Part shown: piece after piece, positions 1-64,000 of the stretch
Position numbering within the stretch: the first letter of the stretch is position 1
Layout: each line of letters begins with the position of its first letter
Source of the DNA: Candidatus Wallbacteria bacterium
GTDB taxonomy: Bacteria; Muiribacteriota; UBA9980
Direction of reading: 5' to 3'
DNA: 64,000 nucleotides
Assembly: GCA_022703765.1 (NCBI GenBank)
Contig: JAKJHQ010000001.1
Span: forward strand, 81,854 to 145,853
The notes under the pieces: generated by a model
What the model was told of the DNA's origin: nothing
Databases searched by the model: none
The model's input: only the letters and a program-made list of their open reading frames with translations
Made by a program: the position numbers and the translations under genes

Positions 1-174
1 AAGTTTTACGGCTATATCGGCCAGGCAAGCCTTGTTTAAATATTCGTTACTGGTATAATGTATCCGTTTGGTTCCCACGAATTGAAAAACGGCTACCGAA
101 AGTAAAAAGCATACTATCGTCAGAGCGAATATTATTTCTATTAAAGAAAGGCCTTTATAATTAATCGATTTCAT
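1..174 (-). CDS. Pseudopilin/type IV pilin-like protein (partial; the gene runs past the start of the window)
   Basis: Minus-strand translation from the ATG at 174 gives MKSINYKGLSLIEIIFALTIVCFLL..., a prepilin-type G-(F/L)SLIE cleavage/methylation motif followed by a hydrophobic helix. The reading frame is still open at position 1. Confidence 0.5.
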   Translation of the reverse strand, partial: MKSINYKGLSLIEIIFALTIVCFLLSVAVFQFVGTKRIHYTSNEYLNKACLADIAVKL

Positions 175-197
175 TTTTCCGCCTTTTTGCGGCACGG

Positions 198-980
198 CTA
201 TTTTCCCTTTCCGCCGCCTTTGCCGCCGCCTTTGCCGCCGCCTTTGCCGCCGCCCTTTCCTTTGTCGTCGCCTTTGCCCTTACCTCTGCCCATAATTTTT
301 TTACGGTCTTCACGGCTCAATTTTACGCGGCGCTCGACTTCGTTTTCAAATGAAAGCGAGCCGCCTAAGGATTTTTTAATATCCTGGCCTATTTTTTTCT
401 GCTTGTTCCCGCTTTCGGAATAAAAAAAAGTTATAGTTTCGCCCAGCGAATCCAGAAGGTCGCGCTTATAAAGATCGTAATAAGTATGGGTGCAAATCAC
501 ATCGTTTTTAAGCATGGAAACTTTCAGCGTTATATTTACGCAGATTATTATAACCCTCATCCCTTCGATAGTTTCCGACTCTATATATCCGTCGAACCCT
601 ACCGTATTTTTAAGAACCGGGTCGTTTTCTATTATGCGCTTAATGGATTTTTTCATCAATTCGACCGGATACGCGCATACGCCGCCTGCTTCGGAGCTGA
701 AAATCTGGCGGTCCTTATAGAACCTGGCGTCCCATGAATAAGCGAACGATTCCGAAAGCAGGAACGTGTGAATGGCCTCCGAAAGGCATTCGGCTTTGAT
801 GTTGAATATAAATTTAGAAGCCTGTCCGGTTTCTTCGCGCGTTATAAAAGTAAGCGAAGCGAGGCCTATGAATAAAACAGCGGCCATGCCGATAACAAGG
901 GCAAGGGCCATGCCGCGCCGCCCGGTTTTAACTCCGGCGGTATATTTTTTAAAACTCTTATCACATAGAAGAGTTGACAT
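198..980 (-). CDS. GspK-like pseudopilin/secretion protein with a C-terminal Gly-Lys low-complexity tail
   Basis: The N-terminus (RRGMALALVIGMAAVLFIGLASL) is basic then hydrophobic, like GspK. The C-terminus is KGKGGGKGGGKGGGKGGGKGK, encoded by tandem GCCGCCTTT-type repeats at 198-290. It sits between two pseudopilin genes. Confidence 0.4.
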   Translation of the reverse strand: MSTLLCDKSFKKYTAGVKTGRRGMALALVIGMAAVLFIGLASLTFITREETGQASKFIFNIKAECLSEAIHTFLLSESFAYSWDARFYKDRQIFSSEAGGVCAYPVELMKKSIKRIIENDPVLKNTVGFDGYIESETIEGMRVIIICVNITLKVSMLKNDVICTHTYYDLYKRDLLDSLGETITFFYSESGNKQKKIGQDIKKSLGGSLSFENEVERRVKLSREDRKKIMGRGKGKGDDKGKGGGKGGGKGGGKGGGKGK

Positions 981-1530
981 TTTTAAACCTCACAACGAAT
1001 ATGCTTCCGCTGTAATCTTTTTCGCCGCTATTTTTAAATTTGATTCCTACCATCAGAGCCCCGTAACTTAAAGCCGTAAAATTAACGCTTTCTACGTTTT
1101 TTATAAAAACCGGATAAATTTCTTCATCGGCCTTTTCGAGCGCGCCCGCCGCGTCGAAAGAAGCGAGGGCCCCGTTTTCGGCCTTTAAAACCACTATTCT
1201 GCCGTCAAGCTCGCGGAATTTCACATATCCGAGAGTTTTAACCGGAGCCGGTTCCAGTATTTCAACCGCTCTGGCAAGCCTTTTTTCTAAAAGCTGGTCA
1301 GCCGTCCTGTAAACTCTTTGCACAGCCACTTCTTCATTGAGGCCCGGAATTTTTTTAGAAAAATAATTAAAAATATAAAAACCTACGGTTATTACCATTG
1401 AAAAAAGCGCAATGGATATCAGGGTCTCAACCAGAGTAAAAGCCCTGCGGCCGGCGCCGCGCCGTTTGCAGCAGGCAATACTGCATGTTTTTTCGTTTGT
1501 TTTAGCGATTTTCATAAAATCAATAACCAT
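961..1530 (-). CDS. Prepilin-type N-terminal cleavage/methylation domain protein (T2SS/T4P pseudopilin)
   Basis: The motif RAFTLVETLISIALFSMVI is a G/A-FTLxE prepilin signature followed by a TM helix. The leader before the motif is unusually long, so the true start is uncertain. Confidence 0.55.
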   Translation of the reverse strand: MVIDFMKIAKTNEKTCSIACCKRRGAGRRAFTLVETLISIALFSMVITVGFYIFNYFSKKIPGLNEEVAVQRVYRTADQLLEKRLARAVEILEPAPVKTLGYVKFRELDGRIVVLKAENGALASFDAAGALEKADEEIYPVFIKNVESVNFTALSYGALMVGIKFKNSGEKDYSGSIFVVRFKNVNSSM

Positions 1531-1552
1531 CGTTTAAATTTTTACGCCGTTT

Positions 1553-2281
1553 TCATTGTTTTAATAGCTTATAACTGACCGCTTTTAAAATAACGGGATT
1601 GATATTATCGTTATGTAATATTTCAGCCGTCAGTTCTATTTTAGAACCCAAAGTGAAGTCTATTTTCATATCGTCGGCGAAAATTATTTTACAAAAATCG
1701 CCGTATGAGTTCAAATTTATTCCGGCTTCGCGCTTTATTGAATTATAGGCGCTGACGATCCCGGTTATTTTTACTGTCGGAACGCCTTTCGCGTCGTAGG
1801 TGATAACGTTGGCGGGCGATACGGGCTGCGATGCCGTTTTATTTTTTTTGCCCGCCGTACTGGAGTTTTTAGCTTTATTATCGACTTCGCCGCGGTTAAT
1901 AAAAACAATCGTCATGGAAGATGTTACCATAAAAGCGGCAAGCACGATAATCCATAAAGCGTAATTAGTGCCGACTTTCGGCTGGCCGCCTGAAATAATT
2001 TCTTCAAAGCGTCCGGGACGTTTTTCTTTTATAGCTTCCAGGGCTTTTTTTACCGAATACCTTACAAGGTTATCCCGGTGGTTGAGATACCCCGTTAAAA
2101 TTTTAACGGCCCGTTCGTCTGCGAGCTCGCACATTACCTGAAAAGCGTATTTTCTAACCCGTTCGTCCGGATTTCCAAGAGAAACTATCAGAGTTTGAAT
2201 ATATTGCTCAGGCCCCGAAGAAAGTTCGTCAAAATTTATCTCAGTAAATGAAATTTGATCTTCGTTTTCAGTTTCTTTCAT
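1553..2281 (-). CDS. HEAT-repeat/TM protein of unknown function (pilus or secretion accessory?)
   Basis: The N-terminal region is HEAT-like (RVRKYAFQVMCELADERAVKILTGYL). There is one TM segment (ALWIIVLAAFMVTSSMTIVFI) and a C-terminal domain. It lies in the same operon orientation as the pseudopilins. Confidence 0.3.
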   Translation of the reverse strand: MKETENEDQISFTEINFDELSSGPEQYIQTLIVSLGNPDERVRKYAFQVMCELADERAVKILTGYLNHRDNLVRYSVKKALEAIKEKRPGRFEEIISGGQPKVGTNYALWIIVLAAFMVTSSMTIVFINRGEVDNKAKNSSTAGKKNKTASQPVSPANVITYDAKGVPTVKITGIVSAYNSIKREAGINLNSYGDFCKIIFADDMKIDFTLGSKIELTAEILHNDNINPVILKAVSYKLLKQ

Positions 2282-2521
2282 TATCAGTCACAATTTCGTA
2301 AAATAATTTCCTTATATATATCTTACATCAAATTCTCGTTTTTTTCAATATTTTAAAGGATTATTAAAAACATTTGCCTTAATGAATCCAATCAAAATAC
2401 CTCCATTATCGAATTCATTGATTAATCAAAACTCAAAACTTTCATTTTTCTTGTGTATAGATATTTTTTTCACCTTTTATAAAAAAAACCTAATTTTTTC
2501 AAAATTTTTATCGAAATTTAC

Positions 2522-2550
2522 TTGACATAAAAGAAGAAAAGTTGTATCAT
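2522..2550 (+). promoter_or_regulatory. Candidate sigma70 promoter (TTGACA-17-TATCAT) upstream of rex::hydC
   Basis: TTGACA at 2522-2527, a 17-nt spacer, then TATCAT at 2545-2550, about 45 nt upstream of the ATG at 2596. The surrounding region is AT-rich. Confidence 0.4.
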
Positions 2551-2595
2551 TTTATTAGTGAAAAAAATAACTAATCTTAAAGAGGGCTAAACGAT

Positions 2596-3765
2596 ATGGA
2601 TTTCAGTCTCAGAATCGTTGAAAGATTGCCCAAGTACCTTCAACTGGCGTGTCATTTAAAAGAGCTTGGCCATAAATACATAAGCTCGTCGATTCTTTCA
2701 AAACATTTTTTCATAGACCAGAATAACATAAAAAAGGACCTTTCATTTCTTAATTTAAATGGAAAGCCTAATAAGGGTTATGAAATTAACGAGTTTATTT
2801 CGGCCGTTAAAATGGTCCTGGGCACGACGACGGTCAACAAGGCTATTGTCGTAGGTTCGGGAAACCTGGGCCGGGCGGTCAGCAATTATTCCAATTTTAC
2901 GGACTACGGCCTTAAAATAGTGGCCATGTTCGATGACTCGCCCGAAAAAATAGGAGGTTCGGTAGAAAATTTTAAAATATTACCGCTTGACAATCTTTCA
3001 GAAGTAATTACCAAACTTGGCGTCAAACTCGCCATACTCACGGTGCCGGCAAAGAGCGCGGCAAAAGTGGCCGGTAAATTGTACGATCTCGGTATCAGAT
3101 ATTTCTGGAATTTCGCTCCCGTCCATTTAAAACTGCCGGACGACGCGATAATCAAAAACGAGAATTTAGCAGCGAGTTACATGTTTTTGTCATACCAGAT
3201 AAACCTAAACACTTATAGAAATAATGGAGGTAAAATCGAAATGGTTAACGGCGACATCGAAAAACGCATTTACGAAGCGTTTAACAAATACGCGAAATCA
3301 CGCGATAATTTAATCCCCATTCTGCAGGACGTCCAGGATATCAGAGGCTATATTTCAAAAGAAGACATAAGAAAGATATCCGATTATCTCAACATAGCCG
3401 ACTCTAAAGTTTACGGCGTTGCCACCTTTTACAACCAGTTTAAGCTCACGCAGCCCGGTCACTATCAGATTTCCGTTTGCCGCGGCACCGCATGCCACGT
3501 AAAAGGCTCTCTCAATATTATTAATTCATTAAAAGACCATTTGAAGGTCGAAATAGGCCAGACTACCCGTGATAAAATATTCTCGCTCCAGCAGGTTGCC
3601 TGCCTCGGCGCATGCTCCATCGCTCCGGTAATAATGATAAACGATAAATTTTACGGCCACCTCGACGTATCTAAAACCCTTGCGATAGTAGATAAATTAA
3701 AAGCCGACTACCTCAGCGAAAAAGAAGCCGGAAAAACTCCCGCTGTAAGCATGGCAGGACAATAA
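2596..3765 (+). CDS. Redox-sensing repressor Rex fused in frame to the NuoE-like [2Fe-2S] HydC (gamma) subunit of the bifurcating [FeFe]-hydrogenase
   Basis: Residues ~1-205 carry the Rex winged-helix plus Rossmann fold (VVGSGNLGRAV, ILTVPA, RYFWNFAP, SYMFLSYQ). Residues ~216-389 are NuoE/HndA-like with a thioredoxin-like fold and a 4-Cys [2Fe-2S] motif (CRGTACH...CLGACSIAP). A GGAGG at 3226-3230 sits 10 nt before an internal ATG at 3241 (MVNGDIEKR...). Confidence 0.7.
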   Translation: MDFSLRIVERLPKYLQLACHLKELGHKYISSSILSKHFFIDQNNIKKDLSFLNLNGKPNKGYEINEFISAVKMVLGTTTVNKAIVVGSGNLGRAVSNYSNFTDYGLKIVAMFDDSPEKIGGSVENFKILPLDNLSEVITKLGVKLAILTVPAKSAAKVAGKLYDLGIRYFWNFAPVHLKLPDDAIIKNENLAASYMFLSYQINLNTYRNNGGKIEMVNGDIEKRIYEAFNKYAKSRDNLIPILQDVQDIRGYISKEDIRKISDYLNIADSKVYGVATFYNQFKLTQPGHYQISVCRGTACHVKGSLNIINSLKDHLKVEIGQTTRDKIFSLQQVACLGACSIAPVIMINDKFYGHLDVSKTLAIVDKLKADYLSEKEAGKTPAVSMAGQ

Positions 3766-3846
3766 ATTTCAATCGCCGGTAACGGAAAAATTCTCGATTA
3801 CTAATTCTTAACTCGAATTAATAATTAATCTGGAGGAATTTCAGTC

Positions 3847-5667
3847 ATGAGTAAAGTTAAAGTGTATATAGGTATGGGCACCTGCGGCCTCGCCCAGGGC
3901 GCACTTGAAATAAAAAAAACCATCGAAGATTTTTTAGACACAAGAAAAATAAATTTTGAAATCGTTCCCGTGGGATGCATCGGCTATTGCTCGCGCGAAG
4001 TCATGGTAGATTTCGAATTCGAATCGATGCCGAGAATATCCTACTGCGAAATTACCCCGCAAAACACGGTAGAGTTCCTCATCGAATTAATCGACAATAA
4101 AAATTATTCGAATAAATGGCTGCTCGGCACATATAAAAAATCGCCCAACCTCGTCTGCCTTTATGAAACGCCTTATTTCGTAAAACAAAAAAGGGTCGCC
4201 CTCGAAAATTGCGGAATAATAAATCCTTATTCCATAGACGAATATTCGGCCGTCCACGGCTTCGTGGCCCTGAAAAAAGTCCTTTCCGCAATGAAACCCG
4301 AAGACGTAATAGACGAAATTAAAAAATCAGGCTTAAGAGGACGCGGCGGCGGCGGATTTCCGACCGCAATCAAATGGGAGCTCGCGTTCAAGCAGCCCGG
4401 CACTAAGAAATATATAGTAATGAACGCCGACGAAGGCGATCCGGGCGCGTTCATGGACCGCGCCATCCTCGAAAGCGATCCGTTCAGAGTTATCGAAGGC
4501 ATAACCATCGGCGCTTACGCCACAGGCGCTTCGGCCGGCTATATTTACGCCAGGGCCGAATATCCGCTCGCCATAGAAAGACTCGAAAACGCCATAAAAA
4601 TATGCAAAGAAAAAGGATATCTCGGCAAGAATATAATGAATTCTAAGTTTTCCTTCGACCTTAAAGTAAAAAAAGGCGCCGGCGCTTTCGTTTGCGGCGA
4701 AGAAACCGCTCTTCTCGCCTCCATAGAAGGCAAACGCGGCATGCCCACTCCGCGCCCTCCTTACCCCGCTGAAAAAGGCCTTTTTGGAAAACCCACGGTC
4801 ATAAATAACGTCGAAACGTTCGCCAACGTCCCCTGGATATTGCGCGAAGGCTCCGATAAATTCGCGGCTTACGGCGTCGGCAATTCGCGCGGCACCAAAG
4901 TTTTCGCGGTAACCGGAAGAGTGAAATATTCCGGCCTGATAGAAGTCCCTATGGGCATAACCCTTAAAGAGCTCATCTACGACATCGCCGGCGGCGTTCC
5001 GGAAGGACGCAAATTCAAAGCCGTACAGATAGGCGGCCCCTCCGGCGCGTGCATGCCCGAAAAACTCATGGACACCAAAATCACATACGAAGAACTTAAA
5101 GCCAACGGCGCTATGATGGGCTCCGGCGGCATGGTAGTAATGGACGACACGACCTGCATGGTCGATGTGGCGCGCTTTTTCATGAATTTCATCCAGACCG
5201 AATCCTGCGGAAAATGCATTCCATGCCGCGAAGGCACGAAGCGCCTCTATGAAATACTCGACAGGATAGTTTTAAATACGTCCAACCAGAAAAAATCTTC
5301 AGACGAACTGCTCAGATTCAAAGGCGTCCTCGAACTCGAAGAGCTCTGCTCCGTTATAAAAAACAGTTCCCTGTGCGGCCTCGGACAGACGGCGAGCAAT
5401 CCCGTATTATCGACTCTCAAACACTTCAGAGACGAATATGAAGCTCACATATTTGAAAAGAAATGCCCGACGCACGTCTGCTCGTCGATGGTCAAATGCT
5501 CGATCATCAGCGAAAAATGCAAAGGCTGCAGCCTTTGCGCGAGAAAATGCCCTCACGGCGCCATTTACGGCAAACCCGGTTCGCCTTACCTTATAGCGGC
5601 AGACAAATGCACCGGATGCCTTGTGTGCATCAGCACATGCAAATTCTCAGCTATCGTAAAGGAGTGA
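3847..5667 (+). CDS. hydB: [FeFe]-hydrogenase flavoprotein subunit HydB (NuoF-like, NADH/FMN-binding, extra Fe-S domains)
   Basis: N-terminal thioredoxin-like [2Fe-2S] (GMGTCGLAQGA), the NuoF core (GLRGRGGGGFPTAIKWE; GKCIPCREG) and two C-terminal [4Fe-4S] ferredoxin motifs (CKGCSLCARKCP; CTGCLVCISTC). A GGAGG RBS precedes the start. Confidence 0.85.
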   Translation: MSKVKVYIGMGTCGLAQGALEIKKTIEDFLDTRKINFEIVPVGCIGYCSREVMVDFEFESMPRISYCEITPQNTVEFLIELIDNKNYSNKWLLGTYKKSPNLVCLYETPYFVKQKRVALENCGIINPYSIDEYSAVHGFVALKKVLSAMKPEDVIDEIKKSGLRGRGGGGFPTAIKWELAFKQPGTKKYIVMNADEGDPGAFMDRAILESDPFRVIEGITIGAYATGASAGYIYARAEYPLAIERLENAIKICKEKGYLGKNIMNSKFSFDLKVKKGAGAFVCGEETALLASIEGKRGMPTPRPPYPAEKGLFGKPTVINNVETFANVPWILREGSDKFAAYGVGNSRGTKVFAVTGRVKYSGLIEVPMGITLKELIYDIAGGVPEGRKFKAVQIGGPSGACMPEKLMDTKITYEELKANGAMMGSGGMVVMDDTTCMVDVARFFMNFIQTESCGKCIPCREGTKRLYEILDRIVLNTSNQKKSSDELLRFKGVLELEELCSVIKNSSLCGLGQTASNPVLSTLKHFRDEYEAHIFEKKCPTHVCSSMVKCSIISEKCKGCSLCARKCPHGAIYGKPGSPYLIAADKCTGCLVCISTCKFSAIVKE

Positions 5668-5673
5668 TTTTTC

Positions 5674-7395
5674 GTGAAAACAAAGTTAAAAATGACCATA
5701 AATAATAAAGAAGTAGATTTCATAAAAGGCGAAACCATCTATCAGGTGGCTAAAAAAGCCGGACTCTTCATACCCACTCTCTGCTATATGGAAGGCTACA
5801 AGCCTTCCGGCGCATGCCGCATCTGCGTAGTGGAAGACGTAAAAACCGGAAGGCTTATAGCGTCGTGCTCGTATCCCGCCGAAAGCGGCATGGAAGTGCG
5901 CACCGATTCGCCCCAGGTAAGAATGTCGCGTAAAAAAATCATCGAGCTCCTGCTTTCCAACCATCCGCAGGACTGCCTCACATGCACCAAGAGCGGCGCC
6001 TGCCTTCTTCAGAACCTTTCCAAGCAGTACGGCGTGGATGAAATAGCTTTCCAGGGCGGAGCTAAAAAGAAAGCCGTAATCGATAAAGCTTCCCCGTCGG
6101 TAGAGCGCGATATGGCCAAATGCATTCTCTGCGGCCGCTGCGTAACGGTCTGCTCCGAAAAGCAGGGAGTTTCCGCCATAGATTTCTCGCACCGCGGATT
6201 CAGCACCCAGGTCGCTCCCGGAAGTTTTAAATCCCTCGCGGAAGGCAACTGCGTTTCATGCGGCCAGTGCATCATGGCCTGCCCCGTAGGCGCGCTGCAT
6301 GAAATTTCGCACAAAAAACTCGTCATCGACGCTATTATAAACCCAAATAAAAAAGTGGCGCTTCAGTTCGCGCCCGCCTGCCAGATGACGTTTCCAGAAT
6401 ATTTCAAAAAATCCATATCGGTCGACGACGCAACGAAAAAGATCACAGGCGCGCTTCGCAGCATCGGCGTGAATTTCGTTTTCGACACCTGCACCGCGGC
6501 CGATATCACCATAGTCGAAGAAGCCAAAGAACTCGTGGAACGCCTTACCAAGAAAAACAAGCCGCTTCCCATGTTCACTTCCTGCTGCCCTGCATGGATA
6601 AACTTTATAGAAACCTTCTACCCAAAACACACCAAACATCTGTCCAGCTGCAAATCGCCGCATATGATGAAAGGCGCGCTCATCAAACATCTGAGCGAAA
6701 AGCTTTTAAAAACGAAAGCTAAAGACCTTTTCGTGGTATCGGTAATGCCCTGCGTCGCTAAAAAATCCGAAACAGGCCGTCCCCAGCTTGAAAACGAAGG
6801 CATGGCAAACGTGGACGCGGTTCTTACCACGCGCGAGCTGTTCTCGCTTCTGGATGAATTCGGCATACAGTACGAAAAAATACAGGATTCCGATTACGAC
6901 CGTCCTTTCGCCAACGCTTCCGGCGCAGGCAAGATATTCGGAGCGACCGGCGGAGTCATGGAAGCCGCCATCCGCACCGCGTATTACTACGTCACCGGCA
7001 AAGAGCTCGATAACGTGGATTACAAACCAGTGCGCGGCATGTCCGAAATAAAGCGCGCCACGGTAGATATAGCCGGAACGCAGGTAAACGTGGCCGTCGT
7101 CAACGGCCTCGGAAACGTCGTTGACATACTCGAAGACATTTCCGCGGGAAAATCCGATCTGCACTTCATCGAAGTTATGAGCTGCCCGTCGGGCTGCGTG
7201 GGCGGCGCGGGACAGCCATACAACACCGACGCGGAACTTCTCAAATCGCGTACAAAAACGACCTATAAAGAAGACGAAAATTCGAAAATCAGGCGTTCGC
7301 ACGAAAACCCGGACGTAATAGAACTGTACGACAAGCACATAAACGAGCACGAAGCGCACGATTTATTACATACAAGGTATAAGGGGGACAAATAA
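5674..7395 (+). CDS. hydA: [FeFe]-hydrogenase catalytic subunit HydA (M3-type, H-cluster)
   Basis: H-cluster signatures L1 TSCCPAW, L2 MPCVAKKSE and L3 EVMSCPSGCVGGAGQP. The N-terminus has a [2Fe-2S] ferredoxin fold (CRICVVE) and accessory [4Fe-4S] motifs. The GTG/ATG start is 7 nt after the hydB stop. Confidence 0.9.
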   Translation: MKTKLKMTINNKEVDFIKGETIYQVAKKAGLFIPTLCYMEGYKPSGACRICVVEDVKTGRLIASCSYPAESGMEVRTDSPQVRMSRKKIIELLLSNHPQDCLTCTKSGACLLQNLSKQYGVDEIAFQGGAKKKAVIDKASPSVERDMAKCILCGRCVTVCSEKQGVSAIDFSHRGFSTQVAPGSFKSLAEGNCVSCGQCIMACPVGALHEISHKKLVIDAIINPNKKVALQFAPACQMTFPEYFKKSISVDDATKKITGALRSIGVNFVFDTCTAADITIVEEAKELVERLTKKNKPLPMFTSCCPAWINFIETFYPKHTKHLSSCKSPHMMKGALIKHLSEKLLKTKAKDLFVVSVMPCVAKKSETGRPQLENEGMANVDAVLTTRELFSLLDEFGIQYEKIQDSDYDRPFANASGAGKIFGATGGVMEAAIRTAYYYVTGKELDNVDYKPVRGMSEIKRATVDIAGTQVNVAVVNGLGNVVDILEDISAGKSDLHFIEVMSCPSGCVGGAGQPYNTDAELLKSRTKTTYKEDENSKIRRSHENPDVIELYDKHINEHEAHDLLHTRYKGDK

Positions 7396-7799
7396 TGAAG
7401 AAGATATTGATAGTTGACGACGACGTCGACGTAAGAGAAATAATAACCGAAACTTTATCGTCTAACGGCTATTCTATCGAAGTAGCCGAAACAGGCGAAG
7501 AAGGCTGGGAAAAATTCGAAAAATTCAATCCTGATCTGGTCATACTCGACTTGATAATGGAAACTTACGACGCCGGCTTTATACTCGCTTATAAAATAAA
7601 GAAAGCCAGGCCCGAAGTTCCCGTAATACTGGCGACATCGGTAAACCAGGAATCAGAAATACAGTTCGATCTTAACGAAGCTAAAGAAAGACAGTGGATA
7701 AAAGCCGACATGTTCCTCGATAAACCCATCAACCCCGGTATTCTGGTTGAAAAAGTGAACAATATTTTAAACGCGCCGGCTAATAAATCGCACCATTAA
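7395..7799 (+). CDS. Single-domain response regulator (CheY-like receiver), translationally coupled to hydA
   Basis: Receiver residues are intact: DD (IVDDDVD), phospho-acceptor Asp (LVILDLIM), Thr (ILATSV) and the Lys-Pro (DKP). The ATG overlaps the hydA TAA as TAATG. Confidence 0.8.
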   Translation: MKKILIVDDDVDVREIITETLSSNGYSIEVAETGEEGWEKFEKFNPDLVILDLIMETYDAGFILAYKIKKARPEVPVILATSVNQESEIQFDLNEAKERQWIKADMFLDKPINPGILVEKVNNILNAPANKSHH

Positions 7800-7842
7800 A
7801 ATAATCTATTTGTCCGCCATTAACGGATAATGAAACCTTAGT

Positions 7843-7924
7843 CGAGAGTTGAGAGCCAGAGGATTTTTATAAGATAAAATACGCCTATTTTATCGGCTGA
7901 AAGTCCTTCAGCTCTCAACTCTCG
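7843..7924. other. Structured element: a 14-bp perfect inverted repeat (CGAGAGTTGAGAGC...GCTCTCAACTCTCG) enclosing a nested 9-bp hairpin
   Basis: Arms at 7843-7856 and 7911-7924. The inner hairpin is GATAAAATA-cgcc-TATTTTATC. It lies between the hydCBA-REC operon and hydS-HK. Confidence 0.5.
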
Positions 7925-7967
7925 GCTTTATCAGCCCGGCCCTTTAATAAAATCAATCCCGATATGG

Positions 7968-7996
7968 TTGTCAATAACCCGATAATATGATATACT
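7968..7996 (+). promoter_or_regulatory. Candidate promoter TTGTCA-17-TATACT upstream of hydS-HK
   Basis: TTGTCA at 7968-7973, a 17-nt spacer, then TATACT at 7991-7996, about 70 nt upstream of the start at 8065. Confidence 0.35.
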
Positions 7997-8064
7997 ATCT
8001 TTGAAGAATTAAATCCTGACCATTTTAATTATAATTCACCAAATTATTACTTATTATACGGCGG

Positions 8065-10068
8065 TTGATTATGTCAATAGTATCCACCATAGGCGAAAAA
8101 TGTAAAAAATGTTACGCGTGCATTAAAAGCTGCCCCGCTCACGCCATAAAAGTCAAAGACGGAAAGGCGAGCGTAATCAGCTTCAGATGCATTTCCTGCG
8201 GCCACTGCACCACCGTTTGTTCACAGAACGCCAAGGTAGTGCTTTCTTATTTCAACGAGTTAAAAAACGATATATCTTCAAAAGAGATCGACGCCATAGT
8301 GGCCCCTTCTTTCACCGTCAGTTTTCTCGACGTCGGCGAAAAATTCGTGAGCGTGCTTAAGGCGCTCGGCTTTAAAAACGTATATGAAGTAGGATTCGGC
8401 GCGGACCTTGTCACTCTTGCCTATAAAAAATATCTAAGCGCAAATAAAGATAAAACCGTAATAGCCACTCCATGCCCGGCCATAGTGAAATATGTCCAGA
8501 AATACGAACCTGAAATGATAAGCCTTCTGGCGCCGATAGTGAGCCCGATGGTCGCCTGCGCCCGCGTGGCCAAGCAGATCAACCCTTCGCGTAAAGTCGC
8601 TTTCATAGGCCCCTGCATCGCCAAGATCGACGAAAAAAGCAATTACAGCCGCGACCTCGATTATTCGATAACTTTCGAGGAGCTCAAACTCTGGATCGTT
8701 GAAAATAAAATAGATATAGAAAAGCTCAAAGATCTCGATTTCGACCCGCCGAAAGCCGGACTGGGAGCTATTTACCCGGTGACCGGCGGCCTGCTCAGAT
8801 GCGCCGATAAAACCGAAGACGTAATAGATAATGAAACGATAGTAACTGAAGGCAAAAACCGCGTGCTGATGGTGCTCGATTCCATAAAAAAAGGCGCGCT
8901 CAAAGGTAAGTTTATCGATATGCTCTTCTGCCTGGGGTGTATCGAAGGACCCAAAATATGTTCGGAACTCAATTATTTCGAGAAAAAATCGAAAATGTCG
9001 GAATACGTTAAAAAACGCGCGTCACAATCGTCTAAAGAAGAATGGGAACAGAACATAGAAAAATATAAAAATATAGACCTCAGCGTCAGGTTCGATTCCG
9101 AGGAAGTTTCCGACATCAAAGAAGCCGACGCGGCCGAAATAAAAAAAATACTCATTCAAATGGGAAAAACGCAGCCCAAAGACGAATTGAACTGCGGCGC
9201 CTGCGGCTATCCGTCATGCCGCGCCAAAGCGCGCGCCATAATAGCGGGGCTCGCCGAAAAAGAAATGTGCCTGCCCTACGTGATCGAAAAACTCGAAGAA
9301 AATATAAACCTGCTCGAGCAGTCCAATTCCATGCTCAAATCTACTCAAAACGAGCTCATCCAGAAAGAAAAGCTCGTTTCGCTGGGTCAGATGGCGGCGG
9401 GCGTGGCGCACGAAATAAACAATCCTCTGGGCACCGTTTTATTATATGCGCATATGTTGAACGAACAAATCGAAAACGAAGACATGAAATCCGACGTCAA
9501 AACTATCATAACCGAAATTAACCGCACCAAAGAGATAATTACCGGAATGCTCAATTTTTCCAGAGAAAACAAGCTTACCATATCTGAATTCGATTTTTCA
9601 AAATTCATAAAGGAAATTTGCGAAAAAGTCCAGTACGATTTTTCAGCGGTCGGAATCAACATAGTAATTAAAGTCAACTGTCCCGACAACGTTTCCATAG
9701 ACGCCGACCAGACGGCGCTCGCGCAGGTTTTTTCCAACCTTCTGTCCAACGCGAAAGACGCTATAATGGAAGCAAAGCGCGATATCGGCAAGATCAAAGT
9801 TGAAGTGATAAAATACGATGAAGAGCTTTCAATTTTATTTACCGACAATGGAACCGGCATACCCAAGGATAAAATTGCCAAACTTTTCACGCCGTTTTTT
9901 ACGACCAAGGGCTACGGCAAAGGTACGGGACTGGGACTGCCGGTCGTTTACGGCATTATAAAAATGCACCGCGGCAAGATAATGGTCGACAGCATAGAAG
10001 GCGAATCCACTACATTCAAGATAAACCTTCCGCTCAAGTCGAACGTCAGCGCGGGGCTACTCGGTTAG
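8065..10068 (+). CDS. Sensory [FeFe]-hydrogenase-like (HydS-type H-cluster domain) fused to a histidine kinase
   Basis: The N-terminus has two [4Fe-4S] ferredoxin motifs (CKKCYACIKSCP; CISCGHCTTVC). The H-domain has a degenerate L1 TPCPA in which the proton-relay Cys is replaced by Pro, L2 GPCIAKIDE, and L3 DMLFCLGCIEGP. The HydS-specific Cx2Cx4Cx16C motif is present (CGACGYPSC...EMC, 9193-9270). A HisKA H-box (AAGVAHEINNPLG) and HATPase_c N, G1 and G2 boxes follow (NLLSNAKDA, DNGTGIP, GTGLGLPVVYG). Confidence 0.8.
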   Translation: MIMSIVSTIGEKCKKCYACIKSCPAHAIKVKDGKASVISFRCISCGHCTTVCSQNAKVVLSYFNELKNDISSKEIDAIVAPSFTVSFLDVGEKFVSVLKALGFKNVYEVGFGADLVTLAYKKYLSANKDKTVIATPCPAIVKYVQKYEPEMISLLAPIVSPMVACARVAKQINPSRKVAFIGPCIAKIDEKSNYSRDLDYSITFEELKLWIVENKIDIEKLKDLDFDPPKAGLGAIYPVTGGLLRCADKTEDVIDNETIVTEGKNRVLMVLDSIKKGALKGKFIDMLFCLGCIEGPKICSELNYFEKKSKMSEYVKKRASQSSKEEWEQNIEKYKNIDLSVRFDSEEVSDIKEADAAEIKKILIQMGKTQPKDELNCGACGYPSCRAKARAIIAGLAEKEMCLPYVIEKLEENINLLEQSNSMLKSTQNELIQKEKLVSLGQMAAGVAHEINNPLGTVLLYAHMLNEQIENEDMKSDVKTIITEINRTKEIITGMLNFSRENKLTISEFDFSKFIKEICEKVQYDFSAVGINIVIKVNCPDNVSIDADQTALAQVFSNLLSNAKDAIMEAKRDIGKIKVEVIKYDEELSILFTDNGTGIPKDKIAKLFTPFFTTKGYGKGTGLGLPVVYGIIKMHRGKIMVDSIEGESTTFKINLPLKSNVSAGLLG

Positions 10069-10095
10069 CGCCAATAAAGAATAAGGAGAAACCCG

Positions 10096-11592
10096 ATGGA
10101 AAAATTACTAGGAAAGGTACTTGTAATAGACGATGAAGACCAGTTCAGAATAGCCCTTACGAAGGTCATAAGCAAGCACGGCTATGAAGCCACGCCTTTT
10201 CCTTCGGCTTTCGCCGCGCTCGACTATTTGAAAGACCATCACGAAGAAATAGACATAACCGTCGTCGATATGAAAATGGACGGCATGGACGGCATCGAGT
10301 TCATCACCAGAATAAATGAATTATATCCGACTATCGTTCCCATAATGGTCACGGCATATTCTTCGATAGATACGGCCGTAAATTCTATCAAGCACGGCGC
10401 TTTCGACTTTATATCCAAGCCTTTCAGCCCGGAACAGATTTTATACGCTCTTCAAAAATCCATGACGCGTAGAAGCCTGCTTGTCCAGAATAAAAAATTA
10501 AAGGCCGAAGCGGAACGCTCCCTTAAAATACTGGGCCAGGAAAAGTCGAAAATACACACGGTAGTCCAGTGCATGGCCAACCCTCTCATAGTCCTTAACA
10601 GCAGCCTGGAAATAGTGCTTTATAATCCTTACTTTGAAAATATCGACATAAATCACCGCATAAAACTTTTCACCAAAATCACCGATTACGATTCGGAATT
10701 CATCAATCAGATAAAAACGCTGGTCAATTCGATGATCGAAAATAAAACGCTCACGATGATCCAGAAAGAATTTCAGATAGAAGAAAAGTTTTTTCAGGCC
10801 ACCTGCGCCGCAGTCATTACCGACCACGAAATCGAAGGCTACTGCGTAGTTTTAAACGATATAACGAAACTCAAAGAAGTCGAAAATTTAAAAAACCAGT
10901 TCGTGTCCATGGTCGCCCACGAAATAAAAGCGCCGATTTCGGCGTCGCTGGGCTATATTTATCTTATACTTGACGGCTATATAACCGACAGGGATAAAAT
11001 ACTCGAAAAACTCGGCCGGTGCAAAGAAAGGTCAGAAACGCTGCTTGAAATGGTCAATGATCTGCTGCAGATATCGCGCCACCAGACGAACCGGCTGAAC
11101 CTCGAAATAAAGCCGGTCAATATCCGCGAAAAAATAGAAAACGCGCTGGAATTCTATGCGCAGGAAATGAAAAAGAAAAATCTCGAACTGGCGAAGGAAT
11201 TTTCCGGGGCGAATTGCGAAATACTCGCCGACGATAAATCGCTCGATATGATACTGAACAATCTCATATCAAACGCCATAAAATATACTCCCGAAGGGGG
11301 CAAGGTGAGCGTAAGCTACACCAACGACGGCGATTACGGCGCGATAGCGGTTAAAGACTCGGGATACGGAATCAGAAAAGAAGACATGCCAAGGCTTTTC
11401 ACTGAATTTTTCAGGTGCAAAACGAAGGAAACTTCAAAAATATCGGGAACGGGCCTGGGGCTATCGGTGGTTAAAAAATTCGTGACCGCGCAGAAAGGAA
11501 CTGTAACGGTAGACAGCGAGTATCAAAAAGGAAGCGTTTTCACGGTAAGGCTGCCGCTTAGCAGAGAACAGAGAACAGAGAACAGAGAATAG
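10096..11592 (+). CDS. Hybrid sensor: N-terminal receiver domain, PAS-like region, then histidine kinase
   Basis: Receiver motifs VLVIDDED, ITVVDMKMDG, IMVTAYSS and ISKPF. The middle region is PAS-like. HisKA is SMVAHEIKAPIS and HATPase_c is NLISNAIKYT...GTGLGLSVVKKF. The 3' end carries four AGAGAAC heptamer repeats encoding REQRTENRE. Confidence 0.8.
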   Translation: MEKLLGKVLVIDDEDQFRIALTKVISKHGYEATPFPSAFAALDYLKDHHEEIDITVVDMKMDGMDGIEFITRINELYPTIVPIMVTAYSSIDTAVNSIKHGAFDFISKPFSPEQILYALQKSMTRRSLLVQNKKLKAEAERSLKILGQEKSKIHTVVQCMANPLIVLNSSLEIVLYNPYFENIDINHRIKLFTKITDYDSEFINQIKTLVNSMIENKTLTMIQKEFQIEEKFFQATCAAVITDHEIEGYCVVLNDITKLKEVENLKNQFVSMVAHEIKAPISASLGYIYLILDGYITDRDKILEKLGRCKERSETLLEMVNDLLQISRHQTNRLNLEIKPVNIREKIENALEFYAQEMKKKNLELAKEFSGANCEILADDKSLDMILNNLISNAIKYTPEGGKVSVSYTNDGDYGAIAVKDSGYGIRKEDMPRLFTEFFRCKTKETSKISGTGLGLSVVKKFVTAQKGTVTVDSEYQKGSVFTVRLPLSREQRTENRE

Positions 11593-11697
11593 AGAATTAA
11601 AACAAGCATATAAAAAAAAGCTTTATTTTAAATCACGATTAACTAATTATATAATATTTAAAAAGAAAAGCTGGAAAGAAAAAGCTGGTGAATCAAT

Positions 11698-13074
11698 ATG
11701 GTAATCGACGAAAATAATATTCAAAGACTGATCGAAGAAAATAAAAACGTTAAAAAAGAAGAAATTCTAAGGATAATCCGTAAGAGCCTCGAATTCAGGC
11801 CACTCGAAATAGCCGAGGCCGCGGCGCTTTTAAATTGCGAAGACGAAAGCCTCATATCCGAAATTAAAACGGCGGCTAAAATCGTTAAAGAAAAAATCTA
11901 CGGCAGGCGCATGGTTTTATTCGCCCCTCTTTACCTTTCGAATTACTGCATAAACAACTGCGCATACTGCGGATTCAAGCAGTCCAACAAGGACATAGCT
12001 CGCAAGACCCTTTCGTTCGAGGAAATAGCCGAAGAAACTTTAAAGATATTAAAAAGCGGACACAAAAGAATATTGCTGGTGGCCGGCGAAGACCTTAAAA
12101 AATGCAGCGTCGATTATATCGTAAAGGCCATCGAAACAGTTTATAAAGTCGATTACAAAGGAAATAAAATCAGGCGCGTCAACGTGAACCTGGCTCCTCT
12201 CGAACACGACGACCTGGTCAAAATTAAAAACGCCGGAATCGGCACCTATCAATTATTCCACGAAGTGTTTCACCGCGAAACATATAAAAAGCTCCATCCG
12301 TCAGGGCCTAAAAAAGATTACGACAAGCGCATATCCATATTCGACAAATGCTACCAGGCGGGGATCGACGACGTCGGAATCGGCGTGCTGTACGGCCTTT
12401 ACGATTATAAGTTCGAAACCCTGGCGCTTTTGACTCAGGCAAAATATCTGGATGACAAATATAAAATCGGGCCGCACACGATTTCAATACCGCGCCTGGA
12501 ACCCGCCGCCGGATGCGATTTCAATCAAAACACCGGATACGGAGTGGCCGACGAAGATTTCAAAAAAGTGGTGGCCGTGCTCAGGCTCGCCGTACCTTAT
12601 ACCGGAATAATTTTATCCACGCGCGAAAAACCCGCTCTCAGAGACGAGCTTATAGAACTCGGCGTATCGCAGCTTTCTGCCGGGTCAAAGACCGAACCGG
12701 GCGGCTACAGCAAACCCCAGCAAGCCACGGGGCAGTTCGTAGTTTCCGATGAACGCTCGCTAGACGAAATAATATCGGCCCTGGCTAATAAAGGCTTCCT
12801 GCCGTCATTTTGCACTTCGTGCTACCGCAGCCTCAGGACGGGCGAATCTTTCATGGCGCTTTCTAAAACAGGCCACATACATGAATTTTGCGATATAAAC
12901 GGGCTTCTGACTTTTTACGAATACCTCATAGACTTCGCTTCGCCGGAAACTAAAGAGGCCGGAATGCTGCTTATCGAAAAGCTCAAACCGGAACTGCTGT
13001 CGGCGGAGCAAATCCAAAAATTCGACGCCTTCGTCAAAAAGTTCAAGGCCGGCGACCGCGATCTTTATGTTTAA
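11698..13074 (+). CDS. hydG: [FeFe]-hydrogenase maturase HydG (radical SAM tyrosine lyase)
   Basis: Radical-SAM CX3CX2C motif (CINNCAYC) plus the HydG-specific C-terminal CX2CX22C (CTSCYRS...HEFC). About 458 aa. The overall ThiH/HydG-like layout, with C-terminal cysteines, distinguishes it from ThiH. Confidence 0.8.
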   Translation: MVIDENNIQRLIEENKNVKKEEILRIIRKSLEFRPLEIAEAAALLNCEDESLISEIKTAAKIVKEKIYGRRMVLFAPLYLSNYCINNCAYCGFKQSNKDIARKTLSFEEIAEETLKILKSGHKRILLVAGEDLKKCSVDYIVKAIETVYKVDYKGNKIRRVNVNLAPLEHDDLVKIKNAGIGTYQLFHEVFHRETYKKLHPSGPKKDYDKRISIFDKCYQAGIDDVGIGVLYGLYDYKFETLALLTQAKYLDDKYKIGPHTISIPRLEPAAGCDFNQNTGYGVADEDFKKVVAVLRLAVPYTGIILSTREKPALRDELIELGVSQLSAGSKTEPGGYSKPQQATGQFVVSDERSLDEIISALANKGFLPSFCTSCYRSLRTGESFMALSKTGHIHEFCDINGLLTFYEYLIDFASPETKEAGMLLIEKLKPELLSAEQIQKFDAFVKKFKAGDRDLYV

Positions 13075-14236
13075 GGCGCTGGCTGATTTTTATAAAGAGC
13101 TCAAAGACTGTTTCCGGCTTTTTTCGGCGTCATCCGCAAAATGCCGGAAAATAGTGTTTTATTCAGAAAGCGATATATACTACCAGTATTACGAGGGAAT
13201 AATAGAAGAGCTGCTTAAAAAGCCCGATATAGAAATCGCTTATGTCACATCGGATATAAACGATTCGATATTTTCCGGCAAAAACCCTCGCATAAAGCCT
13301 TTTTACATTAACAACCTGCTTTCTATAGCAATGATCTATTTTGATTCGAAGGCGTTTATTATGACGATGCCGGACCTGGACAATTTTCATATAAAGCGCT
13401 CGATAAACGGCGTGCACTATATTTACGCTTTTCACGCCATAGGAAGTACTCACCTTCAGTACAGGCGCGAAGCTTTCGATAATTACGACGCGGTTTTATG
13501 CGTCGGGCCGCATCAGGTAAAAGAAATCAAAAAGGCCGAAGAGGTTTACGGCCTTAAGCCCAAAACGCTTATCGAATGCGGATACCACCGCATCGAAAAA
13601 ATCTGGCTCGACCACCGCGGATACGCGGAAAACGAAACCTTTTCCGGCGGCGGGCGAACGACCGTTATGATAGCTCCCACATGGTCGCCCGATAACATTT
13701 TAGACTCGTGCATATATAAAATAATAGATGCGTTAAAAACCGAACCTTCCCTTAACGTGGTAATAAGGCCGCACCCGGAATATATAAAACGCTTCGGAGA
13801 AAAAGTCGCCGCTATACGCAAATACATATCGGACGCAAACAATTTTTCGCTCGAACTCGATATGCTTAAAGACGAAAACCTTCACAAAGCCGATGTTTTA
13901 ATAACCGACTGGTCCGGCATTTACCTCGAATACGCCCTGGGCACCTGCCGGCCGGTGCTGTTCATAAACACGCCCTGCCGCATAGACAACAAAGAATATC
14001 GAAAGCTCGAAATAGAACCGATGGAACTTGCGCTGCGGCCTCTTTGCGGAAGCGTTCTGGAGCCCGAAAATATATCCGCGGTAAAATCCGCGATAGGTGA
14101 ATTAATCGAGAACCGCAGGAAATACGGCGAAAATTTAAATAAAATACGCGGCGAATATCTTTTTAATTTTCTAAATTCGTCTGCGGCCGCGGCCGATTAC
14201 ATACTGAAAATAGCGGACGGGCAGGCCGCTGAATAA
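13067..14236 (+). CDS. TagB/TagF-like CDP-glycerol glycerophosphotransferase family protein (tentative)
   Basis: The C-terminal motif LITDWSGIYLEYA resembles the family signature ITDYSSV(x)FDF, and the 389-aa length fits. Its ATG overlaps the hydG stop as ATGTTTAA. Confidence 0.4.
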   Translation: MFKALADFYKELKDCFRLFSASSAKCRKIVFYSESDIYYQYYEGIIEELLKKPDIEIAYVTSDINDSIFSGKNPRIKPFYINNLLSIAMIYFDSKAFIMTMPDLDNFHIKRSINGVHYIYAFHAIGSTHLQYRREAFDNYDAVLCVGPHQVKEIKKAEEVYGLKPKTLIECGYHRIEKIWLDHRGYAENETFSGGGRTTVMIAPTWSPDNILDSCIYKIIDALKTEPSLNVVIRPHPEYIKRFGEKVAAIRKYISDANNFSLELDMLKDENLHKADVLITDWSGIYLEYALGTCRPVLFINTPCRIDNKEYRKLEIEPMELALRPLCGSVLEPENISAVKSAIGELIENRRKYGENLNKIRGEYLFNFLNSSAAAADYILKIADGQAAE

Positions 14237-14480
14237 TAAAATGATGGCTCTTATTCATTTCATGCGGGTAAGTTTATCAGTGAATAGTTAAGGCTGGGGC
14301 TCGCCCTGCGAGCTCTATATATAAAAGAATAAAAAGCCTTATCGAAATATCAAAAAGTCCTTTAGTTCTCCACTCTCCATTCTGAACTCTTAACTTAAAT
14401 TAATTTAACTTAATATTTTACCCATACGATATGAAAAAGAACCAAAACGATATCCGTAAAAGTTTAAAATCTTTGAAATT

Positions 14481-16061
14481 ATGAAATATATATTAACGCC
14501 CTTATTAATTACGCTATATCCGTTTCTGCTCACGCTGGCTAATAACCGGGCCGACGTGAATATTTCTCAAACCCTGCTCCCTCTGACGGTTGTAGCCGCG
14601 GCGGTGCTAGCGTTAGCCCTCGCCTGCCGGCGGATTTATAATTGCGCCGCTAAAACGTCTGCCGTAACCACGATTTTCGTTTTTTTATTCTTCTCTTACG
14701 GCCATATCGAAGACGCCATGTTTTATAGTTTCGGCAACGCTAACGACAATATACTGGTTTTCGCCATGGCCATAATATCGCTGGCGGCCGCGATGAAAAT
14801 AAAGCAAATATCAAAAGCGGCCGCGGATGACATAAACACCGTATTTATAGCGTTCGCGGTCACTATCGTGCTTTTTCCTCTTTTCACCATCTCCGGACGC
14901 GCGTGGTCCGATTATACGCATAAAGAAGATTTGACAGGCATATTCGAAGAAACGCCGTTCGACGCGGCGAAGCTTGATAAAGCTTCGCTGCCGGATATTT
15001 TTCACATATACCTCGACGAGTACGGCCGCTCGGACGTACTAAAAGAAATATATAAAATCGACAATTCCGAATTCATTAATTATTTAAGGGGGAAAGGATT
15101 TTTCGTGGCGGATAAGAGCCGCTGCAATTATTGCTACACGGACCTTTCGCTGCTTTCAACTTTTAACATGGGATATCTGGACAAAATGACATCCAGACTC
15201 GGCCTCGCGGGCGAAAAAGACCGGAGCATGGCCGCTAAAAAGCTTCTCTGGAATAACGAAGTATTCAAAACAGCTAAAAAGGCCGGTTATAAGATAATCA
15301 CTTTTAACACCGGCGAGCTTTACACTTCCATAACCTCTTCCGACGTTTATTATTCTCCTTTTACCGGCTCATATCACAACGCTTTTTACATAAATATGCT
15401 CCTCAACCTCACGCCGCTGCCCGTGATCTTAAAATTCGCGGGAGCCGATCCGTACCTTCTCTACGACGCGGCCGCGAACCATCGCCGCACGGTCATGCAC
15501 CCGTTCGAAAAAATAGACGAAATACTGGCGGCAAAGGACGGCCCTATATTCGTCTGCCTCTGGGTGGACAGCCCTCATCCGCCTTTCGTCTTCGACGAGG
15601 CGGGAAGGCATGTAACGGCTTTGAAAAGAGGAGCGGCCGCGATAGACCGCTGGGCAATCGAAAGCGAAGAAGACAGGTCGGATTATATCGTCAACTACAG
15701 AAAACAGCTGATTTTTATTACGCTAAAAACGGTAGAATTGATAGATAAAATTCTTAAAAAGCCTGAACGGCGGCCTGTAATCATTCTTCAAAGCGACCAC
15801 GGCCCGGCTTCGCGCTTCGAATTCGAAGTTATACCATCCGACGCGCTAACGTTCAAAGAAAGGTTCGGCATTCTCAACGCGGTTTATCTGGGCGGCAAAG
15901 ACGCCAAAACCGCAGGTTTATACGAAAGCATAACGCCGGTTAATATTTTCAGAATTATTTTCAGCTTATATTTAGGAGCGGATTTAAAGCTCCTTAAAGA
16001 CGAGTGTTTTCATTCTACCTGGCTCAAGCCTTACGATTTCACTAACGTAAGCGGCAGATAA
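14481..16061 (+). CDS. Membrane-anchored sulfatase/LtaS-like (alkaline phosphatase superfamily) phosphotransferase
   Basis: Several N-terminal TM helices followed by an extracytoplasmic domain with ILQSDHGP (an SDHG-type metal/active-site motif). 526 aa. Confidence 0.5.
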   Translation: MKYILTPLLITLYPFLLTLANNRADVNISQTLLPLTVVAAAVLALALACRRIYNCAAKTSAVTTIFVFLFFSYGHIEDAMFYSFGNANDNILVFAMAIISLAAAMKIKQISKAAADDINTVFIAFAVTIVLFPLFTISGRAWSDYTHKEDLTGIFEETPFDAAKLDKASLPDIFHIYLDEYGRSDVLKEIYKIDNSEFINYLRGKGFFVADKSRCNYCYTDLSLLSTFNMGYLDKMTSRLGLAGEKDRSMAAKKLLWNNEVFKTAKKAGYKIITFNTGELYTSITSSDVYYSPFTGSYHNAFYINMLLNLTPLPVILKFAGADPYLLYDAAANHRRTVMHPFEKIDEILAAKDGPIFVCLWVDSPHPPFVFDEAGRHVTALKRGAAAIDRWAIESEEDRSDYIVNYRKQLIFITLKTVELIDKILKKPERRPVIILQSDHGPASRFEFEVIPSDALTFKERFGILNAVYLGGKDAKTAGLYESITPVNIFRIIFSLYLGADLKLLKDECFHSTWLKPYDFTNVSGR

Positions 16062-16149
16062 ATGCGATTTTTTTTATTATTTTTATCGCGTCCGCACTTC
16101 ATAATTTTCCGCCGCGGACGCGAAGCTATATAAAACAGCCCTGGCGGGT

Positions 16150-16587
16150 TTATTTTTTCTTGTCTTTATTTTTATCTTTTTTGTCTTTCTTGCCCTTTTT
16201 ATCGCCTGCGTCTTTTTTATCCTCGGATTGCGCGTTAAACGCTTTAGGAACATAGCTTATAAGTTCGTCCAGCGCTTCGTTAAGAGAAGCTTTCTGCGCT
16301 TCGATCGGCTTGATTTCTTCTTCAATCTTCTGGATTTCCAGCCTTTTCTTATTTATAGCGTTATCGGATTTTTCAATTAATTTTTTCAATTTATCGAGCA
16401 TTTTTTCTTTTTCTTCGTCGGTAAGGGTTTCGTCCTTTATTTTCTGGAGGACTTCCTCGGCGACCGCTTCGGCTTTATCGCTGTTGGCGAATGATTTAGT
16501 TTTAGTTTCACCGGCGGCGGCAGGCGAAGCGTTTGAAAGAAGCGACAGAACAAAGATAACCACGATAAGCTTTAAAAAATTTTTCAT
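16150..16587 (-). CDS. Secreted coiled-coil protein with a Lys/Asp-rich C-terminal tail
   Basis: Signal peptide MKNFLKLIVVIFVLSLLSNASPAAA, a heptad-like charged helical region, and a KKDKKDKNKDKKK tail. Confidence 0.45.
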   Translation of the reverse strand: MKNFLKLIVVIFVLSLLSNASPAAAGETKTKSFANSDKAEAVAEEVLQKIKDETLTDEEKEKMLDKLKKLIEKSDNAINKKRLEIQKIEEEIKPIEAQKASLNEALDELISYVPKAFNAQSEDKKDAGDKKGKKDKKDKNKDKKK

Positions 16588-16621
16588 AAAAACATTCTCC
16601 TATAGAGTAATTCACAATTGC

Positions 16622-16659
16622 TAAAAAAAAAGACAGGTCTTAGACCCGTCTTTTTTTTT
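16622..16659. terminator. Bidirectional rho-independent terminator
   Basis: A9-AGACAGGTC-tta-GACCCGTCT-T9: a 9-bp stem with one G·U pair, flanked by an A-run and a T-run. It lies between the two coiled-coil genes. Confidence 0.65.
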
Positions 16660-16671
16660 ATTCAGATTTTA

Positions 16672-17187
16672 CTACTTTTTGTCTGCGGCCGGTGTAGCAG
16701 GAGTTGCGGGAGTTGCGGGAGTTGCGGGAGCCGCGTCTTTAGCCGGAGGCGTATAGCTGGAAAGTTTGTTGTACACTTCGCTGGCTTTATTTCTTGTTTC
16801 TTCGGCTATTTTAACATGGCCTTCGAGCATTTTTATGGTTTCTTTCATTTCGTTAAGGAGCATTTCGGAATTTTCAAGCCTTTTTTTCATGTTTTCGAGC
16901 ATTTTAGCTTTAGCTTTTTCGTTGATCTTGTTTTCGGCGATAGCGGCTTCAATTTTCGTTATAACTTCGGTAATGGCGGCTATTCTTTTTTTGAACTGCT
17001 CGTCTTTTTTAGCCTGCATCTGATCCATTTTAGCTTTTCTTTCTTCGACGGATTTCTTTTCGCCGCCGGCAGCCGGAGCCGCAGCGTCCTGAGCGAGAGC
17101 CACTCCCGAAACGAAAGATAATAAAAGTGCCGCAACGATTAACAGTTTGAATAACTTCATTAAAAAACCACTCCTTTTAATTTTCAT
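16672..17187 (-). CDS. Secreted coiled-coil protein (paralog of 16150-16587) with a (PAT)n tail
   Basis: Signal peptide (LLIVAALLLSFVSGVALA), a charged coiled-coil region, and a C-terminal PATPATPATPATPAADKK encoded by tandem 9-nt repeats. Confidence 0.45.
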   Translation of the reverse strand: MKIKRSGFLMKLFKLLIVAALLLSFVSGVALAQDAAAPAAGGEKKSVEERKAKMDQMQAKKDEQFKKRIAAITEVITKIEAAIAENKINEKAKAKMLENMKKRLENSEMLLNEMKETIKMLEGHVKIAEETRNKASEVYNKLSSYTPPAKDAAPATPATPATPATPAADKK

Positions 17188-17428
17188 CGGAAGGCATTTT
17201 TAAAACAGCCGCCCGATGTTTTTAGATGATTTAATTTTAGCATATTTTTACTTTAAATTCAAGACGCCCCTGTTTCTTTTTTACCGAAGAAAATTCCGCT
17301 TATTTCATTTTCGCCTACGAATTTATCCATAAGCTCTTTAAATTTAATTAAAGCTTCTTCCCTGCAGGCATTTTCAAAGTAAACGGTAGGCTCGATTTTA
17401 TCTTTATATACTATTTTGCAATAATATT

Positions 17429-18523
17429 TCATGGCCGGTACCTCGATAAAGCTTCTTTAATTTCATACGCGAAGGCTTCGCACTCTTCAAGCTTTATACA
17501 CTCCGGATAGTTTAACCCGAAAATTTTTTTCATTTTATCTATTATATCGCCGCAAAAATAAATCCGGCCTTCCCTGATGTCTTTGATGCCGTCAAAAGAA
17601 AGGCTGGCGCGGTTTATCTCCTCGGCGCGGGACCGGGAAATATCAGCGGGGAGCTCGAGCGCCGCTCCTGCGGCCGAAACTCTAGCCGGATAAGCGCCCG
17701 CCAGCCCTTCCGGGCCGGGTATATGCATAAAATAATTCTGGTCAAAAACGACGGCCTGTATAATTTTAACCATATCGGAAGCGATCATCATGTTTCGCGG
17801 CGGGCCCGACGCCGTGGGTATTTTAGAAAGCTTAAAAATTTCTTCGTCGCTTATTTCATTAAACGGCTCGCCGTCCACAGTGCAGCGCATATAATAAGGC
17901 GAACCCTTGGCAGAAGCTTCGCGCGAAACGTAGGTATTTAAGAAGTGGCTTCCTATCATGACTACTTTTACGCGGCCTGCCGGAATTTTTTTATAGCCCG
18001 CCACCGCGGCCTGAATGCGCGGGACCAGATGGTTCAGGTTGCCGGCGCCGCAAAAAGGCTCAAGGCCTGCACTTTTCAACGCCGGACATACTCCGTCGGG
18101 AAAGCTCGAATTAATTACTTTTGTTTCGACGCCTGATTTTTTTACGGCAAGCATGAGCTTATATATAAGCGGAAGCGAAAGGGCGATCCATGCGCCGTAT
18201 CCTATCTGGTTGGGATATGAATACTGGCCGTATTTAACGCCTTTAATAAACCGCGCCGTATAAGCTATTATATCCGGCTTCATTTCCGCAAGCGTTTCAG
18301 CCGTGCGGTCCACATCGCCCAGGTCCATTTTAACCAGGCTTATATCCGGATAAAACCCCATAATCGCCGCTGAAACTTTAATAGTGTTGATCAGCGCGAG
18401 CGCCTCGTCGGTCGAACGGGTGCCTACTATTATTTTATGGCCTTCTATGCCGGGCGTCCGGGCAAGATATTCCAGCGCGAAACTTCCGGCGCTGCCGAAA
18501 CCGGCTATAAGTATTTTTTTATC
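17429..18523 (-). CDS. Saccharopine-dehydrogenase-like NAD(P)-binding oxidoreductase
   Basis: Rossmann N-terminus MDKKILIAGFGSAGSFALEYL. The ORF extends to 18577, but the start is probably the Met at 18523. Fold-level assignment only. Confidence 0.4.
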   Translation of the reverse strand, partial: DKKILIAGFGSAGSFALEYLARTPGIEGHKIIVGTRSTDEALALINTIKVSAAIMGFYPDISLVKMDLGDVDRTAETLAEMKPDIIAYTARFIKGVKYGQYSYPNQIGYGAWIALSLPLIYKLMLAVKKSGVETKVINSSFPDGVCPALKSAGLEPFCGAGNLNHLVPRIQAAVAGYKKIPAGRVKVVMIGSHFLNTYVSREASAKGSPYYMRCTVDGEPFNEISDEEIFKLSKIPTASGPPRNMMIASDMVKIIQAVVFDQNYFMHIPGPEGLAGAYPARVSAAGAALELPADISRSRAEEINRASLSFDGIKDIREGRIYFCGDIIDKMKKIFGLNYPECIKLEECEAFAYEIKEALSRYRP

Positions 18524-19284
18524 CATGAGGCGTTTCTTCCTTTCGCCACGTCTTCGAGCGTGTTCAAATTTATCCATTCGGCGCTTTCTATTATCACCGG
18601 CGAGAGCGGAAATTTCGCCGCGGCGCGGTTTATAGAAAACAGGCCGTTGCGGGTATCGGGCTTTTCGCCGATTATATTATATAAATAATCTTCGAACATT
18701 TCAATTAAATGTTTAAGGGCGGCGCCTCCGAATTTCCACATCTGCATGCTTTCTCCAATAACATCTTCTCCGGGTTCGATATATTTGAAAACATCGATAT
18801 GGTTTTCGTCGTAGGCGAAATGGCGAACGCTTCCGCCGCGGCCGCAAGCGGCGACGCTCCTGGCCGGATTCAACTCGCAGTTTCTTAAAAGCACGCAGTT
18901 TTCATGCGGCGAACCGATTACGCGCGCGAAATACTGAGCGGGCATCAGAAGGTCCGCTTCCACGATTACCGCGGAATCGGCGTTTTTAAGGTGAGGCGCC
19001 GACAGCGCCATGGAATATTCGCAGCCGTGATAGTTGTAAAAATCGTTTTCCACGAGCTTTACGGCCGTTTTATAATTGCGGGTTCGGATAAACGACCTTA
19101 TTTTTTCGCGAAGATGGCCTACTATTATTAAAGTTTCGTCTATTTCACATTCCTGAAGGCATTTTAATATATAATCGAGCGAATTGGTGCCGCCCAGATC
19201 TATAAGGCATTTCGGCGTATCAACGGTCAGATCTCCCATGCGGCTTCCCACGCCGGCGGCAAGTATGACTGCTTTTTTGATCAT
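18505..19284 (-). CDS. Sugar-phosphate nucleotidyltransferase (NTP_transferase fold; LicC/cytidylyltransferase-like)
   Basis: MIKKAVILAAGVGSRMGDLTVDTPKCL is the classic G-x-G-x-R nucleotidyltransferase N-terminus. The ATG at 19284 overlaps the upstream stop as ATGA. The ORF-track N-terminal extension is spurious. Confidence 0.6.
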   Translation of the reverse strand: MIKKAVILAAGVGSRMGDLTVDTPKCLIDLGGTNSLDYILKCLQECEIDETLIIVGHLREKIRSFIRTRNYKTAVKLVENDFYNYHGCEYSMALSAPHLKNADSAVIVEADLLMPAQYFARVIGSPHENCVLLRNCELNPARSVAACGRGGSVRHFAYDENHIDVFKYIEPGEDVIGESMQMWKFGGAALKHLIEMFEDYLYNIIGEKPDTRNGLFSINRAAAKFPLSPVIIESAEWINLNTLEDVAKGRNASWIKKYL

Positions 19285-20528
19285 TCGTACCACCCGGCCT
19301 CCGGAATTATCGAAGCGAAACGGCCGCCGCGAGCCGTAAACGAGGCATTCGAAGATATTATATCGCGAGCGTATCCCGTTGCAAAAATTACGACCGCGTT
19401 TATATCGTTTCTTAAACCCAGCTCGGAAGGGGGCTTGATAGGAATATCGGTTCCCGGGATAAATTTGCCCTGATATAGCGGGTTTACGTCGATTACAAAA
19501 TTTATATCCGATGACGTCATGGCGCATATATTGATGAGCGAAACGCCGCGCTGGCCTGCGCCCCAGGCGCAAAAATTCGCGCCGCGGCTTCGGGCGGCGC
19601 TTAAAAATTGCCTGAATCCGTCGCAATATGATTTAACTTTAGCCGAAAACGACTTTAAACTTGAAATATCCGTCAATTTATCATCTTCATAAAACGAAGG
19701 CGATATTTTATAAGAAGGATAGAGGCCGCGATTTTTTTCAAATCCGGCATAAATCAAAATAGAGCCGCCTTCCAGCCCGTTGGTGACTGCGTCTATTACG
19801 AACAGGCCGTATTTTTTAAGAAGCTTCGAAAGCGTATCGAAAGAAAAGTAAGAAATGTGTTCATGAAAGAAAGCGTAAAACTGGTTTTGCGATATTATAT
19901 CGGCCGCGTAAGGCACTTCTATCGCGAGCACTCCTTTCTTTTCATCGAGCGCCGAGCATATCGGCTCCATAACGGCGTCGAAATCATTGAGATGCTCCAT
20001 GACATGCCTTATTATTATAACGCCGGCGCCGGCGCAAGTAAATTCTTCGGGCAGCCGGGCGATAGAGCCGCGGCCAAAATAATCGTTGATAATAATAGCC
20101 CCGACGCCGGACGCGCGGTCGGAAGTCAGTTTTGACGAAGGCTCAAATCCGGCCGCCATGGCGCCGCCGCGCGCGAATTCGTTTAGCAGAAAACCGTCGC
20201 CCGAGCCTATTTCAATTACCGTGCGCGGCGAAAACTTAGAAAAAATATCGCCGCAGAGCCAGCGGGCGTAATTTTTAAAGCTTTCCGAATGCGCCGGCGT
20301 ATATGTATAATCTTTATAAATGTCCGAAGATACTATATCGACGAGCTGAATAAGGCCGCATTCTTCGCAGCGGTATGCGTTAAGGGCGAAAAGCCCCGCA
20401 CGGCCTAGGGAAGGTCCCATGGAAGGATTGCCCGCGAGCGCGACTTCGGGCAGGCTTAAAAACATCTCCAGGCGGGCGCTTCCGCACAGCCTGCATTTTT
20501 GGTTTTTGGTGAAATAAATATCACTCAT
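19281..20528 (-). CDS. Class I SAM-dependent methyltransferase with an N-terminal Zn-ribbon (sugar C-methyltransferase family)
   Basis: Zn-ribbon CRLCGS...CEECG, SAM motif I (VIEIGSGDGFLL), and the ~415-aa length typical of TylC3/NovU-type C-methyltransferases. Confidence 0.5.
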   Translation of the reverse strand: MSDIYFTKNQKCRLCGSARLEMFLSLPEVALAGNPSMGPSLGRAGLFALNAYRCEECGLIQLVDIVSSDIYKDYTYTPAHSESFKNYARWLCGDIFSKFSPRTVIEIGSGDGFLLNEFARGGAMAAGFEPSSKLTSDRASGVGAIIINDYFGRGSIARLPEEFTCAGAGVIIIRHVMEHLNDFDAVMEPICSALDEKKGVLAIEVPYAADIISQNQFYAFFHEHISYFSFDTLSKLLKKYGLFVIDAVTNGLEGGSILIYAGFEKNRGLYPSYKISPSFYEDDKLTDISSLKSFSAKVKSYCDGFRQFLSAARSRGANFCAWGAGQRGVSLINICAMTSSDINFVIDVNPLYQGKFIPGTDIPIKPPSELGLRNDINAVVIFATGYARDIISSNASFTARGGRFASIIPEAGWYE

Positions 20529-21462
20529 AGCTTTTCAATATAGCCTCATAAGTTTTTTCCATGCCTTCTTTCAACTTAACCGCCGGGTTGAACCCCAGGT
20601 TTTTTCGCGCTTTCGAAATATCCAGCAGGCGGCGTTCAGGGTCTCCGGCCCGTTCAAGGCTGTATTCAACTTCCACTTCGGCCGAGCATATTTCAAAAGC
20701 GGCCGCCACGAGCCCGGCTATGCTTAACTCCTCGTCCGAACCTATATTGTACGATTCGCCGCTGCCGCCGTTTTTCGCAGCCAGAAAAGCCGCGTTAGCG
20801 GCGTCAGACGCATATAAAAAAGAGCGGCGAACCGAGGAGGCGTTTTTATTGACCCTTATTTTTTTGCCTTCGTGGATGTTTTTAAGAAGATACGGTATGA
20901 CGTGATTTTCTTCGATATCCCGCGGGCCGTAAATATTGGCGTATCTTAAATGGCAAATTCCGAAACGGTCTTTATAGCAGTTGCCGAGGTGCTCGGCAAG
21001 CATTTTGCCCAGAGCGTAAGACCAGCGGGGCGTGTTTTCTACGGCGTCGAATAAAGAAGGGGTAAGCTCGTCGGTGGGAATTTTCTGCGCATGGCCGTAT
21101 ATTTCGGAACTCGAAGCGTTGACGAATTTTTTGACGTTATGGGCCGCGGCCCAATCGAGCATAATTTTAGTGCCGAAGCAGTTATTGTTGAACGTGTCGA
21201 GCGCGCCTTCATAAAAAAATTTAGTGGCCACCACGGCGGCCATATGAAAAACGCAATCGAAATCAGCCAGCGGCATGGACGCTATATCGAGCACGTCGCC
21301 TTTAATGAATTTGAAGCCGGGCGAATTTATCACTTCCGAAAGGTTCTTTATATCGCCCCTGAAAAAATTGTCTATCGCCGTAACTTCAAAACCGGCTTCG
21401 ACGCACATTTCCGCCAGGTATGATCCCACCAGGCCGGCTGCGCCGGTAATTAAAACTTTAAT
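20521..21462 (-). CDS. NAD-dependent epimerase/dehydratase (SDR, UDP-sugar 4-epimerase/dehydratase family)
   Basis: The Rossmann motif KVLITGAAGLVGSYL is encoded upstream of the GTG used in the ORF track at 21429. There is an in-frame TGA at 21466-21468, so the only way to include the G-x-x-G-x-x-G loop is an ATT start at 21462. Catalytic YxxxK region (YALGKMLAE). Confidence 0.6.
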   Translation of the reverse strand: MKVLITGAAGLVGSYLAEMCVEAGFEVTAIDNFFRGDIKNLSEVINSPGFKFIKGDVLDIASMPLADFDCVFHMAAVVATKFFYEGALDTFNNNCFGTKIMLDWAAAHNVKKFVNASSSEIYGHAQKIPTDELTPSLFDAVENTPRWSYALGKMLAEHLGNCYKDRFGICHLRYANIYGPRDIEENHVIPYLLKNIHEGKKIRVNKNASSVRRSFLYASDAANAAFLAAKNGGSGESYNIGSDEELSIAGLVAAAFEICSAEVEVEYSLERAGDPERRLLDISKARKNLGFNPAVKLKEGMEKTYEAILKSYE

Positions 21463-21485
21463 AACTCATCGCCCCTTTCAGGCAC

Positions 21486-22331
21486 TTATTTTTTTGCCCC
21501 CGCGCGAGCGAACCGCCTTATATATTCGCGAAAAGTCCCGCATTTATAGGCTAGAGTATAAAAAGAGCGCATGGGCCAACCCGATTTTATCTTAAATTTA
21601 CTGCTGTTAAAATTAAACCAGGCGTTACGCCTTGCATTGTTATAAAAGATCTTCCATAAATCCGTAAAATTGGAAAATTTCGGCATATAAGCAGCGCATT
21701 GGGGCGCGATAACCGCGCTTTGCGGATAACGCCTGAGCAGTTCCGGCAGCAGGTTGAAATCGATGGGGTTCACGATGAAATCGTAGCCGCTTTGAATTTC
21801 GAGGTAGGTTTTAAATCTCATGGCTACCGCCATTACGTTGGCCTGCAGAAATATTTCGTATTTGTCGCCCGAAAACCCCGTAATGGTATTGCACATGGAA
21901 ATGCCGTATTTTTTTTCGCCGTAGGAAAGATTCATCTGATAAAACGATAAATTTTCCTGAGCAAGCACCGTGGAAGGTATTGAAAAAAGTATCCCCGGGT
22001 CTTTTTTCAAAGGCTCGACGATCCTTTCTATAAAATCGGAAGAGTAAAGTTCGCTGTCTTCGTTTATGAAAATTATATACTCCGGCCCGAATACGGGTAT
22101 TGTACCGCATTCCACGGGACTCGCCGCGCCTGATACGTTTTCTGATTTGCCGCCGCAGTCTTTATAATAGATAGATAATTGCTTCGCGCGCGGATAATCG
22201 TCGATATGCCTGTACGACGAAACATGCAGCGTGTAATCGGAACACTGCGACTGTCTGTCGAACGAATTCAATAATTTTTTAGACACTTCGAGCGATCTGG
22301 TGCATACGACGCAAAGTATTTTATCGTTCAT
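21486..22331 (-). CDS. Putative glycosyltransferase (GT-A-like), hypothetical
   Basis: Weak resemblance only: an N-terminal ILCVVCTRS (like the xVIIPTxN strand) and an acidic FINEDSE (DxD-like). Confidence 0.25.
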   Translation of the reverse strand: MNDKILCVVCTRSLEVSKKLLNSFDRQSQCSDYTLHVSSYRHIDDYPRAKQLSIYYKDCGGKSENVSGAASPVECGTIPVFGPEYIIFINEDSELYSSDFIERIVEPLKKDPGILFSIPSTVLAQENLSFYQMNLSYGEKKYGISMCNTITGFSGDKYEIFLQANVMAVAMRFKTYLEIQSGYDFIVNPIDFNLLPELLRRYPQSAVIAPQCAAYMPKFSNFTDLWKIFYNNARRNAWFNFNSSKFKIKSGWPMRSFYTLAYKCGTFREYIRRFARAGAKK

Positions 22332-22342
22332 CGAGGCAACGC

Positions 22343-23434
22343 CTACATTCCTTTAATGTCTTTGATAATGTTTTCTATAGTTTCGATCGGCGCGGTAAAA
22401 TCGTTAGGCATAAAAATAACGCTTTCTGAAGCTTTTATCGAATTTTTATAATCGGTTTCAGCCAGATCGTAATTTTTCTTGTAGTAGTGCGCCATAGGCA
22501 GCAGAACGGGCATTTTGCGCTGGGCCGGCAGCGGGTGCCTGGCTATTATTTTAGATATTTTATTATAGGCCTCGCGGCTTTCCACAAGCGCGGGCAGATA
22601 ATTAAAAGTGGTGAGCGAATAGTTGTTCTGATCGACGAATTTTATTTCGTTATGCCTCACGCTAATATCGCGCCTGTAATGCTTGGCCAGCATATATTTA
22701 TATTCGATAAGCGCGTCTATATGTTTTAAATGCTCGTTTATCAATCTGGCTTTTTCGTTAGACATGGTAAAATCGGGGACCGGAATTTTCAATTCGCCCG
22801 CTTCGTCGTAGCCGTTATTGAAAATAAGCTTGAGCCTGGCGTTTATCTTATCGTTAGAAGTGGCTATGATGGCCCCGCTGCCGCAGTTTATTATGGACGA
22901 CGAATCGAAGTTGAATATGGAAATATGACCGCGGCTCCCGCATTTTGCGCCTTTATAAACCGCGCCGAGCGACGTGGAAGCGTCTTCGATCACGAAAAAC
23001 TTATATATGGCGGCCGCTTCCATAATGGAATCTATCGCGCATGGCGCGCCGAACATATGCGAGGCGATGACGGCCTTCAGCTTATTGGTGCTCATAAGCT
23101 CCAGATGCGACATATTGGCGTTATAATTGGCAAGGTCGATATCTATGAACACGGGTTTACATCCGAAAAATTCGATCGCGCCGGGAATCTGCGGAAAATT
23201 AAAAGCCGACAGCGCTACCTGCGAATCGAAATCGAGGTTGAGCGTATAAAAAGAAATCAGAAGCGCCGCTGAAAACGACGATACGGGATAAGAATATTTA
23301 GCCCCGGTATAAGCGGAAAAATTAGCGGAAAGCTTTTCCAGCTCTTGCCTGGAGGCGGGCGCGTCAAAAACTGTCCTGATTTTATTTATGGGGTTATCAT
23401 ATATATTGGAACTGTAAATCGATTTTTCGCGCAT
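22343..23434 (-). CDS. DegT/DnrJ/EryC1/StrS-family PLP-dependent sugar aminotransferase/dehydratase
   Basis: Family-typical layout (FIDIDLANYN...ASHMFGAPC...VIEDASTSLGAVYKGAKCGSRG). The start is probably MREKSIY at 23434, because the longer ORF overlaps the upstream gene. Confidence 0.6.
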   Translation of the reverse strand: MREKSIYSSNIYDNPINKIRTVFDAPASRQELEKLSANFSAYTGAKYSYPVSSFSAALLISFYTLNLDFDSQVALSAFNFPQIPGAIEFFGCKPVFIDIDLANYNANMSHLELMSTNKLKAVIASHMFGAPCAIDSIMEAAAIYKFFVIEDASTSLGAVYKGAKCGSRGHISIFNFDSSSIINCGSGAIIATSNDKINARLKLIFNNGYDEAGELKIPVPDFTMSNEKARLINEHLKHIDALIEYKYMLAKHYRRDISVRHNEIKFVDQNNYSLTTFNYLPALVESREAYNKISKIIARHPLPAQRKMPVLLPMAHYYKKNYDLAETDYKNSIKASESVIFMPNDFTAPIETIENIIKDIKGM

Positions 23435-23453
23435 TTTTTCACTTTCCCGTAAT

Positions 23454-24890
23454 TTATTTGGACGAAGCGGCGGTAATATTTTTAAGTATTTTGGGGCAAA
23501 TGGTGTTGATGTCTCTTGCGCCCATAACAAGCACTATATAAGGCTCTTTACTGTTATCCCTGATGGCGTTGGTCACCGAAACGGCCGTGTCGTCGAGTGT
23601 GGCGCAGTAGCTTACGATGTCGCCCGAAAGCTTCGGCCTGATTTCTTCCACCAGTTCGCGCGAAGTGACGCTTTTATTGACCGTGCCGCCGCCGTAATAT
23701 ATTTCGTTGATAAAAAGCCTGTCGCGGGTTTTAAGGTCGGAAAAAGCTTCGCAGAGTTCGCTGCGCGTGAGAGCGGTAGGCCCGAAGCCGTGAGGCTGAT
23801 AAACCGCGATCACCGGCTTATTAAAAATTTTTACCGCGTCTATGGCTGTTTTGATTTCATGCGGGTTATGCGCGTAATCGTCGATCAGCACGACTCCTTC
23901 GTGGCGGCCCACTACTTCCAGGCGGCGGGCGACGCCGCCGTAGTTTTTGAGCCCGCGGGCGATATCGCCGAGAGCGGCTCCTGCCGTGTGGGAAGCTATT
24001 ATGGCTGCGGCGAAATTTTCAACGTTATGGCGGCCGATCAGGCCCGTTTCAAAAAAATGGCCGTTGATTTTAAAGCTGGAGCCTTCGGGTTTGAGGCTTA
24101 CTTCGCTTATAAGGTAATCGTTGTCGTAAGAATTTACATTTTTCGAATATTCAAAATTTATAATTTTATATTTTATGCGGTCCTTCGACGTGTCGCGCGC
24201 GTCGAAAAGTTTTGACACTTCGGGGCATGAAACGTTAATAAGGGCGTATCCGCCTTCGGTTATATTGGAAATGAAGGCGTTGAACAGAGCGTGCAGCTCG
24301 CCCAGCTCTTTGTGCTCTTTGGAAATGTTTGTGAGAAGCCCTATAAAAGGCTTATATTTAATAATCGTTCCGTCGGACTCGTCGGACTCTATCACGAAAT
24401 AATCCGATTTAGCGTAGCGCGAAGATACGTTGAAATTGCGCGAAACGCCGCCGATCACGAACGAAGGCGAAAGGCCGCACGAATCGAGTATAAAAGAAAC
24501 CATCGTGGACACGGATGTTTTGCCGGCGGTGCCCGCTACCGCTATGGAGCGGCTCGAGCGGTTGAAAAATTCGGCTAGAAGATCGGAGCGGTGCATTTCG
24601 GAAAGCCCCAGTTCACGGGCCTTTACGATATCGGCCACATTGTCCTCGATAGCGGTGGATTTTACGATGATGATTTCTTTGGCGCCGATTCCCGCGGCCG
24701 CGGCGAATTTTTCTATTCCGGAACCGTCCTGCGGATAAAGGCCTATCGATTTTGATTTGAATTCTTCGCATATCGCGCCCGAAAGGTTGCGGTCGGACCC
24801 CGCCACGCGGTGGCCCATTTCATGCGCTACGCGCGCTAAAGCCGACATGCCCGAACCGAGTATGCCGATAAAATAATAGCTTTTCATCAC
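23454..24890 (-). CDS. MurC/Mpl-type Mur ligase (UDP-N-acetylmuramate-amino acid/peptide ligase family)
   Basis: MurC-type N-terminal Rossmann (FIGILGSGMSALA...GSD), the Mur ligase P-loop (AVAGTAGKTSVSTMV), and the C-terminal domain (VARRLEVVGRHEGVVLIDDYAHNPHEI). 478 aa. Confidence 0.65.
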   Translation of the reverse strand: MMKSYYFIGILGSGMSALARVAHEMGHRVAGSDRNLSGAICEEFKSKSIGLYPQDGSGIEKFAAAAGIGAKEIIIVKSTAIEDNVADIVKARELGLSEMHRSDLLAEFFNRSSRSIAVAGTAGKTSVSTMVSFILDSCGLSPSFVIGGVSRNFNVSSRYAKSDYFVIESDESDGTIIKYKPFIGLLTNISKEHKELGELHALFNAFISNITEGGYALINVSCPEVSKLFDARDTSKDRIKYKIINFEYSKNVNSYDNDYLISEVSLKPEGSSFKINGHFFETGLIGRHNVENFAAAIIASHTAGAALGDIARGLKNYGGVARRLEVVGRHEGVVLIDDYAHNPHEIKTAIDAVKIFNKPVIAVYQPHGFGPTALTRSELCEAFSDLKTRDRLFINEIYYGGGTVNKSVTSRELVEEIRPKLSGDIVSYCATLDDTAVSVTNAIRDNSKEPYIVLVMGARDINTICPKILKNITAASSK

Positions 24891-24970
24891 AAACGTTCAC
24901 TCCATTAATTAATTTTGTATTATGCTATTTTTGTATAATATAATATAGTATATTTTATCGGAATTTATTG

Positions 24971-25675
24971 CTATTGCTTTATAATAGACTTGAAAATAAA
25001 AAGAAAAATTTCGGAATCGAGGTCTTCTTCTTTCTTTTTACTTATTTGAATTTTTCCATTGGAAGAAATTTTCATGGTGCGAATGCCGAAAGGAGTATTT
25101 AAAACTCCTTTGACGCTTTTTACGTTGGAAGTGTAATTATGGAAAGGCGAAATATCGGCCAGAGTTTCCATTTTACCGTCGAAACGGAGTTTTTTGATGG
25201 TCGGATGCTCCATTTTATCGAAATCCATGGTCTTTATGAAAGCCATCTGGTCGGAAATTTTTAATATTTTTTCGGGGGTTATGAAAACGGGGCGCGGTTC
25301 GATCTTGCTGAATTTGAAGATAAGCGCAAGGCCGGATTTTACGCCGGAATTTTTTCCGAAAGTGATAAGAAGGTCTTTAAATATGACGAAATGCCCTTCT
25401 TCCACTACGTAAAGCTTTTGCGTTTGCACGCGGCCTTCTTCGAGGGCGTCTATTTCGTGGGCTACTATTTCTTTAAAACTTACCGCCATGGCGTTATCGG
25501 CGATAATTTCATTGTAAAAGCCCGGCTGGTTTTCATCGAGAGCGCACTGATTTTCTTTCAGGCTGACGAATTTAAAAAGGTTTTTAACGTCCTGGCAGGG
25601 GAATTCGTAAAACTGAAAAGAGTTGCTTTTAGAAGATATTACAAGACCGCCCTGATTCTGGTTTTGATTCGCCAT
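24971..25675 (-). CDS. Hypothetical protein
   Basis: ORF with no recognisable motifs. The start was moved to the internal Met to avoid overlap with tRNA-Lys. Confidence 0.3.
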   Translation of the reverse strand: MANQNQNQGGLVISSKSNSFQFYEFPCQDVKNLFKFVSLKENQCALDENQPGFYNEIIADNAMAVSFKEIVAHEIDALEEGRVQTQKLYVVEEGHFVIFKDLLITFGKNSGVKSGLALIFKFSKIEPRPVFITPEKILKISDQMAFIKTMDFDKMEHPTIKKLRFDGKMETLADISPFHNYTSNVKSVKGVLNTPFGIRTMKISSNGKIQISKKKEEDLDSEIFLFIFKSIIKQ

Positions 25676-25688
25676 AAGTTTCCCCCGC

Positions 25689-25761
25689 AAATAAAAAATG
25701 AGCCGTAAAGGACTCGAACCTTTAACCTAGTGATTAAGAGTCACTTGCTCTGCCAATTGAG
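25689..25761 (-). tRNA. tRNA-Lys (anticodon CTT)
   Basis: The reverse complement folds as a cloverleaf: acceptor GGGCCGT/ACGGCTC (with one G·U), D-stem GCTC/GAGC, anticodon stem AGTGA/TCACT with loop CTCTTAA, and T-arm AAAGG-TTCGAGT-CCTTT. Confidence 0.85.
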
Positions 25762-25870
25762 CTAACGGCCCACTTAATTTTTAATTTTCAGCTGATTATA
25801 CATCAAAAATCTTTAAAAAGCAAGATTTTTTTAAAAATATTCCAAAATTCATTGAGTTGCGTATGGCTTT

Positions 25871-27085
25871 GTGATAGAATCGATTCGTAAAACCTCAAAT
25901 AGAAAGGCGATTGAATTGAAAAAAGATAAAAACATCATATTTTACCCAAGCGGACATGGTTTCGGCCACGCCGTCAGGCAGATCGAAATCATAAAGGAAA
26001 TTTTCAAATACAACATCGAAAATAAGCGCGAACACAAGGTCATCGTTAGGACAACCGCCCCCGAATGGGTTTTCACTAATTCGCTCGGCTTGTTTTTTAA
26101 AAAGTTATATCCTTCGCGCGCGGCTGAAATACCTCTCTGGTTCAGCTACAGCCGCTCGCTCAACGACGTGGGAACGGTCCAGTCGGACAGCCTGAACATG
26201 GATATAGGCGCCACTTACGAGGCCGCACGAAACTTTTATTCTAACTTTAAAGAAAGAGCTGCCATGGAGGCCGAATTCATTAAATCGAGCCGCGCGGACT
26301 TCGTGGTAGGCGATATCCCGCCCCTGGCATTCGCGGCCGCAAAACTCGCGGGCGTCAGGTCGGCCGGCGTCACCAATTTTTCCTGGGACTTCATTTACGA
26401 AGAATTCGCCGCTGAAAATAAAGGATTCAACGAAATAATAGATACCGTCAGAAGCGGATACGAAAAATGCGGCATGCTGCTTAAATTGCCTTTCGCATGC
26501 CCGCTTCCGGCTTTTAAAAACATTTCGCCGGTTTCCATGATAGCCAGAAAGCCTTATATTTCAAAAGAAGAGGCCCTTAAAATATTAAATATGGCCCCTG
26601 CGGAATTCGAAGGCGTAACAACGGTTATGATAAGTTTCGGCGGATTCGACACCGGCGGCATAAGGCATGAAAATCTATCCGGATACGCCGGTAAATTAAT
26701 GTTTTTAACCACCATAGCGCCCGCGGCCGGCGAAAAATATCCGTCTAACGTTAAATTCATAGACACCAGCTCCGGGGCGATTTCGTTTGAAAATTTATTC
26801 ACGGTATTCGATATAATAGCCACCAAACCGGGATACGGCGTGGTGGGCGACATAATAGGCGCGGATTCGACATGCCTTTTTACCGACCGCGGCCGCTTCC
26901 GCGAATACGAGTACCTGGTGGATTTTCTCAAAAAGCACACGCGGTCTTCGGTTTATATATCAAGAAACGAATTATTGAACTGCGATTTCGAGCCGCGCAT
27001 AAAAGAGCTGCAATCGCAAATTAAAAAGCCCGAACCTATCGATACGCGCGGCGCCTATGAATGCGCCATGGCTATTATCGAATAA
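25871..27085 (+). CDS. GT-B fold glycosyltransferase-like protein (MurG/UDP-glycosyltransferase-like), tentative
   Basis: N-terminal IIFYPSGHGFGHAVRQ (a Gly-rich loop of the G-x-G-x-G-H type). The C-terminal TKPGYGVVGDIIGADSTCLF resembles the GT-B donor-binding region. Confidence 0.35.
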   Translation: MIESIRKTSNRKAIELKKDKNIIFYPSGHGFGHAVRQIEIIKEIFKYNIENKREHKVIVRTTAPEWVFTNSLGLFFKKLYPSRAAEIPLWFSYSRSLNDVGTVQSDSLNMDIGATYEAARNFYSNFKERAAMEAEFIKSSRADFVVGDIPPLAFAAAKLAGVRSAGVTNFSWDFIYEEFAAENKGFNEIIDTVRSGYEKCGMLLKLPFACPLPAFKNISPVSMIARKPYISKEEALKILNMAPAEFEGVTTVMISFGGFDTGGIRHENLSGYAGKLMFLTTIAPAAGEKYPSNVKFIDTSSGAISFENLFTVFDIIATKPGYGVVGDIIGADSTCLFTDRGRFREYEYLVDFLKKHTRSSVYISRNELLNCDFEPRIKELQSQIKKPEPIDTRGAYECAMAIIE

Positions 27086-27112
27086 AAACGGGCCCTGATT
27101 TTATATCCGCGG

Positions 27113-27151
27113 AGCGCCTTCCCGGTAACTATATCGGGAAGGCGCTTTTAT
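27113..27151. terminator. Bidirectional terminator hairpin between convergent genes
   Basis: AGCGCCTTCCCG-gtaactatat-CGGGAAGGCGCT (12-bp stem) followed by TTTTAT and preceded by A/T-rich sequence. Confidence 0.6.
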
Positions 27152-27166
27152 AAAAAAGAAACTGTA

Positions 27167-27505
27167 TTAAGCTTTGAACTGCTTGACGGCGTCTTCTTCT
27201 TTTTCGAACACTTTAAAAATTGAATTAAAACCGGTTAATTTAAACACTTCATCGACCGTTCCGTGCAGGCCGCAAACGTAAATATCGCCCTGTTTGGCCT
27301 TTGCGCGTTTCGCCGACGCGAGGACGCCTCTAAGCCCGGCGCTGCTTATATATTCCAGTTCCTGAAAATTTACTACGAAAAAAAGGTTATTTTCAGCCAT
27401 TAATTCGCTCATCTTTTTTTCGAATTCCGGAGCCGAATTAGCGTCCATTCTTCCGTTAACGCCAAGGACGGAAACGTTTCCCTCTTTTTTTAACGATATC
27501 TGCAT
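27167..27505 (-). CDS. STAS-domain anti-sigma-factor antagonist (SpoIIAA-like)
   Basis: 112 aa. The conserved phospho-Ser context is ELEYISSAGLRGVL. Typical STAS length. Confidence 0.7.
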   Translation of the reverse strand: MQISLKKEGNVSVLGVNGRMDANSAPEFEKKMSELMAENNLFFVVNFQELEYISSAGLRGVLASAKRAKAKQGDIYVCGLHGTVDEVFKLTGFNSIFKVFEKEEDAVKQFKA

Positions 27506-27621
27506 ATTGACACCTCTTAATTATTATCTTGCCATGTTTAATATTTTAAATCATTATACATTAAGAAAAAAAAAAATTCAAGCAAAATGAATTTGGCGGC
27601 AACAATGAATTAGCAATCCCA

Positions 27622-30105
27622 TTATAAATACCGGCAACGCATTTCATAATCGGTAATTTTAACGCGGCGGCCCGGGCTCAATATTATGCCGCCGCAGTTT
27701 TGCGAATCAAACAGTTTATAACCCAGATTTAAATATCTTTGCAGCGCCTCTTTATGCGGATGCCCGAACTTATTCGACGCGCCGCTGGAAATAAAAGCCG
27801 CTCCGGCCCCGCAGGCCGATAAAAATTCGGCGCCGGATGAGTATTTAGAGCCATGATGCGGCGCTTTTATAAAATCGAACCCGGTTTCGCCTATTTTTTT
27901 AATAAGGGGTTTTTCGGCCGCGCCGGTGATATCGCCGCAAAAAAGCGCGGCGCGATTATTAACCCGGACCGCCGCCACCAGTGAAGAATCGTTGGCATCT
28001 TCATTAGAGCCGGTTTCCGGCCATAAAAATTCGAGCACCGCTCCGTCGCAATTAATCTTTTCGCCCGCCGAAACGCTTTTTACGCCGCGCGCGATGCTTA
28101 GTAGTTTTTTAAATTCAATTTCTTCGCGGCCGGTTTCATGATAAAGCAGATTCTTGATTTTTATTTTCGGATTTTTATATAAATTCAACGCGCCGCAATA
28201 GTGGTCCATGTGCGCATGCGTAATTATCAAATATTCGATTTCATCGATCTGGCGGTATCTTAAATACGGGGCGATAACTTTAGAATATGCCGATCGGCCG
28301 CCGCCAGCGTCGATGATTATCCATTTACGGCCGGAAGTCTTCACCAGCGCGCAATCGCCCTGGCCGACGTCGAGAAATATCATTTCCGCGCCTTCCATCG
28401 ATTTAACCGCGAAGCCTCGAATATTAAAAAGCGCTAATATTATAAGCGCGGCCGCCGCTAATTTTGCCGGCGTAAGTTCGGCCCCGCGCGCGAAGCGGAA
28501 CGCTAAAAACGCCAGGAACAAATATATTGCCGCCATTTCGAAAAACCCGAGTTTATATATGGCGATATTTCCCATCGGCAGAGAAGAAAGCCATTCGTTT
28601 AACTTTAGCGCTGCGAAGGTTACGTGGTATATAAGCGAAGCAGCGCCCCAGGCCAGCCATGAGCTGAAAAAAGAAAAAAATATAAAAATCAGGCAGAGCG
28701 CGAGCAATATTTCATATATCCATAAAGTAAAAATATTTGCGGGCAGCGAGTTAAGCGGAAAATAGCCAGATATAAAAGAAATCAGCGGATAAGATGCCGC
28801 CATGGCGATAAAGCTGATTTTGCAATAATCCATAATAGCATTTAAATAAGGGCTTTTTAAAAAATTTATTTCATAATCGCATGCCGCTATGATTGCGAAA
28901 GTGGAAATATAAGAAAGCCAGAAACCCGCGCTGAAGATAAATCTTGGAAATAAAACGATGTGGAAAAAAAGCGCGGCTATAAAAATATTGTATTTATTCA
29001 CGCCGCGCTCCAATGCTCCGCAGGCGGCAGCCGCAGCAAAAGAGATATATGCGCGGGTCACGGCGGCCTGAAACCCCGTAATCAAAAAATAAACGCTCAC
29101 AAACGTAAAAGCCGCCAGTGAAGCCTTTCTCGAATCGACATTCAGCGCCGAAAGCGCCGATAAAATAAACGCCGCCAGAAGCGTCACGTGGCCGCCGCTT
29201 ACTACCAGAACGTGCAGAAGGCCGCTTTCGGTGAATTCGAAAATTTCGTCGTTGTCCAGATATATATTTTCGCCGAGCGCCGAAGAATCTCCGAGCGCGA
29301 ATGCCCTGAGAAAACCCGAAACGCCGGGCGGAAAATATTTTTCGAACAGCCCTTTCACTTTATTTTTAATCGAGGCCGCGAAAGAGCCGCTTTTTTTAAT
29401 TATCTTCACCCCGCCGGCCGGAGCGGTAAGAACGTATAAAATTTCATGCTGCAGGGGATTGTAATTTATCGGAAGATGAGGGTTTTTATATTTATGCATC
29501 CGTTTCACTATTCCCGAAACTTCCACCAGATCGTTTTCTTCGAGTCCGCCGGACCCGGATGCGGATTCCGTCAGGCCGCCTTCTTCTGCTTCGCAGCGCA
29601 AAAATATCCGGCCGTATATATTTTTAAAAGCGCCGCTTTTAGCGTCGTAAAGTTTTTCCACATCGAGCGCGGCGGTAAGATAGTTTTTTCCATATTCCCC
29701 GCCGTTATGATTTTCGACACTAACCGTCGAACCCGTAACCTTTATGAAAGCGTCCTGCTTTAAAACGCGGTTTATGCCGTTAGATATATAAGCAGTTTCG
29801 GCCGCGCACCGGAGCATGGCGCATAAAAAAACTGCCGCCATCAATAAAAACGCGGTGTAAATTCCGCCTGAAAATTCCCGACCTTTTATTCCTCCTTCGC
29901 AGCCAGCGGGAGTTTTAAAATAGTCTTCAGCCGCAAAAGCTCGTTTTTTATAAACAGCCATAGCGCCGGCCGCCGCCGCTAAAAATGCGATAATAGCTAT
30001 GGCTGCGCGCCGGGCCGTCATGGCCGGCGCGCATAAAATCCCCAGAATATAAAATATTATTATAGATAAAAGCTTATAATTCATACCGCGCCTTAAACCG
30101 CGCAA
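27622..30105 (-). CDS. comEC: DNA internalization competence protein ComEC/Rec2 (with a C-terminal metallo-beta-lactamase domain)
   Basis: Polytopic membrane core (competence domain) plus a C-terminal MBL motif (ITHAHMDHYCG). 827 aa. The start may instead be the Met at 30084. Confidence 0.8.
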   Translation of the reverse strand: MRGLRRGMNYKLLSIIIFYILGILCAPAMTARRAAIAIIAFLAAAAGAMAVYKKRAFAAEDYFKTPAGCEGGIKGREFSGGIYTAFLLMAAVFLCAMLRCAAETAYISNGINRVLKQDAFIKVTGSTVSVENHNGGEYGKNYLTAALDVEKLYDAKSGAFKNIYGRIFLRCEAEEGGLTESASGSGGLEENDLVEVSGIVKRMHKYKNPHLPINYNPLQHEILYVLTAPAGGVKIIKKSGSFAASIKNKVKGLFEKYFPPGVSGFLRAFALGDSSALGENIYLDNDEIFEFTESGLLHVLVVSGGHVTLLAAFILSALSALNVDSRKASLAAFTFVSVYFLITGFQAAVTRAYISFAAAAACGALERGVNKYNIFIAALFFHIVLFPRFIFSAGFWLSYISTFAIIAACDYEINFLKSPYLNAIMDYCKISFIAMAASYPLISFISGYFPLNSLPANIFTLWIYEILLALCLIFIFFSFFSSWLAWGAASLIYHVTFAALKLNEWLSSLPMGNIAIYKLGFFEMAAIYLFLAFLAFRFARGAELTPAKLAAAALIILALFNIRGFAVKSMEGAEMIFLDVGQGDCALVKTSGRKWIIIDAGGGRSAYSKVIAPYLRYRQIDEIEYLIITHAHMDHYCGALNLYKNPKIKIKNLLYHETGREEIEFKKLLSIARGVKSVSAGEKINCDGAVLEFLWPETGSNEDANDSSLVAAVRVNNRAALFCGDITGAAEKPLIKKIGETGFDFIKAPHHGSKYSSGAEFLSACGAGAAFISSGASNKFGHPHKEALQRYLNLGYKLFDSQNCGGIILSPGRRVKITDYEMRCRYL

Positions 30106-31214
30106 GCGGCCTTTACAAGCTGCTCGAGCCTGCTTCTCACGGGTCCTGCGTCCTTGATCATAAGCCTGATATTATCTTTACCCTGCGCTATTTTTTCGTT
30201 ATCCATGCTGTACCAGGCGCCGTTTTTTTCGATTATCCCCCTGTCCAGGGCTATATTTATAAGATCGCTTTCGTATGAAATTCCGTCGTTGAAAAGCAGT
30301 TCCAGTTCGGTATGCCTGAAAGGCATCGCGCACTTGTTCTTTATTATTTTAGCCCTTATTTTTATTCCGACCGGGCTTTCGCCGTTTTTAATGGTTTCTA
30401 TCTTTCTTACCTCCATTCTCACGGAAGAAAAAAACTTCAACGCCCTTCCGCCGGGGGTGGTTTCGGACCCGCCGAACATGCTGCCTATCTTGTCGCGCAG
30501 CTGATTTATAAATATCACGCTGCAGGAATGGTTCGACGCGAGCGAGGTCAGCCGCCTTAACGCCGAAGCCATAAGCCGCGCGTGCAGGCCGACCTGTATT
30601 TCTCCGCTATTGGCCTCTATTTCCGCTCTGGGCACTATCGCTGCCACCGAATCGATAACCACGAGATTCACCGCGCCGCTTTTAACCAGGTCGTTGCATA
30701 TATCGAAGCATTCTTCGCCTGAAGCAGGTTGTGAAACTAGAAGTTTTGAAAGATCCACGCCTATTTTTTTCGCATAATTTATATCCAGCGCGTGCTCTGC
30801 GTCTATAAACGCCGCTATTTTTCCGCTCTTTTGAAAATTAGCTATGATATTAAGCGTCAGCGTGGTTTTTCCGCTCGATTCGGGGCCGTAGAGCTCGATT
30901 ATCCTTCCGGAAGGGAGGCCGCCTATCCCGAGCGCGGCGTCGAGAGAAATTATTCCGGTAGATATTGGTTCATAAATACTTTTATCGTCGGGCCGGCTGT
31001 CTTCATAGCTAAATATGCTTCCGCGCCCGAATTTTTTCAGTATCTGCTGTTTTATAAGCGAAAGTTCCTGTGCTTCTTTTCCGCGGTCATTTTCGCAATT
31101 AACTTCGGCCTTTGCGTCAGGTTTAGTTTCAGCCTTTTTTTCACAATTTTCGATTGTCCCGGCCTGAGATTTTAATGCCGCGCTTTTTACCGCCTTAAAT
31201 TTTTCAATACCCAT
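30093..31214 (-). CDS. recA: Recombinase RecA (with an ~45-aa N-terminal extension)
   Basis: Walker A ELYGPESSGKTTLTL, FIDAEHALD, and the L1/L2 loop regions. It is nested between comEA and comEC on the same strand. Confidence 0.9.
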   Translation of the reverse strand: MGIEKFKAVKSAALKSQAGTIENCEKKAETKPDAKAEVNCENDRGKEAQELSLIKQQILKKFGRGSIFSYEDSRPDDKSIYEPISTGIISLDAALGIGGLPSGRIIELYGPESSGKTTLTLNIIANFQKSGKIAAFIDAEHALDINYAKKIGVDLSKLLVSQPASGEECFDICNDLVKSGAVNLVVIDSVAAIVPRAEIEANSGEIQVGLHARLMASALRRLTSLASNHSCSVIFINQLRDKIGSMFGGSETTPGGRALKFFSSVRMEVRKIETIKNGESPVGIKIRAKIIKNKCAMPFRHTELELLFNDGISYESDLINIALDRGIIEKNGAWYSMDNEKIAQGKDNIRLMIKDAGPVRSRLEQLVKAACAV

Positions 31215-31329
31215 TCGACACCCCTTTACTTTTTAATTTAGCCCGATTTTTTATATACAAATCTCTAAATACAAACTATTCATAACAAGCCGTTCGCTAT
31301 GCACTTCAAACTTCACACCGCATGAGCTG

Positions 31330-31947
31330 TCAGTATATTACAAAATGCTTATTAAGCTTGCGCATTCTTTTCTTGCCGATGCCTTCTATCGCGCCTAGAG
31401 ATTTTAAAGATTCGATTCTTCCGCCGTTATTTCGCCTGAATTCGATAATTTTTTCACCCACCTTTGCGCCGACGCCTTTGATATTTTTGAAATCTTCCAC
31501 GGAAGCCGAATTAATATCTATTTTAGGTTCCTGCGGGTTTTCGGCGTTTGCATAAAGTTCGAATTCCTGCGGATCGTCTATCTGCGGCGAAGGATCGTCC
31601 GCCACCATAATTTTATCTTTAACGGCTTCATACAAACGTTCTCCGATGCCTCCTACTTTTTTTATTTCGCATCTGGTTTTAAATCCGGAATTTTTTTCCC
31701 GGTATGCTATTATCTTTGCCGCCATGGCGGGCCCTACGCCTTTAAGCGCCATAAGTTCCGCCGCCTGGCATGTGTTTATGTCGAGCGGAAAATTTGCGCT
31801 TTCGATAACTTCGGGCGCAGTGCCTTCGGAACCGGCCGCCCATTGGGAATATCCGGAGCACAGGTTGATAAAAATTCCGAGCGCCGAAACCGCGCAAATA
31901 ATAAAAATAAGTCTGGACTCTTCCTTTGAAAATTTTAAAAATTCCAT
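31330..31947 (-). CDS. comEA: Competence protein ComEA (tandem helix-hairpin-helix DNA-binding domains)
   Basis: N-terminal TM anchor. Two HhH units: LMALKGVGPAMAAKII and FKNIKGVGAKVGEKIIEF. Confidence 0.75.
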   Translation of the reverse strand: MEFLKFSKEESRLIFIICAVSALGIFINLCSGYSQWAAGSEGTAPEVIESANFPLDINTCQAAELMALKGVGPAMAAKIIAYREKNSGFKTRCEIKKVGGIGERLYEAVKDKIMVADDPSPQIDDPQEFELYANAENPQEPKIDINSASVEDFKNIKGVGAKVGEKIIEFRRNNGGRIESLKSLGAIEGIGKKRMRKLNKHFVIY

Positions 31948-32387
31948 TGAACCGCCTCCATTAATTTAATATTTCCTTTTCATTTCGAGCGATTAGTGTA
32001 AAACCGTCGCCTAATCCGATACATTTCAAAGTTACTTTCCATAAAACAAGTTTTGTGCCATAAAAAATATCTTCAAAAAGCCTTTAAAACCGTGTTCCGT
32101 TTTCACCAATTCTCATTTTGAGATTTCTTTAAATTAGTTAATTCACTATTTAAGGCTGTTTAAGGCAAAAAATACCGATATCGTTTTAAGACTTAATTCT
32201 CAAAACGATACCAGAGCATTTTTTTGGCTCTTTTTTTGTGTGGGAAGTTTGTCAGTGGATAGTGAATAGTTTTAGAATATTATTTAAAATTTAAATAAGT
32301 TCCTTTGTGCTTTAGCGGGTAGTTTTGGGCAGGGTGCCAGACAAGTTTTTTCGGGGACGCGTTCTAAAATCCCTCCGGGATTTTAGC

Positions 32388-32487
32388 CGCTTGAGCTCAG
32401 CGCCTCACGCCCATCCCGGGCTTCGGCGCTTCCGCTACACCCCTCAAAAATTTTGTCTGGCCCCTGCTATAAGCTTAAAATCAACTT
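32388..32487. repeat. Degenerate direct repeat, copy 1 (~100 bp), containing local hairpins
   Basis: Shares ...CCCATCC...GGGCT(T/C)CGGCG(C/A)TTCCGCTACACCCCT(C/T)AAAAATT...TCTGGCCCCTGCTA(T/C)AAGCTTAAAATCAACTT with copy 2. GCCAGACAA at 32337 can pair with TTGTCTGGC at 32452. Confidence 0.6.
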
Positions 32488-32582
32488 AAAAATAAGTTGA
32501 TTAACCAAAATGTATAATATAAAACTTTAATATTCCCTCACCAGCAAGCCGTTGCCGTCCATGGCGCGTGCTGCATTAGGGC

Positions 32583-32708
32583 CTCCGAGCTCCGATCCCG
32601 CCCATCCGACAGACATGGATGGCAAGGAGGCGGCCTTGGGCTCCGGCGATTCCGCTACACCCCTTCAAAAATTATTCTGGCCCCTGCTACAAGCTTAAAA
32701 TCAACTTT
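32583..32708. repeat. Degenerate direct repeat, copy 2
   Basis: See copy 1. About 85% identity over the 3' 70 bp, with an insertion containing the hairpin CCATCCgacagacatGGATGG. Confidence 0.6.
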
Positions 32709-32809
32709 AACAATGGATTACAACCTGAAAGTTCTTTTTATAGGCTGGTTAACACAAAAGCCTACTATAAAACCATAATTTTGACTAACCAGCAAGCCAT
32801 TATTGCTGC

Positions 32810-32837
32810 GCAGACGCGCGCGTAAGCGCGCGTCTGC
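32810..32837. repeat. Perfect GC-rich palindrome: 12-bp arms GCAGACGCGCGC-gtaa-GCGCGCGTCTGC
   Basis: Read directly from the sequence. It is followed by AAAAAA on the plus strand, i.e. there is no U-run 3' of the hairpin in plus-strand RNA (read in the minus-strand RNA direction the run lies 5' of the hairpin), so it is not a canonical terminator in either orientation. Confidence 0.6.
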
Positions 32838-33148
32838 AAAAAACAGAACCATAAAAACAAAAATAGAAATAGAAAAATAGAAAGATAAAAAAAAGTGGTA
32901 CGAAAAGAAATATTGGCAATTAAGGAAAATAAAAGTAAATCAGAAAAGAATTTGTAGCAACATAAGAAAAGAGCTTAGCCTAATTAAAGCCCCGGCAGAA
33001 AAGCAGGCACTTTGCAAAATAAAGCGTCAGGCTAATTTGGGGTTGGAAGGGATTTTAAGGGAAGGGAGGGGCCTTTGGCCTCTAGCCTTCCCTTATCGAA
33101 TAAACAAATTATTATTCGAATTTTTTTCAACCTTAATTATAGGCAGGA

Positions 33149-35179
33149 TCAATAAGCATAAACTTTGAACATATCGCCGGGAGCGCCTGCAAATATTATC
33201 AGGCCGCCTTTCGGAAGATAAAATTCGCCTTTATCCACGGCGCTGTCGAACACAAGGCCTTCTCCGCCAGCCGCCATTACTCTGGAGCCGGCAGGAAGTT
33301 CGCCAAATTTGACCACGGCGCCTTTATCCGATTTAAGCCATTCGTTCCACTGCTCGGTTTTGATGGTAACGCGGTTAACGCCGCTGACAAGTTTTCTGGC
33401 TGTATCTTCGGACGAATACATGAACATATTAGATTTGATCCATGTTTCGCCGTTGACATCGACGAGTTTGAGCGACGACTGATCGCGAAAAGCCGTGGCA
33501 GCTATTTCCGCACAATCGGGACCTTCGATTTTTTTAAGGCCTCCGAAGCTGACGTAACCCGGAAGCGCCTCATAGGCTTTAGCTTCGACGAGGCCGACCA
33601 TAGCGTATACCACCTGAGCCGGCATATTTCTAACAAGCCATTTTTTACCGGCGATATCGGCCCTTAATTTTTGAGGGTTTTCGATCTTTTCGATCTTCTG
33701 GTACATGAGCATATCGACGCCGTAATTAGGAACCTTATGAGCCGCTATGTAGGTCTTGCCGTCGACGACGGTGAAGTAAAGCGTCATTTTCTTTTCATGA
33801 TAATAAAAATAACCGCCGTTATGAACTAAAGACATTACGGCCGGCTCTTCTTTAGATGCGCCGGGAGCAACTTCGGCGGGAGCGGCCAGTTCCATTTTTC
33901 CGTTATCGCGGTCGAAGCGGACTCTGACTACGCTGTCGGCGTTGCAGTAATATCCTTCGAACTTGAGTAATTCTTCGGGTACGGGGCGGGCTTCGACAGG
34001 TTTTTCTACGGGCTTCGCCGGCGGTATCTGGATTTTCTTCGCTTTCATCACGGCGTCGAGTATCGGGCGCGACAATTCTTCGAGGTCTGCGACGCTGCCG
34101 GTTATCGAATAAACGACCGTGACTCCGTGTTTGGGAACGGTCTGCATATAAGTGCTGTAGCAGGTGGTTCCGCCGCTTTTAGCGAGCACCTGGATGCCGA
34201 GGTCGGCGTAATCTGGCAGCGACGAATAGTCCCAGCCGAATTCGTTGAGTATCTGGGGCCCGCGGAGTTTGTCGTAAAATTTAGTGGGCTGCGATTTCAG
34301 AATCTCGGCCACGGATGCGTCGGACAGAACGCGCTTTGCGAAAGGGGAAAAGCTCGAGGCGAATCGGCACATATCGGAAGCTGTCGACGAAAGTCCGCCG
34401 GCGCCGTAAACCATTACGACCTCGCGCGGATATTTTTTACCGTTCTTCAGTCCGTAGTATTCGGCGGTGTTTTCAACGCCGGCCTCGCCGACTGAGACAC
34501 CCGTGTTTTTCATGCCGAGCGGTTTAAATACGCGGCGCGCCAGAAAATCGATGAATTTTTCGCCTGAGACGCGCTCGACGATCATTTCAGCAAGGGTGAA
34601 GCCGTCGTTGCAATATATTTGCATAGCGCCGGGGGCGTGTTTGAGATAGGCTTCGGCCATGCTGTCGATAAGGTAGCGGTGCATATTTTCATCTACGGCG
34701 TATCCGAAATAAAAATGCGAGCCGGGCAGGCCGGAGGAATGGTTGAAAAGCATGCGCACGGTAATGTCGCGATAGCGCGGGTCTTTCATTCTGAATTCGG
34801 GAAGGTAATTGACCACCGGGTCGTCCAGGCGCACTTTGCCGTCGTCGACCAGAAGCAGTATTCCGACAGCGGCGAACATTTTGCTGGTGGAACCGACGTT
34901 AAAGCGCGTTTCGGGGTTAACCGGCCGGTTAGCTGCGCGGTCGGCTGCGCCGAAGCCTTCGGCATAAACTATCTTTCCTTCGTCGGCGACGGCGACGGTG
35001 GCGCCGCTGCAAAACCCGCCGGCGATGGACTTCCACATAGTTTCACGGGCGGTCTTTATCGCCTCGCTGTAATCGATTGAAGCGCGCTTACGCACACCGG
35101 AAGCTTCGGCCAAGCCTGTGTTGGATGTGAGTAATAAAATCGAAGACGCCAGAAGAACCGCAGTAATTTTTTTAAACAT
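33149..35179 (-). CDS. Secreted serine hydrolase of the beta-lactamase/PBP (class C-like) family, with a C-terminal extension domain
   Basis: Signal peptide, then the S-x-x-K active site (FNVGSTSKMF). 676 aa. Confidence 0.65.
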   Translation of the reverse strand: MFKKITAVLLASSILLLTSNTGLAEASGVRKRASIDYSEAIKTARETMWKSIAGGFCSGATVAVADEGKIVYAEGFGAADRAANRPVNPETRFNVGSTSKMFAAVGILLLVDDGKVRLDDPVVNYLPEFRMKDPRYRDITVRMLFNHSSGLPGSHFYFGYAVDENMHRYLIDSMAEAYLKHAPGAMQIYCNDGFTLAEMIVERVSGEKFIDFLARRVFKPLGMKNTGVSVGEAGVENTAEYYGLKNGKKYPREVVMVYGAGGLSSTASDMCRFASSFSPFAKRVLSDASVAEILKSQPTKFYDKLRGPQILNEFGWDYSSLPDYADLGIQVLAKSGGTTCYSTYMQTVPKHGVTVVYSITGSVADLEELSRPILDAVMKAKKIQIPPAKPVEKPVEARPVPEELLKFEGYYCNADSVVRVRFDRDNGKMELAAPAEVAPGASKEEPAVMSLVHNGGYFYYHEKKMTLYFTVVDGKTYIAAHKVPNYGVDMLMYQKIEKIENPQKLRADIAGKKWLVRNMPAQVVYAMVGLVEAKAYEALPGYVSFGGLKKIEGPDCAEIAATAFRDQSSLKLVDVNGETWIKSNMFMYSSEDTARKLVSGVNRVTIKTEQWNEWLKSDKGAVVKFGELPAGSRVMAAGGEGLVFDSAVDKGEFYLPKGGLIIFAGAPGDMFKVYAY

Positions 35180-35249
35180 AAACCACTCCTCTTTAAATAT
35201 TTATCCGTAAAGAGTTTTTATTTATATGCCTGCTCTATGCGGAACCGAT

Positions 35250-36053
35250 TTATTGGGCACCTACGTTTTTAAGCATGGTTATAATTTCGCTATATTCCCG
35301 GAATCTTATATCGGCGAGTTTCATGGCGGTATTTCCGCTTTTATCCTTGAGATTGACTCCTGCGCCTTTTTCGAGAAGGATGCGGACTATGTCCACGAAA
35401 CCGTGGTATGCCGCGCGCATAAGGGCCGTAGCGCCGTTGGGATCTTTGATGTTGACGCCTTCGCCTTTTTCTACGAGCGCTTCGACGAGCTGGACGTTGG
35501 CGCGTAAAACCGCTATCATTAAAGGCGTATTGCCGTCGTTATCTTTTTCGCAGACATTCGCGCCGCGGTTAAGAAGCGCCTTGACGGTTTCGACATGATT
35601 TCCGTCCACGGCGTACATAAGCGCGTTACTGCCTTTTTTATCTTTGAGGTCTATGGCGGGGCCTTTTTCGAGGATCATTTCGACGATCTGCAAAAACCCT
35701 TTGGAAGCGGCCCACATCAAAGCCGTGGCGTCGCCGTTATTGGTGATATCGCAATTAGCTCCCCTGTCTAAAAGAAGGCTGGCCGCGTTTGTATGCCCGG
35801 CGGAAGCGGCCACCATAAGCGCCGTCCAGCCTTCGCCGTCCTGCAGGTTTAATTTCGCGCCCTTGAGGATCAAAATCTCCAGTATATCGACGTCGCCGGT
35901 GTTAGCGGCGTAAAGCACCAGCGGCACTCCGCGTTCGTCCTTGACGTTTATATCTTCGATTTTTTCCACCAGCGCCCTTACGACGTCGGTATTAGCTTCA
36001 TTTATGGCTTCGACCATTTTAGATATCAACTCGTTGTTCAGCTCACCGCTCAT
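35250..36053 (-). CDS. Ankyrin-repeat protein
   Basis: Multiple 33-aa repeats of the form G-TALM-AA--GH---V--LL--GA. Confidence 0.8.
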   Translation of the reverse strand: MSGELNNELISKMVEAINEANTDVVRALVEKIEDINVKDERGVPLVLYAANTGDVDILEILILKGAKLNLQDGEGWTALMVAASAGHTNAASLLLDRGANCDITNNGDATALMWAASKGFLQIVEMILEKGPAIDLKDKKGSNALMYAVDGNHVETVKALLNRGANVCEKDNDGNTPLMIAVLRANVQLVEALVEKGEGVNIKDPNGATALMRAAYHGFVDIVRILLEKGAGVNLKDKSGNTAMKLADIRFREYSEIITMLKNVGAQ

Positions 36054-36105
36054 TTTAAGCTCCCTTTTATTTTTATTTGTTTATGCCGATTATATGGGGG
36101 AAATT

Positions 36106-36948
36106 TTAAAGTTTAACCGCAAAATATCCCTTTTCATTTTTAGCGATCCTCGCCAGAGGCCACTGATGGTCATGTTCGAAAATGCCGACGGCGTCTTTTT
36201 TTATCATTTCATCGAAAAACGCTTTTTTTTCTTCCACTATCGTAAGCGGAAAAAGATCGTAGCCCATAATGAAAGGTATCGGCACATGCGAAGTGGTGGG
36301 CGCCAGATCGCTGAGGTAATAGGCCGATTTACCTTCGGACTCTATGACGACGGCCTGCATCGCGCGGGTATGGCCGTTAACGGCGCGCAGCGAAATCCCG
36401 TCGAATACATTAGCGGTATCGCCGTTAACAAATTTAAGGCGCGGAGAAGCCAACACGGGGTCGAGGTTATCTTTTAAAAAAGACGCCCGGTCCCGTTCGG
36501 TAGGCTTTACCGCAGCCTGATGGTGATCTTTTTGCACGTATATATCGGCGTTTTTGAATAAGAGGGTAGAGACGCCGTTTTCGAATGCGGTAAAACCTCC
36601 GCAATGGTCGAAATGAAGATGGGTGACGATTATATCGCTGATGTCGTCCGGCGTGAAGCCGAGTTTTGAAAGCTCTTCGCGCAGGCTTTTGCCTTTATTG
36701 TCAACGCCGTAAATGGCGCTCCATTTTTCATCGAATTTATCGCCGATGCCGCCGTCGACGAGTATTTTCCGGCCACCGCCGATAATCAGGGCCGGCCTGA
36801 GCCCGAGGGTGATGCGGTTGAGTTCGTCGGCGGGGTTGGTTTTATTCCATATAGTTTTAGGCACCACACCGAACATTGCGCCGCCGTCGAGTTTGAACGT
36901 ACCGCAGTCTAAAACGTGAATTTCGTATTTTCCGATCTGTATCTTCAA
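36106..36948 (-). CDS. MBL-fold metallo-hydrolase
   Basis: HxHxDH motif (THLHFDHCGG). 280 aa. Confidence 0.7.
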   Translation of the reverse strand: MKIQIGKYEIHVLDCGTFKLDGGAMFGVVPKTIWNKTNPADELNRITLGLRPALIIGGGRKILVDGGIGDKFDEKWSAIYGVDNKGKSLREELSKLGFTPDDISDIIVTHLHFDHCGGFTAFENGVSTLLFKNADIYVQKDHHQAAVKPTERDRASFLKDNLDPVLASPRLKFVNGDTANVFDGISLRAVNGHTRAMQAVVIESEGKSAYYLSDLAPTTSHVPIPFIMGYDLFPLTIVEEKKAFFDEMIKKDAVGIFEHDHQWPLARIAKNEKGYFAVKL

Positions 36949-37075
36949 GTAACTGCACCCTTTCTATAAAAATTGCCGTCAAGCTTCATATTAAACAGCA
37001 TTAGTATATGTTATGAAATTATATCACATGCGGTATTTCATTGTCAAAATTTTAAAAATCAGGACGTTTATTTGT

Positions 37076-37606
37076 TTATATTTGTTCAGAGCTTAGCAAT
37101 CCGCGCTTATTTTTCCGAGAAATGCTCTTCATAAAGGATCTTGAGATCGAGCGCGCTATCGCGCTGAAATCCGAGCCATTGCGGTATTGCGGCAGTTCCT
37201 TCAGCCATTCGCATTTTACCCAGTCGGCGCGGTCGGATTCATAATCGTAGAATATTATAAGGCGGGGTTTTTCTATGATAAAATAGTCGTAGAAGTTGGT
37301 AGATTTCTTTTTGCACTTATCGCGGTATTTTTCGATAGCGGAATTTTTCGGGCTTTCCAATAAATCTCTTATTTCTTCCGCGCAGGGAAGGGCGGAATCC
37401 CGGGCCGGGCCTGTCAAAGACGAAAGCTTGCAGCGCGGGAGTTTTGCAAGTTTCGATTCCGCGACCGGTTCGCCGGCCGTTTTTTCGGGTGGCCCGGCTT
37501 CGGCGCACCTTTGAAAATTATAGTTCGGCACGAACAGAAAAGCTATCGCTAAAAACAATAGAATAAACGATCCGTATTTTGATTTGAATTTCAAAAAAAA
37601 TTTCAT
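37076..37606 (-). CDS. Hypothetical secreted protein
   Basis: N-terminal signal/TM (FILLFLAIAFLFV). No recognisable motifs. Confidence 0.3.
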   Translation of the reverse strand: MKFFLKFKSKYGSFILLFLAIAFLFVPNYNFQRCAEAGPPEKTAGEPVAESKLAKLPRCKLSSLTGPARDSALPCAEEIRDLLESPKNSAIEKYRDKCKKKSTNFYDYFIIEKPRLIIFYDYESDRADWVKCEWLKELPQYRNGSDFSAIARSISRSFMKSISRKNKRGLLSSEQI

Positions 37607-37729
37607 TTTGTGTTTCCTTGATTTATAAGCGTTACGGCCGGTTATTATAATCTATGAAAATTATTGCAGCAAAAAAGAAAAATCAATGTCAATATAATAT
37701 CTTTCGCGCAATACCCTTCGCATCAGGTA

Positions 37730-38575
37730 TCACTTAATGAATTTATTTTCGTCGAGTTCCCTGAAGGCGAGAGCGAGTTCTTCCTTCGTGTTCATGACGA
37801 TAGGCCCGCCCCACGCCACGGGCTCTTTAAGCGGTTTCGCGGCCAGCAGCAGGAACCGCGCGCCTCCGCTTTCGGCCTTCGCGGTAAATGCACCGCCTTT
37901 ATCGAAAAGTACGGCGTTTTTTTCTTTTATAAGTTCGCCGCCGGAGGCGGCGAAGCGCAGCGCGCCGTCGAAGATATAAATGAAAAGCGTGTCGGTTTCC
38001 TTCGTATCAATAGACCATTCGGCGACGGGCTTGAGTTCGACGTCGAGGTAGTCCGGCTTCACGTGCTCGCCCTGCATGGCGCCGCGCGTTCCCCTGTATT
38101 CGCCGGAAATAACGCGGACGGTAGCGCCGCATTCCTCTTCTATCGCCGGTATGTCGTTATCGAGTATGTCGTTGTATTTAGGCTTTGTCATCTTGTCCTT
38201 AGCCGGAAGATTCAGCCAAATCTGTGCGCCGAGCATCCGTTTCGAGGCCTTAGGCATTTCCTGGTGAATGATGCCGCTTCCGGCGGTCATCCACTGGCAG
38301 CCGCCGTCAATGATCTCGCCGTTGTTGCCCAGGCTGTCGCCGTGCTCTATTTTGCCTTTTACGAGGTAGGTTATGGTTTCGATCCCTCTGTGCGGGTGCC
38401 ACGGAAAGCCTTTTATATAATCCAGCGGGTCAGTCGAGTCGAACGCGTCGAGCATAAGGAACGGGTCGAAATCGGCCGTATCACGATTGCCAAAAACCCT
38501 TACCAGGCTAACTCCCGCGCCATCGACCGTCCGGGCTCCCGAAACTATCCTGAGTATTTTGCGTTCTTCTTTCAT
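37730..38575 (-). CDS. Pirin-family protein (bicupin)
   Basis: FPWHPHRGIETITYLVKG...GDS and QWMTAGSGIIHQE, the pirin metal-binding signatures. Confidence 0.8.
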   Translation of the reverse strand: MKEERKILRIVSGARTVDGAGVSLVRVFGNRDTADFDPFLMLDAFDSTDPLDYIKGFPWHPHRGIETITYLVKGKIEHGDSLGNNGEIIDGGCQWMTAGSGIIHQEMPKASKRMLGAQIWLNLPAKDKMTKPKYNDILDNDIPAIEEECGATVRVISGEYRGTRGAMQGEHVKPDYLDVELKPVAEWSIDTKETDTLFIYIFDGALRFAASGGELIKEKNAVLFDKGGAFTAKAESGGARFLLLAAKPLKEPVAWGGPIVMNTKEELALAFRELDENKFIK

Positions 38576-39117
38576 GTCAAATTCCTCTTTCGATATTCAT
38601 TTTCGATTAAAGACATCATAATGAAATCGTGATATTTTCCCTTACAGAAATATCCGTCTTTCAGTTTTCCCTCTTCATTAAATCCTATACTTTTCCAGAA
38701 TTTTAAGCCATTTTCATTAAACCCCGCGACGCCTATGGCAAGCCTGTGAAAATTAAGACTATTAAATCCATAATCGAGCATCAGCTCCGCCGTTTCTTTT
38801 CCGAATCCTTTTTTCCAATAATTTTTATCCCATATTATCAAAGAGTAGTCCGCGGTCCGCCATGGCGTAAATATTCTCAAAAAACCAGTTTCGCCTATTA
38901 TTTTACCGGTTTCCCTATCGACGATGACAAACCATATTCTATCGTCCGTTTTCTGGCATTTTTCATAGAAATCTTCCATACTCCGCTCGGTCATCGGAAA
39001 GACCTCGCCTGACAGTTCGCCGATTTCTCTATCGGACATTAAATTTTCAAGTTCCTTTAAATCGCATCTTTGAATAGTTCTTAAAACAATTCTTCCGCCT
39101 GTAAGAAAGATCCCCAT
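38572..39117 (-). CDS. GNAT family N-acetyltransferase (RimJ/RimL-like)
   Basis: The acetyl-CoA binding region is WKKGFGKETAELMLDYGF. The start was set at 39117 because the RBS AAGGAGG sits 4 nt upstream of that ATG. The longer ORF overlaps tspO. Confidence 0.7.
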   Translation of the reverse strand: MGIFLTGGRIVLRTIQRCDLKELENLMSDREIGELSGEVFPMTERSMEDFYEKCQKTDDRIWFVIVDRETGKIIGETGFLRIFTPWRTADYSLIIWDKNYWKKGFGKETAELMLDYGFNSLNFHRLAIGVAGFNENGLKFWKSIGFNEEGKLKDGYFCKGKYHDFIMMSLIENEYRKRNLT

Positions 39118-39179
39118 AGTTCCTCCTTTAATCAGAGATAGCATACCTTTTAGCGGCTCGGCACCGCCGAAGCCGCCCT

Positions 39180-39665
39180 TTAACCGTTGAGCCTCCAGTA
39201 TTCGAAGTTGAGCAGTGCAGCGAAACTCACCCATAGTATATAAGGAATCAATAATATTCCTGCCGCCGGCGATATTTTATAAAACGCGAATATATTCCAC
39301 AGTATGAGAAACCACAGTACCGTAATTACGACGAGCCCCGCCAGAGTGGACTTCATGCCGAAAAACGCGGCGGACCACATGACATTGAAAAAAAGCTGGG
39401 CTGAAAATATGGCGAAAGCTTTCTTATTTTGGGATAATGACGCTTCCGGCCGCGCGGCCAGGTAAAGCGATATCCCCATCAAAACGAAAATAGTTATCCA
39501 AACCGGAGCGAAGACCTGGTTAGGCGGCGCAAAAGAAGGCCTCACAAGAGTCCGGTACCAGTTTTCCAACGAGGCGCGCGTGAAAAACGATCCTATTATT
39601 CCCGCCGCCTGGCAGAGTATAATTGAAGCAAAAAGCTTTAACATACGATTAACCCCGCCATCCAT
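39180..39665 (-). CDS. tspO: TspO/MBR family tryptophan-rich sensory protein
   Basis: About 160 aa with five TM helices and Trp-rich conserved positions (NWY...PSFAPP...FAPVW...W). Confidence 0.7.
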   Translation of the reverse strand: MDGGVNRMLKLFASIILCQAAGIIGSFFTRASLENWYRTLVRPSFAPPNQVFAPVWITIFVLMGISLYLAARPEASLSQNKKAFAIFSAQLFFNVMWSAAFFGMKSTLAGLVVITVLWFLILWNIFAFYKISPAAGILLIPYILWVSFAALLNFEYWRLNG

Positions 39666-40164
39666 TGTAATGCACTTTAGACTCGTCGTAACGCTTCTGC
39701 GGGCTCAATTTCCTGACCGGATGCCCTATCGCCACGACCGCGAGCGTAATTATGCCTTCGGGCAGGCCCATAACCTTGCTTACGCTTTTTTCGCGTTCGG
39801 CGCGCGGATAAACGCCGAGCCAGACGGCGCCGAGGCCTTCGGCGTGGGCCGCCAGAAGGATGTTCTGAGTCGCCGCCGAGCAGTCTTGAACCCAGAATCC
39901 GGAATGTTTTTCGGCCTTTACATCGCCGCAAACGGCTATGGCCAGAGGAGCGCTTAAAAGCGAATCGGCGTAAGGATGGGCTTTAGCCAGTTCGTCCAGC
40001 ATTTCGCGGCCGGTAACGACGACGAACTGCCACGCCAATTGATTTCCGGCCGTAGGAGCGTTCATGGCCGCTTCCAATATTTTCTTGACAGTTTCTTTTT
40101 CAACCGGAATATTTTTAAAATTTCTGATACTGCGTCTGGTCATTATAGCTTCAAATAAATCCAT
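39649..40164 (-). CDS. Nitroreductase family protein
   Basis: MDLFEAIMTRRSIRNF...NAPTAGNQLAWQFVVV is the typical nitroreductase N-terminus. The start was set at the internal Met at 40164. Confidence 0.7.
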   Translation of the reverse strand: MDLFEAIMTRRSIRNFKNIPVEKETVKKILEAAMNAPTAGNQLAWQFVVVTGREMLDELAKAHPYADSLLSAPLAIAVCGDVKAEKHSGFWVQDCSAATQNILLAAHAEGLGAVWLGVYPRAEREKSVSKVMGLPEGIITLAVVAIGHPVRKLSPQKRYDESKVHYNGWRG

Positions 40165-40372
40165 TATATACTCCTTAAAAAAATTTTTAATAAAATGCCG
40201 GCAATGGTTTAGAATAACCAAATTTACCACAACATTCTACCATAACCGGCATACAAACGCAAGTGCAGCCGGCAGGATATCCTGGCGGGCCATCCCGATA
40301 CGCTTGACAATTGACCGTAAATTTTGTAAGATGAATTCGCACTTTCATTTTTATCAGCCAAGGAGAAACCTG

Positions 40373-43036
40373 ATGTTTTTTAAAAAATTTAAAATTAATT
40401 TACGACTCTCCGCCATGATTTTAATCTTTTTCTTTTCCTTTGCGGCGCAATCTTTTTCATTTGATTTTTCCATAAAGCCTTTTGAGGAATTCAAGCTTAT
40501 CGCCTACAAGCTCAACACTTACAAACAGGCCTTCAACCCCGAAAACAAATCTATTTCTCCCGGGCTCGACCACCTTAAAAAACAATATGAATCCACTTCT
40601 CGGGAGCTCGGCTCAAAAAAAGACGAGCTGGTCAATATTTTTAATTCGGCCGTTTCCGCGGACGAACGGCAGTCTATAAAAGCCGTAACCGATTACATAT
40701 GCAACGTCGCCAGCTCCGATCCTTCATACCCGGCTTTCAATTCGCTGCGCGGTATGTTCATACAGAAGATAGATTTTGAAATTATCTCATCGGGCGACAA
40801 TGCCGATAGAAAAGATTTCCTTCAAAAAATAAAAAACGACCTCGATAAAAAAGTCCTTATAGGCTCGACTCCTGTAATAACTTCCGGCTCGAAGAAAAAA
40901 AGCGGTAAAAATAAAATCCCGGTGTATATATCCTTTCACTGGCACATGCACCAGCCGATATACTGGCCTTACGAAGACATGGTAACGACGCATAACCGCG
41001 GCGTCTATTCTTACAGCCTTCTGGACGTCATGTACAGCCGCGAAGGCGCTTATACGTCCTGGCCTTACGAAGCCGTTAAAGCCGCCGCCGATGCAGGGCT
41101 TGCTCACGCAGGCGCGCAGGTGAGCTTTTCCGGTTCTCTAATAGAAAACCTCGATTCGATAAAAAAGGCGGGGCTCCGCTTCAACGGCTGGGAAGCCGCT
41201 TACAGCGCAGGAAGAAACATGAAAACCGCTCTCGAGAATCCCAGGCTGGACATGGTTTCGTTCGGATTCCATCACCCGCTGATGGCCCTTATAGATTACG
41301 AAGACATAAGAAAACAGATACAGGCCCACCGGAATATAACGCTCGGAACTTTCGGATCGCAGGCCGGATATTCCAAAGGAATATTCCCGCCGGAAAACGC
41401 ATTCGCCGAATGGATGATACCGGCGCTTGTAGACGAAGGTCTGCAGTGGGTATTCGTGGATAACATCCATTTTTCCCGCGCCTGTGAAAATTATCCGTGG
41501 GTGAAAGGCGAAAATCTTTACCCGCCGAACAAAGCCGATCAACGCAATCCCGATCCGAAGAACTGGGTACAGCTTTCGGGGCTATGGGCGCCTTCGAAGG
41601 TTACGCCCTGGGCGAACAGGCCTTACTATGTGGCTTATAAAGATCCGGCAAGCGGAAAACCTCAGACTACGCCCGACGGCAAAATAGCAAAAATGATAGC
41701 CGTGCCTACCGACCGCTATATGGGAAACGAAGACGGCCGCGGCGGCTTCGGCGCGCTAAACTACGAACAGGTGATGAGCCAGCTCGAAGAATACAATACC
41801 GACCCGAAACATCCGCTGCTCATAGTGCTTCATCACGACGGCGATAACTACGGCGGCGGATCATGGGGCTATTATCACGACAACTTCAAACGTTTCGTGG
41901 ACTGGGTGAAATCGAATCCCGAAAGGTTCGTATGCACGACGGTTCAAGACTACCTCGATAAATTCCCGCCCGACCCCGAAAATATAATACATGTAGAAAA
42001 CGGCTCCTGGGCCGGAGCGGATAACGGCGACCCCGAATTCCTGAAGTGGAACGGCGATCCCGATCCCAAAACAGGCTATTCGCCCGACCGAAATTCATGG
42101 GGAGTGCTTACTGCCGCTAAAAACTACGTGCTAACCGCAAACCAGGCAGACCCGGATTCGCCCGACGTTAAAAACGCCTGGAAATACATACTGGTAAGCG
42201 AAACTTCATGCTACGAATATTGGGACGGAACGGAAATGTGGGACAGTCATCCCACCCGGGCCGCCAACGGCGCCGTGGCGTTCGCCAAAAGCGCGCTTAA
42301 AGATAAAACCGATTTCAACGATAAAACCCCGCCGACAATTTATAAGCCGCAGCGCGAGCCTTATAATCCGGGCGGAATGGAATGGGGAGCGTCTCCGATG
42401 CCTTCCGATTTTACCGTTTGGACTTACGTTTATGACGTAAGCGGCCTTAAATACGTAAACCTTCAATACGCTATAGTCGAAAACGCGCGCGACGGCTTAA
42501 TAGGCGAGCAGTCATGGGCGAGCGTTCCGATGAGCGCAAGATCCATAGCCGCGCAGACGAACCCCAAACCTTCGGTCAAGGCCCTCGAATATTTCTATAA
42601 AATAGCCGGAAAGAAGAACGCCACTTACGCTTACAGGATCGCAGCCCTTGACGAATGCGGAAATATCGCATATTCACCCGTAAATTACGTCCACGTAGGC
42701 GACGCTTCAGGGCCGGAGCCGGAAAAGCCTTGCTGGACGCCGGAAAATCCCGGCGCCGGCGACACGATAACCATTACCTCCTCCAGGGCCGGAAAACTCC
42801 ATTGGGCAATCAACGGCTGGAAGATGCCGCCCGAATCGCTATGGCCCGCGGGAACGGTAAAGTGGAACGACGGAAAGGCCGTAGAAACGCTTCTCGTTCC
42901 TTCGGAAGACGGGAAAAGTTACTTCATAAAGTTAGGGCCTTTCAATAACGAAAGCGGCGCCGTCAGCGCCTTGAATTTCGTTTTTCATAACGCCGACGGC
43001 TCATGGGGAAGCGATAAAACTATAAATATAAAGTAA
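40373..43036 (+). CDS. Secreted GH57-family-like glycoside hydrolase with large C-terminal accessory domains
   Basis: The ATG at 40373 follows an AAGGAGAAACC RBS, and a signal peptide comes next. GH57-like regions are I HWHMHQP, III FPPENAFAEW and IV LHHDGDNYGG. The ORF-track N-terminal extension is spurious. Confidence 0.5.
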   Translation: MFFKKFKINLRLSAMILIFFFSFAAQSFSFDFSIKPFEEFKLIAYKLNTYKQAFNPENKSISPGLDHLKKQYESTSRELGSKKDELVNIFNSAVSADERQSIKAVTDYICNVASSDPSYPAFNSLRGMFIQKIDFEIISSGDNADRKDFLQKIKNDLDKKVLIGSTPVITSGSKKKSGKNKIPVYISFHWHMHQPIYWPYEDMVTTHNRGVYSYSLLDVMYSREGAYTSWPYEAVKAAADAGLAHAGAQVSFSGSLIENLDSIKKAGLRFNGWEAAYSAGRNMKTALENPRLDMVSFGFHHPLMALIDYEDIRKQIQAHRNITLGTFGSQAGYSKGIFPPENAFAEWMIPALVDEGLQWVFVDNIHFSRACENYPWVKGENLYPPNKADQRNPDPKNWVQLSGLWAPSKVTPWANRPYYVAYKDPASGKPQTTPDGKIAKMIAVPTDRYMGNEDGRGGFGALNYEQVMSQLEEYNTDPKHPLLIVLHHDGDNYGGGSWGYYHDNFKRFVDWVKSNPERFVCTTVQDYLDKFPPDPENIIHVENGSWAGADNGDPEFLKWNGDPDPKTGYSPDRNSWGVLTAAKNYVLTANQADPDSPDVKNAWKYILVSETSCYEYWDGTEMWDSHPTRAANGAVAFAKSALKDKTDFNDKTPPTIYKPQREPYNPGGMEWGASPMPSDFTVWTYVYDVSGLKYVNLQYAIVENARDGLIGEQSWASVPMSARSIAAQTNPKPSVKALEYFYKIAGKKNATYAYRIAALDECGNIAYSPVNYVHVGDASGPEPEKPCWTPENPGAGDTITITSSRAGKLHWAINGWKMPPESLWPAGTVKWNDGKAVETLLVPSEDGKSYFIKLGPFNNESGAVSALNFVFHNADGSWGSDKTINIK

Positions 43037-43045
43037 ATATAAAAA

Positions 43046-44080
43046 TTACCACTGGTCCTGCATATCGTATGGTATCATTTCAAGCGCCGAGCTGAGGCTG
43101 TGCGGCTCGGTCGATTTGATCTCCGTATCTATCATCTGCATGTGGTGTTTTTCTTCGTCGGCGAGCATTTCCCATATTTTCTTTATGCTTTTATCTTTAG
43201 TCTTCTTCGCCGCGTCGTTATATATTGCGTAAGATTCCCTTTCGGCGTCGAGAGCATAGTTTAAAACGTCCTTCAGTGGAAGGTTAGAAACGTCTTTAGC
43301 GAAATTTTTATTCATGAAAAGTTTAGTGTTGGTGTAAAGAAGGCCGCCCGACATTTTTTTAAGAAGCCCCTGGCAATATCCCACGTGGTCTTTTTCATTG
43401 GCCGCCAGAAACATGAACTTAGAGCTTACGTTTTCGCTGGTGGAATTTTTAGCCATTTCCGTATAAAAAACATTGGCGGTAATTTCTTTGCATATCGACA
43501 GCTTGAGGACCGACGAAGGCCGATCGGCTTTAGCTGCGCCTGATTTGACCGACAGCTTTCCGCCGGATAAAAGCTCGCCCAGTATGGCCTGGTTGAAAAC
43601 GTCGAGATCGTCGGGAGTCCTGGCTGTGATGATGTTTCCGTCCTGAAGGGTCGTTTCATCGCTATAGCGGGCGCCGGCGAATTTAAGGTCGTCTCTTATT
43701 CCAACATAGCTGGTCATGCAAACGCCGCCCATGAGGCCTGTAGATATGAGCACCTGCGGGCCGTGGCAGATCGCAGCGACGATTTTTTCATTTTCTATGA
43801 AATGTCTCGTAAAATTAATCGCTATATCGTGCACTCTGAGATATTCGGGCGCGGCGCCTCCGGGGATTATTATGCCGTCGTAATTTTCGGCCGATACGTC
43901 GCTAAAGCCGAGCTTTACGTCGACGGTTTCGCGGCCGTACTTACCTTTATATTTTCCGGGTTTGAGCGCTATGTAATCAACTTCTACGCCGTTTTTCTTC
44001 AAAAACTTAAAAGGCGAAACGCCCTCTTCGTCCTGAAAATTTTCCGCGATTATAAATGCCAGTCTTTTTTTATCTGCCAT
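43046..44080 (-). CDS. DJ-1/PfpI-family protein fused to a C-terminal ferritin/rubrerythrin-like four-helix-bundle domain
   Basis: Nucleophile-elbow motif AAICHGPQVL, and C-terminal E-x-x-H-type motifs (DAERESYAIYN...ADEEKHHMQMID). Confidence 0.6.
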   Translation of the reverse strand: MADKKRLAFIIAENFQDEEGVSPFKFLKKNGVEVDYIALKPGKYKGKYGRETVDVKLGFSDVSAENYDGIIIPGGAAPEYLRVHDIAINFTRHFIENEKIVAAICHGPQVLISTGLMGGVCMTSYVGIRDDLKFAGARYSDETTLQDGNIITARTPDDLDVFNQAILGELLSGGKLSVKSGAAKADRPSSVLKLSICKEITANVFYTEMAKNSTSENVSSKFMFLAANEKDHVGYCQGLLKKMSGGLLYTNTKLFMNKNFAKDVSNLPLKDVLNYALDAERESYAIYNDAAKKTKDKSIKKIWEMLADEEKHHMQMIDTEIKSTEPHSLSSALEMIPYDMQDQW

Positions 44081-44200
44081 GAGAATCCCTCCTGTTATTT
44101 ACTGATAAGCGCTATTTTTCAGGCGCACGGGCGCCGGTCTTATTAATATTTTTTCTATTGAATTATTATAACACAACGCATGATATTTTTAAATAAAATT

Positions 44201-45484
44201 TTAAGAATTGTGAAGCAGGCCTTTTTTGATATATACGGCGTTAGCGTGTTCTCTGAAAGTTGAAAGGCCCGAATTAAAAAAGCGCGATGAAACGAAACAA
44301 AAAAAACCGCAAACGAAAAGGGTGGCGGGAGCGCCTATATGTTTTGAAAGCACCCCTGACATAAGGCTTCCGAACGGGGCCATTCCGATAAGGGCCATAA
44401 CGTATATGCTCATCACGCGGCCGCGTTTATCGTCGTCGGAAAGAGTTTGCAGCATGGTATTACATGCCGCCATACAGGTTATCATTCCTATTCCGGTGAT
44501 ATACATAAAAAAAAGCGAAAGGGCGAAAGAGCGGGAAACGGAAAAAAGCATAAGGCCTATTCCAAGAATACCGGCGCTTCTGGCGGCGACCTTTTCAAGC
44601 CCGGCGAAGCTGCTGCGCGAAGCCATATAAGCTATTCCGCTGAGCGCTCCGCAGCCTACGGCGCCCATAAGATATCCGAGAGTATCCGCGGAGCCTTTTA
44701 AAATATCGCGCGCGAAAACCGGCATAAGGATATTGTATGATATGGACATGAAGCTCGTAACCCCGACAAGCTTAATTATCATCATGATCGGAGGGAAACC
44801 CGCGGCATATTTAAAGCCTTCTTTTATATTAGCTATAATATTCGGATTTTTATTGGTTATTTCACGAGGCACGATTTTCATAAGCAGCAAAGCTGTTATC
44901 ACGGCAACGTAACTCAGCGCGTTAAATAAAAAGCACGGCGTCTCGCCGAAGGCGCTGACTGTAAAACCTGCCACCGCCGGGCCTATGAGGCGCGCCGAAT
45001 TGAATATGGCCGAATTAAGCGCGATAGCGTTAGAAAGGTCTTCTTTATTATCGAGCATATCGACTATAAACGACTGGCGTATAGGAGCGTCGAAAGAATT
45101 TATAACCCCGAGCGTGAAAGTAAGCAGAATCGCCCGCCACACCTCGCCGTTGAACCTGTAAACGGCGTACGCAAGCGAGGACGCCTGAATCATGGCGCAA
45201 ATCTGTGTGAGCACGAGAAGGCGGTGCCTGTTGAAACGGTCCGCCAGCACTCCTGAAACCGGAGTCAGAAAAAACGACGGAATATATCCCATGAACCCCG
45301 TAAAGCCGAGCAGAAAAGAAGAGCCGGTTATTCTGTAAACATACCAACTCAGAGCGACCTGCTGCATCCATGTTCCGATAAGGGAAACGCCGTGGCCGAA
45401 GAAAAAAAGACGGTAATTGCGGCTCTTGAACGCGCGGAATAAATTTTTGAAAAAATAAGAAATTTTATCGGTTATATACGACAT
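44201..45484 (-). CDS. MFS transporter
   Basis: 12 predicted TM helices and the MFS signature region GVLADRFNRHRLL (the G-x-L-x-D-R-x-G-R-R-like loop 2-3). Confidence 0.7.
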   Translation of the reverse strand: MSYITDKISYFFKNLFRAFKSRNYRLFFFGHGVSLIGTWMQQVALSWYVYRITGSSFLLGFTGFMGYIPSFFLTPVSGVLADRFNRHRLLVLTQICAMIQASSLAYAVYRFNGEVWRAILLTFTLGVINSFDAPIRQSFIVDMLDNKEDLSNAIALNSAIFNSARLIGPAVAGFTVSAFGETPCFLFNALSYVAVITALLLMKIVPREITNKNPNIIANIKEGFKYAAGFPPIMMIIKLVGVTSFMSISYNILMPVFARDILKGSADTLGYLMGAVGCGALSGIAYMASRSSFAGLEKVAARSAGILGIGLMLFSVSRSFALSLFFMYITGIGMITCMAACNTMLQTLSDDDKRGRVMSIYVMALIGMAPFGSLMSGVLSKHIGAPATLFVCGFFCFVSSRFFNSGLSTFREHANAVYIKKGLLHNS

Positions 45485-45519
45485 AAAAAATACCTGTTCT
45501 AGTGAAAATATCGATATGT

Positions 45520-46833
45520 TTAACTTTCAGGAGTGACCTCTTCCGGAGAATAAGGGATAAAATAATCTATGCACATATATCCTGCGATAAACCCTCCCAG
45601 ATGGGCCGGCCACGAAACGCTCGAATACGCGCCGAGAAAAAAAGCCATCAGCACCTGGCCTATTACCCATATTCCGATATAATAGACGGCCGGGATTTTA
45701 AACGGATAGAAAAAAATAACCTGATAAAATTTAGCCCCTGGAAAAAGCCTTAGATATGCGCCCATAACGCCTGCGACCGCTCCTGAAGCTCCTATCAGGG
45801 GAATATCGGCCCCGTAAAAGAAAAAAGTGTTGGCCAGTCCGCCTATTATCCCCGTAAATAAATAAAAGCCCAGAAAACTCGCCTCGCGCTCGGCGGCGTC
45901 TTTTCTGTCGTAAAATATGTCGCATACGTTATCGCCGAAAACCCATAAGAAATACATATTGCCGATAAAATGCATCAAGCCGGCGTGAACGAACTGATAG
46001 CTGAATAAATTCAAAAAATATTTCACCGAAAGAAATTCCGCCGGAACAAGCCCCAGCGTATCATAGAATCCCCTTAAAACCTGGTATGCCCTGCTGAGTT
46101 CACCCATGGCGGAGGCGTTCGCGATTAACTTATAGGTAAGGACGAACACCAGCGAGTTTGCAGCGATTATAAAAACCAGCACCAGAGGGAAGTAATAACG
46201 CGGATTATAAACCTCCAGCGGCAGGTTTGAAAACAGGCAGAAAAGATAACTGGAAGCGGAAATAGGCTCATATTCAGAAGCGTATTCATAATTTATATTC
46301 TTATAGTGCATCAGGGCGTTTTTTTCTTCCGCCGGGGAAATCTTTACGGGCCGCGCCGGCGAATAAACTTCGTTGGAAGAAAGGTCCAGCCGTAAGAACG
46401 GCTGGGGCGCGGGGCCGGAAGGCCGCGGCGGATGCATGAAAGTGGTTTCCACTATAGTTTTGGGCCTTAACGCCGAAGGCTGCCTGAACACGGAGCCGTT
46501 CAGCTTCTGCCTGATCTTGTACAGTTCGCCGCTGGATAAAAAAGTCGCGAGGCACGAGCGGCAGAAATGCATTTCATAAATGAGATCGCCTTTGCTGGCG
46601 CTTATCTTATCCATATTGATTTCGCAGGCGGGGCATATAAGATTGGAGCCGTCGTAAGGCAGGCGCGAAAGTATGGTTTCCGCGTCCAGAGAACCGGAAA
46701 GGGCCTTTTTCATCTCGCCGCGGTCGTAATAAACGCCCTTACAGCGCGGACAAATATCGATAATCAAGTCTTTGACCGTGACTTTGTCCATTATCGTATT
46801 ATCCTGGCATTGCGGACATATTCTGGCGTTCAT
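45520..46833 (-). CDS. Rhomboid-family intramembrane serine protease with N-terminal Zn-ribbon domains
   Basis: Three CxxC...CxxC ribbons at the N-terminus. The rhomboid core carries the GASGAVAGVMGAY (GxSG) motif and the catalytic His in the TM6 region (AHLGGFIAG). Confidence 0.65.
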   Translation of the reverse strand: MNARICPQCQDNTIMDKVTVKDLIIDICPRCKGVYYDRGEMKKALSGSLDAETILSRLPYDGSNLICPACEINMDKISASKGDLIYEMHFCRSCLATFLSSGELYKIRQKLNGSVFRQPSALRPKTIVETTFMHPPRPSGPAPQPFLRLDLSSNEVYSPARPVKISPAEEKNALMHYKNINYEYASEYEPISASSYLFCLFSNLPLEVYNPRYYFPLVLVFIIAANSLVFVLTYKLIANASAMGELSRAYQVLRGFYDTLGLVPAEFLSVKYFLNLFSYQFVHAGLMHFIGNMYFLWVFGDNVCDIFYDRKDAAEREASFLGFYLFTGIIGGLANTFFFYGADIPLIGASGAVAGVMGAYLRLFPGAKFYQVIFFYPFKIPAVYYIGIWVIGQVLMAFFLGAYSSVSWPAHLGGFIAGYMCIDYFIPYSPEEVTPES

Positions 46834-46971
46834 AATAAAAACCCTGCTATTTTTTATAAAAATTTACGCTCATTTTAACAGTTTTTGATATATAATGCAA
46901 ATCAAAAAATTAAAGAGCAAAAAATAAAAACGCCCGTATCTTTAGATATGAGCGTTTTTATTCATGTAGAG

Positions 46972-47045
46972 TAGCGAAGGAGGGACTCGAACCCACGACA
47001 ACACGGTTATGAACCGTGTGCTCTAACCACCTGAGCTACTTCGCC
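46972..47045 (-). tRNA. tRNA-Met (anticodon CAT; elongator-type, possibly tRNA-Ile2)
   Basis: The reverse complement is GGCGAAGTAGCTCAGGTGGTTAGAGCACACGGTTCATAACCGTG...TTCGAGTCC...CTTCGCTA. Cloverleaf with a CAT anticodon. Confidence 0.8.
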
Positions 47046-47097
47046 ACATATTTGGTAAAAGCTCGGTTAACGTAAGTTTTGCCGAGCTTTTAATATA

Positions 47098-47172
<75 letters not shown>

Positions 47173-47181
47173 TCGTAAAAA

Positions 47182-47266
47182 TGCCTAGGGCCGGAATTGA
47201 ACCGGCACGGGGCCAAACCCCAACGGATTTTAAGTCCGCTGTGTCTACCAGTTCCACCACCCAGGC
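47182..47266 (-). tRNA. tRNA-Leu (anticodon TAA), class II with a long variable arm
   Basis: The reverse complement is GCCTGGGTGGTGGAACTGGTAGACACAGCGGACTTAAAATCCGTTGGGGTTTGGCCCCGTGCCGGTTCAATTCCGGCCCTAGGCA. Confidence 0.85.
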
Positions 47267-47387
47267 AACTGGTTTAACAGTAAATGTATTTTATCACATA
47301 TCGCTTTGTATGTCAAGAGAAAAAAGATATTAATTAATAATACACGTTTTTCGGGCCGTGAAATTACGCTGCCGTAAGCCTTATTCG

Positions 47388-47858
47388 TTAGTTTTTAATG
47401 AGGTTGATATTGGCGTTTTTAATTTCTTTGGTAAGCTTAAACTTAAGCTTTTCGAACGACGGCGAGTTTAAAAATGGGCGGTATCTTTTATAATAGCCGT
47501 AAGGCTCCGACGGGGAATTGAAATACCCGCCGCGGTTAAGCTTTTTATCGCCGTTTTTGTCCTCGAAAACATGTATCAGGTATTCGCCGGAAGGCATCAA
47601 AAACCTGTACTGCGCCTTCGATTCCTTGACGTTTTCCGGAAAGACTATGAAACTTTTGGCGGCTATGCCGTTTTTATAATCGCTTTCATTCGAATAAATA
47701 TAGACGTAAGCTTTATGCTCGCCGGTAAGGCCCCTGATAAAGCCGCTGACCATGAACAGGCTGCCGGCGAAAGATTCGCCTGCGGCCGCAAAAAATAAAA
47801 CCAGCGCCGCCATAAACGGAATAAAAAACGCAAAACTCTTTAAAATTGGGGTTTTCAT
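47388..47858 (-). CDS. DUF2141-family secreted protein
   Basis: Signal peptide, then the FEDKNGDKKLNRG motif typical of DUF2141. Confidence 0.5.
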   Translation of the reverse strand: MKTPILKSFAFFIPFMAALVLFFAAAGESFAGSLFMVSGFIRGLTGEHKAYVYIYSNESDYKNGIAAKSFIVFPENVKESKAQYRFLMPSGEYLIHVFEDKNGDKKLNRGGYFNSPSEPYGYYKRYRPFLNSPSFEKLKFKLTKEIKNANINLIKN

Positions 47859-48028
47859 AAAAATTCCTTCATTACAAATTTAATTTTTACTCCCGTTATT
47901 TTACAATTATTTTAAAATATTGTCAAACCCTCGAGGATAATTTAAAAGCCTGCCTCAAATTTTTATTGAACCTTATGCGCTATTTTGTTATAATAAGTCC
48001 AGCCAAATAGATAAAAAGCGGAGAGCCG

Positions 48029-49273
48029 ATGCACAAATCAATAATGGATTTTTTCACTTACTACGGCCTCGAATCGGGGATATCATCCTATCTGAGCGTT
48101 TTCATAATGCTCATAGCGATGTTTTTTTTATGCTGGCTCGCAAACGCCGCCGCTAAAAAAATCATATCCAGGGCGGTATATAAAATAGTCAAAAAAAGCC
48201 GGAACCTCTGGGACGATATGCTGTATGAAAACAAGGTTTTCGGAGAAATATCACATATAGCCCCGGCGCTGGTCATAATGGCTTTTACAGGTTATTTTCC
48301 TTTCTGGCGCGAATTTTTAAATAAATTCGCGATGATTTATTTAACGCTCATCGGCTATATAACCATAGACAGGCTCATCGACTCGGTCGAGTGCATTTAT
48401 AAAACATACGAGGTGGCCAAAGAAAAACCTATCACCAGCTACCTTCAGGTTTTAAAGATATTCTGCGTCATAGTCTGCCTGATAATATCGGTAGGGGTTA
48501 TCGTAGAAAAGTCTCCCTGGACGCTTTTAAGCGGCATAGGAGCCATGACGGCCGTTTTAATGGTGATATTCAAAGACACCATAATGGGCCTTAGCGCCGG
48601 AATACAGCTTTCGGTCAATAAAATGCTGCACATAGGCGACTGGATAGAAATGTCCAAATACGGCGCGGACGGCGAAGTGATCGAAATAACCCTGAACACC
48701 GTTAAAGTGCAAAACTGGGATAAGACCATAATCATGATACCCGTTTACAACCTCATATCCGAGCCTTTTAAAAACTGGCGCGGCATGTACGCCGCGGGCG
48801 GAAGGCGCATCAAGCGTTCAGTCTATATCGACGTATCGAGCATAAAATTCTGCCCGGCCGAAACGCTCCAGGAATACAGGCGTTCGGCTTTTCTGGCCGA
48901 AAGGCTGGAAACCGGTTTTAAGGCTATCGACGAACGCAGGCATTCAGTCGAAGAAAAAGAAAGCAAACCAGAAAATCCCCCGGAGGGCGGCGCGTGCGAG
49001 CTCACCAACGTGGCCGTTTTCAGGGCGTATATAACCGGTTTTCTTAAAAAACACCCGGCAGTAAACGATAAGATGCATATAATGGCGCGCCTCCTTCAGC
49101 CATGCGAACACGGGCTGCCCGTAGAAATATACGCATTCTGCCGGCGCACCGAATGGGAATTTTACGAAGCCATCCAGGCCGAAATAACGGAACATCTGCT
49201 CGCAATCGCGCCGAGTTTCGACCTTAAAATATATCAGAAACCGGCCGGCGCCGATTCCAGAACCATAAAATAA
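48029..49273 (+). CDS. Mechanosensitive ion channel (MscS family)
   Basis: TM helices followed by the MscS beta-domain (GDWIEMSKYGADGEVIEITLNTVKVQNWDKTIIMIPV). Confidence 0.75.
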   Translation: MHKSIMDFFTYYGLESGISSYLSVFIMLIAMFFLCWLANAAAKKIISRAVYKIVKKSRNLWDDMLYENKVFGEISHIAPALVIMAFTGYFPFWREFLNKFAMIYLTLIGYITIDRLIDSVECIYKTYEVAKEKPITSYLQVLKIFCVIVCLIISVGVIVEKSPWTLLSGIGAMTAVLMVIFKDTIMGLSAGIQLSVNKMLHIGDWIEMSKYGADGEVIEITLNTVKVQNWDKTIIMIPVYNLISEPFKNWRGMYAAGGRRIKRSVYIDVSSIKFCPAETLQEYRRSAFLAERLETGFKAIDERRHSVEEKESKPENPPEGGACELTNVAVFRAYITGFLKKHPAVNDKMHIMARLLQPCEHGLPVEIYAFCRRTEWEFYEAIQAEITEHLLAIAPSFDLKIYQKPAGADSRTIK

Positions 49274-49349
49274 AAACCATACGGCCAAGCCGCGCGCCCG
49301 GCCGTCAATAAGCGAAATAATTATATTATCGAAATAATCGGAGAAAATA

Positions 49350-50282
49350 ATGCCTAAAATAGTTATAGCCACCAGAAGAAGCCCTCTCGCGTTGATACAG
49401 GCCGGCCACGTCAAAGGCCTTCTTTCAAAAGCCCATCCCGAAAACGATTACGAACTTCTGGAAATAGTCACCGAAGGCGATAAGATCCTCGATTCCCCCC
49501 TGGCCGATTTCGGCGGCAAAGGCCTTTTCGTAAAAGACATAGAAAAAGCCATAATAGAAAAGCGCGCCGACCTCGCCGTGCATAACGTTAAAGACCTTCC
49601 CGCGGCGCTTCCGCGCGAACTTTATATAAGCGCCGTGCTGAAACGCGAAAATCCTTTTGACGCGCTAATTTCCAGAGAGAAAAAAAGGCTCGTAGAGCTC
49701 GCGAAAGGTTCGAAGATAGGCACATCCAGTTCCAGGCGCAAGGCGCAGCTTTTAAATATCCGGCCCGATCTGGATATAATACAGCTCAGGGGCAACGTGA
49801 ATACGCGCCTGGAAAAACTCGCATCCGGAGCGTTCGACGCCATAATCCTCGCTTTCGCGTCGCTCGAAAGAATGCAGAAGACCGAGCTTTGCTCGCAGCT
49901 GTTAGACGACCGCCTGATGGTCCCCGCCTGCGGCCAGGGCGCGCTGGCGGTGGAATCCAGAAAGGGCGATAAATTAATCTCCTCTCTGGTGGATTGCTTG
50001 AACGACAAAAAAACGTTCCTGGAAATAGAGGCCGAGCGTACCGTTCTGGCCCGTCTTAACGCCGGATGCCACGCGCCGGTCGGCATATACTGCCACACGC
50101 TTTCCGACGGCCGCTTTCATCTAAGCGCATCGATCATAACGCCCGACGGAAAGCGGATCATCAATTCGACGCGCGTCGGCATCAAAAACGTCATAGCCGG
50201 CTTCGAGCTGGCCAACGATCTTCTCGACCAGGGCGGAAAAGAAATACTCGACTCCTTGAGAAAACTTCCGGCAAAACAATAA
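49350..50282 (+). CDS. hemC: Hydroxymethylbilane synthase (porphobilinogen deaminase)
   Basis: IATRRSPLALIQA...GDKILD..LADFGGKGLFVKDIE...ADLAVHNVKDLP and the conserved Cys region (CHAPVG). Confidence 0.9.
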   Translation: MPKIVIATRRSPLALIQAGHVKGLLSKAHPENDYELLEIVTEGDKILDSPLADFGGKGLFVKDIEKAIIEKRADLAVHNVKDLPAALPRELYISAVLKRENPFDALISREKKRLVELAKGSKIGTSSSRRKAQLLNIRPDLDIIQLRGNVNTRLEKLASGAFDAIILAFASLERMQKTELCSQLLDDRLMVPACGQGALAVESRKGDKLISSLVDCLNDKKTFLEIEAERTVLARLNAGCHAPVGIYCHTLSDGRFHLSASIITPDGKRIINSTRVGIKNVIAGFELANDLLDQGGKEILDSLRKLPAKQ

Positions 50283-50283
50283 T

Positions 50284-51588
50284 ATGATAAAAAAAGACAT
50301 ATTGGCGGCAATCAAAAAAACTATCGGCGAGTGCGGCGCGTCATCCGCCGTCGGATCTTTTCTCGATTACGACGGCTGCGGCGAGATATTAAAGTGCGGC
50401 GAATTCCAGATTTCGATAAAAGAAAAACAGGTCTTTATCTGCGGGTTCGGAAAATGCGCCGCAGAAATGGCTTCTGGAGCCTTTAAAAAACTCGGCGAAA
50501 AAATAAAGGCCGGAATTCTTTTGTCTTACGAAAGTTCCAGTATCGGCGGCAAAATATCTATTTTAAAATCCTCGCATCCTCTGCCCGACGAAAACACTCT
50601 CGCCGCTTCGGCCCGGCTGCTCGAATTCGTCAAAGCGGTTCCCGAAAACGGCCTTCTAATTTGCCTAGTCTCCGGAGGCGGCTCTTCTTTTTTTGAAATA
50701 CCGGCGCCGGGCGTGGAGTTTAACGATTTGCTCGCTTTGAACGAATCGCTGATTAAATCTAAAATGCCCATCGCCGAAATAAATATCGTCAGAAAAGCGC
50801 TTTCAGCGGTAAAAGGCGGCCGGCTTCTTAAATATATAAAATCTTCGCTTATAACTCTTGCGGTCAGCGACACCGCCGGATCCGACCCGGCCGACATAGC
50901 TTCCGGCCCCACATGGCCGTGCGTTATAGACAAAACCGCGGCGCTCGGCATATTAAAAAAATATAATATAGACGCTCCGGCTGGCGTAGTTTATCATCTG
51001 CAAAATTCCCCGGCGGATTGCGTAAAATGCTCTATCAATCTCAATTCTAAAAATATTATTTATAAAGTCGTCGCCGACAGCGCCGCATTCATAAAAAATC
51101 TCGCCGGGCGCCTTTCAGAAAAATTCAACGCGCGCGCCTTCGCCGCCGGATTTTTTCTCACCGGCGAAAAAGGCCGCGGCCTTGATTATTTTATGGACTC
51201 CATAGAAAAAATAGCCGTGGAATATCACGAAGATTTTATATTCGTGGCCGGCGGAGAGATACCGGTTTCGGCAGGCCAGGCTTGCGGGCGGGGCGGCCGT
51301 TGCCAGCACTTCGCGCTCGGCGCGATGAAGCGCTTAAAAGAACGCGGATTGAGCCTAAAAAAAATCACGATCGCGGCGGCCGCGACCGACGGAATCGAAG
51401 CTTTTACCGACGCCGCCGGGGCCATATTCGACGAGCGCGATCTTGAAAACGCTGAAACCGAAACCATAACCCGCCATCTTGAATCTGCCTACAGTTACGG
51501 CTTTTTCGAAAAAACCGGCGGCCTTATCAAAACCGGCGCCACCGGCTTAAACGTCAACGACGTTTTTATAGCATATTGCCGGTTTTAA
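50284..51588 (+). CDS. MOFRL-family glycerate 2-kinase-like protein
   Basis: LICLVSGGGSSFFE (the LVSGGGS signature) and a GFGKCAAEMA N-terminal domain. 434 aa. Confidence 0.45.
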   Translation: MIKKDILAAIKKTIGECGASSAVGSFLDYDGCGEILKCGEFQISIKEKQVFICGFGKCAAEMASGAFKKLGEKIKAGILLSYESSSIGGKISILKSSHPLPDENTLAASARLLEFVKAVPENGLLICLVSGGGSSFFEIPAPGVEFNDLLALNESLIKSKMPIAEINIVRKALSAVKGGRLLKYIKSSLITLAVSDTAGSDPADIASGPTWPCVIDKTAALGILKKYNIDAPAGVVYHLQNSPADCVKCSINLNSKNIIYKVVADSAAFIKNLAGRLSEKFNARAFAAGFFLTGEKGRGLDYFMDSIEKIAVEYHEDFIFVAGGEIPVSAGQACGRGGRCQHFALGAMKRLKERGLSLKKITIAAAATDGIEAFTDAAGAIFDERDLENAETETITRHLESAYSYGFFEKTGGLIKTGATGLNVNDVFIAYCRF

Positions 51589-51704
51589 AGATTTAATCGC
51601 TTTTTCGGGTTATGCAAAAGCCGGTTAAACCTGAAACTCTATAATAATTTACAAATTTTATTAAAATTCTTGATTCCTGACAATTTTAGGGGTATAATCA
51701 AGTC

Positions 51705-52361
51705 ATGGATTCGTTCGTCAAAGCTTTTATGCTCGGCCTCAGCCTGAGCCCCGTATGCCTGTTCACGTGCACGCCGCTTGTAGTGCCCTATGTATTGAGC
51801 GGCGGAAACGGTTTTTTAGAGTCGCTTAAAGTAAGCGCCAATTTTTTGCTTGGCCGCTTTGCAGGCTATATGGCGGTCGGCACTTTCGCCTGGTATATCA
51901 GCAAGGCAATATTTAAAAACGCCGTGACCAAAAACGTCATAAGCGGCATTTCTTTTTTCGTCCTGGCCGCATTTTTATTGCATCACGCCCTTATAAAATC
52001 TAAAAATGGCTCCTGCGGCTGCGGAGCCGATGCCGGCGACGCGCCTTCAATTTTGAACGGATACTTTTCTAAAACAGCTCTGGGCCTCGGATTTTTAACC
52101 GCCTTCAATATATGCCCGCCCATTCTAATAGCCGTTTTCGAAGCGGCCAACAGGCACGGCCTTATGAGCGCGTTGTTTTTTTACGTGGCCTTTTTCACGG
52201 GCTCTTCGATTTATTTCATAATCGTTCCCTTCCTCGGCGCCGCCTGCCGCGGAAAGACCGCGGTGAATATCGGCCGCGTTTGCGCTGTCGTGATCGGCGC
52301 GTACTACCTTTACCAGGGCGTTTTCAAGACCGTCGGCGGACTGGCTTTAATGTGGAAATAA
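51705..52361 (+). CDS. DsbD_2/CcdA-like polytopic membrane protein with CxxxC and CGCG motifs
   Basis: LGLSLSPVCLFTCTPLVVPY is a DsbD-like first-TM Cys motif. A second loop carries SCGCGADAGD. There are about six TM helices. Confidence 0.35.
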   Translation: MDSFVKAFMLGLSLSPVCLFTCTPLVVPYVLSGGNGFLESLKVSANFLLGRFAGYMAVGTFAWYISKAIFKNAVTKNVISGISFFVLAAFLLHHALIKSKNGSCGCGADAGDAPSILNGYFSKTALGLGFLTAFNICPPILIAVFEAANRHGLMSALFFYVAFFTGSSIYFIIVPFLGAACRGKTAVNIGRVCAVVIGAYYLYQGVFKTVGGLALMWK

Positions 52362-52371
52362 TAACCGCGGG

Positions 52372-54330
52372 GTGGTTGAAGTGGGATTCGTTATAGGCAT
52401 GGCAGGCCATGTCGATCACGGGAAATCGAGCGTTATAAAAGCCCTCACGGGCATAACCACGGCGCGCTACCGCGAGGAGATAGAGCGCGAAATCACTATC
52501 GATATAGGGTTCGCCCACATACAGATCGAAGGCGTGGGACCGGTGTCTATAATCGACGTTCCCGGCCACGAAGATTTCGTCCACAATATGCTCGCCGGAA
52601 TTTTCGGCGCCCGCCTCGCCCTGCTCGTTATCGCCACAAACGAAGGAATCATGCCGCAAACCGTCGAGCATTTCGATATCCTTACCCACTGCGGCGTTTC
52701 AAAGATCGTCGTAGTCTTAAATAAAGCCGACCTCGCCGCCGGCTACGATATAGAATACCGCAAGATGGAAATCGAAGACTTTTTAAAAGGCACAAAATTC
52801 GAAAATTCGAAAATAATAGAATTCTCGTCGAACACAAAAACCGGAGCCGAAAAATTAATCGCGGCCATCAAAGAGGAAATTACCGCCATCAATCGGCCCG
52901 CCGCCGGCAACGCCGACGAAAGCCTCAAAACCGTTCTTTATCCCGTGGACAGGGTTTTTGAAAAACCCGGGTTCGGCCAGATACTTACGGGCACCATTAT
53001 AGAAGGCCGTTTGAAAATAGACCAAACGGTTTCGATAATGCCGGACGGCGAATGTAAAATACGCGCCATAGAGTCGCATTCCAGAAAACTCTCCGAAATA
53101 GGCGGCAACTCCCGCGCCGCGCTTAATATAACCAGGACGCGCGACGCCGAAATAAAACGCGGCTCTTTTCTCGTTTCTCCCGAAATAGCTTCATTATATA
53201 AAGTCCTTACCGTAAAGCTTACGGCGGTCAAAAATCTCAGGCACCCCGTTAAAAGCGGGACTCGAATTAAATTTTATTTCTATTCGGCCTGCTACGCCGC
53301 CAAACTCAGGCTCCTCGATACCGCCGTTCTCGAAGCCGGAAAAGACTGCTTCGCTCAGATAATTTTGAGCGAGCCCGATTTCGCGCTTATATTCAAGCCT
53401 TTCATAATAAGAACTCATACAGACGAAGAAACCATCGGCGGCGGAATAATTTTAAACTGCTCGACGGAGTTCGTCAAAAATAAAAAGGCCGTTCTTAACG
53501 GCGTTTCGATTTTCTCCCAAAATAAGGGCGAACCCGCTCCGGCTTTTCCAAAACTTCTTTTCAATGACCATATGAGTCGTCTCGGCTATATGGAAGTAGC
53601 GGCCGCCTGCGCCGCTTTTAAAACGCTGAAGGCAAAAATAGCCGATACGGTCACGGCCGAAGCCGGAGACGATAAATACCGCGTAATAAAAGAAAGGTTT
53701 CTGACCGGCGAAAAAGCCTTCGGCCAAACTACCGGCAAAATATTAAACGCGCTCGCCGCGCACTTAAATTCAAATTCTTTAGTTTCGGCTGTTTCAAGGG
53801 CAGAACTGATCGGATTATGCGTCGCTAATCCGAAAGAAGCCGATACGGCCTTTTATTCATACGCGATAGACGCTCTTATTTCCGACGGCAGGCTTAAAAG
53901 CGCCGACGGTTCCATAACCCCCGCGACCCGCGAAAAATCCGACACGGCCGGAGCGCTCGATAAAGACTCCGAAATTATTAAACGCAAAATCCTCAAACTT
54001 TTCGATTCCGAACCGCTTACGCCGAAAACCTTAGACGACGCAAAAGCCGGCGTCGCTAAAAACCAGATCGAACTTTTCAATAAAGTGGTCAAATTTTTAG
54101 AGAGCGAAAAAATAATACGCAAAATATTCGAAAATTATTATATAACCTCTACGCAGTCCGAAAAATATATCGCGGCTATAAAAGAAATCCTCGCTCAAAA
54201 GCCTTCATTCACCGTTATCGATTTCAAGGATAAAACCGCTCTTTCCCGAAAATACGCCGTGGCCATACTCGAATTTTTCGACAGGACCGGCGTTACGGCA
54301 CGAAAAGACAACGACAGACAGTTGAAATAA
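52372..54330 (+). CDS. selB: Selenocysteine-specific translation elongation factor SelB
   Basis: EF-Tu-like G domain (GHVDHGKSS, DVPGHE, NKADL) plus long C-terminal winged-helix SECIS-binding domains. 652 aa. Confidence 0.8.
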   Translation: MVEVGFVIGMAGHVDHGKSSVIKALTGITTARYREEIEREITIDIGFAHIQIEGVGPVSIIDVPGHEDFVHNMLAGIFGARLALLVIATNEGIMPQTVEHFDILTHCGVSKIVVVLNKADLAAGYDIEYRKMEIEDFLKGTKFENSKIIEFSSNTKTGAEKLIAAIKEEITAINRPAAGNADESLKTVLYPVDRVFEKPGFGQILTGTIIEGRLKIDQTVSIMPDGECKIRAIESHSRKLSEIGGNSRAALNITRTRDAEIKRGSFLVSPEIASLYKVLTVKLTAVKNLRHPVKSGTRIKFYFYSACYAAKLRLLDTAVLEAGKDCFAQIILSEPDFALIFKPFIIRTHTDEETIGGGIILNCSTEFVKNKKAVLNGVSIFSQNKGEPAPAFPKLLFNDHMSRLGYMEVAAACAAFKTLKAKIADTVTAEAGDDKYRVIKERFLTGEKAFGQTTGKILNALAAHLNSNSLVSAVSRAELIGLCVANPKEADTAFYSYAIDALISDGRLKSADGSITPATREKSDTAGALDKDSEIIKRKILKLFDSEPLTPKTLDDAKAGVAKNQIELFNKVVKFLESEKIIRKIFENYYITSTQSEKYIAAIKEILAQKPSFTVIDFKDKTALSRKYAVAILEFFDRTGVTARKDNDRQLK

Positions 54331-54391
54331 TCCGGCATGAAACACGGCCATAAAATAATATTTTAAATTTTGAATATACAGGACCAATATA

Positions 54392-55539
54392 ATGAATATT
54401 GAATTAAATAATTTAAAAGAATCTACGGCATTTTTAAATACGCTTATAGATAATATCACCTCCGCCATTTTTATCGTTGACAATAACATGGAAGTGCGCA
54501 GCTTTAACGATTCGTTCAAGGCCCTTTTTAACGCCAGCGAGGCCGAAACGCTCATTAAAAGATGCGGAAACGCCATCGGCTGCTATTACGCCATCACCGA
54601 AAACAAGCAGTGCGGCGACACTTCGTACTGCACCGTATGCTCCCTCAGAAAATCCCTTATTACTGCGCTCACTAAAAAAGTACCGGCCTACCGAGAAAAA
54701 CTTATAAGAGAGTTTTATATCGACGGCGTTAAAACACTCAAGCATCTTAGATACACGACAAAATATATTGACTGGAACGGCTCCACCATGGTGCTTGTTA
54801 TAGTTGACGACATAACCGAAATCGAAACGCAAAAAATTAAATTCGAAGAATTGAACGAACAGAAAAACAAGCTGCTCGGAATGGCCGCGCACGATCTTAG
54901 AAACCCCATAAGCGTCGTCAATATGTACTCAAGAGCTTCATACTCGAAGATTTAAGCGACACGAAAAGCCAGTACGCGGACTTCGTGATGGAAATCAACA
55001 ACGCCAGCAAATTCATGCTCACGCTTCTTTCCGACATACTCGACCTTTCAAAAATCGAGGCCGGAAACCTCGATCTCAAAATAAAAGAACACGACTATAA
55101 AGCGTTTTTAGAACATAATATAAAATTGAACCTGGTCATCGCCGAAAAGAAAAAAATTTCCGTCGGGCTCGAATACGCCGCGGAACTAAAAGTAATAAAA
55201 TTTGATAAATACAAGCTGGAGCAGGTTTTAAATAATCTAATAGGAAACGCTATTAAATATTCTTATCCCGAAACCAGGATCACGGTGAAAGTAAGCTCGC
55301 CGCATGAAGGAAAAATACTCACCGAAATCATAGACGAGGGCCAGGGAATACCCGCGGAAGAACTCGAAAACATATTCGTGGAATTCAACAAATCGAGCGT
55401 GCAGTCTACTGGCGGCGAAAAAAGCACTGGACTCGGCCTCGCCATTTCAAAAAGAATCATCGAAGGTCATAACGGAAAAATATCGGTGACAAGCGAAGTG
55501 AAAAAAGGATCTAATTTTTATTTCGAACTGCCTTTATAA
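54392..55539 (+). pseudogene. Frameshifted sensor histidine kinase (Cys-rich PAS-like sensor + HisKA + HATPase_c)
   Basis: ORF 54392-54955 ends inside the HisKA H-box (MAAHDLRNPISVVNMYSRAS...). A frame-B ORF is open from 54901 and continues ILEDLSDTKSQYADFV... through HATPase_c (GTGLGLAISKRI). One -1 shift near 54940 joins the two frames. Confidence 0.6.
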
Positions 55540-56015
55540 ATAAGCGCGGACGCGTACGCCGCCATGCCTTCGGCGCGCCCGAGATGCCCCATCTTTTCGT
55601 TCGTGGTGGCTTTGACCCCGACGGCGGATTCGTCGATTTGAAGCGCGCGGGAAATATTTTCCTTCATCGCCGAAACGTGAGGAGAAATTTTCGGCTTTTC
55701 AGAAATCAATACCATATCCACGTTGATTATAATATAATTTTTATCGGCAAGAAGCCCTTTCACTTTTTCGAGAAGCTTCATGCTGGATATATTTTTAAAG
55801 TTGTTATCCGTGTTCGGGAAATAATATCCGATATCGAAAAGGCCCGCCGCGCCCAGTAACGCGTCCATCAGCGCGTGTATCATAACGTCGGCGTCGGAAT
55901 GGCCTTCCAGGCCGAAATCGGACGGCACCCTCACGCCGCAAAGCACCAGCGGACGCCCGGCTTTTATTTTATGCGTATCGTAACCTATCCCGGTCCTTAA
56001 ATTCAAAATATTCAT
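55518..56015 (-). CDS. ispF: 2-C-methyl-D-erythritol 2,4-cyclodiphosphate synthase
   Basis: RTGIGYDTHK and GHSDADVMIHAL. Confidence 0.9.
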   Translation of the reverse strand: MNILNLRTGIGYDTHKIKAGRPLVLCGVRVPSDFGLEGHSDADVMIHALMDALLGAAGLFDIGYYFPNTDNNFKNISSMKLLEKVKGLLADKNYIIINVDMVLISEKPKISPHVSAMKENISRALQIDESAVGVKATTNEKMGHLGRAEGMAAYASALIYKGSSK

Positions 56016-56070
56016 CTTGCCTCAAAATCTTTATATATTTAATTACTTAATACCGATTCATTAAATATGC

Positions 56071-57249
56071 TCAGACGCCCTTTCTTCCGGAAGTTTTCGG
56101 GGAAAAAGCCCTCGCACGCGCATCCGCCGCAAGAATATCTTCGAGCGAAGGAGCCGCCACGAATTCCTTTAAATGATTATCCATGGCCTTTTTTATAAAT
56201 TTCGGTATGTCCGTGAATTTTATGCGGCCCGCTAAAAAATCCCGCACTGCCGATTCGTTTGCCGCGTTTAAAACCGCCGGCATCGTCCCGCCCCTGCGCG
56301 CCGCATCGTACGCTAACGCCAGGCATGGAAATTTTTTAACGTCCGGCTCTTCGAAACTCAAACGGCCGGCCTTCACAAAATCGAAAGGCTTTATATAATC
56401 CACAGCAAGCCGTTCAGGATAAGAAAGCGCGTAGCTTATCGGAATGCGCATATCGGGATAACCCATCTGTGCTAATATCGAGCCGTCGTTCATTTCTATC
56501 ATCGAGTGTATTATAGACTGCGGATGCACCACCACGCTTATTTTATCGAGCTCGAGACCGAAAAGCTTCATGGCCTCTATTACCTCGAGCCCTTTATTCA
56601 TAAGCGTCGCCGAATCCACCGTTATTTTCGCGCCCATGCTCCAGTTCGGATGCTTGAGCGCCTGTTCCGGCGTCACTTTTTCAAGCGCGGCCGCGCTGAA
56701 ACCCCTGAAAGGGCCGCCTGAGGCCGTTATTATTACGCGCTTCACCTCCGCGCGCTTCACGCCTTCGAGCAGTTGAAAAATCGCGCTGTGCTCCGAATCT
56801 ATCGGAATTATACGGACCTTCTTGCGCGCGGCTTCGCCCATGACTATATCGCCCGCGCACACTAAAGTTTCTTTGTTCGCCAGGCATACTTTCTTTTTCT
56901 TCTCGATCGCCGCGAGAGTCGGCAGCAAGCCGATTCCGCCCACCACCGAAACCACCACGGCGTCCGCGCCCTTATCCGACGCCGCCGCGATATTGCCTTC
57001 TTCGCCCTCATAAACCCGGACGCTCGATTTCGTTTTTTTTAATTTATGCTCCAGCTCGTCCTTCGCCCCGGGCGAATATACCGATACAAACCGCGGGTTG
57101 AACCTTTTGATCTGCTTTAACAGAAGATCGGTGTTGGAATTGCAGCTTAATCCTAAAACATTATATTCGCCCGGATTATTAGATATCACCTCGAGCGTGG
57201 AAACGCCGATAGAGCCGGTAGAACCTATTATGACAATATTTTTTCCCAC
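56071..57249 (-). CDS. dxr: 1-deoxy-D-xylulose 5-phosphate reductoisomerase
   Basis: NIVIIGSTGSIGVSTL, LANKE and the full-length DXR architecture. 392 aa. Confidence 0.9.
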   Translation of the reverse strand: MGKNIVIIGSTGSIGVSTLEVISNNPGEYNVLGLSCNSNTDLLLKQIKRFNPRFVSVYSPGAKDELEHKLKKTKSSVRVYEGEEGNIAAASDKGADAVVVSVVGGIGLLPTLAAIEKKKKVCLANKETLVCAGDIVMGEAARKKVRIIPIDSEHSAIFQLLEGVKRAEVKRVIITASGGPFRGFSAAALEKVTPEQALKHPNWSMGAKITVDSATLMNKGLEVIEAMKLFGLELDKISVVVHPQSIIHSMIEMNDGSILAQMGYPDMRIPISYALSYPERLAVDYIKPFDFVKAGRLSFEEPDVKKFPCLALAYDAARRGGTMPAVLNAANESAVRDFLAGRIKFTDIPKFIKKAMDNHLKEFVAAPSLEDILAADARARAFSPKTSGRKGV

Positions 57250-58334
57250 GGGACCGCCCTTCGCGTTTTAGTGAGTATGACTTTATAAGTTTTCGAATAT
57301 TTTCTGTGCATCTCCGATTGTATCTTTTCGAAATGCGCGTTCAACGCTTCAGGAGTTTCGCGCGGATCAAAAAGCACGTACATCGAAGACCCCGAACCGG
57401 TCATCATTACGTTTTTATAGCCCATTAAATATAACGCTTCCTTCAAGTCGCGGATCTGGTGTTTTCTTGCGAAAACAGGCTCTTCGAGCTTGTTATATAG
57501 ATTGGGGCCTATTTCGGCGAAACCCCCATCGCCCATCAGCGAGGCTATCTTTTCGGCGCGCGCCACCGCTACGGCCCTTATCCTTGCTTCTTCCTCGCCT
57601 TTGACCGACGAAAGGTCGTATTTCACGAAATTCTTTACGTTGTTATACGCGTCGCGAGACGAAACTTCAAAATTAGGATAGACTAACACCAGCGGCCACG
57701 GATTGAAATCGTAAAAAGCGGTGAATTTTTCGCCTATGCCTTCGGCCAGTATGGCGCCGCCTTTTAACCCGAACGCCACGTCGGCGCCCACGCGCCCCGC
57801 TATCGCCATCAAAAGCTCCTGGGAATAATTGAAGTCAAACAGATAATTCAGCGCCTTGAGCGTCGCCGCCGCGTTAGATGACCCGCCGCCCAGCCCGGCC
57901 CCGGTCGGAACTTTTTTATCGAATAATACGTAAATATAAGCCGTTTCAGCCAGCTTTTTGAACGGCACGTGGGAAAATAGCTTTTTGACCGCTATCGCCA
58001 CCGTATTCAGGCTGTCGCACGGAACGCTAAAACATTTTTCGGTGTCGTCTTCGGAAACTATTATCAGCTTTATATTTTCAGAAGCTAAAAATATCGAGCC
58101 GCTGGCCGTTTTTTTATAAGGCAGCTTGAATATCTTTGCCACATAATCAGCAGTATGCTCGATTTTGGAAACGTAAAAATGGACGTAATCGCAAAGATCT
58201 ATAGATGAAAACAAAGTAATTATCTCGTGATATCCCTGCGGGTCCGGCATTTTTTTTATTACGTCGAGAAAAAGGTTTATCTTAGCGTATGAATTTACCT
58301 TAAGAGGCTTATTGTAAATTATATTCGCTTCCAT
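57228..58334 (-). CDS. ispE: 4-diphosphocytidyl-2-C-methyl-D-erythritol kinase (GHMP kinase), with a C-terminal extension
   Basis: AKINLFLDV and the GHMP motif PTGAGLGGGSSNAAA. At 368 aa it is longer than a typical IspE (~290 aa). Confidence 0.75.
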   Translation of the reverse strand: MEANIIYNKPLKVNSYAKINLFLDVIKKMPDPQGYHEIITLFSSIDLCDYVHFYVSKIEHTADYVAKIFKLPYKKTASGSIFLASENIKLIIVSEDDTEKCFSVPCDSLNTVAIAVKKLFSHVPFKKLAETAYIYVLFDKKVPTGAGLGGGSSNAAATLKALNYLFDFNYSQELLMAIAGRVGADVAFGLKGGAILAEGIGEKFTAFYDFNPWPLVLVYPNFEVSSRDAYNNVKNFVKYDLSSVKGEEEARIRAVAVARAEKIASLMGDGGFAEIGPNLYNKLEEPVFARKHQIRDLKEALYLMGYKNVMMTGSGSSMYVLFDPRETPEALNAHFEKIQSEMHRKYSKTYKVILTKTRRAVPWEKILS

Positions 58335-58355
58335 CGTTATAAAAACACCACTTTT

Positions 58356-59147
58356 CTATTTAATGACTGCTTTGAGGTACTCTAGGTCTTCTACGGTAGT
58401 AATTTTAAGATTATCAGACGGACTTTTAAATATTTTCACTTCATAACCGAAATGAACGGCCAGAGAAGATTCGTCGGTAAAAGCCGCGGGCGCGGAACCG
58501 GCCGTTTTTAAATGCCTGTCGAAACATTCCAGCAATATTTTTAAGTTAAAGATCTGCGGCGTGACCACTTTATATATTTTATCGCGGTCCTCATAGCCTT
58601 TGATAAAGCCCGCGGCATCCACCCTGCACAGCGTGTCGTACGAAGGCGACGCCATTACCAGCCCCGCATAGCGGCCGCCGCCCGCAAAAGCTTCGAAGTA
58701 AGCTTCCGCCGCCGCCTTAAACGCCGCTTCGGAAAAATTCGGGCGCGCCCCGTCGTGTATTACCACCGCCGCGTTAACCGGATTTCGGACTAAAGACGAT
58801 ATTTTTAAAAGGCCGTTCAGCACCGACTCGGAACGAACCATGCCGCCCGGGGTTTTATGCACCGGCATATTTAACGGCTTCGCGCCGCGCGCCCTTACTA
58901 AATATTCAGGCGCGCTTTTCATCATGGAATCGAACGCCGCTTCGTCGCGCTGCGCTATTACCGCTACCGCCGCGTCTATAAAAGACATGCGGTCGAATTT
59001 GTCGAGCGAGTGAAAAAGAACCGGCGCGCCGTTCAGATCGGCATAAACCTTATTCGCGCCGCCCGCGGCCGCCCCCATTCTCGAAGAACTTCCGGCCGCC
59101 GCGATCAGAAGATATATTTCATGTTCACAACCGCGGTAACAAAACAT
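58356..59147 (-). CDS. ispD: 2-C-methyl-D-erythritol 4-phosphate cytidylyltransferase
   Basis: LLIAAAGSSSRMG, VIHDGARP. Confidence 0.75.
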   Translation of the reverse strand: MFCYRGCEHEIYLLIAAAGSSSRMGAAAGGANKVYADLNGAPVLFHSLDKFDRMSFIDAAVAVIAQRDEAAFDSMMKSAPEYLVRARGAKPLNMPVHKTPGGMVRSESVLNGLLKISSLVRNPVNAAVVIHDGARPNFSEAAFKAAAEAYFEAFAGGGRYAGLVMASPSYDTLCRVDAAGFIKGYEDRDKIYKVVTPQIFNLKILLECFDRHLKTAGSAPAAFTDESSLAVHFGYEVKIFKSPSDNLKITTVEDLEYLKAVIK

Positions 59148-59185
59148 AACGCCATCCTCCGGACGGCCCCGAAAAATCCGGCCGC

Positions 59186-60682
59186 TTACTCCGCCTTATA
59201 CACGTACTCGTCATTTTCTTTTACTATTTCTTTCATTTCAATGAGAGCGTCAAGCATTTTAGTGAGCTGCTCGACTTTATTATTGACGCCGAATATATAT
59301 TCGCTTACCAGCGGCAGGTCCTGGGTTCCCACGTTCGTTATTTTAACTATCCTTTTTAAATATAATATGTCGAGCTTTTCCCTGATATCGGCTATCGGAC
59401 AGTTAATGCGCATGGGCTGAGAATACGTGATATACGACGACGAATCCATGCCTTCGAAAACTCCGGTGAATTTCAGGGCGGTGAATATATTTGAAATAGC
59501 GCTCTTGCTGAACGTATTCTTGTTGCGGTGATAGACCTCGCGCGCCAGAAAATTAAGCGTTCTCTTATTGTTATCGCCGAAGCTGGAATATACATCCATA
59601 AAACTCTTAACCACGGCCTGCTTCATGGACGGGTTGATGTAAATGCCCATCCTTTTCAGGCCGCGCTCTATCTGATAACGCTTGGAGTACGAAAACATAT
59701 TTCCCGAAAGGACGAATTTACGCGATTCACAGGCCAGATCTATAGCGTGCCTGAAATCCTTGATGTCGTACTTTTCAAATTTAATCGAAGGATAGCTTTT
59801 GTCGAAAAGCCTTTTGACCCTGTCGAGCCTGGCCGCTTTATCCGCCAGTTCATGCTTTTCGAACAGCTGAATGAAAAAGTTTATAAAATTCGCTTGCTTG
59901 AAATTTATGCCTAAATTTAAAGAATCGGTCCTGGCGTCATTTTTAAGAATATCGTTATCGCCGTCGGCGGCCTTGTGCTCTTCGCCCGCGCTGAATTCGG
60001 CCCCCGCCGGACGAACGCCTATTTCAGTCTGGTTCCAGGTGGTTTCTATCGCGCGGATAAGCGCGTCGGCATTTTTGAAATCGCTTTTTTCCAATTTGAA
60101 AGAAGGGTCGAAATGCTTTATGGTAGCCATCATGTTGTCCATGGTGGGCTTGATCCCGCGGTTTTTAATCACGCCGTAAGCTTTTCTGGCCAGCAGCATA
60201 TAATAATCGCGATGATCGAGCGGAGGCGGTTCCTCGCTCTTAACCAGATTTTCATAAAAGGTGAACCGGTCGCATACTTTGGCCAGAAGAAGAGACGTGT
60301 TGTTTTTAGACGCTATTATAACGACGAACTTGCCGTACTCTTTCAGCTTTAACACCAGCGGTATAAAGTCGGCGTCGCCGGTCACGAAAACGAATATGTT
60401 TATGTTCGGCCTGGTGAAAACCACTTCCATGGCGTCGACCGTTATCGTTATGTCGTTGCCCTGCTTGTCGCTTAAATTGAACCTTGGCCGGTCTATAAGC
60501 TCTACCGAATATGAAGCCATCTCCGGCCTGTAAAGCGCGTCGCGCACCCAGTCGCCGTAAGCCCTCTTTTTGACGACCCAGCCGAAATTATCCGAATAAT
60601 CGAATATTATCCGCGGATCGACCTTCTGATTGTCGTAATCGAAAAAAACCGCTACCTGTGAATTTCTTTCCTCCATAACCAT
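59186..60682 (-). CDS. NYN (LabA-like) nuclease-domain protein with C-terminal OST-HTH/LOTUS domains
   Basis: N-terminal VAVFFDYDN...VFVTGDADFIPLV is the NYN/LabA fold. The C-terminal half is typical of OST-HTH repeats. Confidence 0.6.
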   Translation of the reverse strand: MVMEERNSQVAVFFDYDNQKVDPRIIFDYSDNFGWVVKKRAYGDWVRDALYRPEMASYSVELIDRPRFNLSDKQGNDITITVDAMEVVFTRPNINIFVFVTGDADFIPLVLKLKEYGKFVVIIASKNNTSLLLAKVCDRFTFYENLVKSEEPPPLDHRDYYMLLARKAYGVIKNRGIKPTMDNMMATIKHFDPSFKLEKSDFKNADALIRAIETTWNQTEIGVRPAGAEFSAGEEHKAADGDNDILKNDARTDSLNLGINFKQANFINFFIQLFEKHELADKAARLDRVKRLFDKSYPSIKFEKYDIKDFRHAIDLACESRKFVLSGNMFSYSKRYQIERGLKRMGIYINPSMKQAVVKSFMDVYSSFGDNNKRTLNFLAREVYHRNKNTFSKSAISNIFTALKFTGVFEGMDSSSYITYSQPMRINCPIADIREKLDILYLKRIVKITNVGTQDLPLVSEYIFGVNNKVEQLTKMLDALIEMKEIVKENDEYVYKAE

Positions 60683-62172
60683 TAAAAGAAAAGGGTAGTG
60701 CCGAAATTAATTAACTTCGATTTATCGCGCCTGCCGACGGGAAACGCATCGCCGGGTGAAAACACGCCGTAGTTCACATATATAAGAGTGTCTGAATATG
60801 CGCGCCAGGTCATATATAAATCGTAGCCGGTGCCCACTTTTTTATTTGCGACCGTCGCCAGCGAATCGGAAATCGCGCCGTTAACGTCGGATTTATTGTA
60901 TATCATATATTTCGCGCCGAGCTGCATCTCTTTGAACGCTTCCGATTTATAGAACGGTTTTATAAATCCCCCGAATTTGAATACGTTTATATTCGAAAAA
61001 CGCGGGTGCAGCGCCAGGCCCAGATCGTAAACGCCGTAAGGCATGAAATTCTTGTCGTCGGTGCCCGCGCGATTTCCGCCGATTACGTCCGTTACCGATG
61101 CCCTGTCCGGATCGCCCGACGCGTGAGCGTATTCGAGCGTGAGGAAGGGTTTGTATTTGTTTTTCTGGAAGTAATAATCGGTGCCCAGATAATACGCATT
61201 GGCTTTTATCGAATCCGTACCAGTGAGCGCGTTCGAAGCCGCAGTCTTTCCATTCTGCATTACGTATTCAAAATAATATGGCCAGTTCGGCTTGAAACTG
61301 CCTTCAATGCCGGCGCCTGCATAGTTGGCGTCGTAATCGAAATCTTTTGTGGATGCAGGAATTTTAACCTTGCCGTCGCGTTCTGCCAGGACATAACCGT
61401 AAACTTTTTTGTTTTTTAAGCCTAAATAATCGGCCTGGAACCCATAAAAATCACGGTAGCTGCGGTTCAAATAGCCGGCGTTGCTCTGGTCGGCGTTGGT
61501 TTCGCGCGGCTGCGTGCGCGCCGCGAAGCCGTTGAGAACCCACCTGGGGTAAAGTTTTTCAACGTGTATTCCGTCGTGGATATTTGCGTACGTAAAGCCG
61601 CGGCCCACCCTGAGGAACTGGCGGCCTATTTTAACACTTAAATCAGGCTTGCGGTTGAACGTGTAATAAAGCATGTCGAACTTAAGGCCTATGTTTTTTG
61701 AATTAGGAGGCGCTAACGAATTGTCGCCTTTTAAATTAAGACGGCCGTAACGGGCCCTTACATAATAACTGTCGTTATTGTCGAGACGCTTAGACAGCCA
61801 GAAACGAAGGTCCGGAGCGTCCGCGCCCGTCGGCGAATCCGCGATGGCTGAACTTTTATCTTCGTTTATGAACTTATAATAGTTGTACGCGAACACGAAG
61901 CCCCAGCGGCTCGAAAGATCGCGCGGAACCAGATAACTCATGTCGTTAGAGGCGAACATAAGATTTGAAATGGTTGAAGAAACCGGAATTGAATTCTCGC
62001 CGGAACGTAAATCCCCGCCGGACGAAGTTTCGGTTGAAGGTGCATTCGCTTTAGCTGACGATTCCGACTTTTTGGCTTCAGAAGCCGCTTTTTTATCGGC
62101 CGCCGCGGCCGGAGCCAGCGTTAAGCAGAACGCCGTTATAACCATGACCGTTACAGTTAAAATCTTTTTCAT
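60682..62172 (-). CDS. Outer-membrane beta-barrel protein (alginate-export/porin-like)
   Basis: Signal peptide, alternating amphipathic Tyr/Gly-rich strands, and a C-terminal ...TTLFF (terminal Phe) characteristic of Gram-negative OMPs. Confidence 0.5.
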   Translation of the reverse strand: MKKILTVTVMVITAFCLTLAPAAAADKKAASEAKKSESSAKANAPSTETSSGGDLRSGENSIPVSSTISNLMFASNDMSYLVPRDLSSRWGFVFAYNYYKFINEDKSSAIADSPTGADAPDLRFWLSKRLDNNDSYYVRARYGRLNLKGDNSLAPPNSKNIGLKFDMLYYTFNRKPDLSVKIGRQFLRVGRGFTYANIHDGIHVEKLYPRWVLNGFAARTQPRETNADQSNAGYLNRSYRDFYGFQADYLGLKNKKVYGYVLAERDGKVKIPASTKDFDYDANYAGAGIEGSFKPNWPYYFEYVMQNGKTAASNALTGTDSIKANAYYLGTDYYFQKNKYKPFLTLEYAHASGDPDRASVTDVIGGNRAGTDDKNFMPYGVYDLGLALHPRFSNINVFKFGGFIKPFYKSEAFKEMQLGAKYMIYNKSDVNGAISDSLATVANKKVGTGYDLYMTWRAYSDTLIYVNYGVFSPGDAFPVGRRDKSKLINFGTTLFF

Positions 62173-62252
62173 TTGCTTTTATATCCCGCCTTCCAATATA
62201 AAATAATTAATATCGTTTTAAATTTTATACGGCCGGACGCCGCGTTAACCGA

Positions 62253-62846
62253 TTATTTTAACGGCTCTATCTGAACCGCCGGCTTGTTTTCTTCCGTTGC
62301 GCTTTCTTCCGCCGCATCTTTACGGCCGGCTTCGTTATATTCTTTGGCGCGCTGTAAAAGCGAAACGAGGTCCGGACCGCTCATAACGTCTTTAGCGGAA
62401 GATTCCGGCATGACTTTATAATATGCCATGTCCTGCAGGCAGTTTCTCTGCGAACGGCCCGTCAGCTTTATAATAGCCCCGCCCTTCATGTTCAGGGCGC
62501 GGTGGAAAAGAAGCGCCGCAAAACCTCTGGTTAGAGGTTTTTTATCGTTGATCATAGTGCGCTCGCCTATGACTTTGATATCGCGTAAAACCCTTATTTT
62601 TTGCTCTACCGAAAGCTTGTCGATGCTTTTATTTTTGAAAATCATCAATACGTCTATCAAATCCGAAACGGTAGCCTGCTTTTTTTCCATCAGCGTAAAT
62701 ACCGAAGACGAACCCGTAACTTTGGCTTCGGCCGCGAAAGCCGCGGACGCGAAAATAAACGATAGCGCCATAACCACTAATATGCTTTTAAAAACTAACT
62801 TATTCAACTTTATCACCTCGTTAAAATATTTGCCGATTATTTCCAT
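62253..62846 (-). CDS. Hypothetical secreted protein
   Basis: Signal peptide SILVVMALSFIFASAAFA. No recognisable domain. Confidence 0.3.
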   Translation of the reverse strand: MEIIGKYFNEVIKLNKLVFKSILVVMALSFIFASAAFAAEAKVTGSSSVFTLMEKKQATVSDLIDVLMIFKNKSIDKLSVEQKIRVLRDIKVIGERTMINDKKPLTRGFAALLFHRALNMKGGAIIKLTGRSQRNCLQDMAYYKVMPESSAKDVMSGPDLVSLLQRAKEYNEAGRKDAAEESATEENKPAVQIEPLK

Positions 62847-63625
62847 CTGACCGTCAGCCTGCCGAACTCGTGCTTGGTCTCTTCGAGAACTTCTTTGACG
62901 ACTTCTTTGCTGGTCTCAACTTCGCTGCGCGCGTCGGAAAACGTTTCTACGAATTTCTTCTCGTCCTCGGTAAGCGACTGGTTGGTTACCGTTACTTTCG
63001 ATTCTTCAGCTACCAGCTTCGTATTGGATTCAGGAATTGACGTTTCGTTTTTAACCATCGTCGATTCGTCTTTTGAAACCGTTACTTTCTGCCCCAGATT
63101 ATTGGAAACCTCTACCACGCCCGTAATCGTATGGACCTGGGTTCCAAACCCCGGATGCACGGTTATCTCTTTTTCGGTGCCCCTTACCGATATCGTGGAA
63201 ACCGGCGTCTTAACCTGAAAATTAGTGTTCTTGTCAACGTCTTTATGAACCGTGGCGCGGACCTTTCCGTTGTAAAGCGTCACTTCGGTATCCACTTTCT
63301 TTAATTCGCTGGTGAATTTATTTACCTGTATTTTTGAAAGCTCTTTTATTTTCATCTTCGATTTATCCATGAACTCGAGTTCGCAATTAGACTCGAACGC
63401 CGTCATTATATATGCGCCCTGGCTGAGCTGCTGGTTGACGCTCGCAGGTTTCCACTCGGCGCTGTCGCCGGTTTTAACCGTAACGTCGCCTTCGAGCGCC
63501 ACAATTTTAGCCGAAACATCCTGGGCATAAGCCGGTTGATCGCCGGAAACAAAAACGGCCGCCGCAAAAGCAGTGCAAATTATTGCCAGCGCTTTTGTGT
63601 AGCCGGTAAACTTAATTCTCATCAC
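62837..63625 (-). CDS. FecR-domain-containing secreted protein
   Basis: Signal peptide. The motif LEGDVTVK...GAYIMT...NCELEF...GKVRATV...QVKTPVSTISVRGTE matches the FecR (PF04773) beta-sandwich pattern. Confidence 0.55.
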   Translation of the reverse strand: MMRIKFTGYTKALAIICTAFAAAVFVSGDQPAYAQDVSAKIVALEGDVTVKTGDSAEWKPASVNQQLSQGAYIMTAFESNCELEFMDKSKMKIKELSKIQVNKFTSELKKVDTEVTLYNGKVRATVHKDVDKNTNFQVKTPVSTISVRGTEKEITVHPGFGTQVHTITGVVEVSNNLGQKVTVSKDESTMVKNETSIPESNTKLVAEESKVTVTNQSLTEDEKKFVETFSDARSEVETSKEVVKEVLEETKHEFGRLTVRWK

Positions 63626-63812
63626 AACCTCCGTAGAACTTTATAAGTTAAATTTTATTAACCCGATAAACCGCATGACGGTATATTATATATATTATCT
63701 TACAAACCACTCAAAAAATCAACATAATTTTTATTTTTTATTTATTACCGCTTACCGCCGCAAAAGCATCTAAATACCCATAAAAATGCCGCATGCTTTT
63801 TCGCCAGCCGCT

Positions 63813-64000
63813 TTACGCTTCGCCAATCTCCGCCAGATAATCAGCCAGCGCTTCCTGCCACGGACGTAATCCCTTGAAACCCGAATAATAAAGCGCCGTC
63901 TTCAATAGCCTTGAATTTTTAGGCCGCGCGGCCGGCCTTTTAAACGCCTCCGAATCGACAGCGTTTACCTTTACCCCGTCCATCGCGGATAATTTTAAAA
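63813..64000 (-). CDS. Partial CDS (C-terminal 62 aa only; N-terminus beyond the window), unknown function
   Basis: The minus-strand frame is open from the window end to a TAA at 63813-63815 and encodes ...LKTALYYSGFKGLRPWQEALADYLAEIGEA*. Confidence 0.3.
   Translation of the reverse strand, partial: LKLSAMDGVKVNAVDSEAFKRPAARPKNSRLLKTALYYSGFKGLRPWQEALADYLAEIGEA

What the first reader, a model, noticed from the sequence alone, without database searches (positions are those of the whole stretch)
8065..10068. HydS-type sensory [FeFe]-hydrogenase domain fused directly to a histidine kinase (no PAS domain)
The protein has an N-terminal 2x[4Fe-4S] ferredoxin and an H-cluster domain with the hallmark changes of sensory (group C) hydrogenases. 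L1 is TPCPA, with the proton-relay Cys replaced by Pro. L2 is PCIAKIDE and L3 is DMLFCLGCIEGP, with the L3 Met replaced. The HydS-specific Cx2Cx4Cx16C extra cluster motif is present. Instead of the usual C-terminal PAS domain, the protein runs straight into a coiled-coil, a HisKA domain (H at AHEINNPLG) and HATPase_c. Histidine-kinase-linked sensory hydrogenases have been inferred from genome context (group C1) but remain essentially uncharacterised biochemically. A single-polypeptide H2 sensor-kinase is a compact and testable H2-signalling module.
Basis: partly seen in the sequence, partly recalled or inferred. Interest (0 to 1): 0.8.

Follow-up and report, generated by a model that had tools for sequence, protein, structure and literature searches.

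The report
Hydrogenase-like H2 sensor fused to kinase
This gene encodes a slow, sensor-type iron hydrogenase joined directly to a signalling kinase, most likely letting the bacterium measure hydrogen gas and adjust its neighbouring hydrogen-producing enzyme; the design is real and interesting to test, but it is common in anaerobes and has already been noted in the literature.

Summary
One intact ORF (8071..10068, 665 aa from the ATG) encodes a 2x[4Fe-4S] ferredoxin, an [FeFe]-hydrogenase H-domain, a Cx2Cx4Cx16C cluster domain, a 47-residue helix, HisKA and HATPase_c, with no PAS.

It is not rare. The same architecture occurs in at least 58 GTDB species across about 15 phyla, including cultured Ignavibacterium album. 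Two MAG papers mention it in passing. I found no biochemical study.

The window is a Candidatus Wallbacteria MAG. The gene lies in a conserved cluster: [rex] hydC hydB hydA, HK-hydrogenase, single-domain receiver, receiver-gated second kinase, hydG.

New points from this work:
- The family has Cx2C instead of the canonical Cx3C in motif L3.
- The distance from the last cluster Cys to the phospho-His is always 47 +/- 7n residues (174 of 174 members), which argues for a rigid coiled-coil coupling.
- The same sensor module is also fused to sigma54 activators, MCP, GGDEF and PAS outputs.
- The "group C1" label is doubtful.

Verdict: a new member of a known but uncharacterised kind, of moderate interest.

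The parts
8071..10068 (+). HK-fused sensory [FeFe]-hydrogenase gene (665 aa; alternative TTG start at 8065)
   Evidence: ORF. Orthologues of 665 aa start at the equivalent ATG. Upstream sequence.
8092..8238 (+). N-terminal 2x[4Fe-4S] ferredoxin domain (C11,14,17,21 and C40,43,46,50)
   Evidence: Pfam Fer4 families. All eight Cys are invariant in 119 sequences.
8290..8952 (+). H-domain ([FeFe]-hydrogenase large-subunit fold)
   Evidence: PF02906, 150 bits. AF2 pLDDT is mostly above 90. Foldseek match to DdH, CpI and CbA5H, E about 1e-20, TM up to 0.66.
8467..8481 (+). L1 motif TPCPA (C299 replaced by Pro134; C300 equivalent is C135)
   Evidence: Alignment to CpI. In the family this position is P79/A34/T22/S20/D11/F1 and never Cys.
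8608..8634 (+). L2 motif GPCIAKIDE (M353 replaced by G180; C182, K185 and E188 conserved)
   Evidence: Gly in 170 of 170 matched members.
8917..8952 (+). L3 motif DMLFCLGCIEGP (M497 replaced by L285; C287-x2-C290, a one-residue deletion relative to canonical Cx3C)
   Evidence: Alignment to HDCR HydA2. PAS-type HydS and group A keep Cx3C. Cx2C in 168 of 169 family members.
9193..9270 (+). C-terminal cluster domain C375-x2-C378-x4-C383-x16-C400
   Evidence: PF04060. The four Cys are invariant. The same motif is described for TmHydS and TamHydS (PMC8163306).
9271..9408 (+). Signalling helix or coiled coil linking C400 to H447, with 'a' positions L401, L408, L415, L422, L429, V436, A443
   Evidence: AF2 predicts a single helix 401-466. 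Heptad positions. The Cys-to-His distance is 33, 40, 47, 54 or 68 in 174 of 174 members.
9382..9567 (+). HisKA / DHp domain, phospho-acceptor His447 (nt 9409-9411)
   Evidence: PF00512. H447-E-x-N-N-P-L is invariant. ZraS is the best PDB sequence and fold match.
9706..10038 (+). HATPase_c catalytic domain with intact N, G1, F and G2 boxes
   Evidence: PF02518. N556, N560, D592-x-G-x-G596, F606/P608/F609 and G616-x-G-x-G-L-G622 are invariant.
2596..3765 (+). rex-hydC fusion gene (Rex wHTH + Rossmann fused to the NuoE-like [2Fe-2S] subunit)
   Evidence: Pfam, NCBIfam; the same fusion is in L002 and L003.
3847..5667 (+). hydB (NuoF-like FMN/NAD(H) subunit)
   Evidence: Pfam, NCBIfam.
5674..7395 (+). 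hydA, catalytic group A [FeFe]-hydrogenase of the trimeric HydABC type, with intact TSCCP, MPC and Cx3C motifs
   Evidence: GenBank names it '[FeFe] hydrogenase, group A'.
7395..7799 (+). Single-domain response regulator (receiver only); its start overlaps the hydA stop
   Evidence: Pfam. A single-domain REC is present in 50 of 58 orthologous loci.
7968..7996 (+). Sigma70-like promoter candidate (TTGTCA-17-TATACT with TG) upstream of the sensor kinase gene
   Evidence: Consensus scan only. Not evidence of function.
10096..11592 (+). Receiver-gated second histidine kinase (REC, about 145 aa that is probably PAS, HisKA, HATPase_c)
   Evidence: Pfam. The orthologous position holds REC-HisKA-HATPase in all loci examined. 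The I. album copy has PAS.
11698..13074 (+). hydG, H-cluster radical SAM maturase
   Evidence: TIGR03955, 500 bits, above its cut-off.

Best explanation
The gene encodes a cytoplasmic, probably homodimeric sensor kinase whose input domain is a sensory-type [FeFe]-hydrogenase.

Shown:
- The domain order is 2x[4Fe-4S], H-domain, [4Fe-4S] domain, helix, DHp, CA.
- All cluster ligands, the [2Fe]-pocket residues and the kinase catalytic boxes are conserved.
- The group A proton relay is absent.
- The genomic linkage to hydCBA is tight.

Inferred:
1. HydEFG install a [2Fe] subcluster. H2 binds and is split slowly at this H-cluster, as in TmHydS and TamHydS. This shifts the redox or conformational state of the H-domain and accessory clusters according to H2 partial pressure.
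2. The change is passed to the C-terminal cluster domain. Its fourth ligand, C400, caps a continuous coiled-coil helix that carries the phospho-acceptor His447 exactly 47 (+/- 7n) residues downstream. A small displacement or rotation of that helix would switch the kinase/phosphatase balance.
3. Phosphoryl groups flow to the adjacent single-domain receiver and/or to the receiver of the adjacent REC-(PAS)-HK. That second kinase integrates a further signal and relays to an output not encoded nearby.
4. The net effect is control of the neighbouring confurcating/bifurcating HydABC hydrogenase, at the level of expression or activity, alongside NADH sensing by Rex.

In some lineages the same sensor is wired directly to sigma54 transcription activators, which supports a transcriptional role there.
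For: - **Architecture and motifs:**
- **[2Fe]-pocket residues conserved:** A78-P79-S80, S158-P159, G-P-C182-x-x-K185-x-x-E188, C135, C287, C290.
- **Kinase boxes:** invariant. The kinase half is about 34% identical to ZraS, fold TM 0.75.
- **Structure:** AF2 gives pLDDT 84.5 with a single helix 401-466 joining C400 to H447.
- **Linker register:** the Cys400-His447 distance is 33, 40, 47, 54 or 68 in 174 of 174 members, with Leu at 401, 408, 415, 422 and 429.
- **Nearest relatives of the sensor part:** PAS-type group C HydS (34-36% identity, about 230 bits) against about 70 bits for group A.
- **Neighbourhood (58 loci):** hydA in 47 plus 3 partial, single REC in 50, REC-HK in essentially all, rex in 26, hydG/E/F frequent.
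- **Modularity:** the same input module is fused to sigma54-AAA+-HTH, MCP, GGDEF, GGDEF-HD, GAF-HK, HisKA_3 and PAS outputs. An NtrC-type regulator follows the kinase in L023 and L037.
- **Published properties of relatives:** TmHydS and TamHydS bind an H-cluster, have low turnover and a stabilised reduced state; TamHydS has Km(H2) 90-100 uM and H2-induced structural change (PMC10055695, PMC8163306, PMC10407848, PMC13104023).
Against: - No cofactor, H2 response or phosphorylation can be tested here.
- The L3 spacing is Cx2C, not the Cx3C found in every characterised [FeFe]-hydrogenase including PAS-type HydS. M497L abolished proper [2Fe] insertion in a prototypical enzyme (PMC10055695), although TamHydS has Leu there naturally. 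Canonical H-cluster binding is therefore not guaranteed.
- In TamHydS the C-terminal cluster is not reduced by H2 (PMC13104023). [quoted passage not shown]
- No DNA-binding output is encoded in the cluster. Sigma54-promoter and Rex-box searches near the operon gave nothing above chance. The regulated target is inferred from adjacency only.
- AF2 was run as a monomer; the dimeric coiled coil is assumed from histidine kinase precedent.
Confidence: 0.6

Rival explanations
1. It is a redox-pool sensor rather than an H2 sensor. The three accessory [4Fe-4S] clusters equilibrate with reduced ferredoxin (or with HydABC), and the kinase reports cellular reductant load. H2 matters only indirectly, or the H-cluster serves as a vent.
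For: - The N-terminal 2x[4Fe-4S] domain is the usual ferredoxin-facing electron entry module.
- The gene sits with Rex, another redox sensor, and with a ferredoxin/NADH-dependent HydABC.
- The TamHydS C-terminal cluster responds to strong reductant but not to H2 (PMC13104023).
Against: - The H-cluster ligands and pocket residues are invariant across more than 170 sequences and about 15 phyla. That is hard to explain if H2 chemistry were irrelevant.
- A plain Fe-S/PAS sensor would suffice for redox sensing.
- Characterised relatives react with H2 at low concentration.
Confidence: 0.2
2. It is a pseudo-hydrogenase. Because of the Cx2C deletion and the Gly, Leu and Pro substitutions, the H-domain binds only a [4Fe-4S] cluster (Nar1/IOP-like) or a modified site, and senses O2, CO, NO or cluster integrity instead of H2.
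For: - The Cx2C spacing is unique to this clade.
- Some related Bacteroidales paralogues are visibly degenerate (L052 has C499 replaced by Asp, and the L2 Lys is displaced).
- A published search pipeline requires CxxxC to call a protein an [FeFe]-hydrogenase (PMC11216029).
Against: - K185, E188, P181, A78-P79-S80 and S158-P159 contact the [2Fe] subcluster ligands in CpI and remain invariant or nearly so.
- The gene almost always co-occurs with hydA and often with hydE, hydF and hydG in one cluster.
- The AF2 H-domain is confidently hydrogenase-like.
- Pro, Ala or Ser at the C299 position and Gly at the M353 position are normal for group C enzymes that do bind the H-cluster (PMC10055695).
Confidence: 0.12
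3. It is a metabolically active hydrogenase subunit, and the kinase domain is incidental or regulatory only for the enzyme itself.
For: One MAG paper raised a metabolic role for a group C enzyme encoded with bifurcation subunits (PMC8542988).
Against: - The whole group A proton pathway is missing: C299 to P, E279 to Y, E282 to Y, S319 to A.
- A complete catalytic HydA with intact motifs lies two genes upstream.
- The kinase boxes are invariant.
- The same module is swapped onto MCP, GGDEF and sigma54 outputs.
Confidence: 0.04

Closest known systems
HK-fused group C [FeFe]-hydrogenases already noted in genomes (Ignavibacterium album IALB protein P0077; lineage V Elusimicrobia, Meheust et al. 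2020; Ca. Lernaella, Williams et al. 2022)
   Same: - Same family: 44-47% identity over the full length, with identical domain order and length.
- Same position after hydCBA, followed by REC and REC-HK.
- The papers describe a histidine kinase domain on a group C hydrogenase next to a trimeric group A enzyme, with Rex nearby.
   Different: - In this Wallbacteria copy the receiver gene lies upstream (coupled to hydA) instead of downstream.
- Rex is fused to HydC.
- Pro occupies the C299 position.
- None of these proteins has been studied biochemically in the literature I could search.
Thermotoga maritima HydS (group C, M2f) and Ruminococcus albus HydS
   Same: - N-terminal 2x[4Fe-4S], and an H-domain without the proton-relay Cys.
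- Gly at the M353 position and Tyr at the F417 position.
- Cx2Cx4Cx16C cluster followed by MCLP + helix.
- Encoded beside another hydrogenase.
- Closest sequence relatives of the sensor part outside the family: 34-36% identity.
   Different: - They end in a PAS domain and signal through separate partners (a PP2C phosphatase in R. albus). Here PAS is replaced by a direct coiled coil into a histidine kinase.
- They keep Cx3C in L3; this family has Cx2C.
- The M497 position is Ser in TmHydS and Leu here.
Thermoanaerobacter mathranii HydS (M2e, 'group D'; HydDB lists the T. wiegelii homologue as C1, histidine kinase-linked)
   Same: No PAS. Leu at the M497 position. A C-terminal Cx2Cx4Cx16C cluster. 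A kinase-like gene nearby. An AF2 homodimer along the C-terminal helix has been proposed.
   Different: - The kinase-like protein is separate, not fused.
- The M353 position is Ser, L3 is Cx3C and the L2 Glu is not conserved.
- It is more distant in sequence: 31% identity, 150 bits.
[NiFe] regulatory hydrogenase HoxBC/HupUV with the histidine kinase HoxJ/HupT (HydDB [NiFe] group 2b)
   Same: It works like this. A low-activity hydrogenase serves as the H2 input of a two-component system that controls expression of energy-converting hydrogenases (HydDB table; PMC8163306).
   Different: The metal centre and fold are unrelated. The sensor and kinase are separate polypeptides joined through a PAS-like domain. 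It is found in aerobic H2 oxidisers rather than fermentative anaerobes.
Cofactor-bearing cytoplasmic sensor kinases of the NtrB/AtoS/ZraS HisKA type (for example the ZraS cytoplasmic core, PDB 9JFJ)
   Same: The DHp + CA core is 34% identical to ZraS, with fold TM 0.75 and the same H, N, G1, F and G2 boxes.
   Different: The input is a four-cluster hydrogenase module rather than a periplasmic, PAS or GAF domain. No NCBIfam model reaches its cut-off for the whole protein.

Membership tests
[FeFe]-hydrogenase H-domain (H-cluster-binding fold, Pfam PF02906) | Profile match above the curated threshold, and the hydrogenase fold | tested here: met
   PF02906 scores 150 bits against a cut-off of 22.1. 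The AF2 model matches DdH, CpI, CbA5H and HydABC HydA with E about 1e-18 to 1e-21 and TM up to 0.66.
[FeFe]-hydrogenase H-domain (H-cluster-binding fold, Pfam PF02906) | Four Cys ligands of the H-cluster (CpI C300, C355, C499, C503) | tested here: met
   C135, C182, C287 and C290 align to them and are invariant in 119 sequences.
[FeFe]-hydrogenase H-domain (H-cluster-binding fold, Pfam PF02906) | Canonical L3 spacing C-x3-C (ExMxCxxGCxxG) | tested here: not met
   The motif is C287-L-G-C290, a one-residue deletion. Cx2C is found in 168 of 169 family members. Group A, PAS-type HydS and T. wiegelii have Cx3C.
[FeFe]-hydrogenase H-domain (H-cluster-binding fold, Pfam PF02906) | Catalytic L1 TSCCP with proton-relay Cys, plus the group A proton pathway (E279, E282, S319) | tested here: not met
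   C299 is Pro134, E279 is Y118, E282 is Y121 and S319 is A154. No family member has Cys at the C299 position.
[FeFe]-hydrogenase H-domain (H-cluster-binding fold, Pfam PF02906) | [2Fe]-pocket residues (APS, SP, PCxxKxxE) | tested here: met
   A78-P79-S80, S158-P159, P181-C182, K185 and E188 are invariant or at least 90% conserved.
[FeFe]-hydrogenase H-domain (H-cluster-binding fold, Pfam PF02906) | Actual binding of the [2Fe] subcluster and reaction with H2 | not testable with these tools
   This needs maturation with HydEFG or [2Fe]adt, followed by FTIR, EPR and activity assays.
Group C 'sensory' HydS (M2f) | N-terminal 2x[4Fe-4S] + H-domain + C-terminal Cx2Cx4Cx16C cluster | tested here: met
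   The definition is from PMC8163306.
Group C 'sensory' HydS (M2f) | C299, M353 and M497 positions replaced as in sensory enzymes | tested here: met
   The residues are Pro, Gly and Leu. In HydDB group C the C299 position is Pro in about 10% of sequences and the M353 position is Gly in about 51% (PMC10055695).
Group C 'sensory' HydS (M2f) | C-terminal PAS domain | tested here: not met
   No PAS hit. AF2 shows one continuous helix 401-466 between the cluster domain and the DHp. R. albus-type proteins have PAS at that place.
Group C 'sensory' HydS (M2f) | Closest sequence relatives are group C sensors; encoded beside a group A hydrogenase | tested here: met
   About 230 bits to PAS HydS against about 70 bits to group A. 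hydA is two genes upstream here and present in 47-50 of 58 loci.
HydDB subgroup [FeFe] C1 (histidine kinase-linked) | Assignment by the HydDB k-NN classifier or by phylogeny | not testable with these tools
   HydDB cannot be run here, and its table is truncated in the stored copy. The one readable C1 entry (T. wiegelii) is TamHydS-like with a separate kinase, and it is a weaker match than the R. albus type. An HK-domain-containing enzyme was published as C3, while Cloacimonadota 'C1' enzymes have a separate kinase gene.
HisKA-class sensor histidine kinase | DHp with H-box His, and a CA domain with N, G1, F and G2 boxes | tested here: met
   HisKA 50 bits and HATPase_c 83 bits. All box residues are invariant. 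ZraS is the best PDB match.
HisKA-class sensor histidine kinase | Cognate receiver encoded nearby | tested here: met
   REC at 7395-7799 and REC-HK at 10096-11592. A single REC is present in 50 of 58 loci, and a REC-HK is present in every locus where it was checked.
HisKA-class sensor histidine kinase | ATP-dependent autophosphorylation and phosphotransfer | not testable with these tools
   Biochemical assay required.

The most novel reading that the evidence does not exclude
The Cx2C clade (HK-, sigma54-, MCP- and GGDEF-fused sensors) may be a distinct, so far unrecognised subgroup of [FeFe]-hydrogenase-derived sensors.

Its active site would be structurally different from every characterised H-cluster site. 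Surveys that require CxxxC would under-count it. Its signal would be transmitted mechanically from a cluster-ligating Cys through a register-locked coiled coil to the output domain.

In the HK branch the output would be a three-protein relay (sensor HK, single-domain REC, REC-gated HK) with no transcription factor. That could mean post-translational control of the bifurcating hydrogenase, or of the Rex-HydC fusion.
Probability: 0.2. Interest if true: 0.75.

Novelty: new member of a known kind. Interest (0 to 1): 0.45.

Why it matters
How putative sensory [FeFe]-hydrogenases turn H2 into a cellular signal is still open. As of 2026 only TmHydS and TamHydS have been characterised. [quoted passage not shown]

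A version in which the sensor is wired directly to a histidine kinase gives a simple biochemical read-out: H2-dependent autophosphorylation and phosphotransfer to two adjacent receivers. The 47 +/- 7n linker rule found here gives a concrete, mutable hypothesis for signal transmission.

The family is widespread in fermentative and syntrophic anaerobes, so it probably shapes how many uncultured lineages respond to H2 partial pressure. It could also serve as a compact genetically encoded H2 biosensor.

This particular gene adds little beyond the I. album orthologue, which comes from a cultured organism.

Tried and rejected
- **Sigma54 promoter search (TGGCAC-N5-TTGCW):** in L023, where an NtrC-type regulator sits between the sensor kinase and hydCBA, there were 12 matches at up to 2 mismatches against 6.6 expected, and none was convincing. 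In the window the single match is far from the cluster. Not used as evidence.
- **Rex operator search (TTGTGAA-N6-TTCACAA, up to 3 mismatches):** one distant match, fewer than expected by chance.
- **HydDB subgroup from the literature:** Greening et al. 2016 is not held. The HydDB supplementary table is truncated just where group C begins. The Land 2020 supplement has no searchable alignment.
- **Naming the organism through the genome-contig scan:** It was solved instead by exact look-up of neighbouring proteins, which gave Candidatus Wallbacteria.
- **Pfam scan of all 150 representatives in one call:** Replaced by BLAST against reference output domains plus Pfam on ten unknown tails.
- **Separate-ORF or frameshift explanation for the kinase half:** considered and rejected. 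The ORF is continuous and conserved full-length in more than 170 orthologues.
- **Hairpin at 7840-7927 as a conserved riboswitch-like element:** considered and rejected. It is unique to this window, and the close relative L002 has a different hairpin at that spot.
Full report
**1. What is in the sequence**

An uninterrupted ORF runs 8065..10068 on the + strand. The TTG at 8065 is followed two codons later by an ATG (8071). All close and distant orthologues begin at the equivalent MSIVSTIG and are 655-690 aa long. I therefore number from ATG 8071 (665 aa).

Pfam finds a 2x[4Fe-4S] ferredoxin, Fe_hyd_lg_C (150 bits), the PF04060 'FeS' domain, HisKA and HATPase_c, and no PAS. No NCBIfam model reaches its cut-off for the whole protein. 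The best partial matches are AtoS and ZraS for the kinase half and 'monomeric [FeFe] hydrogenase' for the H-domain.

**2. Motifs**

| Motif | Window residues | Change relative to CpI |
|---|---|---|
| L1 | T133-P134-C135-P136-A137 | C299 to Pro; C300 kept |
| L2 | G180-P181-C182-x-x-K185-x-x-E188 | M353 to Gly |
| L3 | D283-M-L285-F-C287-L-G-C290-I-E-G-P294 | M497 to Leu |
| C-terminal cluster | C375-x2-C378-x4-C383-x16-C400 | not present in CpI |

- The rest of the group A proton pathway is also gone: E279 to Y118, E282 to Y121, S319 to A154.
- Residues that contact the [2Fe] subcluster in CpI are invariant or nearly so: A-P-S (78-80), S-P (158-159), P-C-x-x-K-x-x-E.
- The F417 position is Tyr, as in TmHydS.
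- The kinase H-box (H447-E-I-N-N-P-L) and the N, G1, F and G2 boxes are invariant in 119 sequences. The kinase is therefore predicted to be catalytically competent.

**3.

C287 and C290 are separated by two residues. Group A enzymes have the canonical Cx3C, including the hydA two genes upstream. So do the PAS-type HydS of Ruminococcus albus, Acetoanaerobium noterae, Monoglobus and Mogibacterium, and the HydDB 'C1' example from Thermoanaerobacter wiegelii.

Cx2C occurs in 168 of 169 family members. It tracks with a clade that also contains sigma54-, MCP- and GGDEF-fused relatives, whereas Cx3C tracks with the PAS-type proteins. One published pipeline uses CxxxC as a requirement for calling [FeFe]-hydrogenases (PMC11216029). 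Whether this altered loop still holds a normal H-cluster cannot be decided here.

**4. Structure**

An AlphaFold2 model built on 119 sequences has mean pLDDT 84.5 and pTM 0.65, with the H-domain mostly above 90.

- It predicts a single helix from residue 401, directly after the last cluster ligand C400, through His447 to residue 466.
- This is followed by the second DHp helix (470-499) and an alpha/beta CA domain.
- Foldseek matches the N-terminal ~400 residues to DdH, CpI, CbA5H and HydABC HydA (E 1e-18 to 1e-21, TM up to 0.66). It matches the C-terminal part to the ZraS cytoplasmic core (TM 0.75).

**5. The linker rule**

I measured the distance from the last Cys of the Cx2Cx4Cx16C motif to the phospho-acceptor His across 178 family members. 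The set comprised database hits, genome loci and the window protein. The two motifs were both found in 174 of them:

| Distance (residues) | Members |
|---|---|
| 33 | 1 |
| 40 | 58 |
| 47 | 111 |
| 54 | 3 |
| 68 | 1 |

Every value is 47 +/- 7n. In the window protein the 'a' positions of this heptad frame are L401, L408, L415, L422, L429, V436 and A443, and the 'd' positions are mostly polar.

This is the signature of a continuous signalling coiled coil in which the register between sensor and DHp must be preserved. It is the strongest internal evidence that the hydrogenase module controls the kinase.

**6. Organism and spread**

- Exact look-ups of neighbouring proteins name the source as a Candidatus Wallbacteria MAG (bacterium ADurb.Bin243, consecutive GenBank accessions OQA80634-OQA80639).
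- The architecture is common. At least 120 clusters at 90% identity share the same length and domains.
Of the 80 loci kept, 55 carry a full-length fused gene (58 with three fetched earlier). They come from Ignavibacteriota, Bacteroidota, Desulfobacterota, Myxococcota, Elusimicrobiota, Planctomycetota, Verrucomicrobiota, Spirochaetota, Acidobacteriota, Calditrichota, Hydrogenedentes, Marinimicrobia, Clostridia and others.
- An exhaustive search with the sensor part alone found 966 clusters at 50% identity with E <= 1e-30.

**7. Genomic context**

In the window the order is:
1. rex-hydC fusion
2. hydB
3. hydA
4. single-domain REC, whose start overlaps the hydA stop
5. a 265-bp spacer with a strong hairpin and a sigma70-like promoter candidate
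6. the sensor kinase
7. REC-(probable PAS)-HK
8. hydG

Frequencies across the 58 loci:

| Neighbour within 8 kb | Loci |
|---|---|
| hydA | 47 (+3 partial) |
| hydB | 45 |
| hydC | 41 |
| single-domain REC | 50 |
| rex | 26 |
| hydG | 25 |
| hydE | 16 |
| hydF | 15 |

- The usual order is [rex] hydC hydB hydA, sensor-HK, REC, REC-HK, [hydG/E/F]. This includes cultured Ignavibacterium album.
- The second kinase is REC-HisKA-HATPase (~380 aa) in all loci examined.
- No DNA-binding response regulator is part of the conserved module.
- In two Clostridia MAGs the sensor kinase is instead followed by an NtrC-type sigma54 activator. In L023 that activator lies directly upstream of hydCBA.

**8. The module is a swappable input domain**

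The Fer4-H-FeS module ends in a conserved MCLP[YF] + helix. It is found fused to:
- HisKA/HATPase (about 45 of the top 150 representatives)
- PAS (about 67)
- sigma54 AAA+ with HTH_8 (14; for example L063 from Peptococcaceae and L066 from Geobacter)
- MCP signalling domains
- GGDEF and GGDEF-HD
- GAF-GAF-HK
- HisKA_3 kinases

This repertoire is what one expects of a bona fide sensory input domain. It argues against a metabolic role.

**9. Comparison with what is known**

- Group C/D sensory [FeFe]-hydrogenases are defined by the features above (PMC8163306).
- Only TmHydS (PAS, group C) and TamHydS (no PAS, group D) have been characterised. They have low turnover, a stabilised reduced H-cluster state and CO tolerance. 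TamHydS has Km(H2) of 90-100 uM.
- In HydDB group C, Pro occupies the C299 position in about 10% of sequences and Gly the M353 position in about 51%. The window's substitutions are therefore ordinary for the group.
- The 2026 TamHydS study found that the C-terminal cluster is not reduced by H2, and that H2 induces a secondary-structure change independent of that cluster's redox state. I therefore propose conformational rather than redox transmission through the C-terminal domain.
- The sensor part of the window protein is closest to fused family members (41-46% identity, ~350 bits). Next come PAS-type HydS (34-36%, ~230 bits), then the HydDB C1 example (31%, 150 bits), then group A (22-27%, ~70 bits).
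- The fused architecture has been mentioned twice in passing. Meheust et al. [quoted passage not shown] Williams et al. 2022 report a 'Group C3' hydrogenase containing a histidine kinase domain next to a Group A3 gene.
- I found no biochemical work on it.

**10. Mechanism proposed**

Shown: the architecture, the conservation pattern, the linker periodicity and the neighbourhood.

Inferred:
1. The H-domain holds a HydEFG-made H-cluster that reacts slowly with H2.
2. The resulting state change is relayed through the C-terminal cluster domain and the register-locked coiled coil to the DHp. This sets the kinase/phosphatase balance of a homodimer.
3. Phosphoryl groups go to the single-domain REC and/or the REC of the second kinase.
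4. The relay adjusts expression or activity of HydABC, complementing NADH sensing by Rex.

The wiring within the three-protein relay and its final target are unknown.

Rivals, in order of likelihood:
1. A redox-pool sensor.
2. A pseudo-hydrogenase with a non-canonical site that senses something else.
3. A metabolic enzyme (unlikely).

**11. Verdict**

The 'C1' label is doubtful and the novelty was over-estimated. This is a Wallbacteria member of a widespread, previously noticed but biochemically uncharacterised family.

Its value is as an experimental handle on H2 signalling. The Cx2C site and the 47 +/- 7n linker rule are concrete new hypotheses.

Noticed in passing
window 2596-3765 (+): Rex (DNA-binding N-terminus + NAD(H) Rossmann; NCBIfam Rex 197 bits) is fused in one ORF to the NuoE-like [2Fe-2S] subunit HydC of the hydrogenase. 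The same fusion is in the 85%-identical relative (L002, L003). In 24 other loci rex and hydC are separate adjacent genes. No paper describing such a fusion was found.
   Followed up: partly
L063:8001-10211; L066:5147-7417; 14 of the top 150 representatives (e.g. P0190, P0197, P0199): The same Fer4-H-domain-FeS sensor module is fused directly to a sigma54-interaction AAA+ domain and HTH_8. That would be a putative one-component H2-responsive enhancer-binding protein. In L063 it follows hydF and hydG.
   Followed up: partly
P0172, P0204, P0269 (MCPsignal); P0175, P0182 (GGDEF); P0228 (GGDEF+HD); P0221 (GAF-GAF-HK); P0174 (HisKA_3 HK): Further output domains occur on the same sensor module, so it behaves as a general signalling input domain.
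   Followed up: partly
window 7840-7927 (+): A long imperfect hairpin lies in the spacer between the receiver gene and the sensor kinase gene: 42-nt arms, dG -51 kcal/mol, z-score -9. It is unique in the window. The close relative L002 has an unrelated GC-rich hairpin at the same place. It is possibly an inter-operon terminator or stabiliser.
   Followed up: partly
window 7393-7397: The start codon of the single-domain response regulator overlaps the hydA stop codon, which suggests translational coupling to the catalytic hydrogenase. In most other genomes this receiver lies downstream of the sensor kinase instead.
   Followed up: no
L008, L010, L012, L015, L058 (Ignavibacteria / Melioribacteraceae): Two complete hydC-hydB-hydA sets flank the module sensor-HK, REC, REC-HK, REC. 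One sensor may therefore serve two hydrogenase operons.
   Followed up: no
L052:1738-3615 (-), L036:1366-3258 (-), L044:14606-16459 (+): Bacteroidales genomes that carry the HK-fused sensor also encode a ~620-aa paralogue (sensor + long coiled coil + PAS). Some copies look degenerate: in L052 C499 is Asp and the L2 Lys is displaced.
   Followed up: partly
window 54392-54955 and 54985-55539 (+): Two adjacent ORFs in different frames match the DHp and the ATPase parts of a histidine kinase. This may be a split or frameshifted kinase gene.
   Followed up: no
window 198-1530 (-): ORF 961-1530 has a prepilin-type N-terminus (FTLVETLISIALF). ORF 198-980 ends in a Gly-Lys repeat tail (GKGGGKGGGKGGG...).
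   Followed up: no
window 1-64000: Only hydG is present in the 64-kb window. No hydE or hydF was detected by tblastn with the I. album proteins, although many related loci cluster all three maturases with the sensor.
   Followed up: yes
window 5674-7395 (+): The catalytic HydA scores 723 bits on NCBIfam 'NADH-dependent [FeFe] hydrogenase, group A6', just under its 765-bit cut-off. The I. album orthologue is listed as group A3 (bifurcating) in HydDB. Whether this HydABC bifurcates is therefore not settled by annotation.
   Followed up: no

Follow-up and report, generated by a model that had tools for sequence, protein, structure and literature searches.

The ATP-dependent MurC/Mpl-like ligase encoded at positions 23454-24890 (minus strand; 478 aa) of the 64,000-nucleotide stretch of DNA analysed here (the window) is a member of an old and widespread clade of MurC/Mpl paralogues that is distinct from the ordinary MurC of the dcw (division/cell-wall) cluster. 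The explanation that we prefer, tentatively and as a possibility just short of probable, is that its locus is a vertically inherited operon in which a UDP-MurNAc peptide-salvage ligase of the Mpl type has a non-catalytic DegT-like protein as its partner, and that the sugar genes at the distal end form a separate, strain-variable cassette rather than part of a tRNA-bounded transferred island. An earlier note on this DNA had described a single nucleotide-sugar island, possibly gained horizontally; its description was confirmed in part, and its interpretation is partly supported.

Organization and Inheritance of the Locus

As previously described, eight open reading frames (ORFs), all on the minus strand, occupy positions 17429-25690. 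A tRNA-Lys gene with anticodon CTT (25698-25772, minus strand; ARAGORN; Rfam RF00005, 70.6 bits) precedes the first operon ORF by 22 nt in the same orientation; this tRNA had been recognized correctly, but the end assigned to the island, 25761, falls inside it. A putative promoter −10-like box, TATAAT (25795-25800, minus strand), matches the consensus about 22 nt 5′ of the tRNA gene. The box is without variation in a DNA alignment of the window with three related loci (L001, L002, and L003), and likely drives both the tRNA-Lys gene and the operon.

In Wallbacteria-like relatives, a core unit has the order tRNA-Lys, RdgC-fold protein (c5), ligase, Lys-less DegT-like protein, and 281-aa protein (c7), and is accompanied by a divergent, weakly GT-B-like gene (c4). 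Synteny of the core and tRNA is retained in relatives down to about 60% ligase identity. The position of tRNA-Lys is identical in L002-L005, L013, and L015, and the tRNA of L001 has the same body with anticodon GTT. The composition of the region is ordinary, with a GC content of 0.471 (vs. 0.469 ± 0.011 for windows of equal size) and a tetranucleotide distance at the median. A search for att repeats did not turn up a second copy of the tRNA 3′ end, and none of the ORFs examined within the region or near it was integrase-like. The proposals of a higher GC content, of the tRNA as an island boundary, and of horizontal acquisition therefore do not hold. The reported absence of dcw context does, as tblastn with E. 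coli MurG, DdlB, and FtsW as queries finds no dcw genes in the window. Two envelope-polymer genes are located nearby, one TagF-like (13067-14236) and one LtaS/sulfatase-like (14481-16061).

The first operon gene encodes c5 (24971-25675, minus strand; 234 aa), which has the RdgC fold (a TBP-like double domain) and is the most highly conserved of the locus proteins. It matched no Pfam RdgC model and is 9% identical to E. coli RdgC (2owl; 303 vs. 234 aa). c5 probably binds nucleic acid or protein and is probably not an enzyme, and this RdgC-like DNA-binding fold counts against the earlier interpretation. A distant c5 homologue neighbours CheY/CheX genes.

In most relatives, the c7 gene (21486-22331, minus strand; 281 aa) is conserved 3′ of the DegT-like gene (51-72% identity in L001-L003, L013, and L015; not found in L011). 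Its product had been called GT-A-like, a label that was not confirmed: Pfam, NCBIfam, PDB, and comparison with a GT2 protein all gave no match, and a single-sequence structure model was unusable (pLDDT 33). The c4 gene (25871-27085, plus strand; 404 aa) encodes an N-terminal GHGFGH and a C-terminal TKPGYG motif, is 54-65% identical in relatives, and runs opposite to the tRNA throughout. It is indeed divergent, and its assignment as GT-B-like is weak (PF13528 matches in two of six orthologues, best E 0.026; hhalign with the donor-binding motif of E. coli MurG, E 0.049).

The MurC/Mpl-Like Ligase and Its Clade

The ligase contains all three Mur-ligase Pfam domains together with the GTAGKT and DDYAHNP motifs, in agreement with its original assignment as MurC/Mpl-type. 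The motifs of its clade are GT[ASN]GK, DD[FY]AHNP, QPHG[FY]xP, and YYGGGT. The first three, whose equivalents in P. aeruginosa MurC are GTHGKT, DDYGHHP, and QPHRYTRT, are common to the top 120 homologues and to 78 of 80 genome loci, the latter being partly an outcome of selection because the genome-locus scan was seeded on IDD[FY]AHNP and YQPHG[FY]GP. Among the genome loci, the motif script did not detect DD[FY][AG]H[NH]P in L063 and L070, or the QPH motif in L054 and L064.

The clade is monophyletic against the MurC proteins of E. coli and P. aeruginosa, two gammaproteobacterial sequences that constitute the whole canonical outgroup, and its tree roughly tracks the species tree, with Riflebacteria as the sister of the Wallbacteria-like sequences. 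Members are found in Brevundimonas diminuta, Sphingomonas, Magnetospirillum, Chryseobacterium, and Flavihumibacter, all of which we take to have a murC in dcw; Alphaproteobacteria and Bacteroidota thus presumably have both a clade ligase and a dcw murC. In about 90 loci, MurG, Ddl, and FtsW genes were not present within 10 kb of the ligase gene.

Compared with MurC (UDP-N-acetylmuramate:L-alanine ligase, TIGR01082; structures 1p3d, 2f00, and 8dof), the ligase shares the three-domain architecture and can be aligned over its full length. It keeps the UDP loop G-x-G-x-G-M-S with GSD, the P-loop GK(T/S), the RR motif, the Mg/ATP motifs ExDESD and NIxxxH, and His376, Tyr346, and His348. However, it shares 27% identity with E. 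coli MurC, has GTAGKT in place of GTHGKT, and scores 297 on TIGR01082, under the equivalog cut-off of 335. Across the clade, HiMurC Arg377 is replaced by Gly and Arg380 by Pro. These two Arg residues form the clamp for the L-Ala carboxylate in MurC, and the clade still has His, Tyr/Phe, and His. The claim that the orphan ligase differs from ordinary dcw MurC is thus upheld by its separate clade and its lost amino-acid-site Arg residues. Clade scores on the MurC model range from 275 to 369 and straddle the cut-off, members from Riflebacteria and Planctomycetes exceed it and are named MurC by PGAP, and NCBIfam has no dedicated model for the clade.

Mpl resembles the ligase in being MurC-like, encoded outside dcw, and altered at the site for the incoming nucleophile. 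Also, LD-carboxypeptidase makes the substrate of Mpl, and members of the ligase clade adjoin its gene: a Peptidase_S66 gene is located inside the fetched flanks of 22 loci, nearly all labelled Alphaproteobacteria or Pseudomonadota, and in most of them directly adjoins the ligase gene. Two Elusimicrobia loci (L039 and L053) encode larger proteins that are, by clustering, putative members of the LD-carboxypeptidase group. The likeness has limits, as no LdcA gene is present in the window or adjoins the ligase gene in Wallbacteria-like, Riflebacteria, or Brocadiales loci. Moreover, the ligase shares 25.5% identity with E. coli Mpl, scores 150 on the mpl model (cut-off 389), and has QPHG[FY]GP instead of the Mpl motif EPRSNT and a UDP loop unlike the GI(C/G)GTFM of Mpl (PMC3060825). 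With the UDP-binding N-terminal motifs kept and the amino-acid site changed, it is reasonable, in line with the earlier note, that the ligase would join a nucleophile to a MurNAc-type acid sugar activated by UDP.

The ligase could instead be a housekeeping MurC located outside dcw, that is, the sole UDP-MurNAc:L-alanine ligase of the lineage, as in the sister Riflebacteria, with unrelated neighbours and vertical maintenance. In Frankia, a second type of murC is reported to replace the first (PMC7231273). The full-length alignment to MurC, a TIGR01082 score double that for Mpl, the members above the MurC cut-off that their sources call MurC, the agreement between clade and species trees, and the combination of unrelated functions (tRNA, RdgC-fold protein, and ligase) in one operon would all suit such a role. 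We nevertheless consider it rather unlikely, in view of the clade-wide loss of both Arg residues for the L-Ala carboxylate, the presumed presence in Alphaproteobacteria and Bacteroidota of a dcw murC besides the clade member at its own non-dcw locus, the many clade loci that adjoin LdcA, and the invariant, abutting pairing with the DegT-like gene.

The DegT-Like Protein

The DegT/DnrJ/EryC1-fold protein (22343-23434, minus strand; 363 aa) matches PF01041 over its whole length (E 9e-44), and the solved structures closest to it are those of sugar aminotransferases (7b0m, perosamine synthetase). Its earlier designation as a DegT aminotransferase is correct for the fold, but alignment to 7b0m places Ser at the catalytic Lys, a position that is His in the 3-dehydratases ColD and E1. 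The changes K→S, SGT→SFS, FSF→FNF, EGG→GSG, and NYR→DFT are present in all nine clusters of its homologues (P0121-P0129). In contrast to the DegT/DnrJ/EryC1/StrS family, the phosphate-binding SGT, Ser, Asn, and Arg are all replaced, whereas the pyridine-nitrogen-binding Asp and a stacking aromatic residue are kept. Judged from these residues, the protein cannot form a PLP Schiff base, and since most PLP-phosphate ligands are changed, cofactor binding is doubtful.

Only one lineage has this family, with 70-83% identity among relatives; the next homologues are merely 26% identical. Strong purifying selection on the protein is compatible with a new enzymatic role too. The DegT-like gene adjoins the ligase gene at each related locus, even in L011, where c4, c5, and c7 are missing and the two genes overlap by one base. 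This invariant and abutting pairing suggests a functional unit, in which the DegT-like protein would partner the ligase, either without catalysis or in a repurposed role, and would not be an aminotransferase. In L011, a heptosyltransferase gene follows the pair.

A more elaborate partnership, which we regard as unlikely, would be a MurT/GatD-like two-protein machine, in which the ligase would activate the carboxylate of a UDP-sugar or peptide and the DegT-like subunit would present an unusual amine (e.g., an NDP-amino-sugar or a PMP-bound species), with a lineage-specific cell-wall modification as the outcome. MurT/GatD is reportedly a precedent for a Mur-ligase homologue acting with a partner enzyme, and in both cases the gene lies beside that of a known or putative partner of unrelated enzyme fold. 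Adjacency in all Wallbacteria-like loci, the restriction of the highly conserved DegT-like family to one lineage, and the Asp and aromatic residue kept despite the loss of Lys would fit this arrangement. However, the putative partner has a PLP fold and is not a glutaminase, the ligase is MurC-like and without a DUF1727 domain, the altered phosphate ligands make cofactor binding doubtful, and clade members without a DegT-like partner have the same amino-acid site as the ligase.

The Distal Sugar-Gene Cassette

The variable cassette (17429-21459) consists of four genes. The first encodes an extended-SDR NDP-sugar epimerase/dehydratase (20521-21459, minus strand; PF01370 and PF16363, about E 1e-40), for which the best NCBIfam matches, LegB and dTDP-glucose dehydratase, are both far under their cut-offs. 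Its Rossmann motif VIKVLITGAAGLVGS is in frame 5′ of the first GTG, and the start codon is probably ATT. It is followed by a three-domain NDP-sugar C-methyltransferase (19281-20528, minus strand) with a Zn ribbon, a SAM domain, and a C-terminal domain (PF08421, PF13489, and PF08484; Methyltransf_13/23/14), and by a sugar-phosphate nucleotidylyltransferase (18505-19284, minus strand; NTP_transf_3/DUF6564) with weak NCBIfam matches to the N-terminal domains of GlmU and MurU. Pfam supports the previous naming of all three. The last operon gene (17429-18577, minus strand) encodes a weakly assigned NAD(P)-binding saccharopine-dehydrogenase-like (SDH-like) oxidoreductase; the SDH-like label finds a match in Sacchrp_dh_NADP (PF03435; E 0.0012), at 19.7 bits and under the cut-off of 25.1.

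No related locus has a counterpart of the C-methyltransferase, nucleotidyltransferase, or SDH-like gene, and an SDR orthologue is present only in L001 (72% identity), beside c7. The distal genes are closely packed, and their stop and start codons overlap (4-8 nt). Because the cassette is packed in the same operon and its SDR gene recurs beside c7, a functional tie between the ligase and nucleotide sugars is possible. It is improbable, however, that all eight genes form a pathway, horizontally gained at tRNA-Lys, that builds a C-methyl/amino nucleotide sugar acid to which the ligase adds an amino acid or peptide: the co-oriented packing, the SDR gene in L001, the heptosyltransferase gene in L011, the TagF-like and LtaS/sulfatase-like genes, and the UDP-binding domain retained in the ligase speak for it, but three of the four sugar genes are missing from all relatives, the supposed aminotransferase is without Lys and PLP-phosphate ligands, no enzyme forming a sugar carboxylate is in the eight-gene set, composition is ordinary without att repeats or integrase-like genes among the ORFs examined, and relatives hold the tRNA and core in synteny. 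The C-methyl/amino-sugar cluster is thus not sustained as a conserved partner of the ligase, and the four cassette genes alone would suffice for an NDP-6-deoxy-C-methyl-hexose.

Proposed Function

In the preferred explanation, a vertically inherited operon with an Mpl-type ligase, we infer that the ligase would convert the carboxylate of UDP-MurNAc, or of a closely similar UDP-acid sugar, to an acyl phosphate. The nucleophile then joined to it would not be free L-Ala; a stem peptide from recycling, as used by Mpl, is the most plausible candidate. The DegT-like protein would act beside the ligase, and the four distal genes would be a separate cassette added onto the operon. If the genome has no other murC, the ligase must perform the MurC role.

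Organization of the Locus

The region is not a sugar island with a tRNA boundary and shifted GC but an operon passed on by vertical inheritance; it is built round a MurC/Mpl-like ligase of non-canonical type and a DegT-fold partner that is catalytically disabled, and a deoxysugar cassette specific to the strain has been added to it. ORF calls, a tRNA search and Rfam, in which the tRNA is the sole match, place eight minus-strand ORFs and then tRNA-Lys(CTT) at 17429–25772. These encode a protein with a saccharopine-dehydrogenase-like (SDH-like) NAD(P) domain (17429–18577; a weak Pfam match, E = 0.0012, under the cut-off), a nucleotidyltransferase (18505–19284), a three-domain Zn-ribbon C-methyltransferase (19281–20528) and an extended SDR (20521–21429), the last three assigned by Pfam and NCBIfam. 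Next are c7, a 281-aa protein (21486–22331) with no family in Pfam or NCBIfam, a DegT-fold protein (22343–23434; PF01041), a three-domain Mur ligase (23454–24890; Pfam and NCBIfam) and c5, a 234-aa protein (24971–25675) with no family in Pfam or NCBIfam. The tRNA gene (25698–25772, minus strand) is found by both the tRNA search and Rfam, and the divergent plus-strand gene c4 (25871–27085) encodes 404 aa. The gene-level observation of the earlier note is thus largely real, as the eight co-oriented ORFs, the tRNA-Lys and the divergent gene are all present. A promoter and terminator scan of 16000–27300 gave counts at chance level and did not resolve operon boundaries.

At the 5′ end of the SDR gene (21429–21470, minus strand), no ATG, GTG or TTG occurs 5′ of the Rossmann motif, and VIKVLITGAAGLVGS lies in frame immediately 3′ of a TGA. 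The gene is likely to start at an ATT about 9 nt past a GGGG Shine–Dalgarno sequence, and this start is overlapped by a three-codon ORF (ATG AGT TAT TAA).

Elsewhere, the window encodes [FeFe]-hydrogenase, RecA, ComEC, SelB and similar proteins, a gene set that fits an anaerobic bacterium. A NuoF/HydA-type hydrogenase operon (2596–7395) lies upstream of a gene (8065–10068) in which an [FeFe]-hydrogenase large-subunit-like domain is joined to HisKA/HATPase, making a sensory-hydrogenase histidine kinase, followed by a hybrid response-regulator kinase gene (10096–11592). A 344-aa protein encoded at 43046–44080 is a fusion of a DJ-1/PfpI domain and a rubrerythrin domain.

Conserved Core and Variable Cassette

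The closest homologues of the ligase are 59–94% identical to it, and one is labelled Candidatus Wallbacteria. The contigs of these relatives repeat the order of a divergent gene (386–389 aa), tRNA, the 234-aa gene, the ligase gene, the DegT-like gene and a gene encoding 256–296 aa. The core (21486–27085) is present in relatives, and 17429–20528 is absent from every related locus: none of them has counterparts of the C-methyltransferase, nucleotidyltransferase or SDH-like genes, and the SDR has one (72% identity) only in L001, one of the genome loci carrying a ligase homologue. In another such locus, L011, only the ligase and DegT-like genes are left of the core, with one base shared between them. 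As the core is kept in relatives and the cassette genes are not, the region consists of two separate things, an invariant ligase/DegT-like pair within a mostly conserved five-gene locus and a strain-specific four-gene nucleotide-sugar cassette (17429–21459).

From what is established for these enzyme families, the cassette could by itself accomplish activation, 4,6-dehydration, C-methylation and ketoreduction in turn, yielding an NDP-6-deoxy-C-methyl-hexose. The earlier reading of the whole region as a sugar island with an amino-sugar pathway does not hold, as the aminotransferase is disabled and three cassette genes are absent from relatives. The ligase/DegT-like pair may nevertheless be linked to nucleotide-sugar chemistry, because the operon is tight and the SDR and other glycosyl-related genes recur beside the pair.

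The locus is flanked at 13067–16061 by genes for a TagF-like CDP-glycerol glycerophosphotransferase and a membrane LtaS/sulfatase-like protein, which are syntenic in the related locus L002 (13432–15048, 20732–21446). L002 shares the recA–comEC–STAS flank as well as the LtaS/sulfatase-like and TagF-like genes on the opposite side, and the neighborhood is therefore syntenic. The LtaS-like gene of the window lies beyond the inserted cassette and in the opposite orientation to the operon. Between the cassette and this gene are two tandem paralogous genes (16150–16587 and 16672–17187, minus strand; repeat family D4) with starts about 500 nt apart, encoding small secreted Lys/Glu-rich proteins of coiled-coil character, one of which has a PATPATPATPA repeat at its end.

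Horizontal acquisition, a tRNA boundary and a higher GC content had been proposed from the sequence, and none of these is borne out. The GC content of the region is 0.471, compared with 0.469 ± 0.011 in other equal-sized windows; its tetranucleotide distance to the window as a whole is at the median, with about 47% of other windows as distant or more so; and the GC3 of its genes is like that of flanking housekeeping genes. The comparison of region and flanks thus reveals no deviation in composition. A search for the tRNA 3′ end across the window with up to three mismatches returned only the tRNA itself, no long direct repeats flanking the region were found, and family scans of ORFs in 14481–27085 gave no match to integrase families. 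The core is syntenic in relatives, where tRNA-Lys occupies the same place, and the flanks are syntenic in L002.

In six related loci (L002–L005, L013, L015), tRNA-Lys(CTT) precedes the 234-aa gene by 22–25 nt and shares its strand, and both a TATAAT box 5′ of the tRNA and a GGGG Shine–Dalgarno sequence before the ATG are conserved. A T-run is also present before the next ORF after the tRNA (window 25698–25800). From these sequence features, tRNA-Lys looks like the leading gene of the transcription unit rather than a boundary. In L001 (1440–1585), acceptor and T arms are unchanged in the orthologous tRNA, and its remodeled anticodon stem-loop reads GTT (Asn).

DegT-Fold Protein and Other Core Proteins

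The 363-aa DegT-like protein has the PF01041 fold (E = 9e-44, profile positions 24–359 of 360). In an alignment to the sugar aminotransferase 7b0m, the position of the Schiff-base Lys is occupied by Ser, and the changes K→S, SGT→SFS, FSF→FNF, EGG→GSG and NYR→DFT are shared by the window protein with every one of its nine homologue clusters (P0121–P0129; 53–99% identity). The PLP-phosphate ligands are not kept, and the pyridine-binding Asp is retained. Among generic DegT proteins aligned with them, the Lys is either retained or, as in the 3-dehydratase type, replaced by His; the ColD/E1-type PMP-dependent sugar 3-dehydratases (contrast proteins P0132 and P0137) have His in place of Lys, whereas the window protein has Ser. 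At 70–83% identity, the protein is more strongly conserved than the ligase, and beyond the lineage the closest homologues reach only 26% identity. The earlier assignment as a DegT aminotransferase is therefore correct for the fold and fails at the Schiff-base Lys and PLP-phosphate ligands; the protein is lineage-restricted and strongly selected and, judged from these residues, cannot have standard aminotransferase activity. A PLP-fold partner was also considered as a pattern in other lineages, but the gene upstream of the ligase in L010 (Planctomycetota) is an ordinary threonine-aldolase-like gene with an intact Lys and is non-recurrent.

Searching PDB sequences with profiles of c4, c5 and c7 returned only noise. 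c4 has no PDB sequence match and may have a GT-B fold, as weakly suggested by two sources, a PF13528 match in two of six orthologues (E = 0.026) and an hhalign alignment to the MurG donor motif (E = 0.049). c7 has no match in Pfam, NCBIfam or PDB, and hhalign against a GT2 protein gave nothing; a single-sequence structure model (pLDDT 33) was discarded, and the resemblance of its conserved INE(D/G)SE stretch to a GT-A DxD motif is only visual. The candidacy of c5 as a dedicated ligase partner is weakened by a 37%-identical homologue (P0146) that sits with CheY/CheX genes.

A Distinct Clade of MurC/Mpl-Like Ligases

PF01225, PF08245 and PF02875 (the N-terminal, middle and C-terminal Mur_ligase domains) all match the 478-aa ligase, and its P-loop and Mg/ATP motifs align to those of Pseudomonas aeruginosa MurC. 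The ligase scores 297.1 bits on TIGR01082 (murC), under the equivalog cut-off of 335.1, with lineage relatives at 278–305 bits, and 149.9 bits on TIGR01081 (mpl), under the cut-off of 388.7. It is 27% identical to Escherichia coli MurC and 25.5% identical to E. coli Mpl, and has QPHGFGPT instead of the C-terminal EPRSNT residues of Mpl. The top 120 homologues all carry GT[ASN]GK(T/S), DD[FY]AHNP, (Y/F)QPHG[FY]xP and Y(Y/F)(G/A)GGT, whereas the P. aeruginosa MurC counterparts are GTHGKT, DDYGHHP, QPHRYTRT and VYPAGE.

A scan of one genome per species, seeded with the peptide patterns IDD[FY]AHNP and YQPHG[FY]GP, gave more than 600 matches. A DD[FY]AHNP-type motif is present in 78 of the 80 best of these loci, a proportion partly guaranteed by the seeding; L063 and L070 are the exceptions, and L054 and L064 are without the QPH motif. 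These best 80 of more than 600 loci include Riflebacteria, Brocadiales, Elusimicrobia, Bacteroidota (Chryseobacterium lacus, Flavihumibacter petaseus, Chitinophagaceae) and Alphaproteobacteria (Brevundimonas diminuta, Sphingomonas daechungensis, Magnetospirillum molischianum). In Bacteroidota and Alphaproteobacteria, murC lies inside the division/cell-wall (dcw) cluster, so the clade ligase is a paralogue there. No MurG, Ddl or FtsW was found within 10 kb of the ligase in any of about 90 loci, and their homologues are absent from the 64-kb window, in agreement with the earlier placement of the MurC-type ligase outside dcw.

In a neighbor-joining tree, the MurCs of E. coli and P. aeruginosa fall outside the clade, whose branching broadly tracks organismal groupings, with Wallbacteria-like ligases sister to those of Riflebacteria. 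The clade is without a dedicated NCBIfam model. Members score 275–369 bits on TIGR01082, on both sides of the cut-off, and hence their names are split between MurC and “Mur ligase family protein.” Riflebacteria and Planctomycetes members (loci L009, L010, L008; proteins P0038, P0041, P0108, P0115) reach 336–369 bits against the cut-off of 335.1 and are named UDP-N-acetylmuramate--L-alanine ligase by their sources; MurC assignments from the equivalog model are probably too generous in these phyla.

Predicted Substrate and Function

Across the clade, there is no variation in the UDP loop (G-x-G-x-G-M-S, GSD) or the ATP/Mg motifs, which makes a UDP-linked acid, most simply UDP-MurNAc, a likely substrate. 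The HiMurC residues that hold the incoming L-Ala are His376, Arg377, Arg380, Tyr346 and His348 (PMC3060825). The clade keeps His376, Tyr/Phe346 and His348, but Arg377 is replaced by Gly and Arg380 by Pro (QPHGFGPT in the window protein). Mpl, which joins a tripeptide in place of L-Ala, also has no Arg377.

LD-carboxypeptidase (LdcA; Peptidase_S66 N- and C-terminal domains) is the sole recurrent neighbor of the ligase across phyla. Of 80 loci, 22 have it inside the flanks that were fetched, almost all of them labelled Alphaproteobacteria or Pseudomonadota, and in most of these 22 it directly adjoins the ligase; larger proteins in L039 and L053 (Elusimicrobia) belong to the LdcA group by clustering alone. 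No LdcA was found in the window or in Wallbacteria-like loci. The product of LdcA is the tripeptide used by Mpl. Taken together, the altered L-Ala site, the retained UDP/ATP motifs and the LdcA neighbors are best read as those of a putative Mpl-type salvage ligase. Literature searches found no biochemistry for any clade member and no described MurC paralogue paired with LdcA.

In Riflebacteria, the ligase has conserved neighbors on both sides, upstream a LysM-M23 peptidase and downstream a B3_4-domain protein. Seven loci (L006, L007, L009, L017, L018, L024, L026) share a string of LysM-M23 peptidase, 627-aa protein, CarboxypepD_reg protein, 208-aa lipoprotein-like protein and ligase, and a stand-alone B3_4 protein (PheT editing-domain-like) follows the ligase in six Riflebacteria loci.

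If the lineage has no canonical murC, the ligase would do the housekeeping MurC job despite its altered site. The 64-kb window holds one MurC-like gene, and nothing relevant on dcw in Riflebacteria or Wallbacteria was found in the literature. A further proposal, modeled on MurT/GatD because the ligase/DegT-like pairing is invariant, is an unlikely one: the two proteins would form an obligate two-subunit enzyme joining a non-canonical nucleophile to a UDP-muramyl-type carboxylate, a precursor chemistry unique to the phylum, and the GT[AS]GK/QPHG[FY]GP clade more broadly would be a third class of UDP-MurNAc ligases, mis-annotated as MurC.

Implications for Cell-Envelope Biosynthesis

Mur ligases are antibiotic targets and serve as markers of peptidoglycan synthesis in genome surveys. 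The Mpl-type salvage reading concerns a large clade that scores at the MurC cut-off, is in part labelled MurC by PGAP, has neither of the arginines that clamp L-Ala and neighbors LD-carboxypeptidase genes; as a result, surveys that score murC as present in uncultured phyla may be in error. Mpl-like peptide salvage may also occur in lineages believed to be without such a step. According to published papers, Mpl and LdcA homologues are missing from Caulobacter and Agrobacterium (PMC13046382, PMC9790009). These organisms may truly be without them; relatives such as Brevundimonas have the ligase–LdcA pair. In the lineage of the window, the invariable pairing of the ligase with a conserved, disabled DegT-fold protein is a clear example, open to testing, of cell-envelope biosynthesis with a pseudo-enzyme partner.

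Follow-up and report, generated by a model that had tools for sequence, protein, structure and literature searches.

A conserved comEA-recA-comEC gene unit behind a candidate sigma-54-type promoter in an uncultured lineage related to Candidatus Wallbacteria

The comE operon of Bacillus subtilis has the gene order comEA-comEB-comEC and is transcribed from a ComK-activated sigma-A promoter; its middle gene, comEB, encodes a dCMP deaminase. In Streptococcus pneumoniae, recA is found within the competence-induced gene series cinA-recA-dinF-lytA, and the comEA and comEC counterparts form a separate operon, celA/celB; both are controlled by the ComX sigma factor. Sigma-54/PilR-dependent promoters are familiar from the type IV pilin gene pilA in Pseudomonas aeruginosa and Myxococcus xanthus; no description of sigma-54-dependent comEA or recA was found in the literature searched. 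The locus described here, from an uncultured lineage related to Candidatus Wallbacteria/UBP16, carries recA between comEA and comEC; since this trio is conserved and lies behind one conserved sigma-54-type promoter motif, it represents a new layout of known competence genes and not a new kind of system. The whole stretch of DNA that was analysed, 64 kb in length, is referred to as the window.

Open reading frame coordinates and profile matches place on the minus strand, in 5' to 3' direction, a comEA-like gene (31947..31330, 205 aa), recA (31214..30093, 373 aa), comEC (27622..30084, 820 aa) and a STAS-domain gene (27505..27167); the preliminary description had given the same co-oriented order, and the minus-strand frames lie exactly where it had placed them. 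The comEA-like product has an N-terminal hydrophobic helix, predicted to span the membrane, and, at residues 55-113 and about 141-204, a pair of HHH_3 domains (Pfam, E 1.8e-34) with HhH repeats that are 38% identical over 34 aa; no SLBB domain was detected in this protein. It scores above the cutoff of the model for the ComEA HhH region (TIGR00426, 88.8 bits, cutoff 53.1) and below that of the full-length model TIGR01259 (103, cutoff 152), and its predicted role is that of a ComEA-like DNA receptor, anchored in the membrane and bearing its two HhH2 (HHH_3) domains in tandem. The comEC product matches TIGR00361 (ComEC/Rec2; 198, cutoff 190), and its translation shows the HxHxDH motif (THAHMDH); its Competence and metallo-beta-lactamase nuclease (Lactamase_B) domains identify it as the predicted DNA channel.

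The order comEA-recA-comEC is kept in all 11 related lineages examined (the window, L007-L013 and L103-L105). Identities to the window proteins in L007-L013 range from 64 to 93% for RecA, from 33 to 80% for ComEC and from 41 to 97% for ComEA, encoded upstream of recA; ComEA is also present in the L103-L105 loci. Flanking genes have been swapped in L011-L013, L104 and L105 while the trio stays intact. In contrast, a ComEA- or ComEC-like reading frame adjoined recA in none of the 88 unrelated recA loci whose flanks were scanned (56 with at least 2.5 kb downstream and 64 with at least 1 kb upstream of recA); the scan worked on L103-L105, the positive control. The difference between 11/11 related lineages and 0/88 other recA loci puts the arrangement beyond chance and supports the view that the three genes act as one conserved, co-oriented unit. 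The physical coupling of receptor, recombinase and channel genes that had been proposed at the outset is upheld by this recurrence in 11 lineages, by the replaced flanks and by the tight junctions within the unit.

At the junction of recA and comEC, the 13-nt overlap reported initially was a consequence of taking the longest reading frame, which needs a TTG start at 30105; the start is put at ATG 30084 by metagenome gene callers as well as by the conserved N-terminus of ComEC (..INYKLL..), which leaves a gap of 8 nt behind the recA stop codon in the window. In 10 of the 11 clade loci the two genes are joined by a TAATG overlap, a 14-nt overlap, or a gap of 2-26 nt; the exception is L013, with recA and comEC about 200 nt apart. 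Since comEC follows closely behind the recA stop, and in most clade loci lacks its own Shine-Dalgarno sequence, translational coupling of comEC to recA is probable. Between comEA and recA, the window has an AT-rich spacer of 115 nt (31215..31329, minus strand) that ends in the recA Shine-Dalgarno sequence AAAGGGG and may possibly harbor an internal recA promoter; AT-rich, unconserved spacers of 95-220 nt are found in the window, L007-L009 and L011-L013, and short ones in L010 and L105 (39 nt each), L103 (50 nt) and L104 (10 nt). Upstream of recA in L104 there is no sigma-70-like promoter. Strong internal promoters and terminators had been named beforehand as grounds for rejecting a common unit; on the minus strand of the window no terminator-like or promoter-like site was found between the genes of the trio, and one conserved promoter motif lies upstream of all three, so that this objection does not apply, and we infer that comEA, recA and comEC are co-transcribed.

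This upstream motif, TGGCACAAAACTTGTTT (32044..32060, minus strand), is of the sigma-54 type, with GG at -24 and TTGT at -12; the predicted transcription start near 32034 would give the window comEA an 87-nt leader. The pattern YGGCAY-N5-TTGTYW has its single match in the 64-kb window at this site, with 0.10 matches expected. The pattern GGCA[CT]-N5-TTG[TC] occurs once per locus in 11/11 clade loci, on the coding strand and 44-127 nt upstream of comEA; its -12 element is TTGT instead of the canonical TTGC in nine of them, the window included, and the canonical form, CGGCACG-N4-TTGC[AT], is found in the GC-rich relatives L104 and L105. The narrower form YGGCAY-N5-TTGT, which does not cover the TTGC variant of these two relatives, matches eight times in 633 kb of unrelated recA loci. 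These motifs suggest that the comEA promoter uses sigma-54; neither the window nor the flanks of its relatives showed an rpoN gene or a gene for an enhancer-binding protein.

The -24 element is preceded, at a distance of about 58 nt, by a perfect 13-bp palindrome, TCTCAAAATGAGA (32111..32123, motif match with 0 mismatches), that may serve as the site for an enhancer-binding activator. In all 11 clade loci, copies of T[ACG]TC[AG]-N3-[TC]GA[GTA]A are found in the last 265 nt or so before comEA, one to three per locus and 50-150 nt upstream of the promoter motif; of the roughly 119 kb scanned, these ~3.3 kb contain 20 of the 27 plus-strand matches, and the enrichment upstream of comEA over the rest of the clade loci is about 100-fold. 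Farther upstream, the scan for terminator-like structures detected a hairpin of 17 pairs (32175..32214, minus strand) in which two inverted copies of the 13-bp motif (TATCGTTTTGAGA / TCTTAAAACGATA) are followed by a T-run; the hairpin contains a palindrome motif match (32198-32210, 263 nt from comEA), is conserved in L007, and is a candidate for a distal enhancer (UAS) site, for a terminator insulating the operon from upstream transcription, or for both.

The RecA protein of the window passes the TIGR02012 RecA equivalog cutoff (428.7 bits, cutoff 325.3); the clade RecAs scored (window, P0004, P0010 and P0012) reach 429-444 bits, compared to 538-576 bits for the RecAs of four other, canonical groups. 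Identity to canonical RecAs is 49-54% for the window protein and 48-56% for clade RecAs; canonical RecAs share 57-85% among themselves. The window RecA keeps the Walker A, FIDAEH, DSVAA and FINQ motifs, the GG in loop L2, and KNK; judging from the sequence, its catalytic and DNA-binding motifs are intact, and the clade RecA is a long-branch, divergent form with a complete core. An acidic C-terminal tail is absent from the clade RecA. The unusual Lys/Glu-rich N-terminal extension, previously estimated at about 45 aa, is real, since a strong Shine-Dalgarno sequence precedes the first recA ATG in the window (AAAGGGG-N7-ATG) and, in similar form, in the seven relatives L007-L013; the recA Shine-Dalgarno is strong in 11/11 clade loci. 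The extension comprises 48 residues (31214..31071) with 10 positive and 9 negative charges, and is predicted to be disordered (residues 1-48 with pLDDT <50 in the AlphaFold2 model); across the clade it varies from roughly 20 to 75 residues and opens with a short conserved motif, M-x-x-E-K-x-K.

Downstream of the trio, the STAS gene, anti-sigma-factor-antagonist-like by profile match, has its own sigma-70-like promoter (TTGAAT-17-TATAAT, 27581..27553); it is present in L007, L008, L010 and L103 and absent from L011-L013 and L105 (L009 ends before it), and is a neighbor outside the conserved core. The terminator that the preliminary description had placed after comEC was not recovered: the consensus scan found no intrinsic terminator there, and the region 3' of comEC, which has only an 11-T run, folds at -7 kcal/mol, not more stably than its shuffled versions (z +1.18). 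Of the "pseudopilin genes" noted at the start of the window, one reading frame (961..1530, minus strand) has a prepilin N-methylation motif and the others do not; it lies 26 kb from the cluster and shares neither its promoter motif nor its palindrome. No other competence-specific gene was found in the 64-kb window.

With a probability of roughly 60%, the trio is an activator-dependent three-gene operon behind a sigma-54-type promoter that co-expresses DNA receptor, recombinase and channel. Transcription would start about 113 nt ahead of comEA, at the promoter of sigma-54 (RpoN) type, which would be switched on by an enhancer-binding activator that binds the upstream 13-bp palindromes (TCTCA-N3-TGAGA type); the activated cell would make the membrane-anchored double-HhH ComEA, RecA, and the ComEC channel/nuclease together. 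ComEC would bring single-stranded DNA into the cytoplasm, its recA-coupled translation would hold the channel in a constant, low proportion to the recombinase, and the operon RecA, most likely the only RecA of this lineage, would be loaded onto the incoming single strands for homologous recombination; this RecA may have been remodelled by losing the autoinhibitory acidic C-terminal tail and gaining the disordered N-terminal extension. The identities of the genes, their conserved order, the distances at the junctions, and the conserved promoter-like and palindromic motifs are observed; the activator and the role in natural transformation we infer. Genes for ComEA and ComEC are also carried by many bacteria that are not known to be transformable.

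It would be strange for a housekeeping recA to be controlled by nothing but a promoter that strictly requires an activator, and the unconserved, AT-rich spacer of 95-220 nt could hold an independent recA promoter. The synteny could reflect inertia, with a housekeeping recA that came to lie between the two uptake genes in the clade ancestor, is expressed mainly from its own promoter in the spacer, and passes read-through to comEC incidentally; this is unlikely, although the strong Shine-Dalgarno of recA and the fully conserved RecA core would agree with it, and equivalog scores close to or under the cutoff are seen for several other housekeeping proteins of the window, so that the long RecA branch needs no special explanation. 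Inertia does not easily account for a trio that stays intact at ComEC identities down to 33% and with both flanks replaced, for the spacer of just 10 nt in L104 and of 39-50 nt in three other loci, for a comEC that depends on recA for its position and probably for its translation, or for the single conserved promoter motif upstream of the whole unit.

The divergence of the clade RecA, in score and identity as well as in its altered termini, could also mark a specialised second RecA for transformation, with expression apparently tied to an activator-dependent promoter and a canonical recA elsewhere in the genome, for example in a cinA-recA-recX context; the nearest canonical RecA found, P0015, lies in such a classic setting (ftsK-rimO-pgsA-cinA-recA-recX). 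We consider this improbable: most bacteria carry a single recA, no further recA was observed in the window and the short flanks of its relatives, the divergent housekeeping proteins point to lineage-wide divergence, the protein passes the equivalog cutoff, and NCBI names a relative of it simply RecA. The sole apparent hybrid locus, P0014, was rejected as an assembly chimera with a high-GC organism. Sigma-54 regulons often answer nutrient or stress signals, and the cell might import DNA for nutrition, or as a template for repair when under stress, and not for transformation as such, with RecA co-induced in an activator-run damage or stress response; the intact nuclease motif of ComEC and the lack of further competence-specific genes in the window are compatible with this view. 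Yet pure DNA catabolism gives no reason for a recombinase between receptor and channel, and the conserved recA-comEC coupling fits recombination of imported strands better, which makes this account decidedly doubtful.

Compared to the canonical pgsA-cinA-recA-recX setting, the proposed operon shares an orthologue-grade RecA; unlike in P0015, however, the clade recA has none of these neighbors, and its product has a longer branch, no acidic C-terminal tail, and a disordered N-terminal extension. As in the pilA promoters, a -24/-12 motif with upstream candidate activator sites precedes a component of DNA-uptake machinery; here comEA, recA and comEC follow instead of a pilin gene, and at -12 GT mostly stands in place of GC. 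The principle of S. pneumoniae, recA co-induced with the uptake machinery in competence, would apply here as well; in contrast to its regulatory coupling of two operons, the clade recA is located within the proposed uptake operon itself, immediately before comEC, the translation of which is apparently coupled to it, and neither cinA nor recX adjoins the clade recA. The comE operon of B. subtilis differs in its middle gene, comEB instead of recA, in its ComK-activated sigma-A promoter instead of a sigma-54-type motif with palindromes, and in its ComEA, since the clade version has two HhH2 domains, no SLBB domain, and a TIGR01259 score below cutoff; yet in both cases comEA comes first and comEC last, with a co-oriented gene for a cytoplasmic protein between them, and the one competence-regulated promoter upstream of comEA in B. 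subtilis has its counterpart in the one promoter predicted at the same place in the clade trio.

A comEA-like gene, recA and comEC follow one another as three co-oriented open reading frames on the minus strand between positions 27622 and 31947, an order that the preliminary description had given and that an ORF check confirms. The comEA-like gene (31947..31330, minus strand) encodes a protein of 205 aa in which the HhH2 DNA-binding domain and the N-terminal membrane anchor of ComEA proteins are both present; it has a hydrophobic N-terminal stretch (LIFIICAVSALGIFINLC), two HHH_3 domains (Pfam E-value 1.8e-34) and a score of 88.8 bits on the HhH-region model TIGR00426 (cutoff 53.1). Its score on the full-length ComEA model TIGR01259 is 103.1, below the cutoff of 152.35, so that the Bacillus-type full-length architecture is not reached; a second HhH2 domain is present, the two HhH units being 38% identical over 34 residues, and no further Pfam domain was found N-terminal to the first. 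The recA gene (31214..30093, minus strand; 373 aa) matches TIGR02012. The comEC gene (minus strand, start ATG 30084, end 27622) encodes Competence (PF03772, E-value 1.7e-35) and metallo-beta-lactamase (PF00753, E-value 3.6e-18) domains and scores 198 on TIGR00361 (cutoff 190); its HxHxDH motif reads THAHMDH in translation. The N-terminal region of roughly 270 residues is present; the OB-fold domain DUF4131 (PF13567) was unreported there at E <= 1e-3 and is recorded in the orthologue at L103, a locus of a related lineage. The 13-nt overlap of recA and comEC described earlier requires a start at TTG 30105 and is withdrawn here in favor of ATG 30084, 8 nt after the recA stop, the start that gene callers chose on metagenome contigs of identical sequence and that the conserved ComEC N-terminus in relatives supports.

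The terminator formerly placed after comEC could not be substantiated either: there is no convincing intrinsic terminator, only a run of 11 T residues in a region with a folding energy of -7 kcal/mol (z +1.18 against shuffled sequence). A sigma-70-like promoter (TTGAAT-17-TATAAT, 27553-27581, minus strand) overlaps this T-run and lies just 5' of the STAS gene (27505..27167) that follows comEC on its 3' side; given this promoter of its own, the STAS gene appears to be a separate transcription unit, and it adjoins the three genes only in closer relatives. Further along, two conserved ORFs without Pfam or NCBIfam match (25871..27085, plus strand, 404 aa; 24971..25690, minus strand, 239 aa) flank a tRNA-Lys gene (25698..25772) and are kept beside the cluster at the related loci L007 and L008.

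The window RecA was matched exactly, with identical neighbors, in the anaerobic-digester samples JGI 3300010355 and 3300010351, in assemblies from ENA and Logan, and in the MAG GCA_029557635.1. The species-representative genomes related to it are without exception MAGs of uncultured organisms; one bears the name bacterium UBP16_UBA6123, another Candidatus Wallbacteria (phylum Candidatus Walliibacteriota). The genome scan yielded seven related species genomes, and each of them carries comEA, recA and comEC in the same order and orientation, at identities to the window proteins as low as 64% (RecA), 33% (ComEC) and 41% (ComEA); independent gene calls and Pfam labels give this order again in three further lineages, reached through the RecA homologs P0005, P0010 and P0013, for a total of 11 of 11 lineages (the clade, hereafter). 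In its distant members (L011-L013, L104 and L105) the flanks are entirely different, and therefore only the trio itself has been retained. For background, HMMs built from the ComEA and ComEC proteins of the clade were run against 88 recA loci of unrelated origin, 8 in Bacteroidales genomes and 80 on metagenome contigs; this background draws on a metagenome scan with the clade RecA alignment, which relied on universal RecA peptides and gave canonical recA loci only. None of the 88 has ComEA or ComEC in its flanks (56 with at least 2.5 kb of downstream and 64 with at least 1 kb of upstream sequence); as a positive control, the HMMs recovered both genes in L103-L105, which lie outside their training set.

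At the DNA level the three genes have the marks of an operon: a single strand, short gaps, a single upstream promoter and no internal terminator. The scan of the window found no minus-strand promoter-like or terminator-like site between them, and to this extent the earlier proposal of co-expressed uptake and recombination genes stands. The recA-comEC junction is tight in 10 of the 11 loci: the two genes overlap at TAATG in L007 and by 14 nt in L103, and otherwise lie 2-26 nt apart; in L013 alone the gap is about 200 nt. A strong Shine-Dalgarno sequence precedes recA in every clade locus; comEC usually has none and starts close behind the recA stop, which suggests that its translation is coupled to that of recA.

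The comEA-recA spacer bears on a rival explanation that remains, namely inherited synteny in which recA is transcribed from an independent promoter. The spacer measures 115 nt in the window and reaches about 220 nt in some relatives; it is short in L103 (50 nt), L010 and L105 (39 nt each) and L104, where the whole spacer is the 10-nt sequence TAAGGAGGATCACATG. A conserved sigma-70 promoter was sought in this spacer and rejected: none was found on the coding strand of the window, a promoter scan found no sigma-70-like promoter before recA in L104, and the matches in AT-rich spacers elsewhere are unconvincing. A LexA/SOS box of the Cheo type was also considered for the spacer and discarded, the imperfect GAAC..GTT-like strings noted by eye in two loci being unconserved.

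Upstream of comEA, comparison of the 11 clade loci revealed the motif GGCA[CT]-N5-TTG[TC] once per locus, always on the coding strand and 44-127 nt before the comEA start. In the window this sigma-54-type motif (TGGCACAAAACTTGTTT, 32060..32044, minus strand) is the sole match in 64 kb, where 0.10 would be expected; the narrower form YGGCAY-N5-TTGT has 8 matches in 633 kb of unrelated loci. The sigma-54 promoter consensus is TGGCACG-N4-TTGCW. The motif has the spacing of a sigma-54 promoter, and this spacing and the GG at -24 are found in all 11 loci; the -12 element is GC in two (L104 and L105) and GT in the other nine, the window included. The canonical form is thus seen in these two GC-rich relatives, as CGGCACGGCGATTGCA and CGGCACGGCGTTTGCT. 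A 13-bp palindrome (type TCTCA-N3-TGAGA) recurs another 50-150 nt upstream, with one to three copies at every locus; the window has one at 32123..32111 and two inverted ones that form a hairpin at 32214..32175. Across about 119 kb scanned, 20 of 27 palindrome matches fall within about 3.3 kb upstream of comEA. Together, the motif and the upstream palindromes are arranged as one would expect of an enhancer-dependent promoter. Scanning of the window proteins gave no rpoN, and the search for a nearby activator gene was equally negative: the sigma-54-interaction signatures GAFTGA and ESELFG are absent from the window and the fetched clade loci, as is a Sigma54_activat domain from the window proteins scanned. 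As the available sequences, which comprise the 64-kb window and at most about 6 kb on either side of the related loci, hold neither rpoN nor an activator gene, sigma-54 use at the comEA promoter is something that we infer from the upstream DNA. In several loci a terminator-like hairpin, recognized by sequence, lies just upstream of the unit and would isolate it from upstream transcription.

No credible Rfam match was obtained for the 1.2 kb of non-coding DNA 5' of comEA. It is in this 5' region that a 151-nt element occurs (32325-32475, minus strand), with a folding energy of -79 kcal/mol (z -6.5) and a 24-bp closing stem; it is conserved in L007 with an internal insertion of about 110 nt, and a partial second copy lies 220-250 nt away at 32638-32801. 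Apart from this partial duplicate the element is single-copy in the window, and no Rfam family corresponds to it; it could be a MITE-like element or a structured RNA.

The RecA protein of the window scores 428.7 bits on TIGR02012 (cutoff 325.3), with Pfam E-values of 1.6e-107 (RecA) and 1.5e-15 (RecA_C), yet it lies about 110-145 bits below canonical RecAs; four clade members (the window, P0004, P0010 and P0012) score 429-444 bits, against 538-576 bits for E. coli, two actinobacteria, a Bacteroides and the canonical P0016. Core identity between clade and canonical RecAs is 48-56%, compared to 57-85% among the canonical proteins. The Walker A motif (GPESSGKT), the catalytic Glu in FIDAEHALD, the Walker B motif (VIDSVAA), the Gln of FINQ, loops L1 and L2 and the KNK motif are all in place, and an alignment with E. 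coli and other RecAs shows these motifs to be invariant within the clade; in L1 and the region following it, the clade carries substitutions (GE.Q..L.ARLMAS vs. GD.H..L.ARLMSQ). An acidic C-terminal regulatory tail is typical of many RecAs without defining them. The window RecA has no such tail, ending in ...VKAACAV directly after the C-terminal domain, and the same tail-less end was seen in the eight clade members whose C-termini were inspected and in L012. At the other end, all clade RecAs carry an extension of roughly 20-75 residues (about 25-74 in one measured set, and less in L010), of low complexity and mixed charge and with the conserved start M-x-x-E-K-x-K. AlphaFold2 gives pLDDT values below 50 for residues 1-48 of the window protein, with a short helix at 7-13, and the extension is accordingly predicted to be disordered. 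Among the canonical RecAs found, P0015 (L106, L107) is the most similar to the clade and has the L2-region signature ETTPGGRALKFFSSVRMD in common with it; it has a Lys-rich N-terminal extension, but keeps the acidic C-terminal tail and a cinA-recA-recX context, within the classic canonical neighborhood ftsK-rimO-pgsA-cinA-recA-recX, and may represent the nearest outgroup state.

A dedicated RecA paralog remains as a second rival explanation, and the long RecA branch could indeed reflect a specialized paralog. As proof of paralogy the branch is weakened, because other window proteins (IspD, MurC, IspE and SelB) score near or below their equivalog cutoffs; the lineage is therefore divergent in general. 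The intermediate-looking P0014, taken up as a hint of a second recA, turned out to be an assembly chimera. Its contig (L022, ENA ERZ27257423 k141_812518) encodes 189 N-terminal residues that match the L012 RecA exactly, and the remainder is the canonical recA of a high-GC organism (GC3 0.88 vs. 0.58), followed by recX; chimeras of this kind, with the join at conserved motifs of recA, could lead marker-gene analyses astray.

Of the pseudopilin genes at the start of the window that were suggested as a source of the pilus, a single prepilin-like ORF (961..1530) has an N-methylation motif. This ORF belongs to a minus-strand cluster (198-2281), whose other members encode a membrane protein with HEAT repeats (1553..2281) and a protein of 260 aa (198..980), hydrophobic at the N-terminus and with a (GKGG)n tail at the C-terminus; the sigma-54-type motif and the palindrome found at comEA are both absent from the cluster and from upstream of its pseudopilin ORFs. 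Elsewhere the window is ordinary chromosomal DNA, which carries an Fe-hydrogenase module, selB, tRNAs and genes for histidine kinases, for a GH57 enzyme, for the MEP pathway and for sugar-nucleotide and Mur ligase functions. Directly downstream of selB, a frameshift near 54940 breaks a PAS/HisKA/HATPase histidine kinase gene into two plus-strand ORFs (54392..54955 and 54985..55539), the mark of a pseudogene or else of an assembly error. The window holds no other competence gene besides the prepilin-like ORF; uptake of DNA for nutrition or repair remains a third rival, to be set beside the constant position of the recombinase gene between the two uptake genes.

The best-supported reading of these sequence patterns is an activator-dependent comEA-recA-comEC operon: upon activation, the DNA receptor, RecA and the ComEC channel would be made together, with translation of comEC coupled to that of recA. 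A more far-reaching version, which we regard as unlikely, is a RecA purpose-built for transformation, either a second paralog or the sole RecA altered by loss of the tail and gain of the extension; its M-x-x-E-K-x-K start, tethered by about 20-75 flexible residues, would bind ComEC on the cytoplasmic side or a partner such as DprA or SSB, and a dedicated sigma-54 activator would control the operon. If true, a recombinase made beside the channel exit and recruited to it would form a physically coupled line from uptake to recombination.

The significance of the proposed activator-dependent operon lies in a recA gene inside an uptake operon, retained across a deep uncultured lineage. If confirmed, the gene order would mark, at the level of the genome, the potential for transformation in a candidate phylum without cultured member, the natural RecA without C-terminal tail and with an N-terminal extension would aid the study of RecA regulation, and the signature of promoter and palindromes could be used to locate the activator and the remaining genes of the competence regulon; nothing here alters the known mechanism of transformation. 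The literature searched contained no description of the comEA-recA-comEC order, nor of sigma-54 control of comEA or recA. DNA-importing bacteria must pass the incoming single strand to RecA. The Bacillus comE operon consists of comEA, comEB and comEC, and the proposed clade operon resembles it with recA in the place of comEB; Streptococcus co-regulates cinA-recA and celAB, an end that the clade would reach by gene order. In these model organisms the link is the shared regulation of separate operons; in contrast, the clade has the recombinase gene within the uptake operon itself, behind a putative sigma-54-type promoter.
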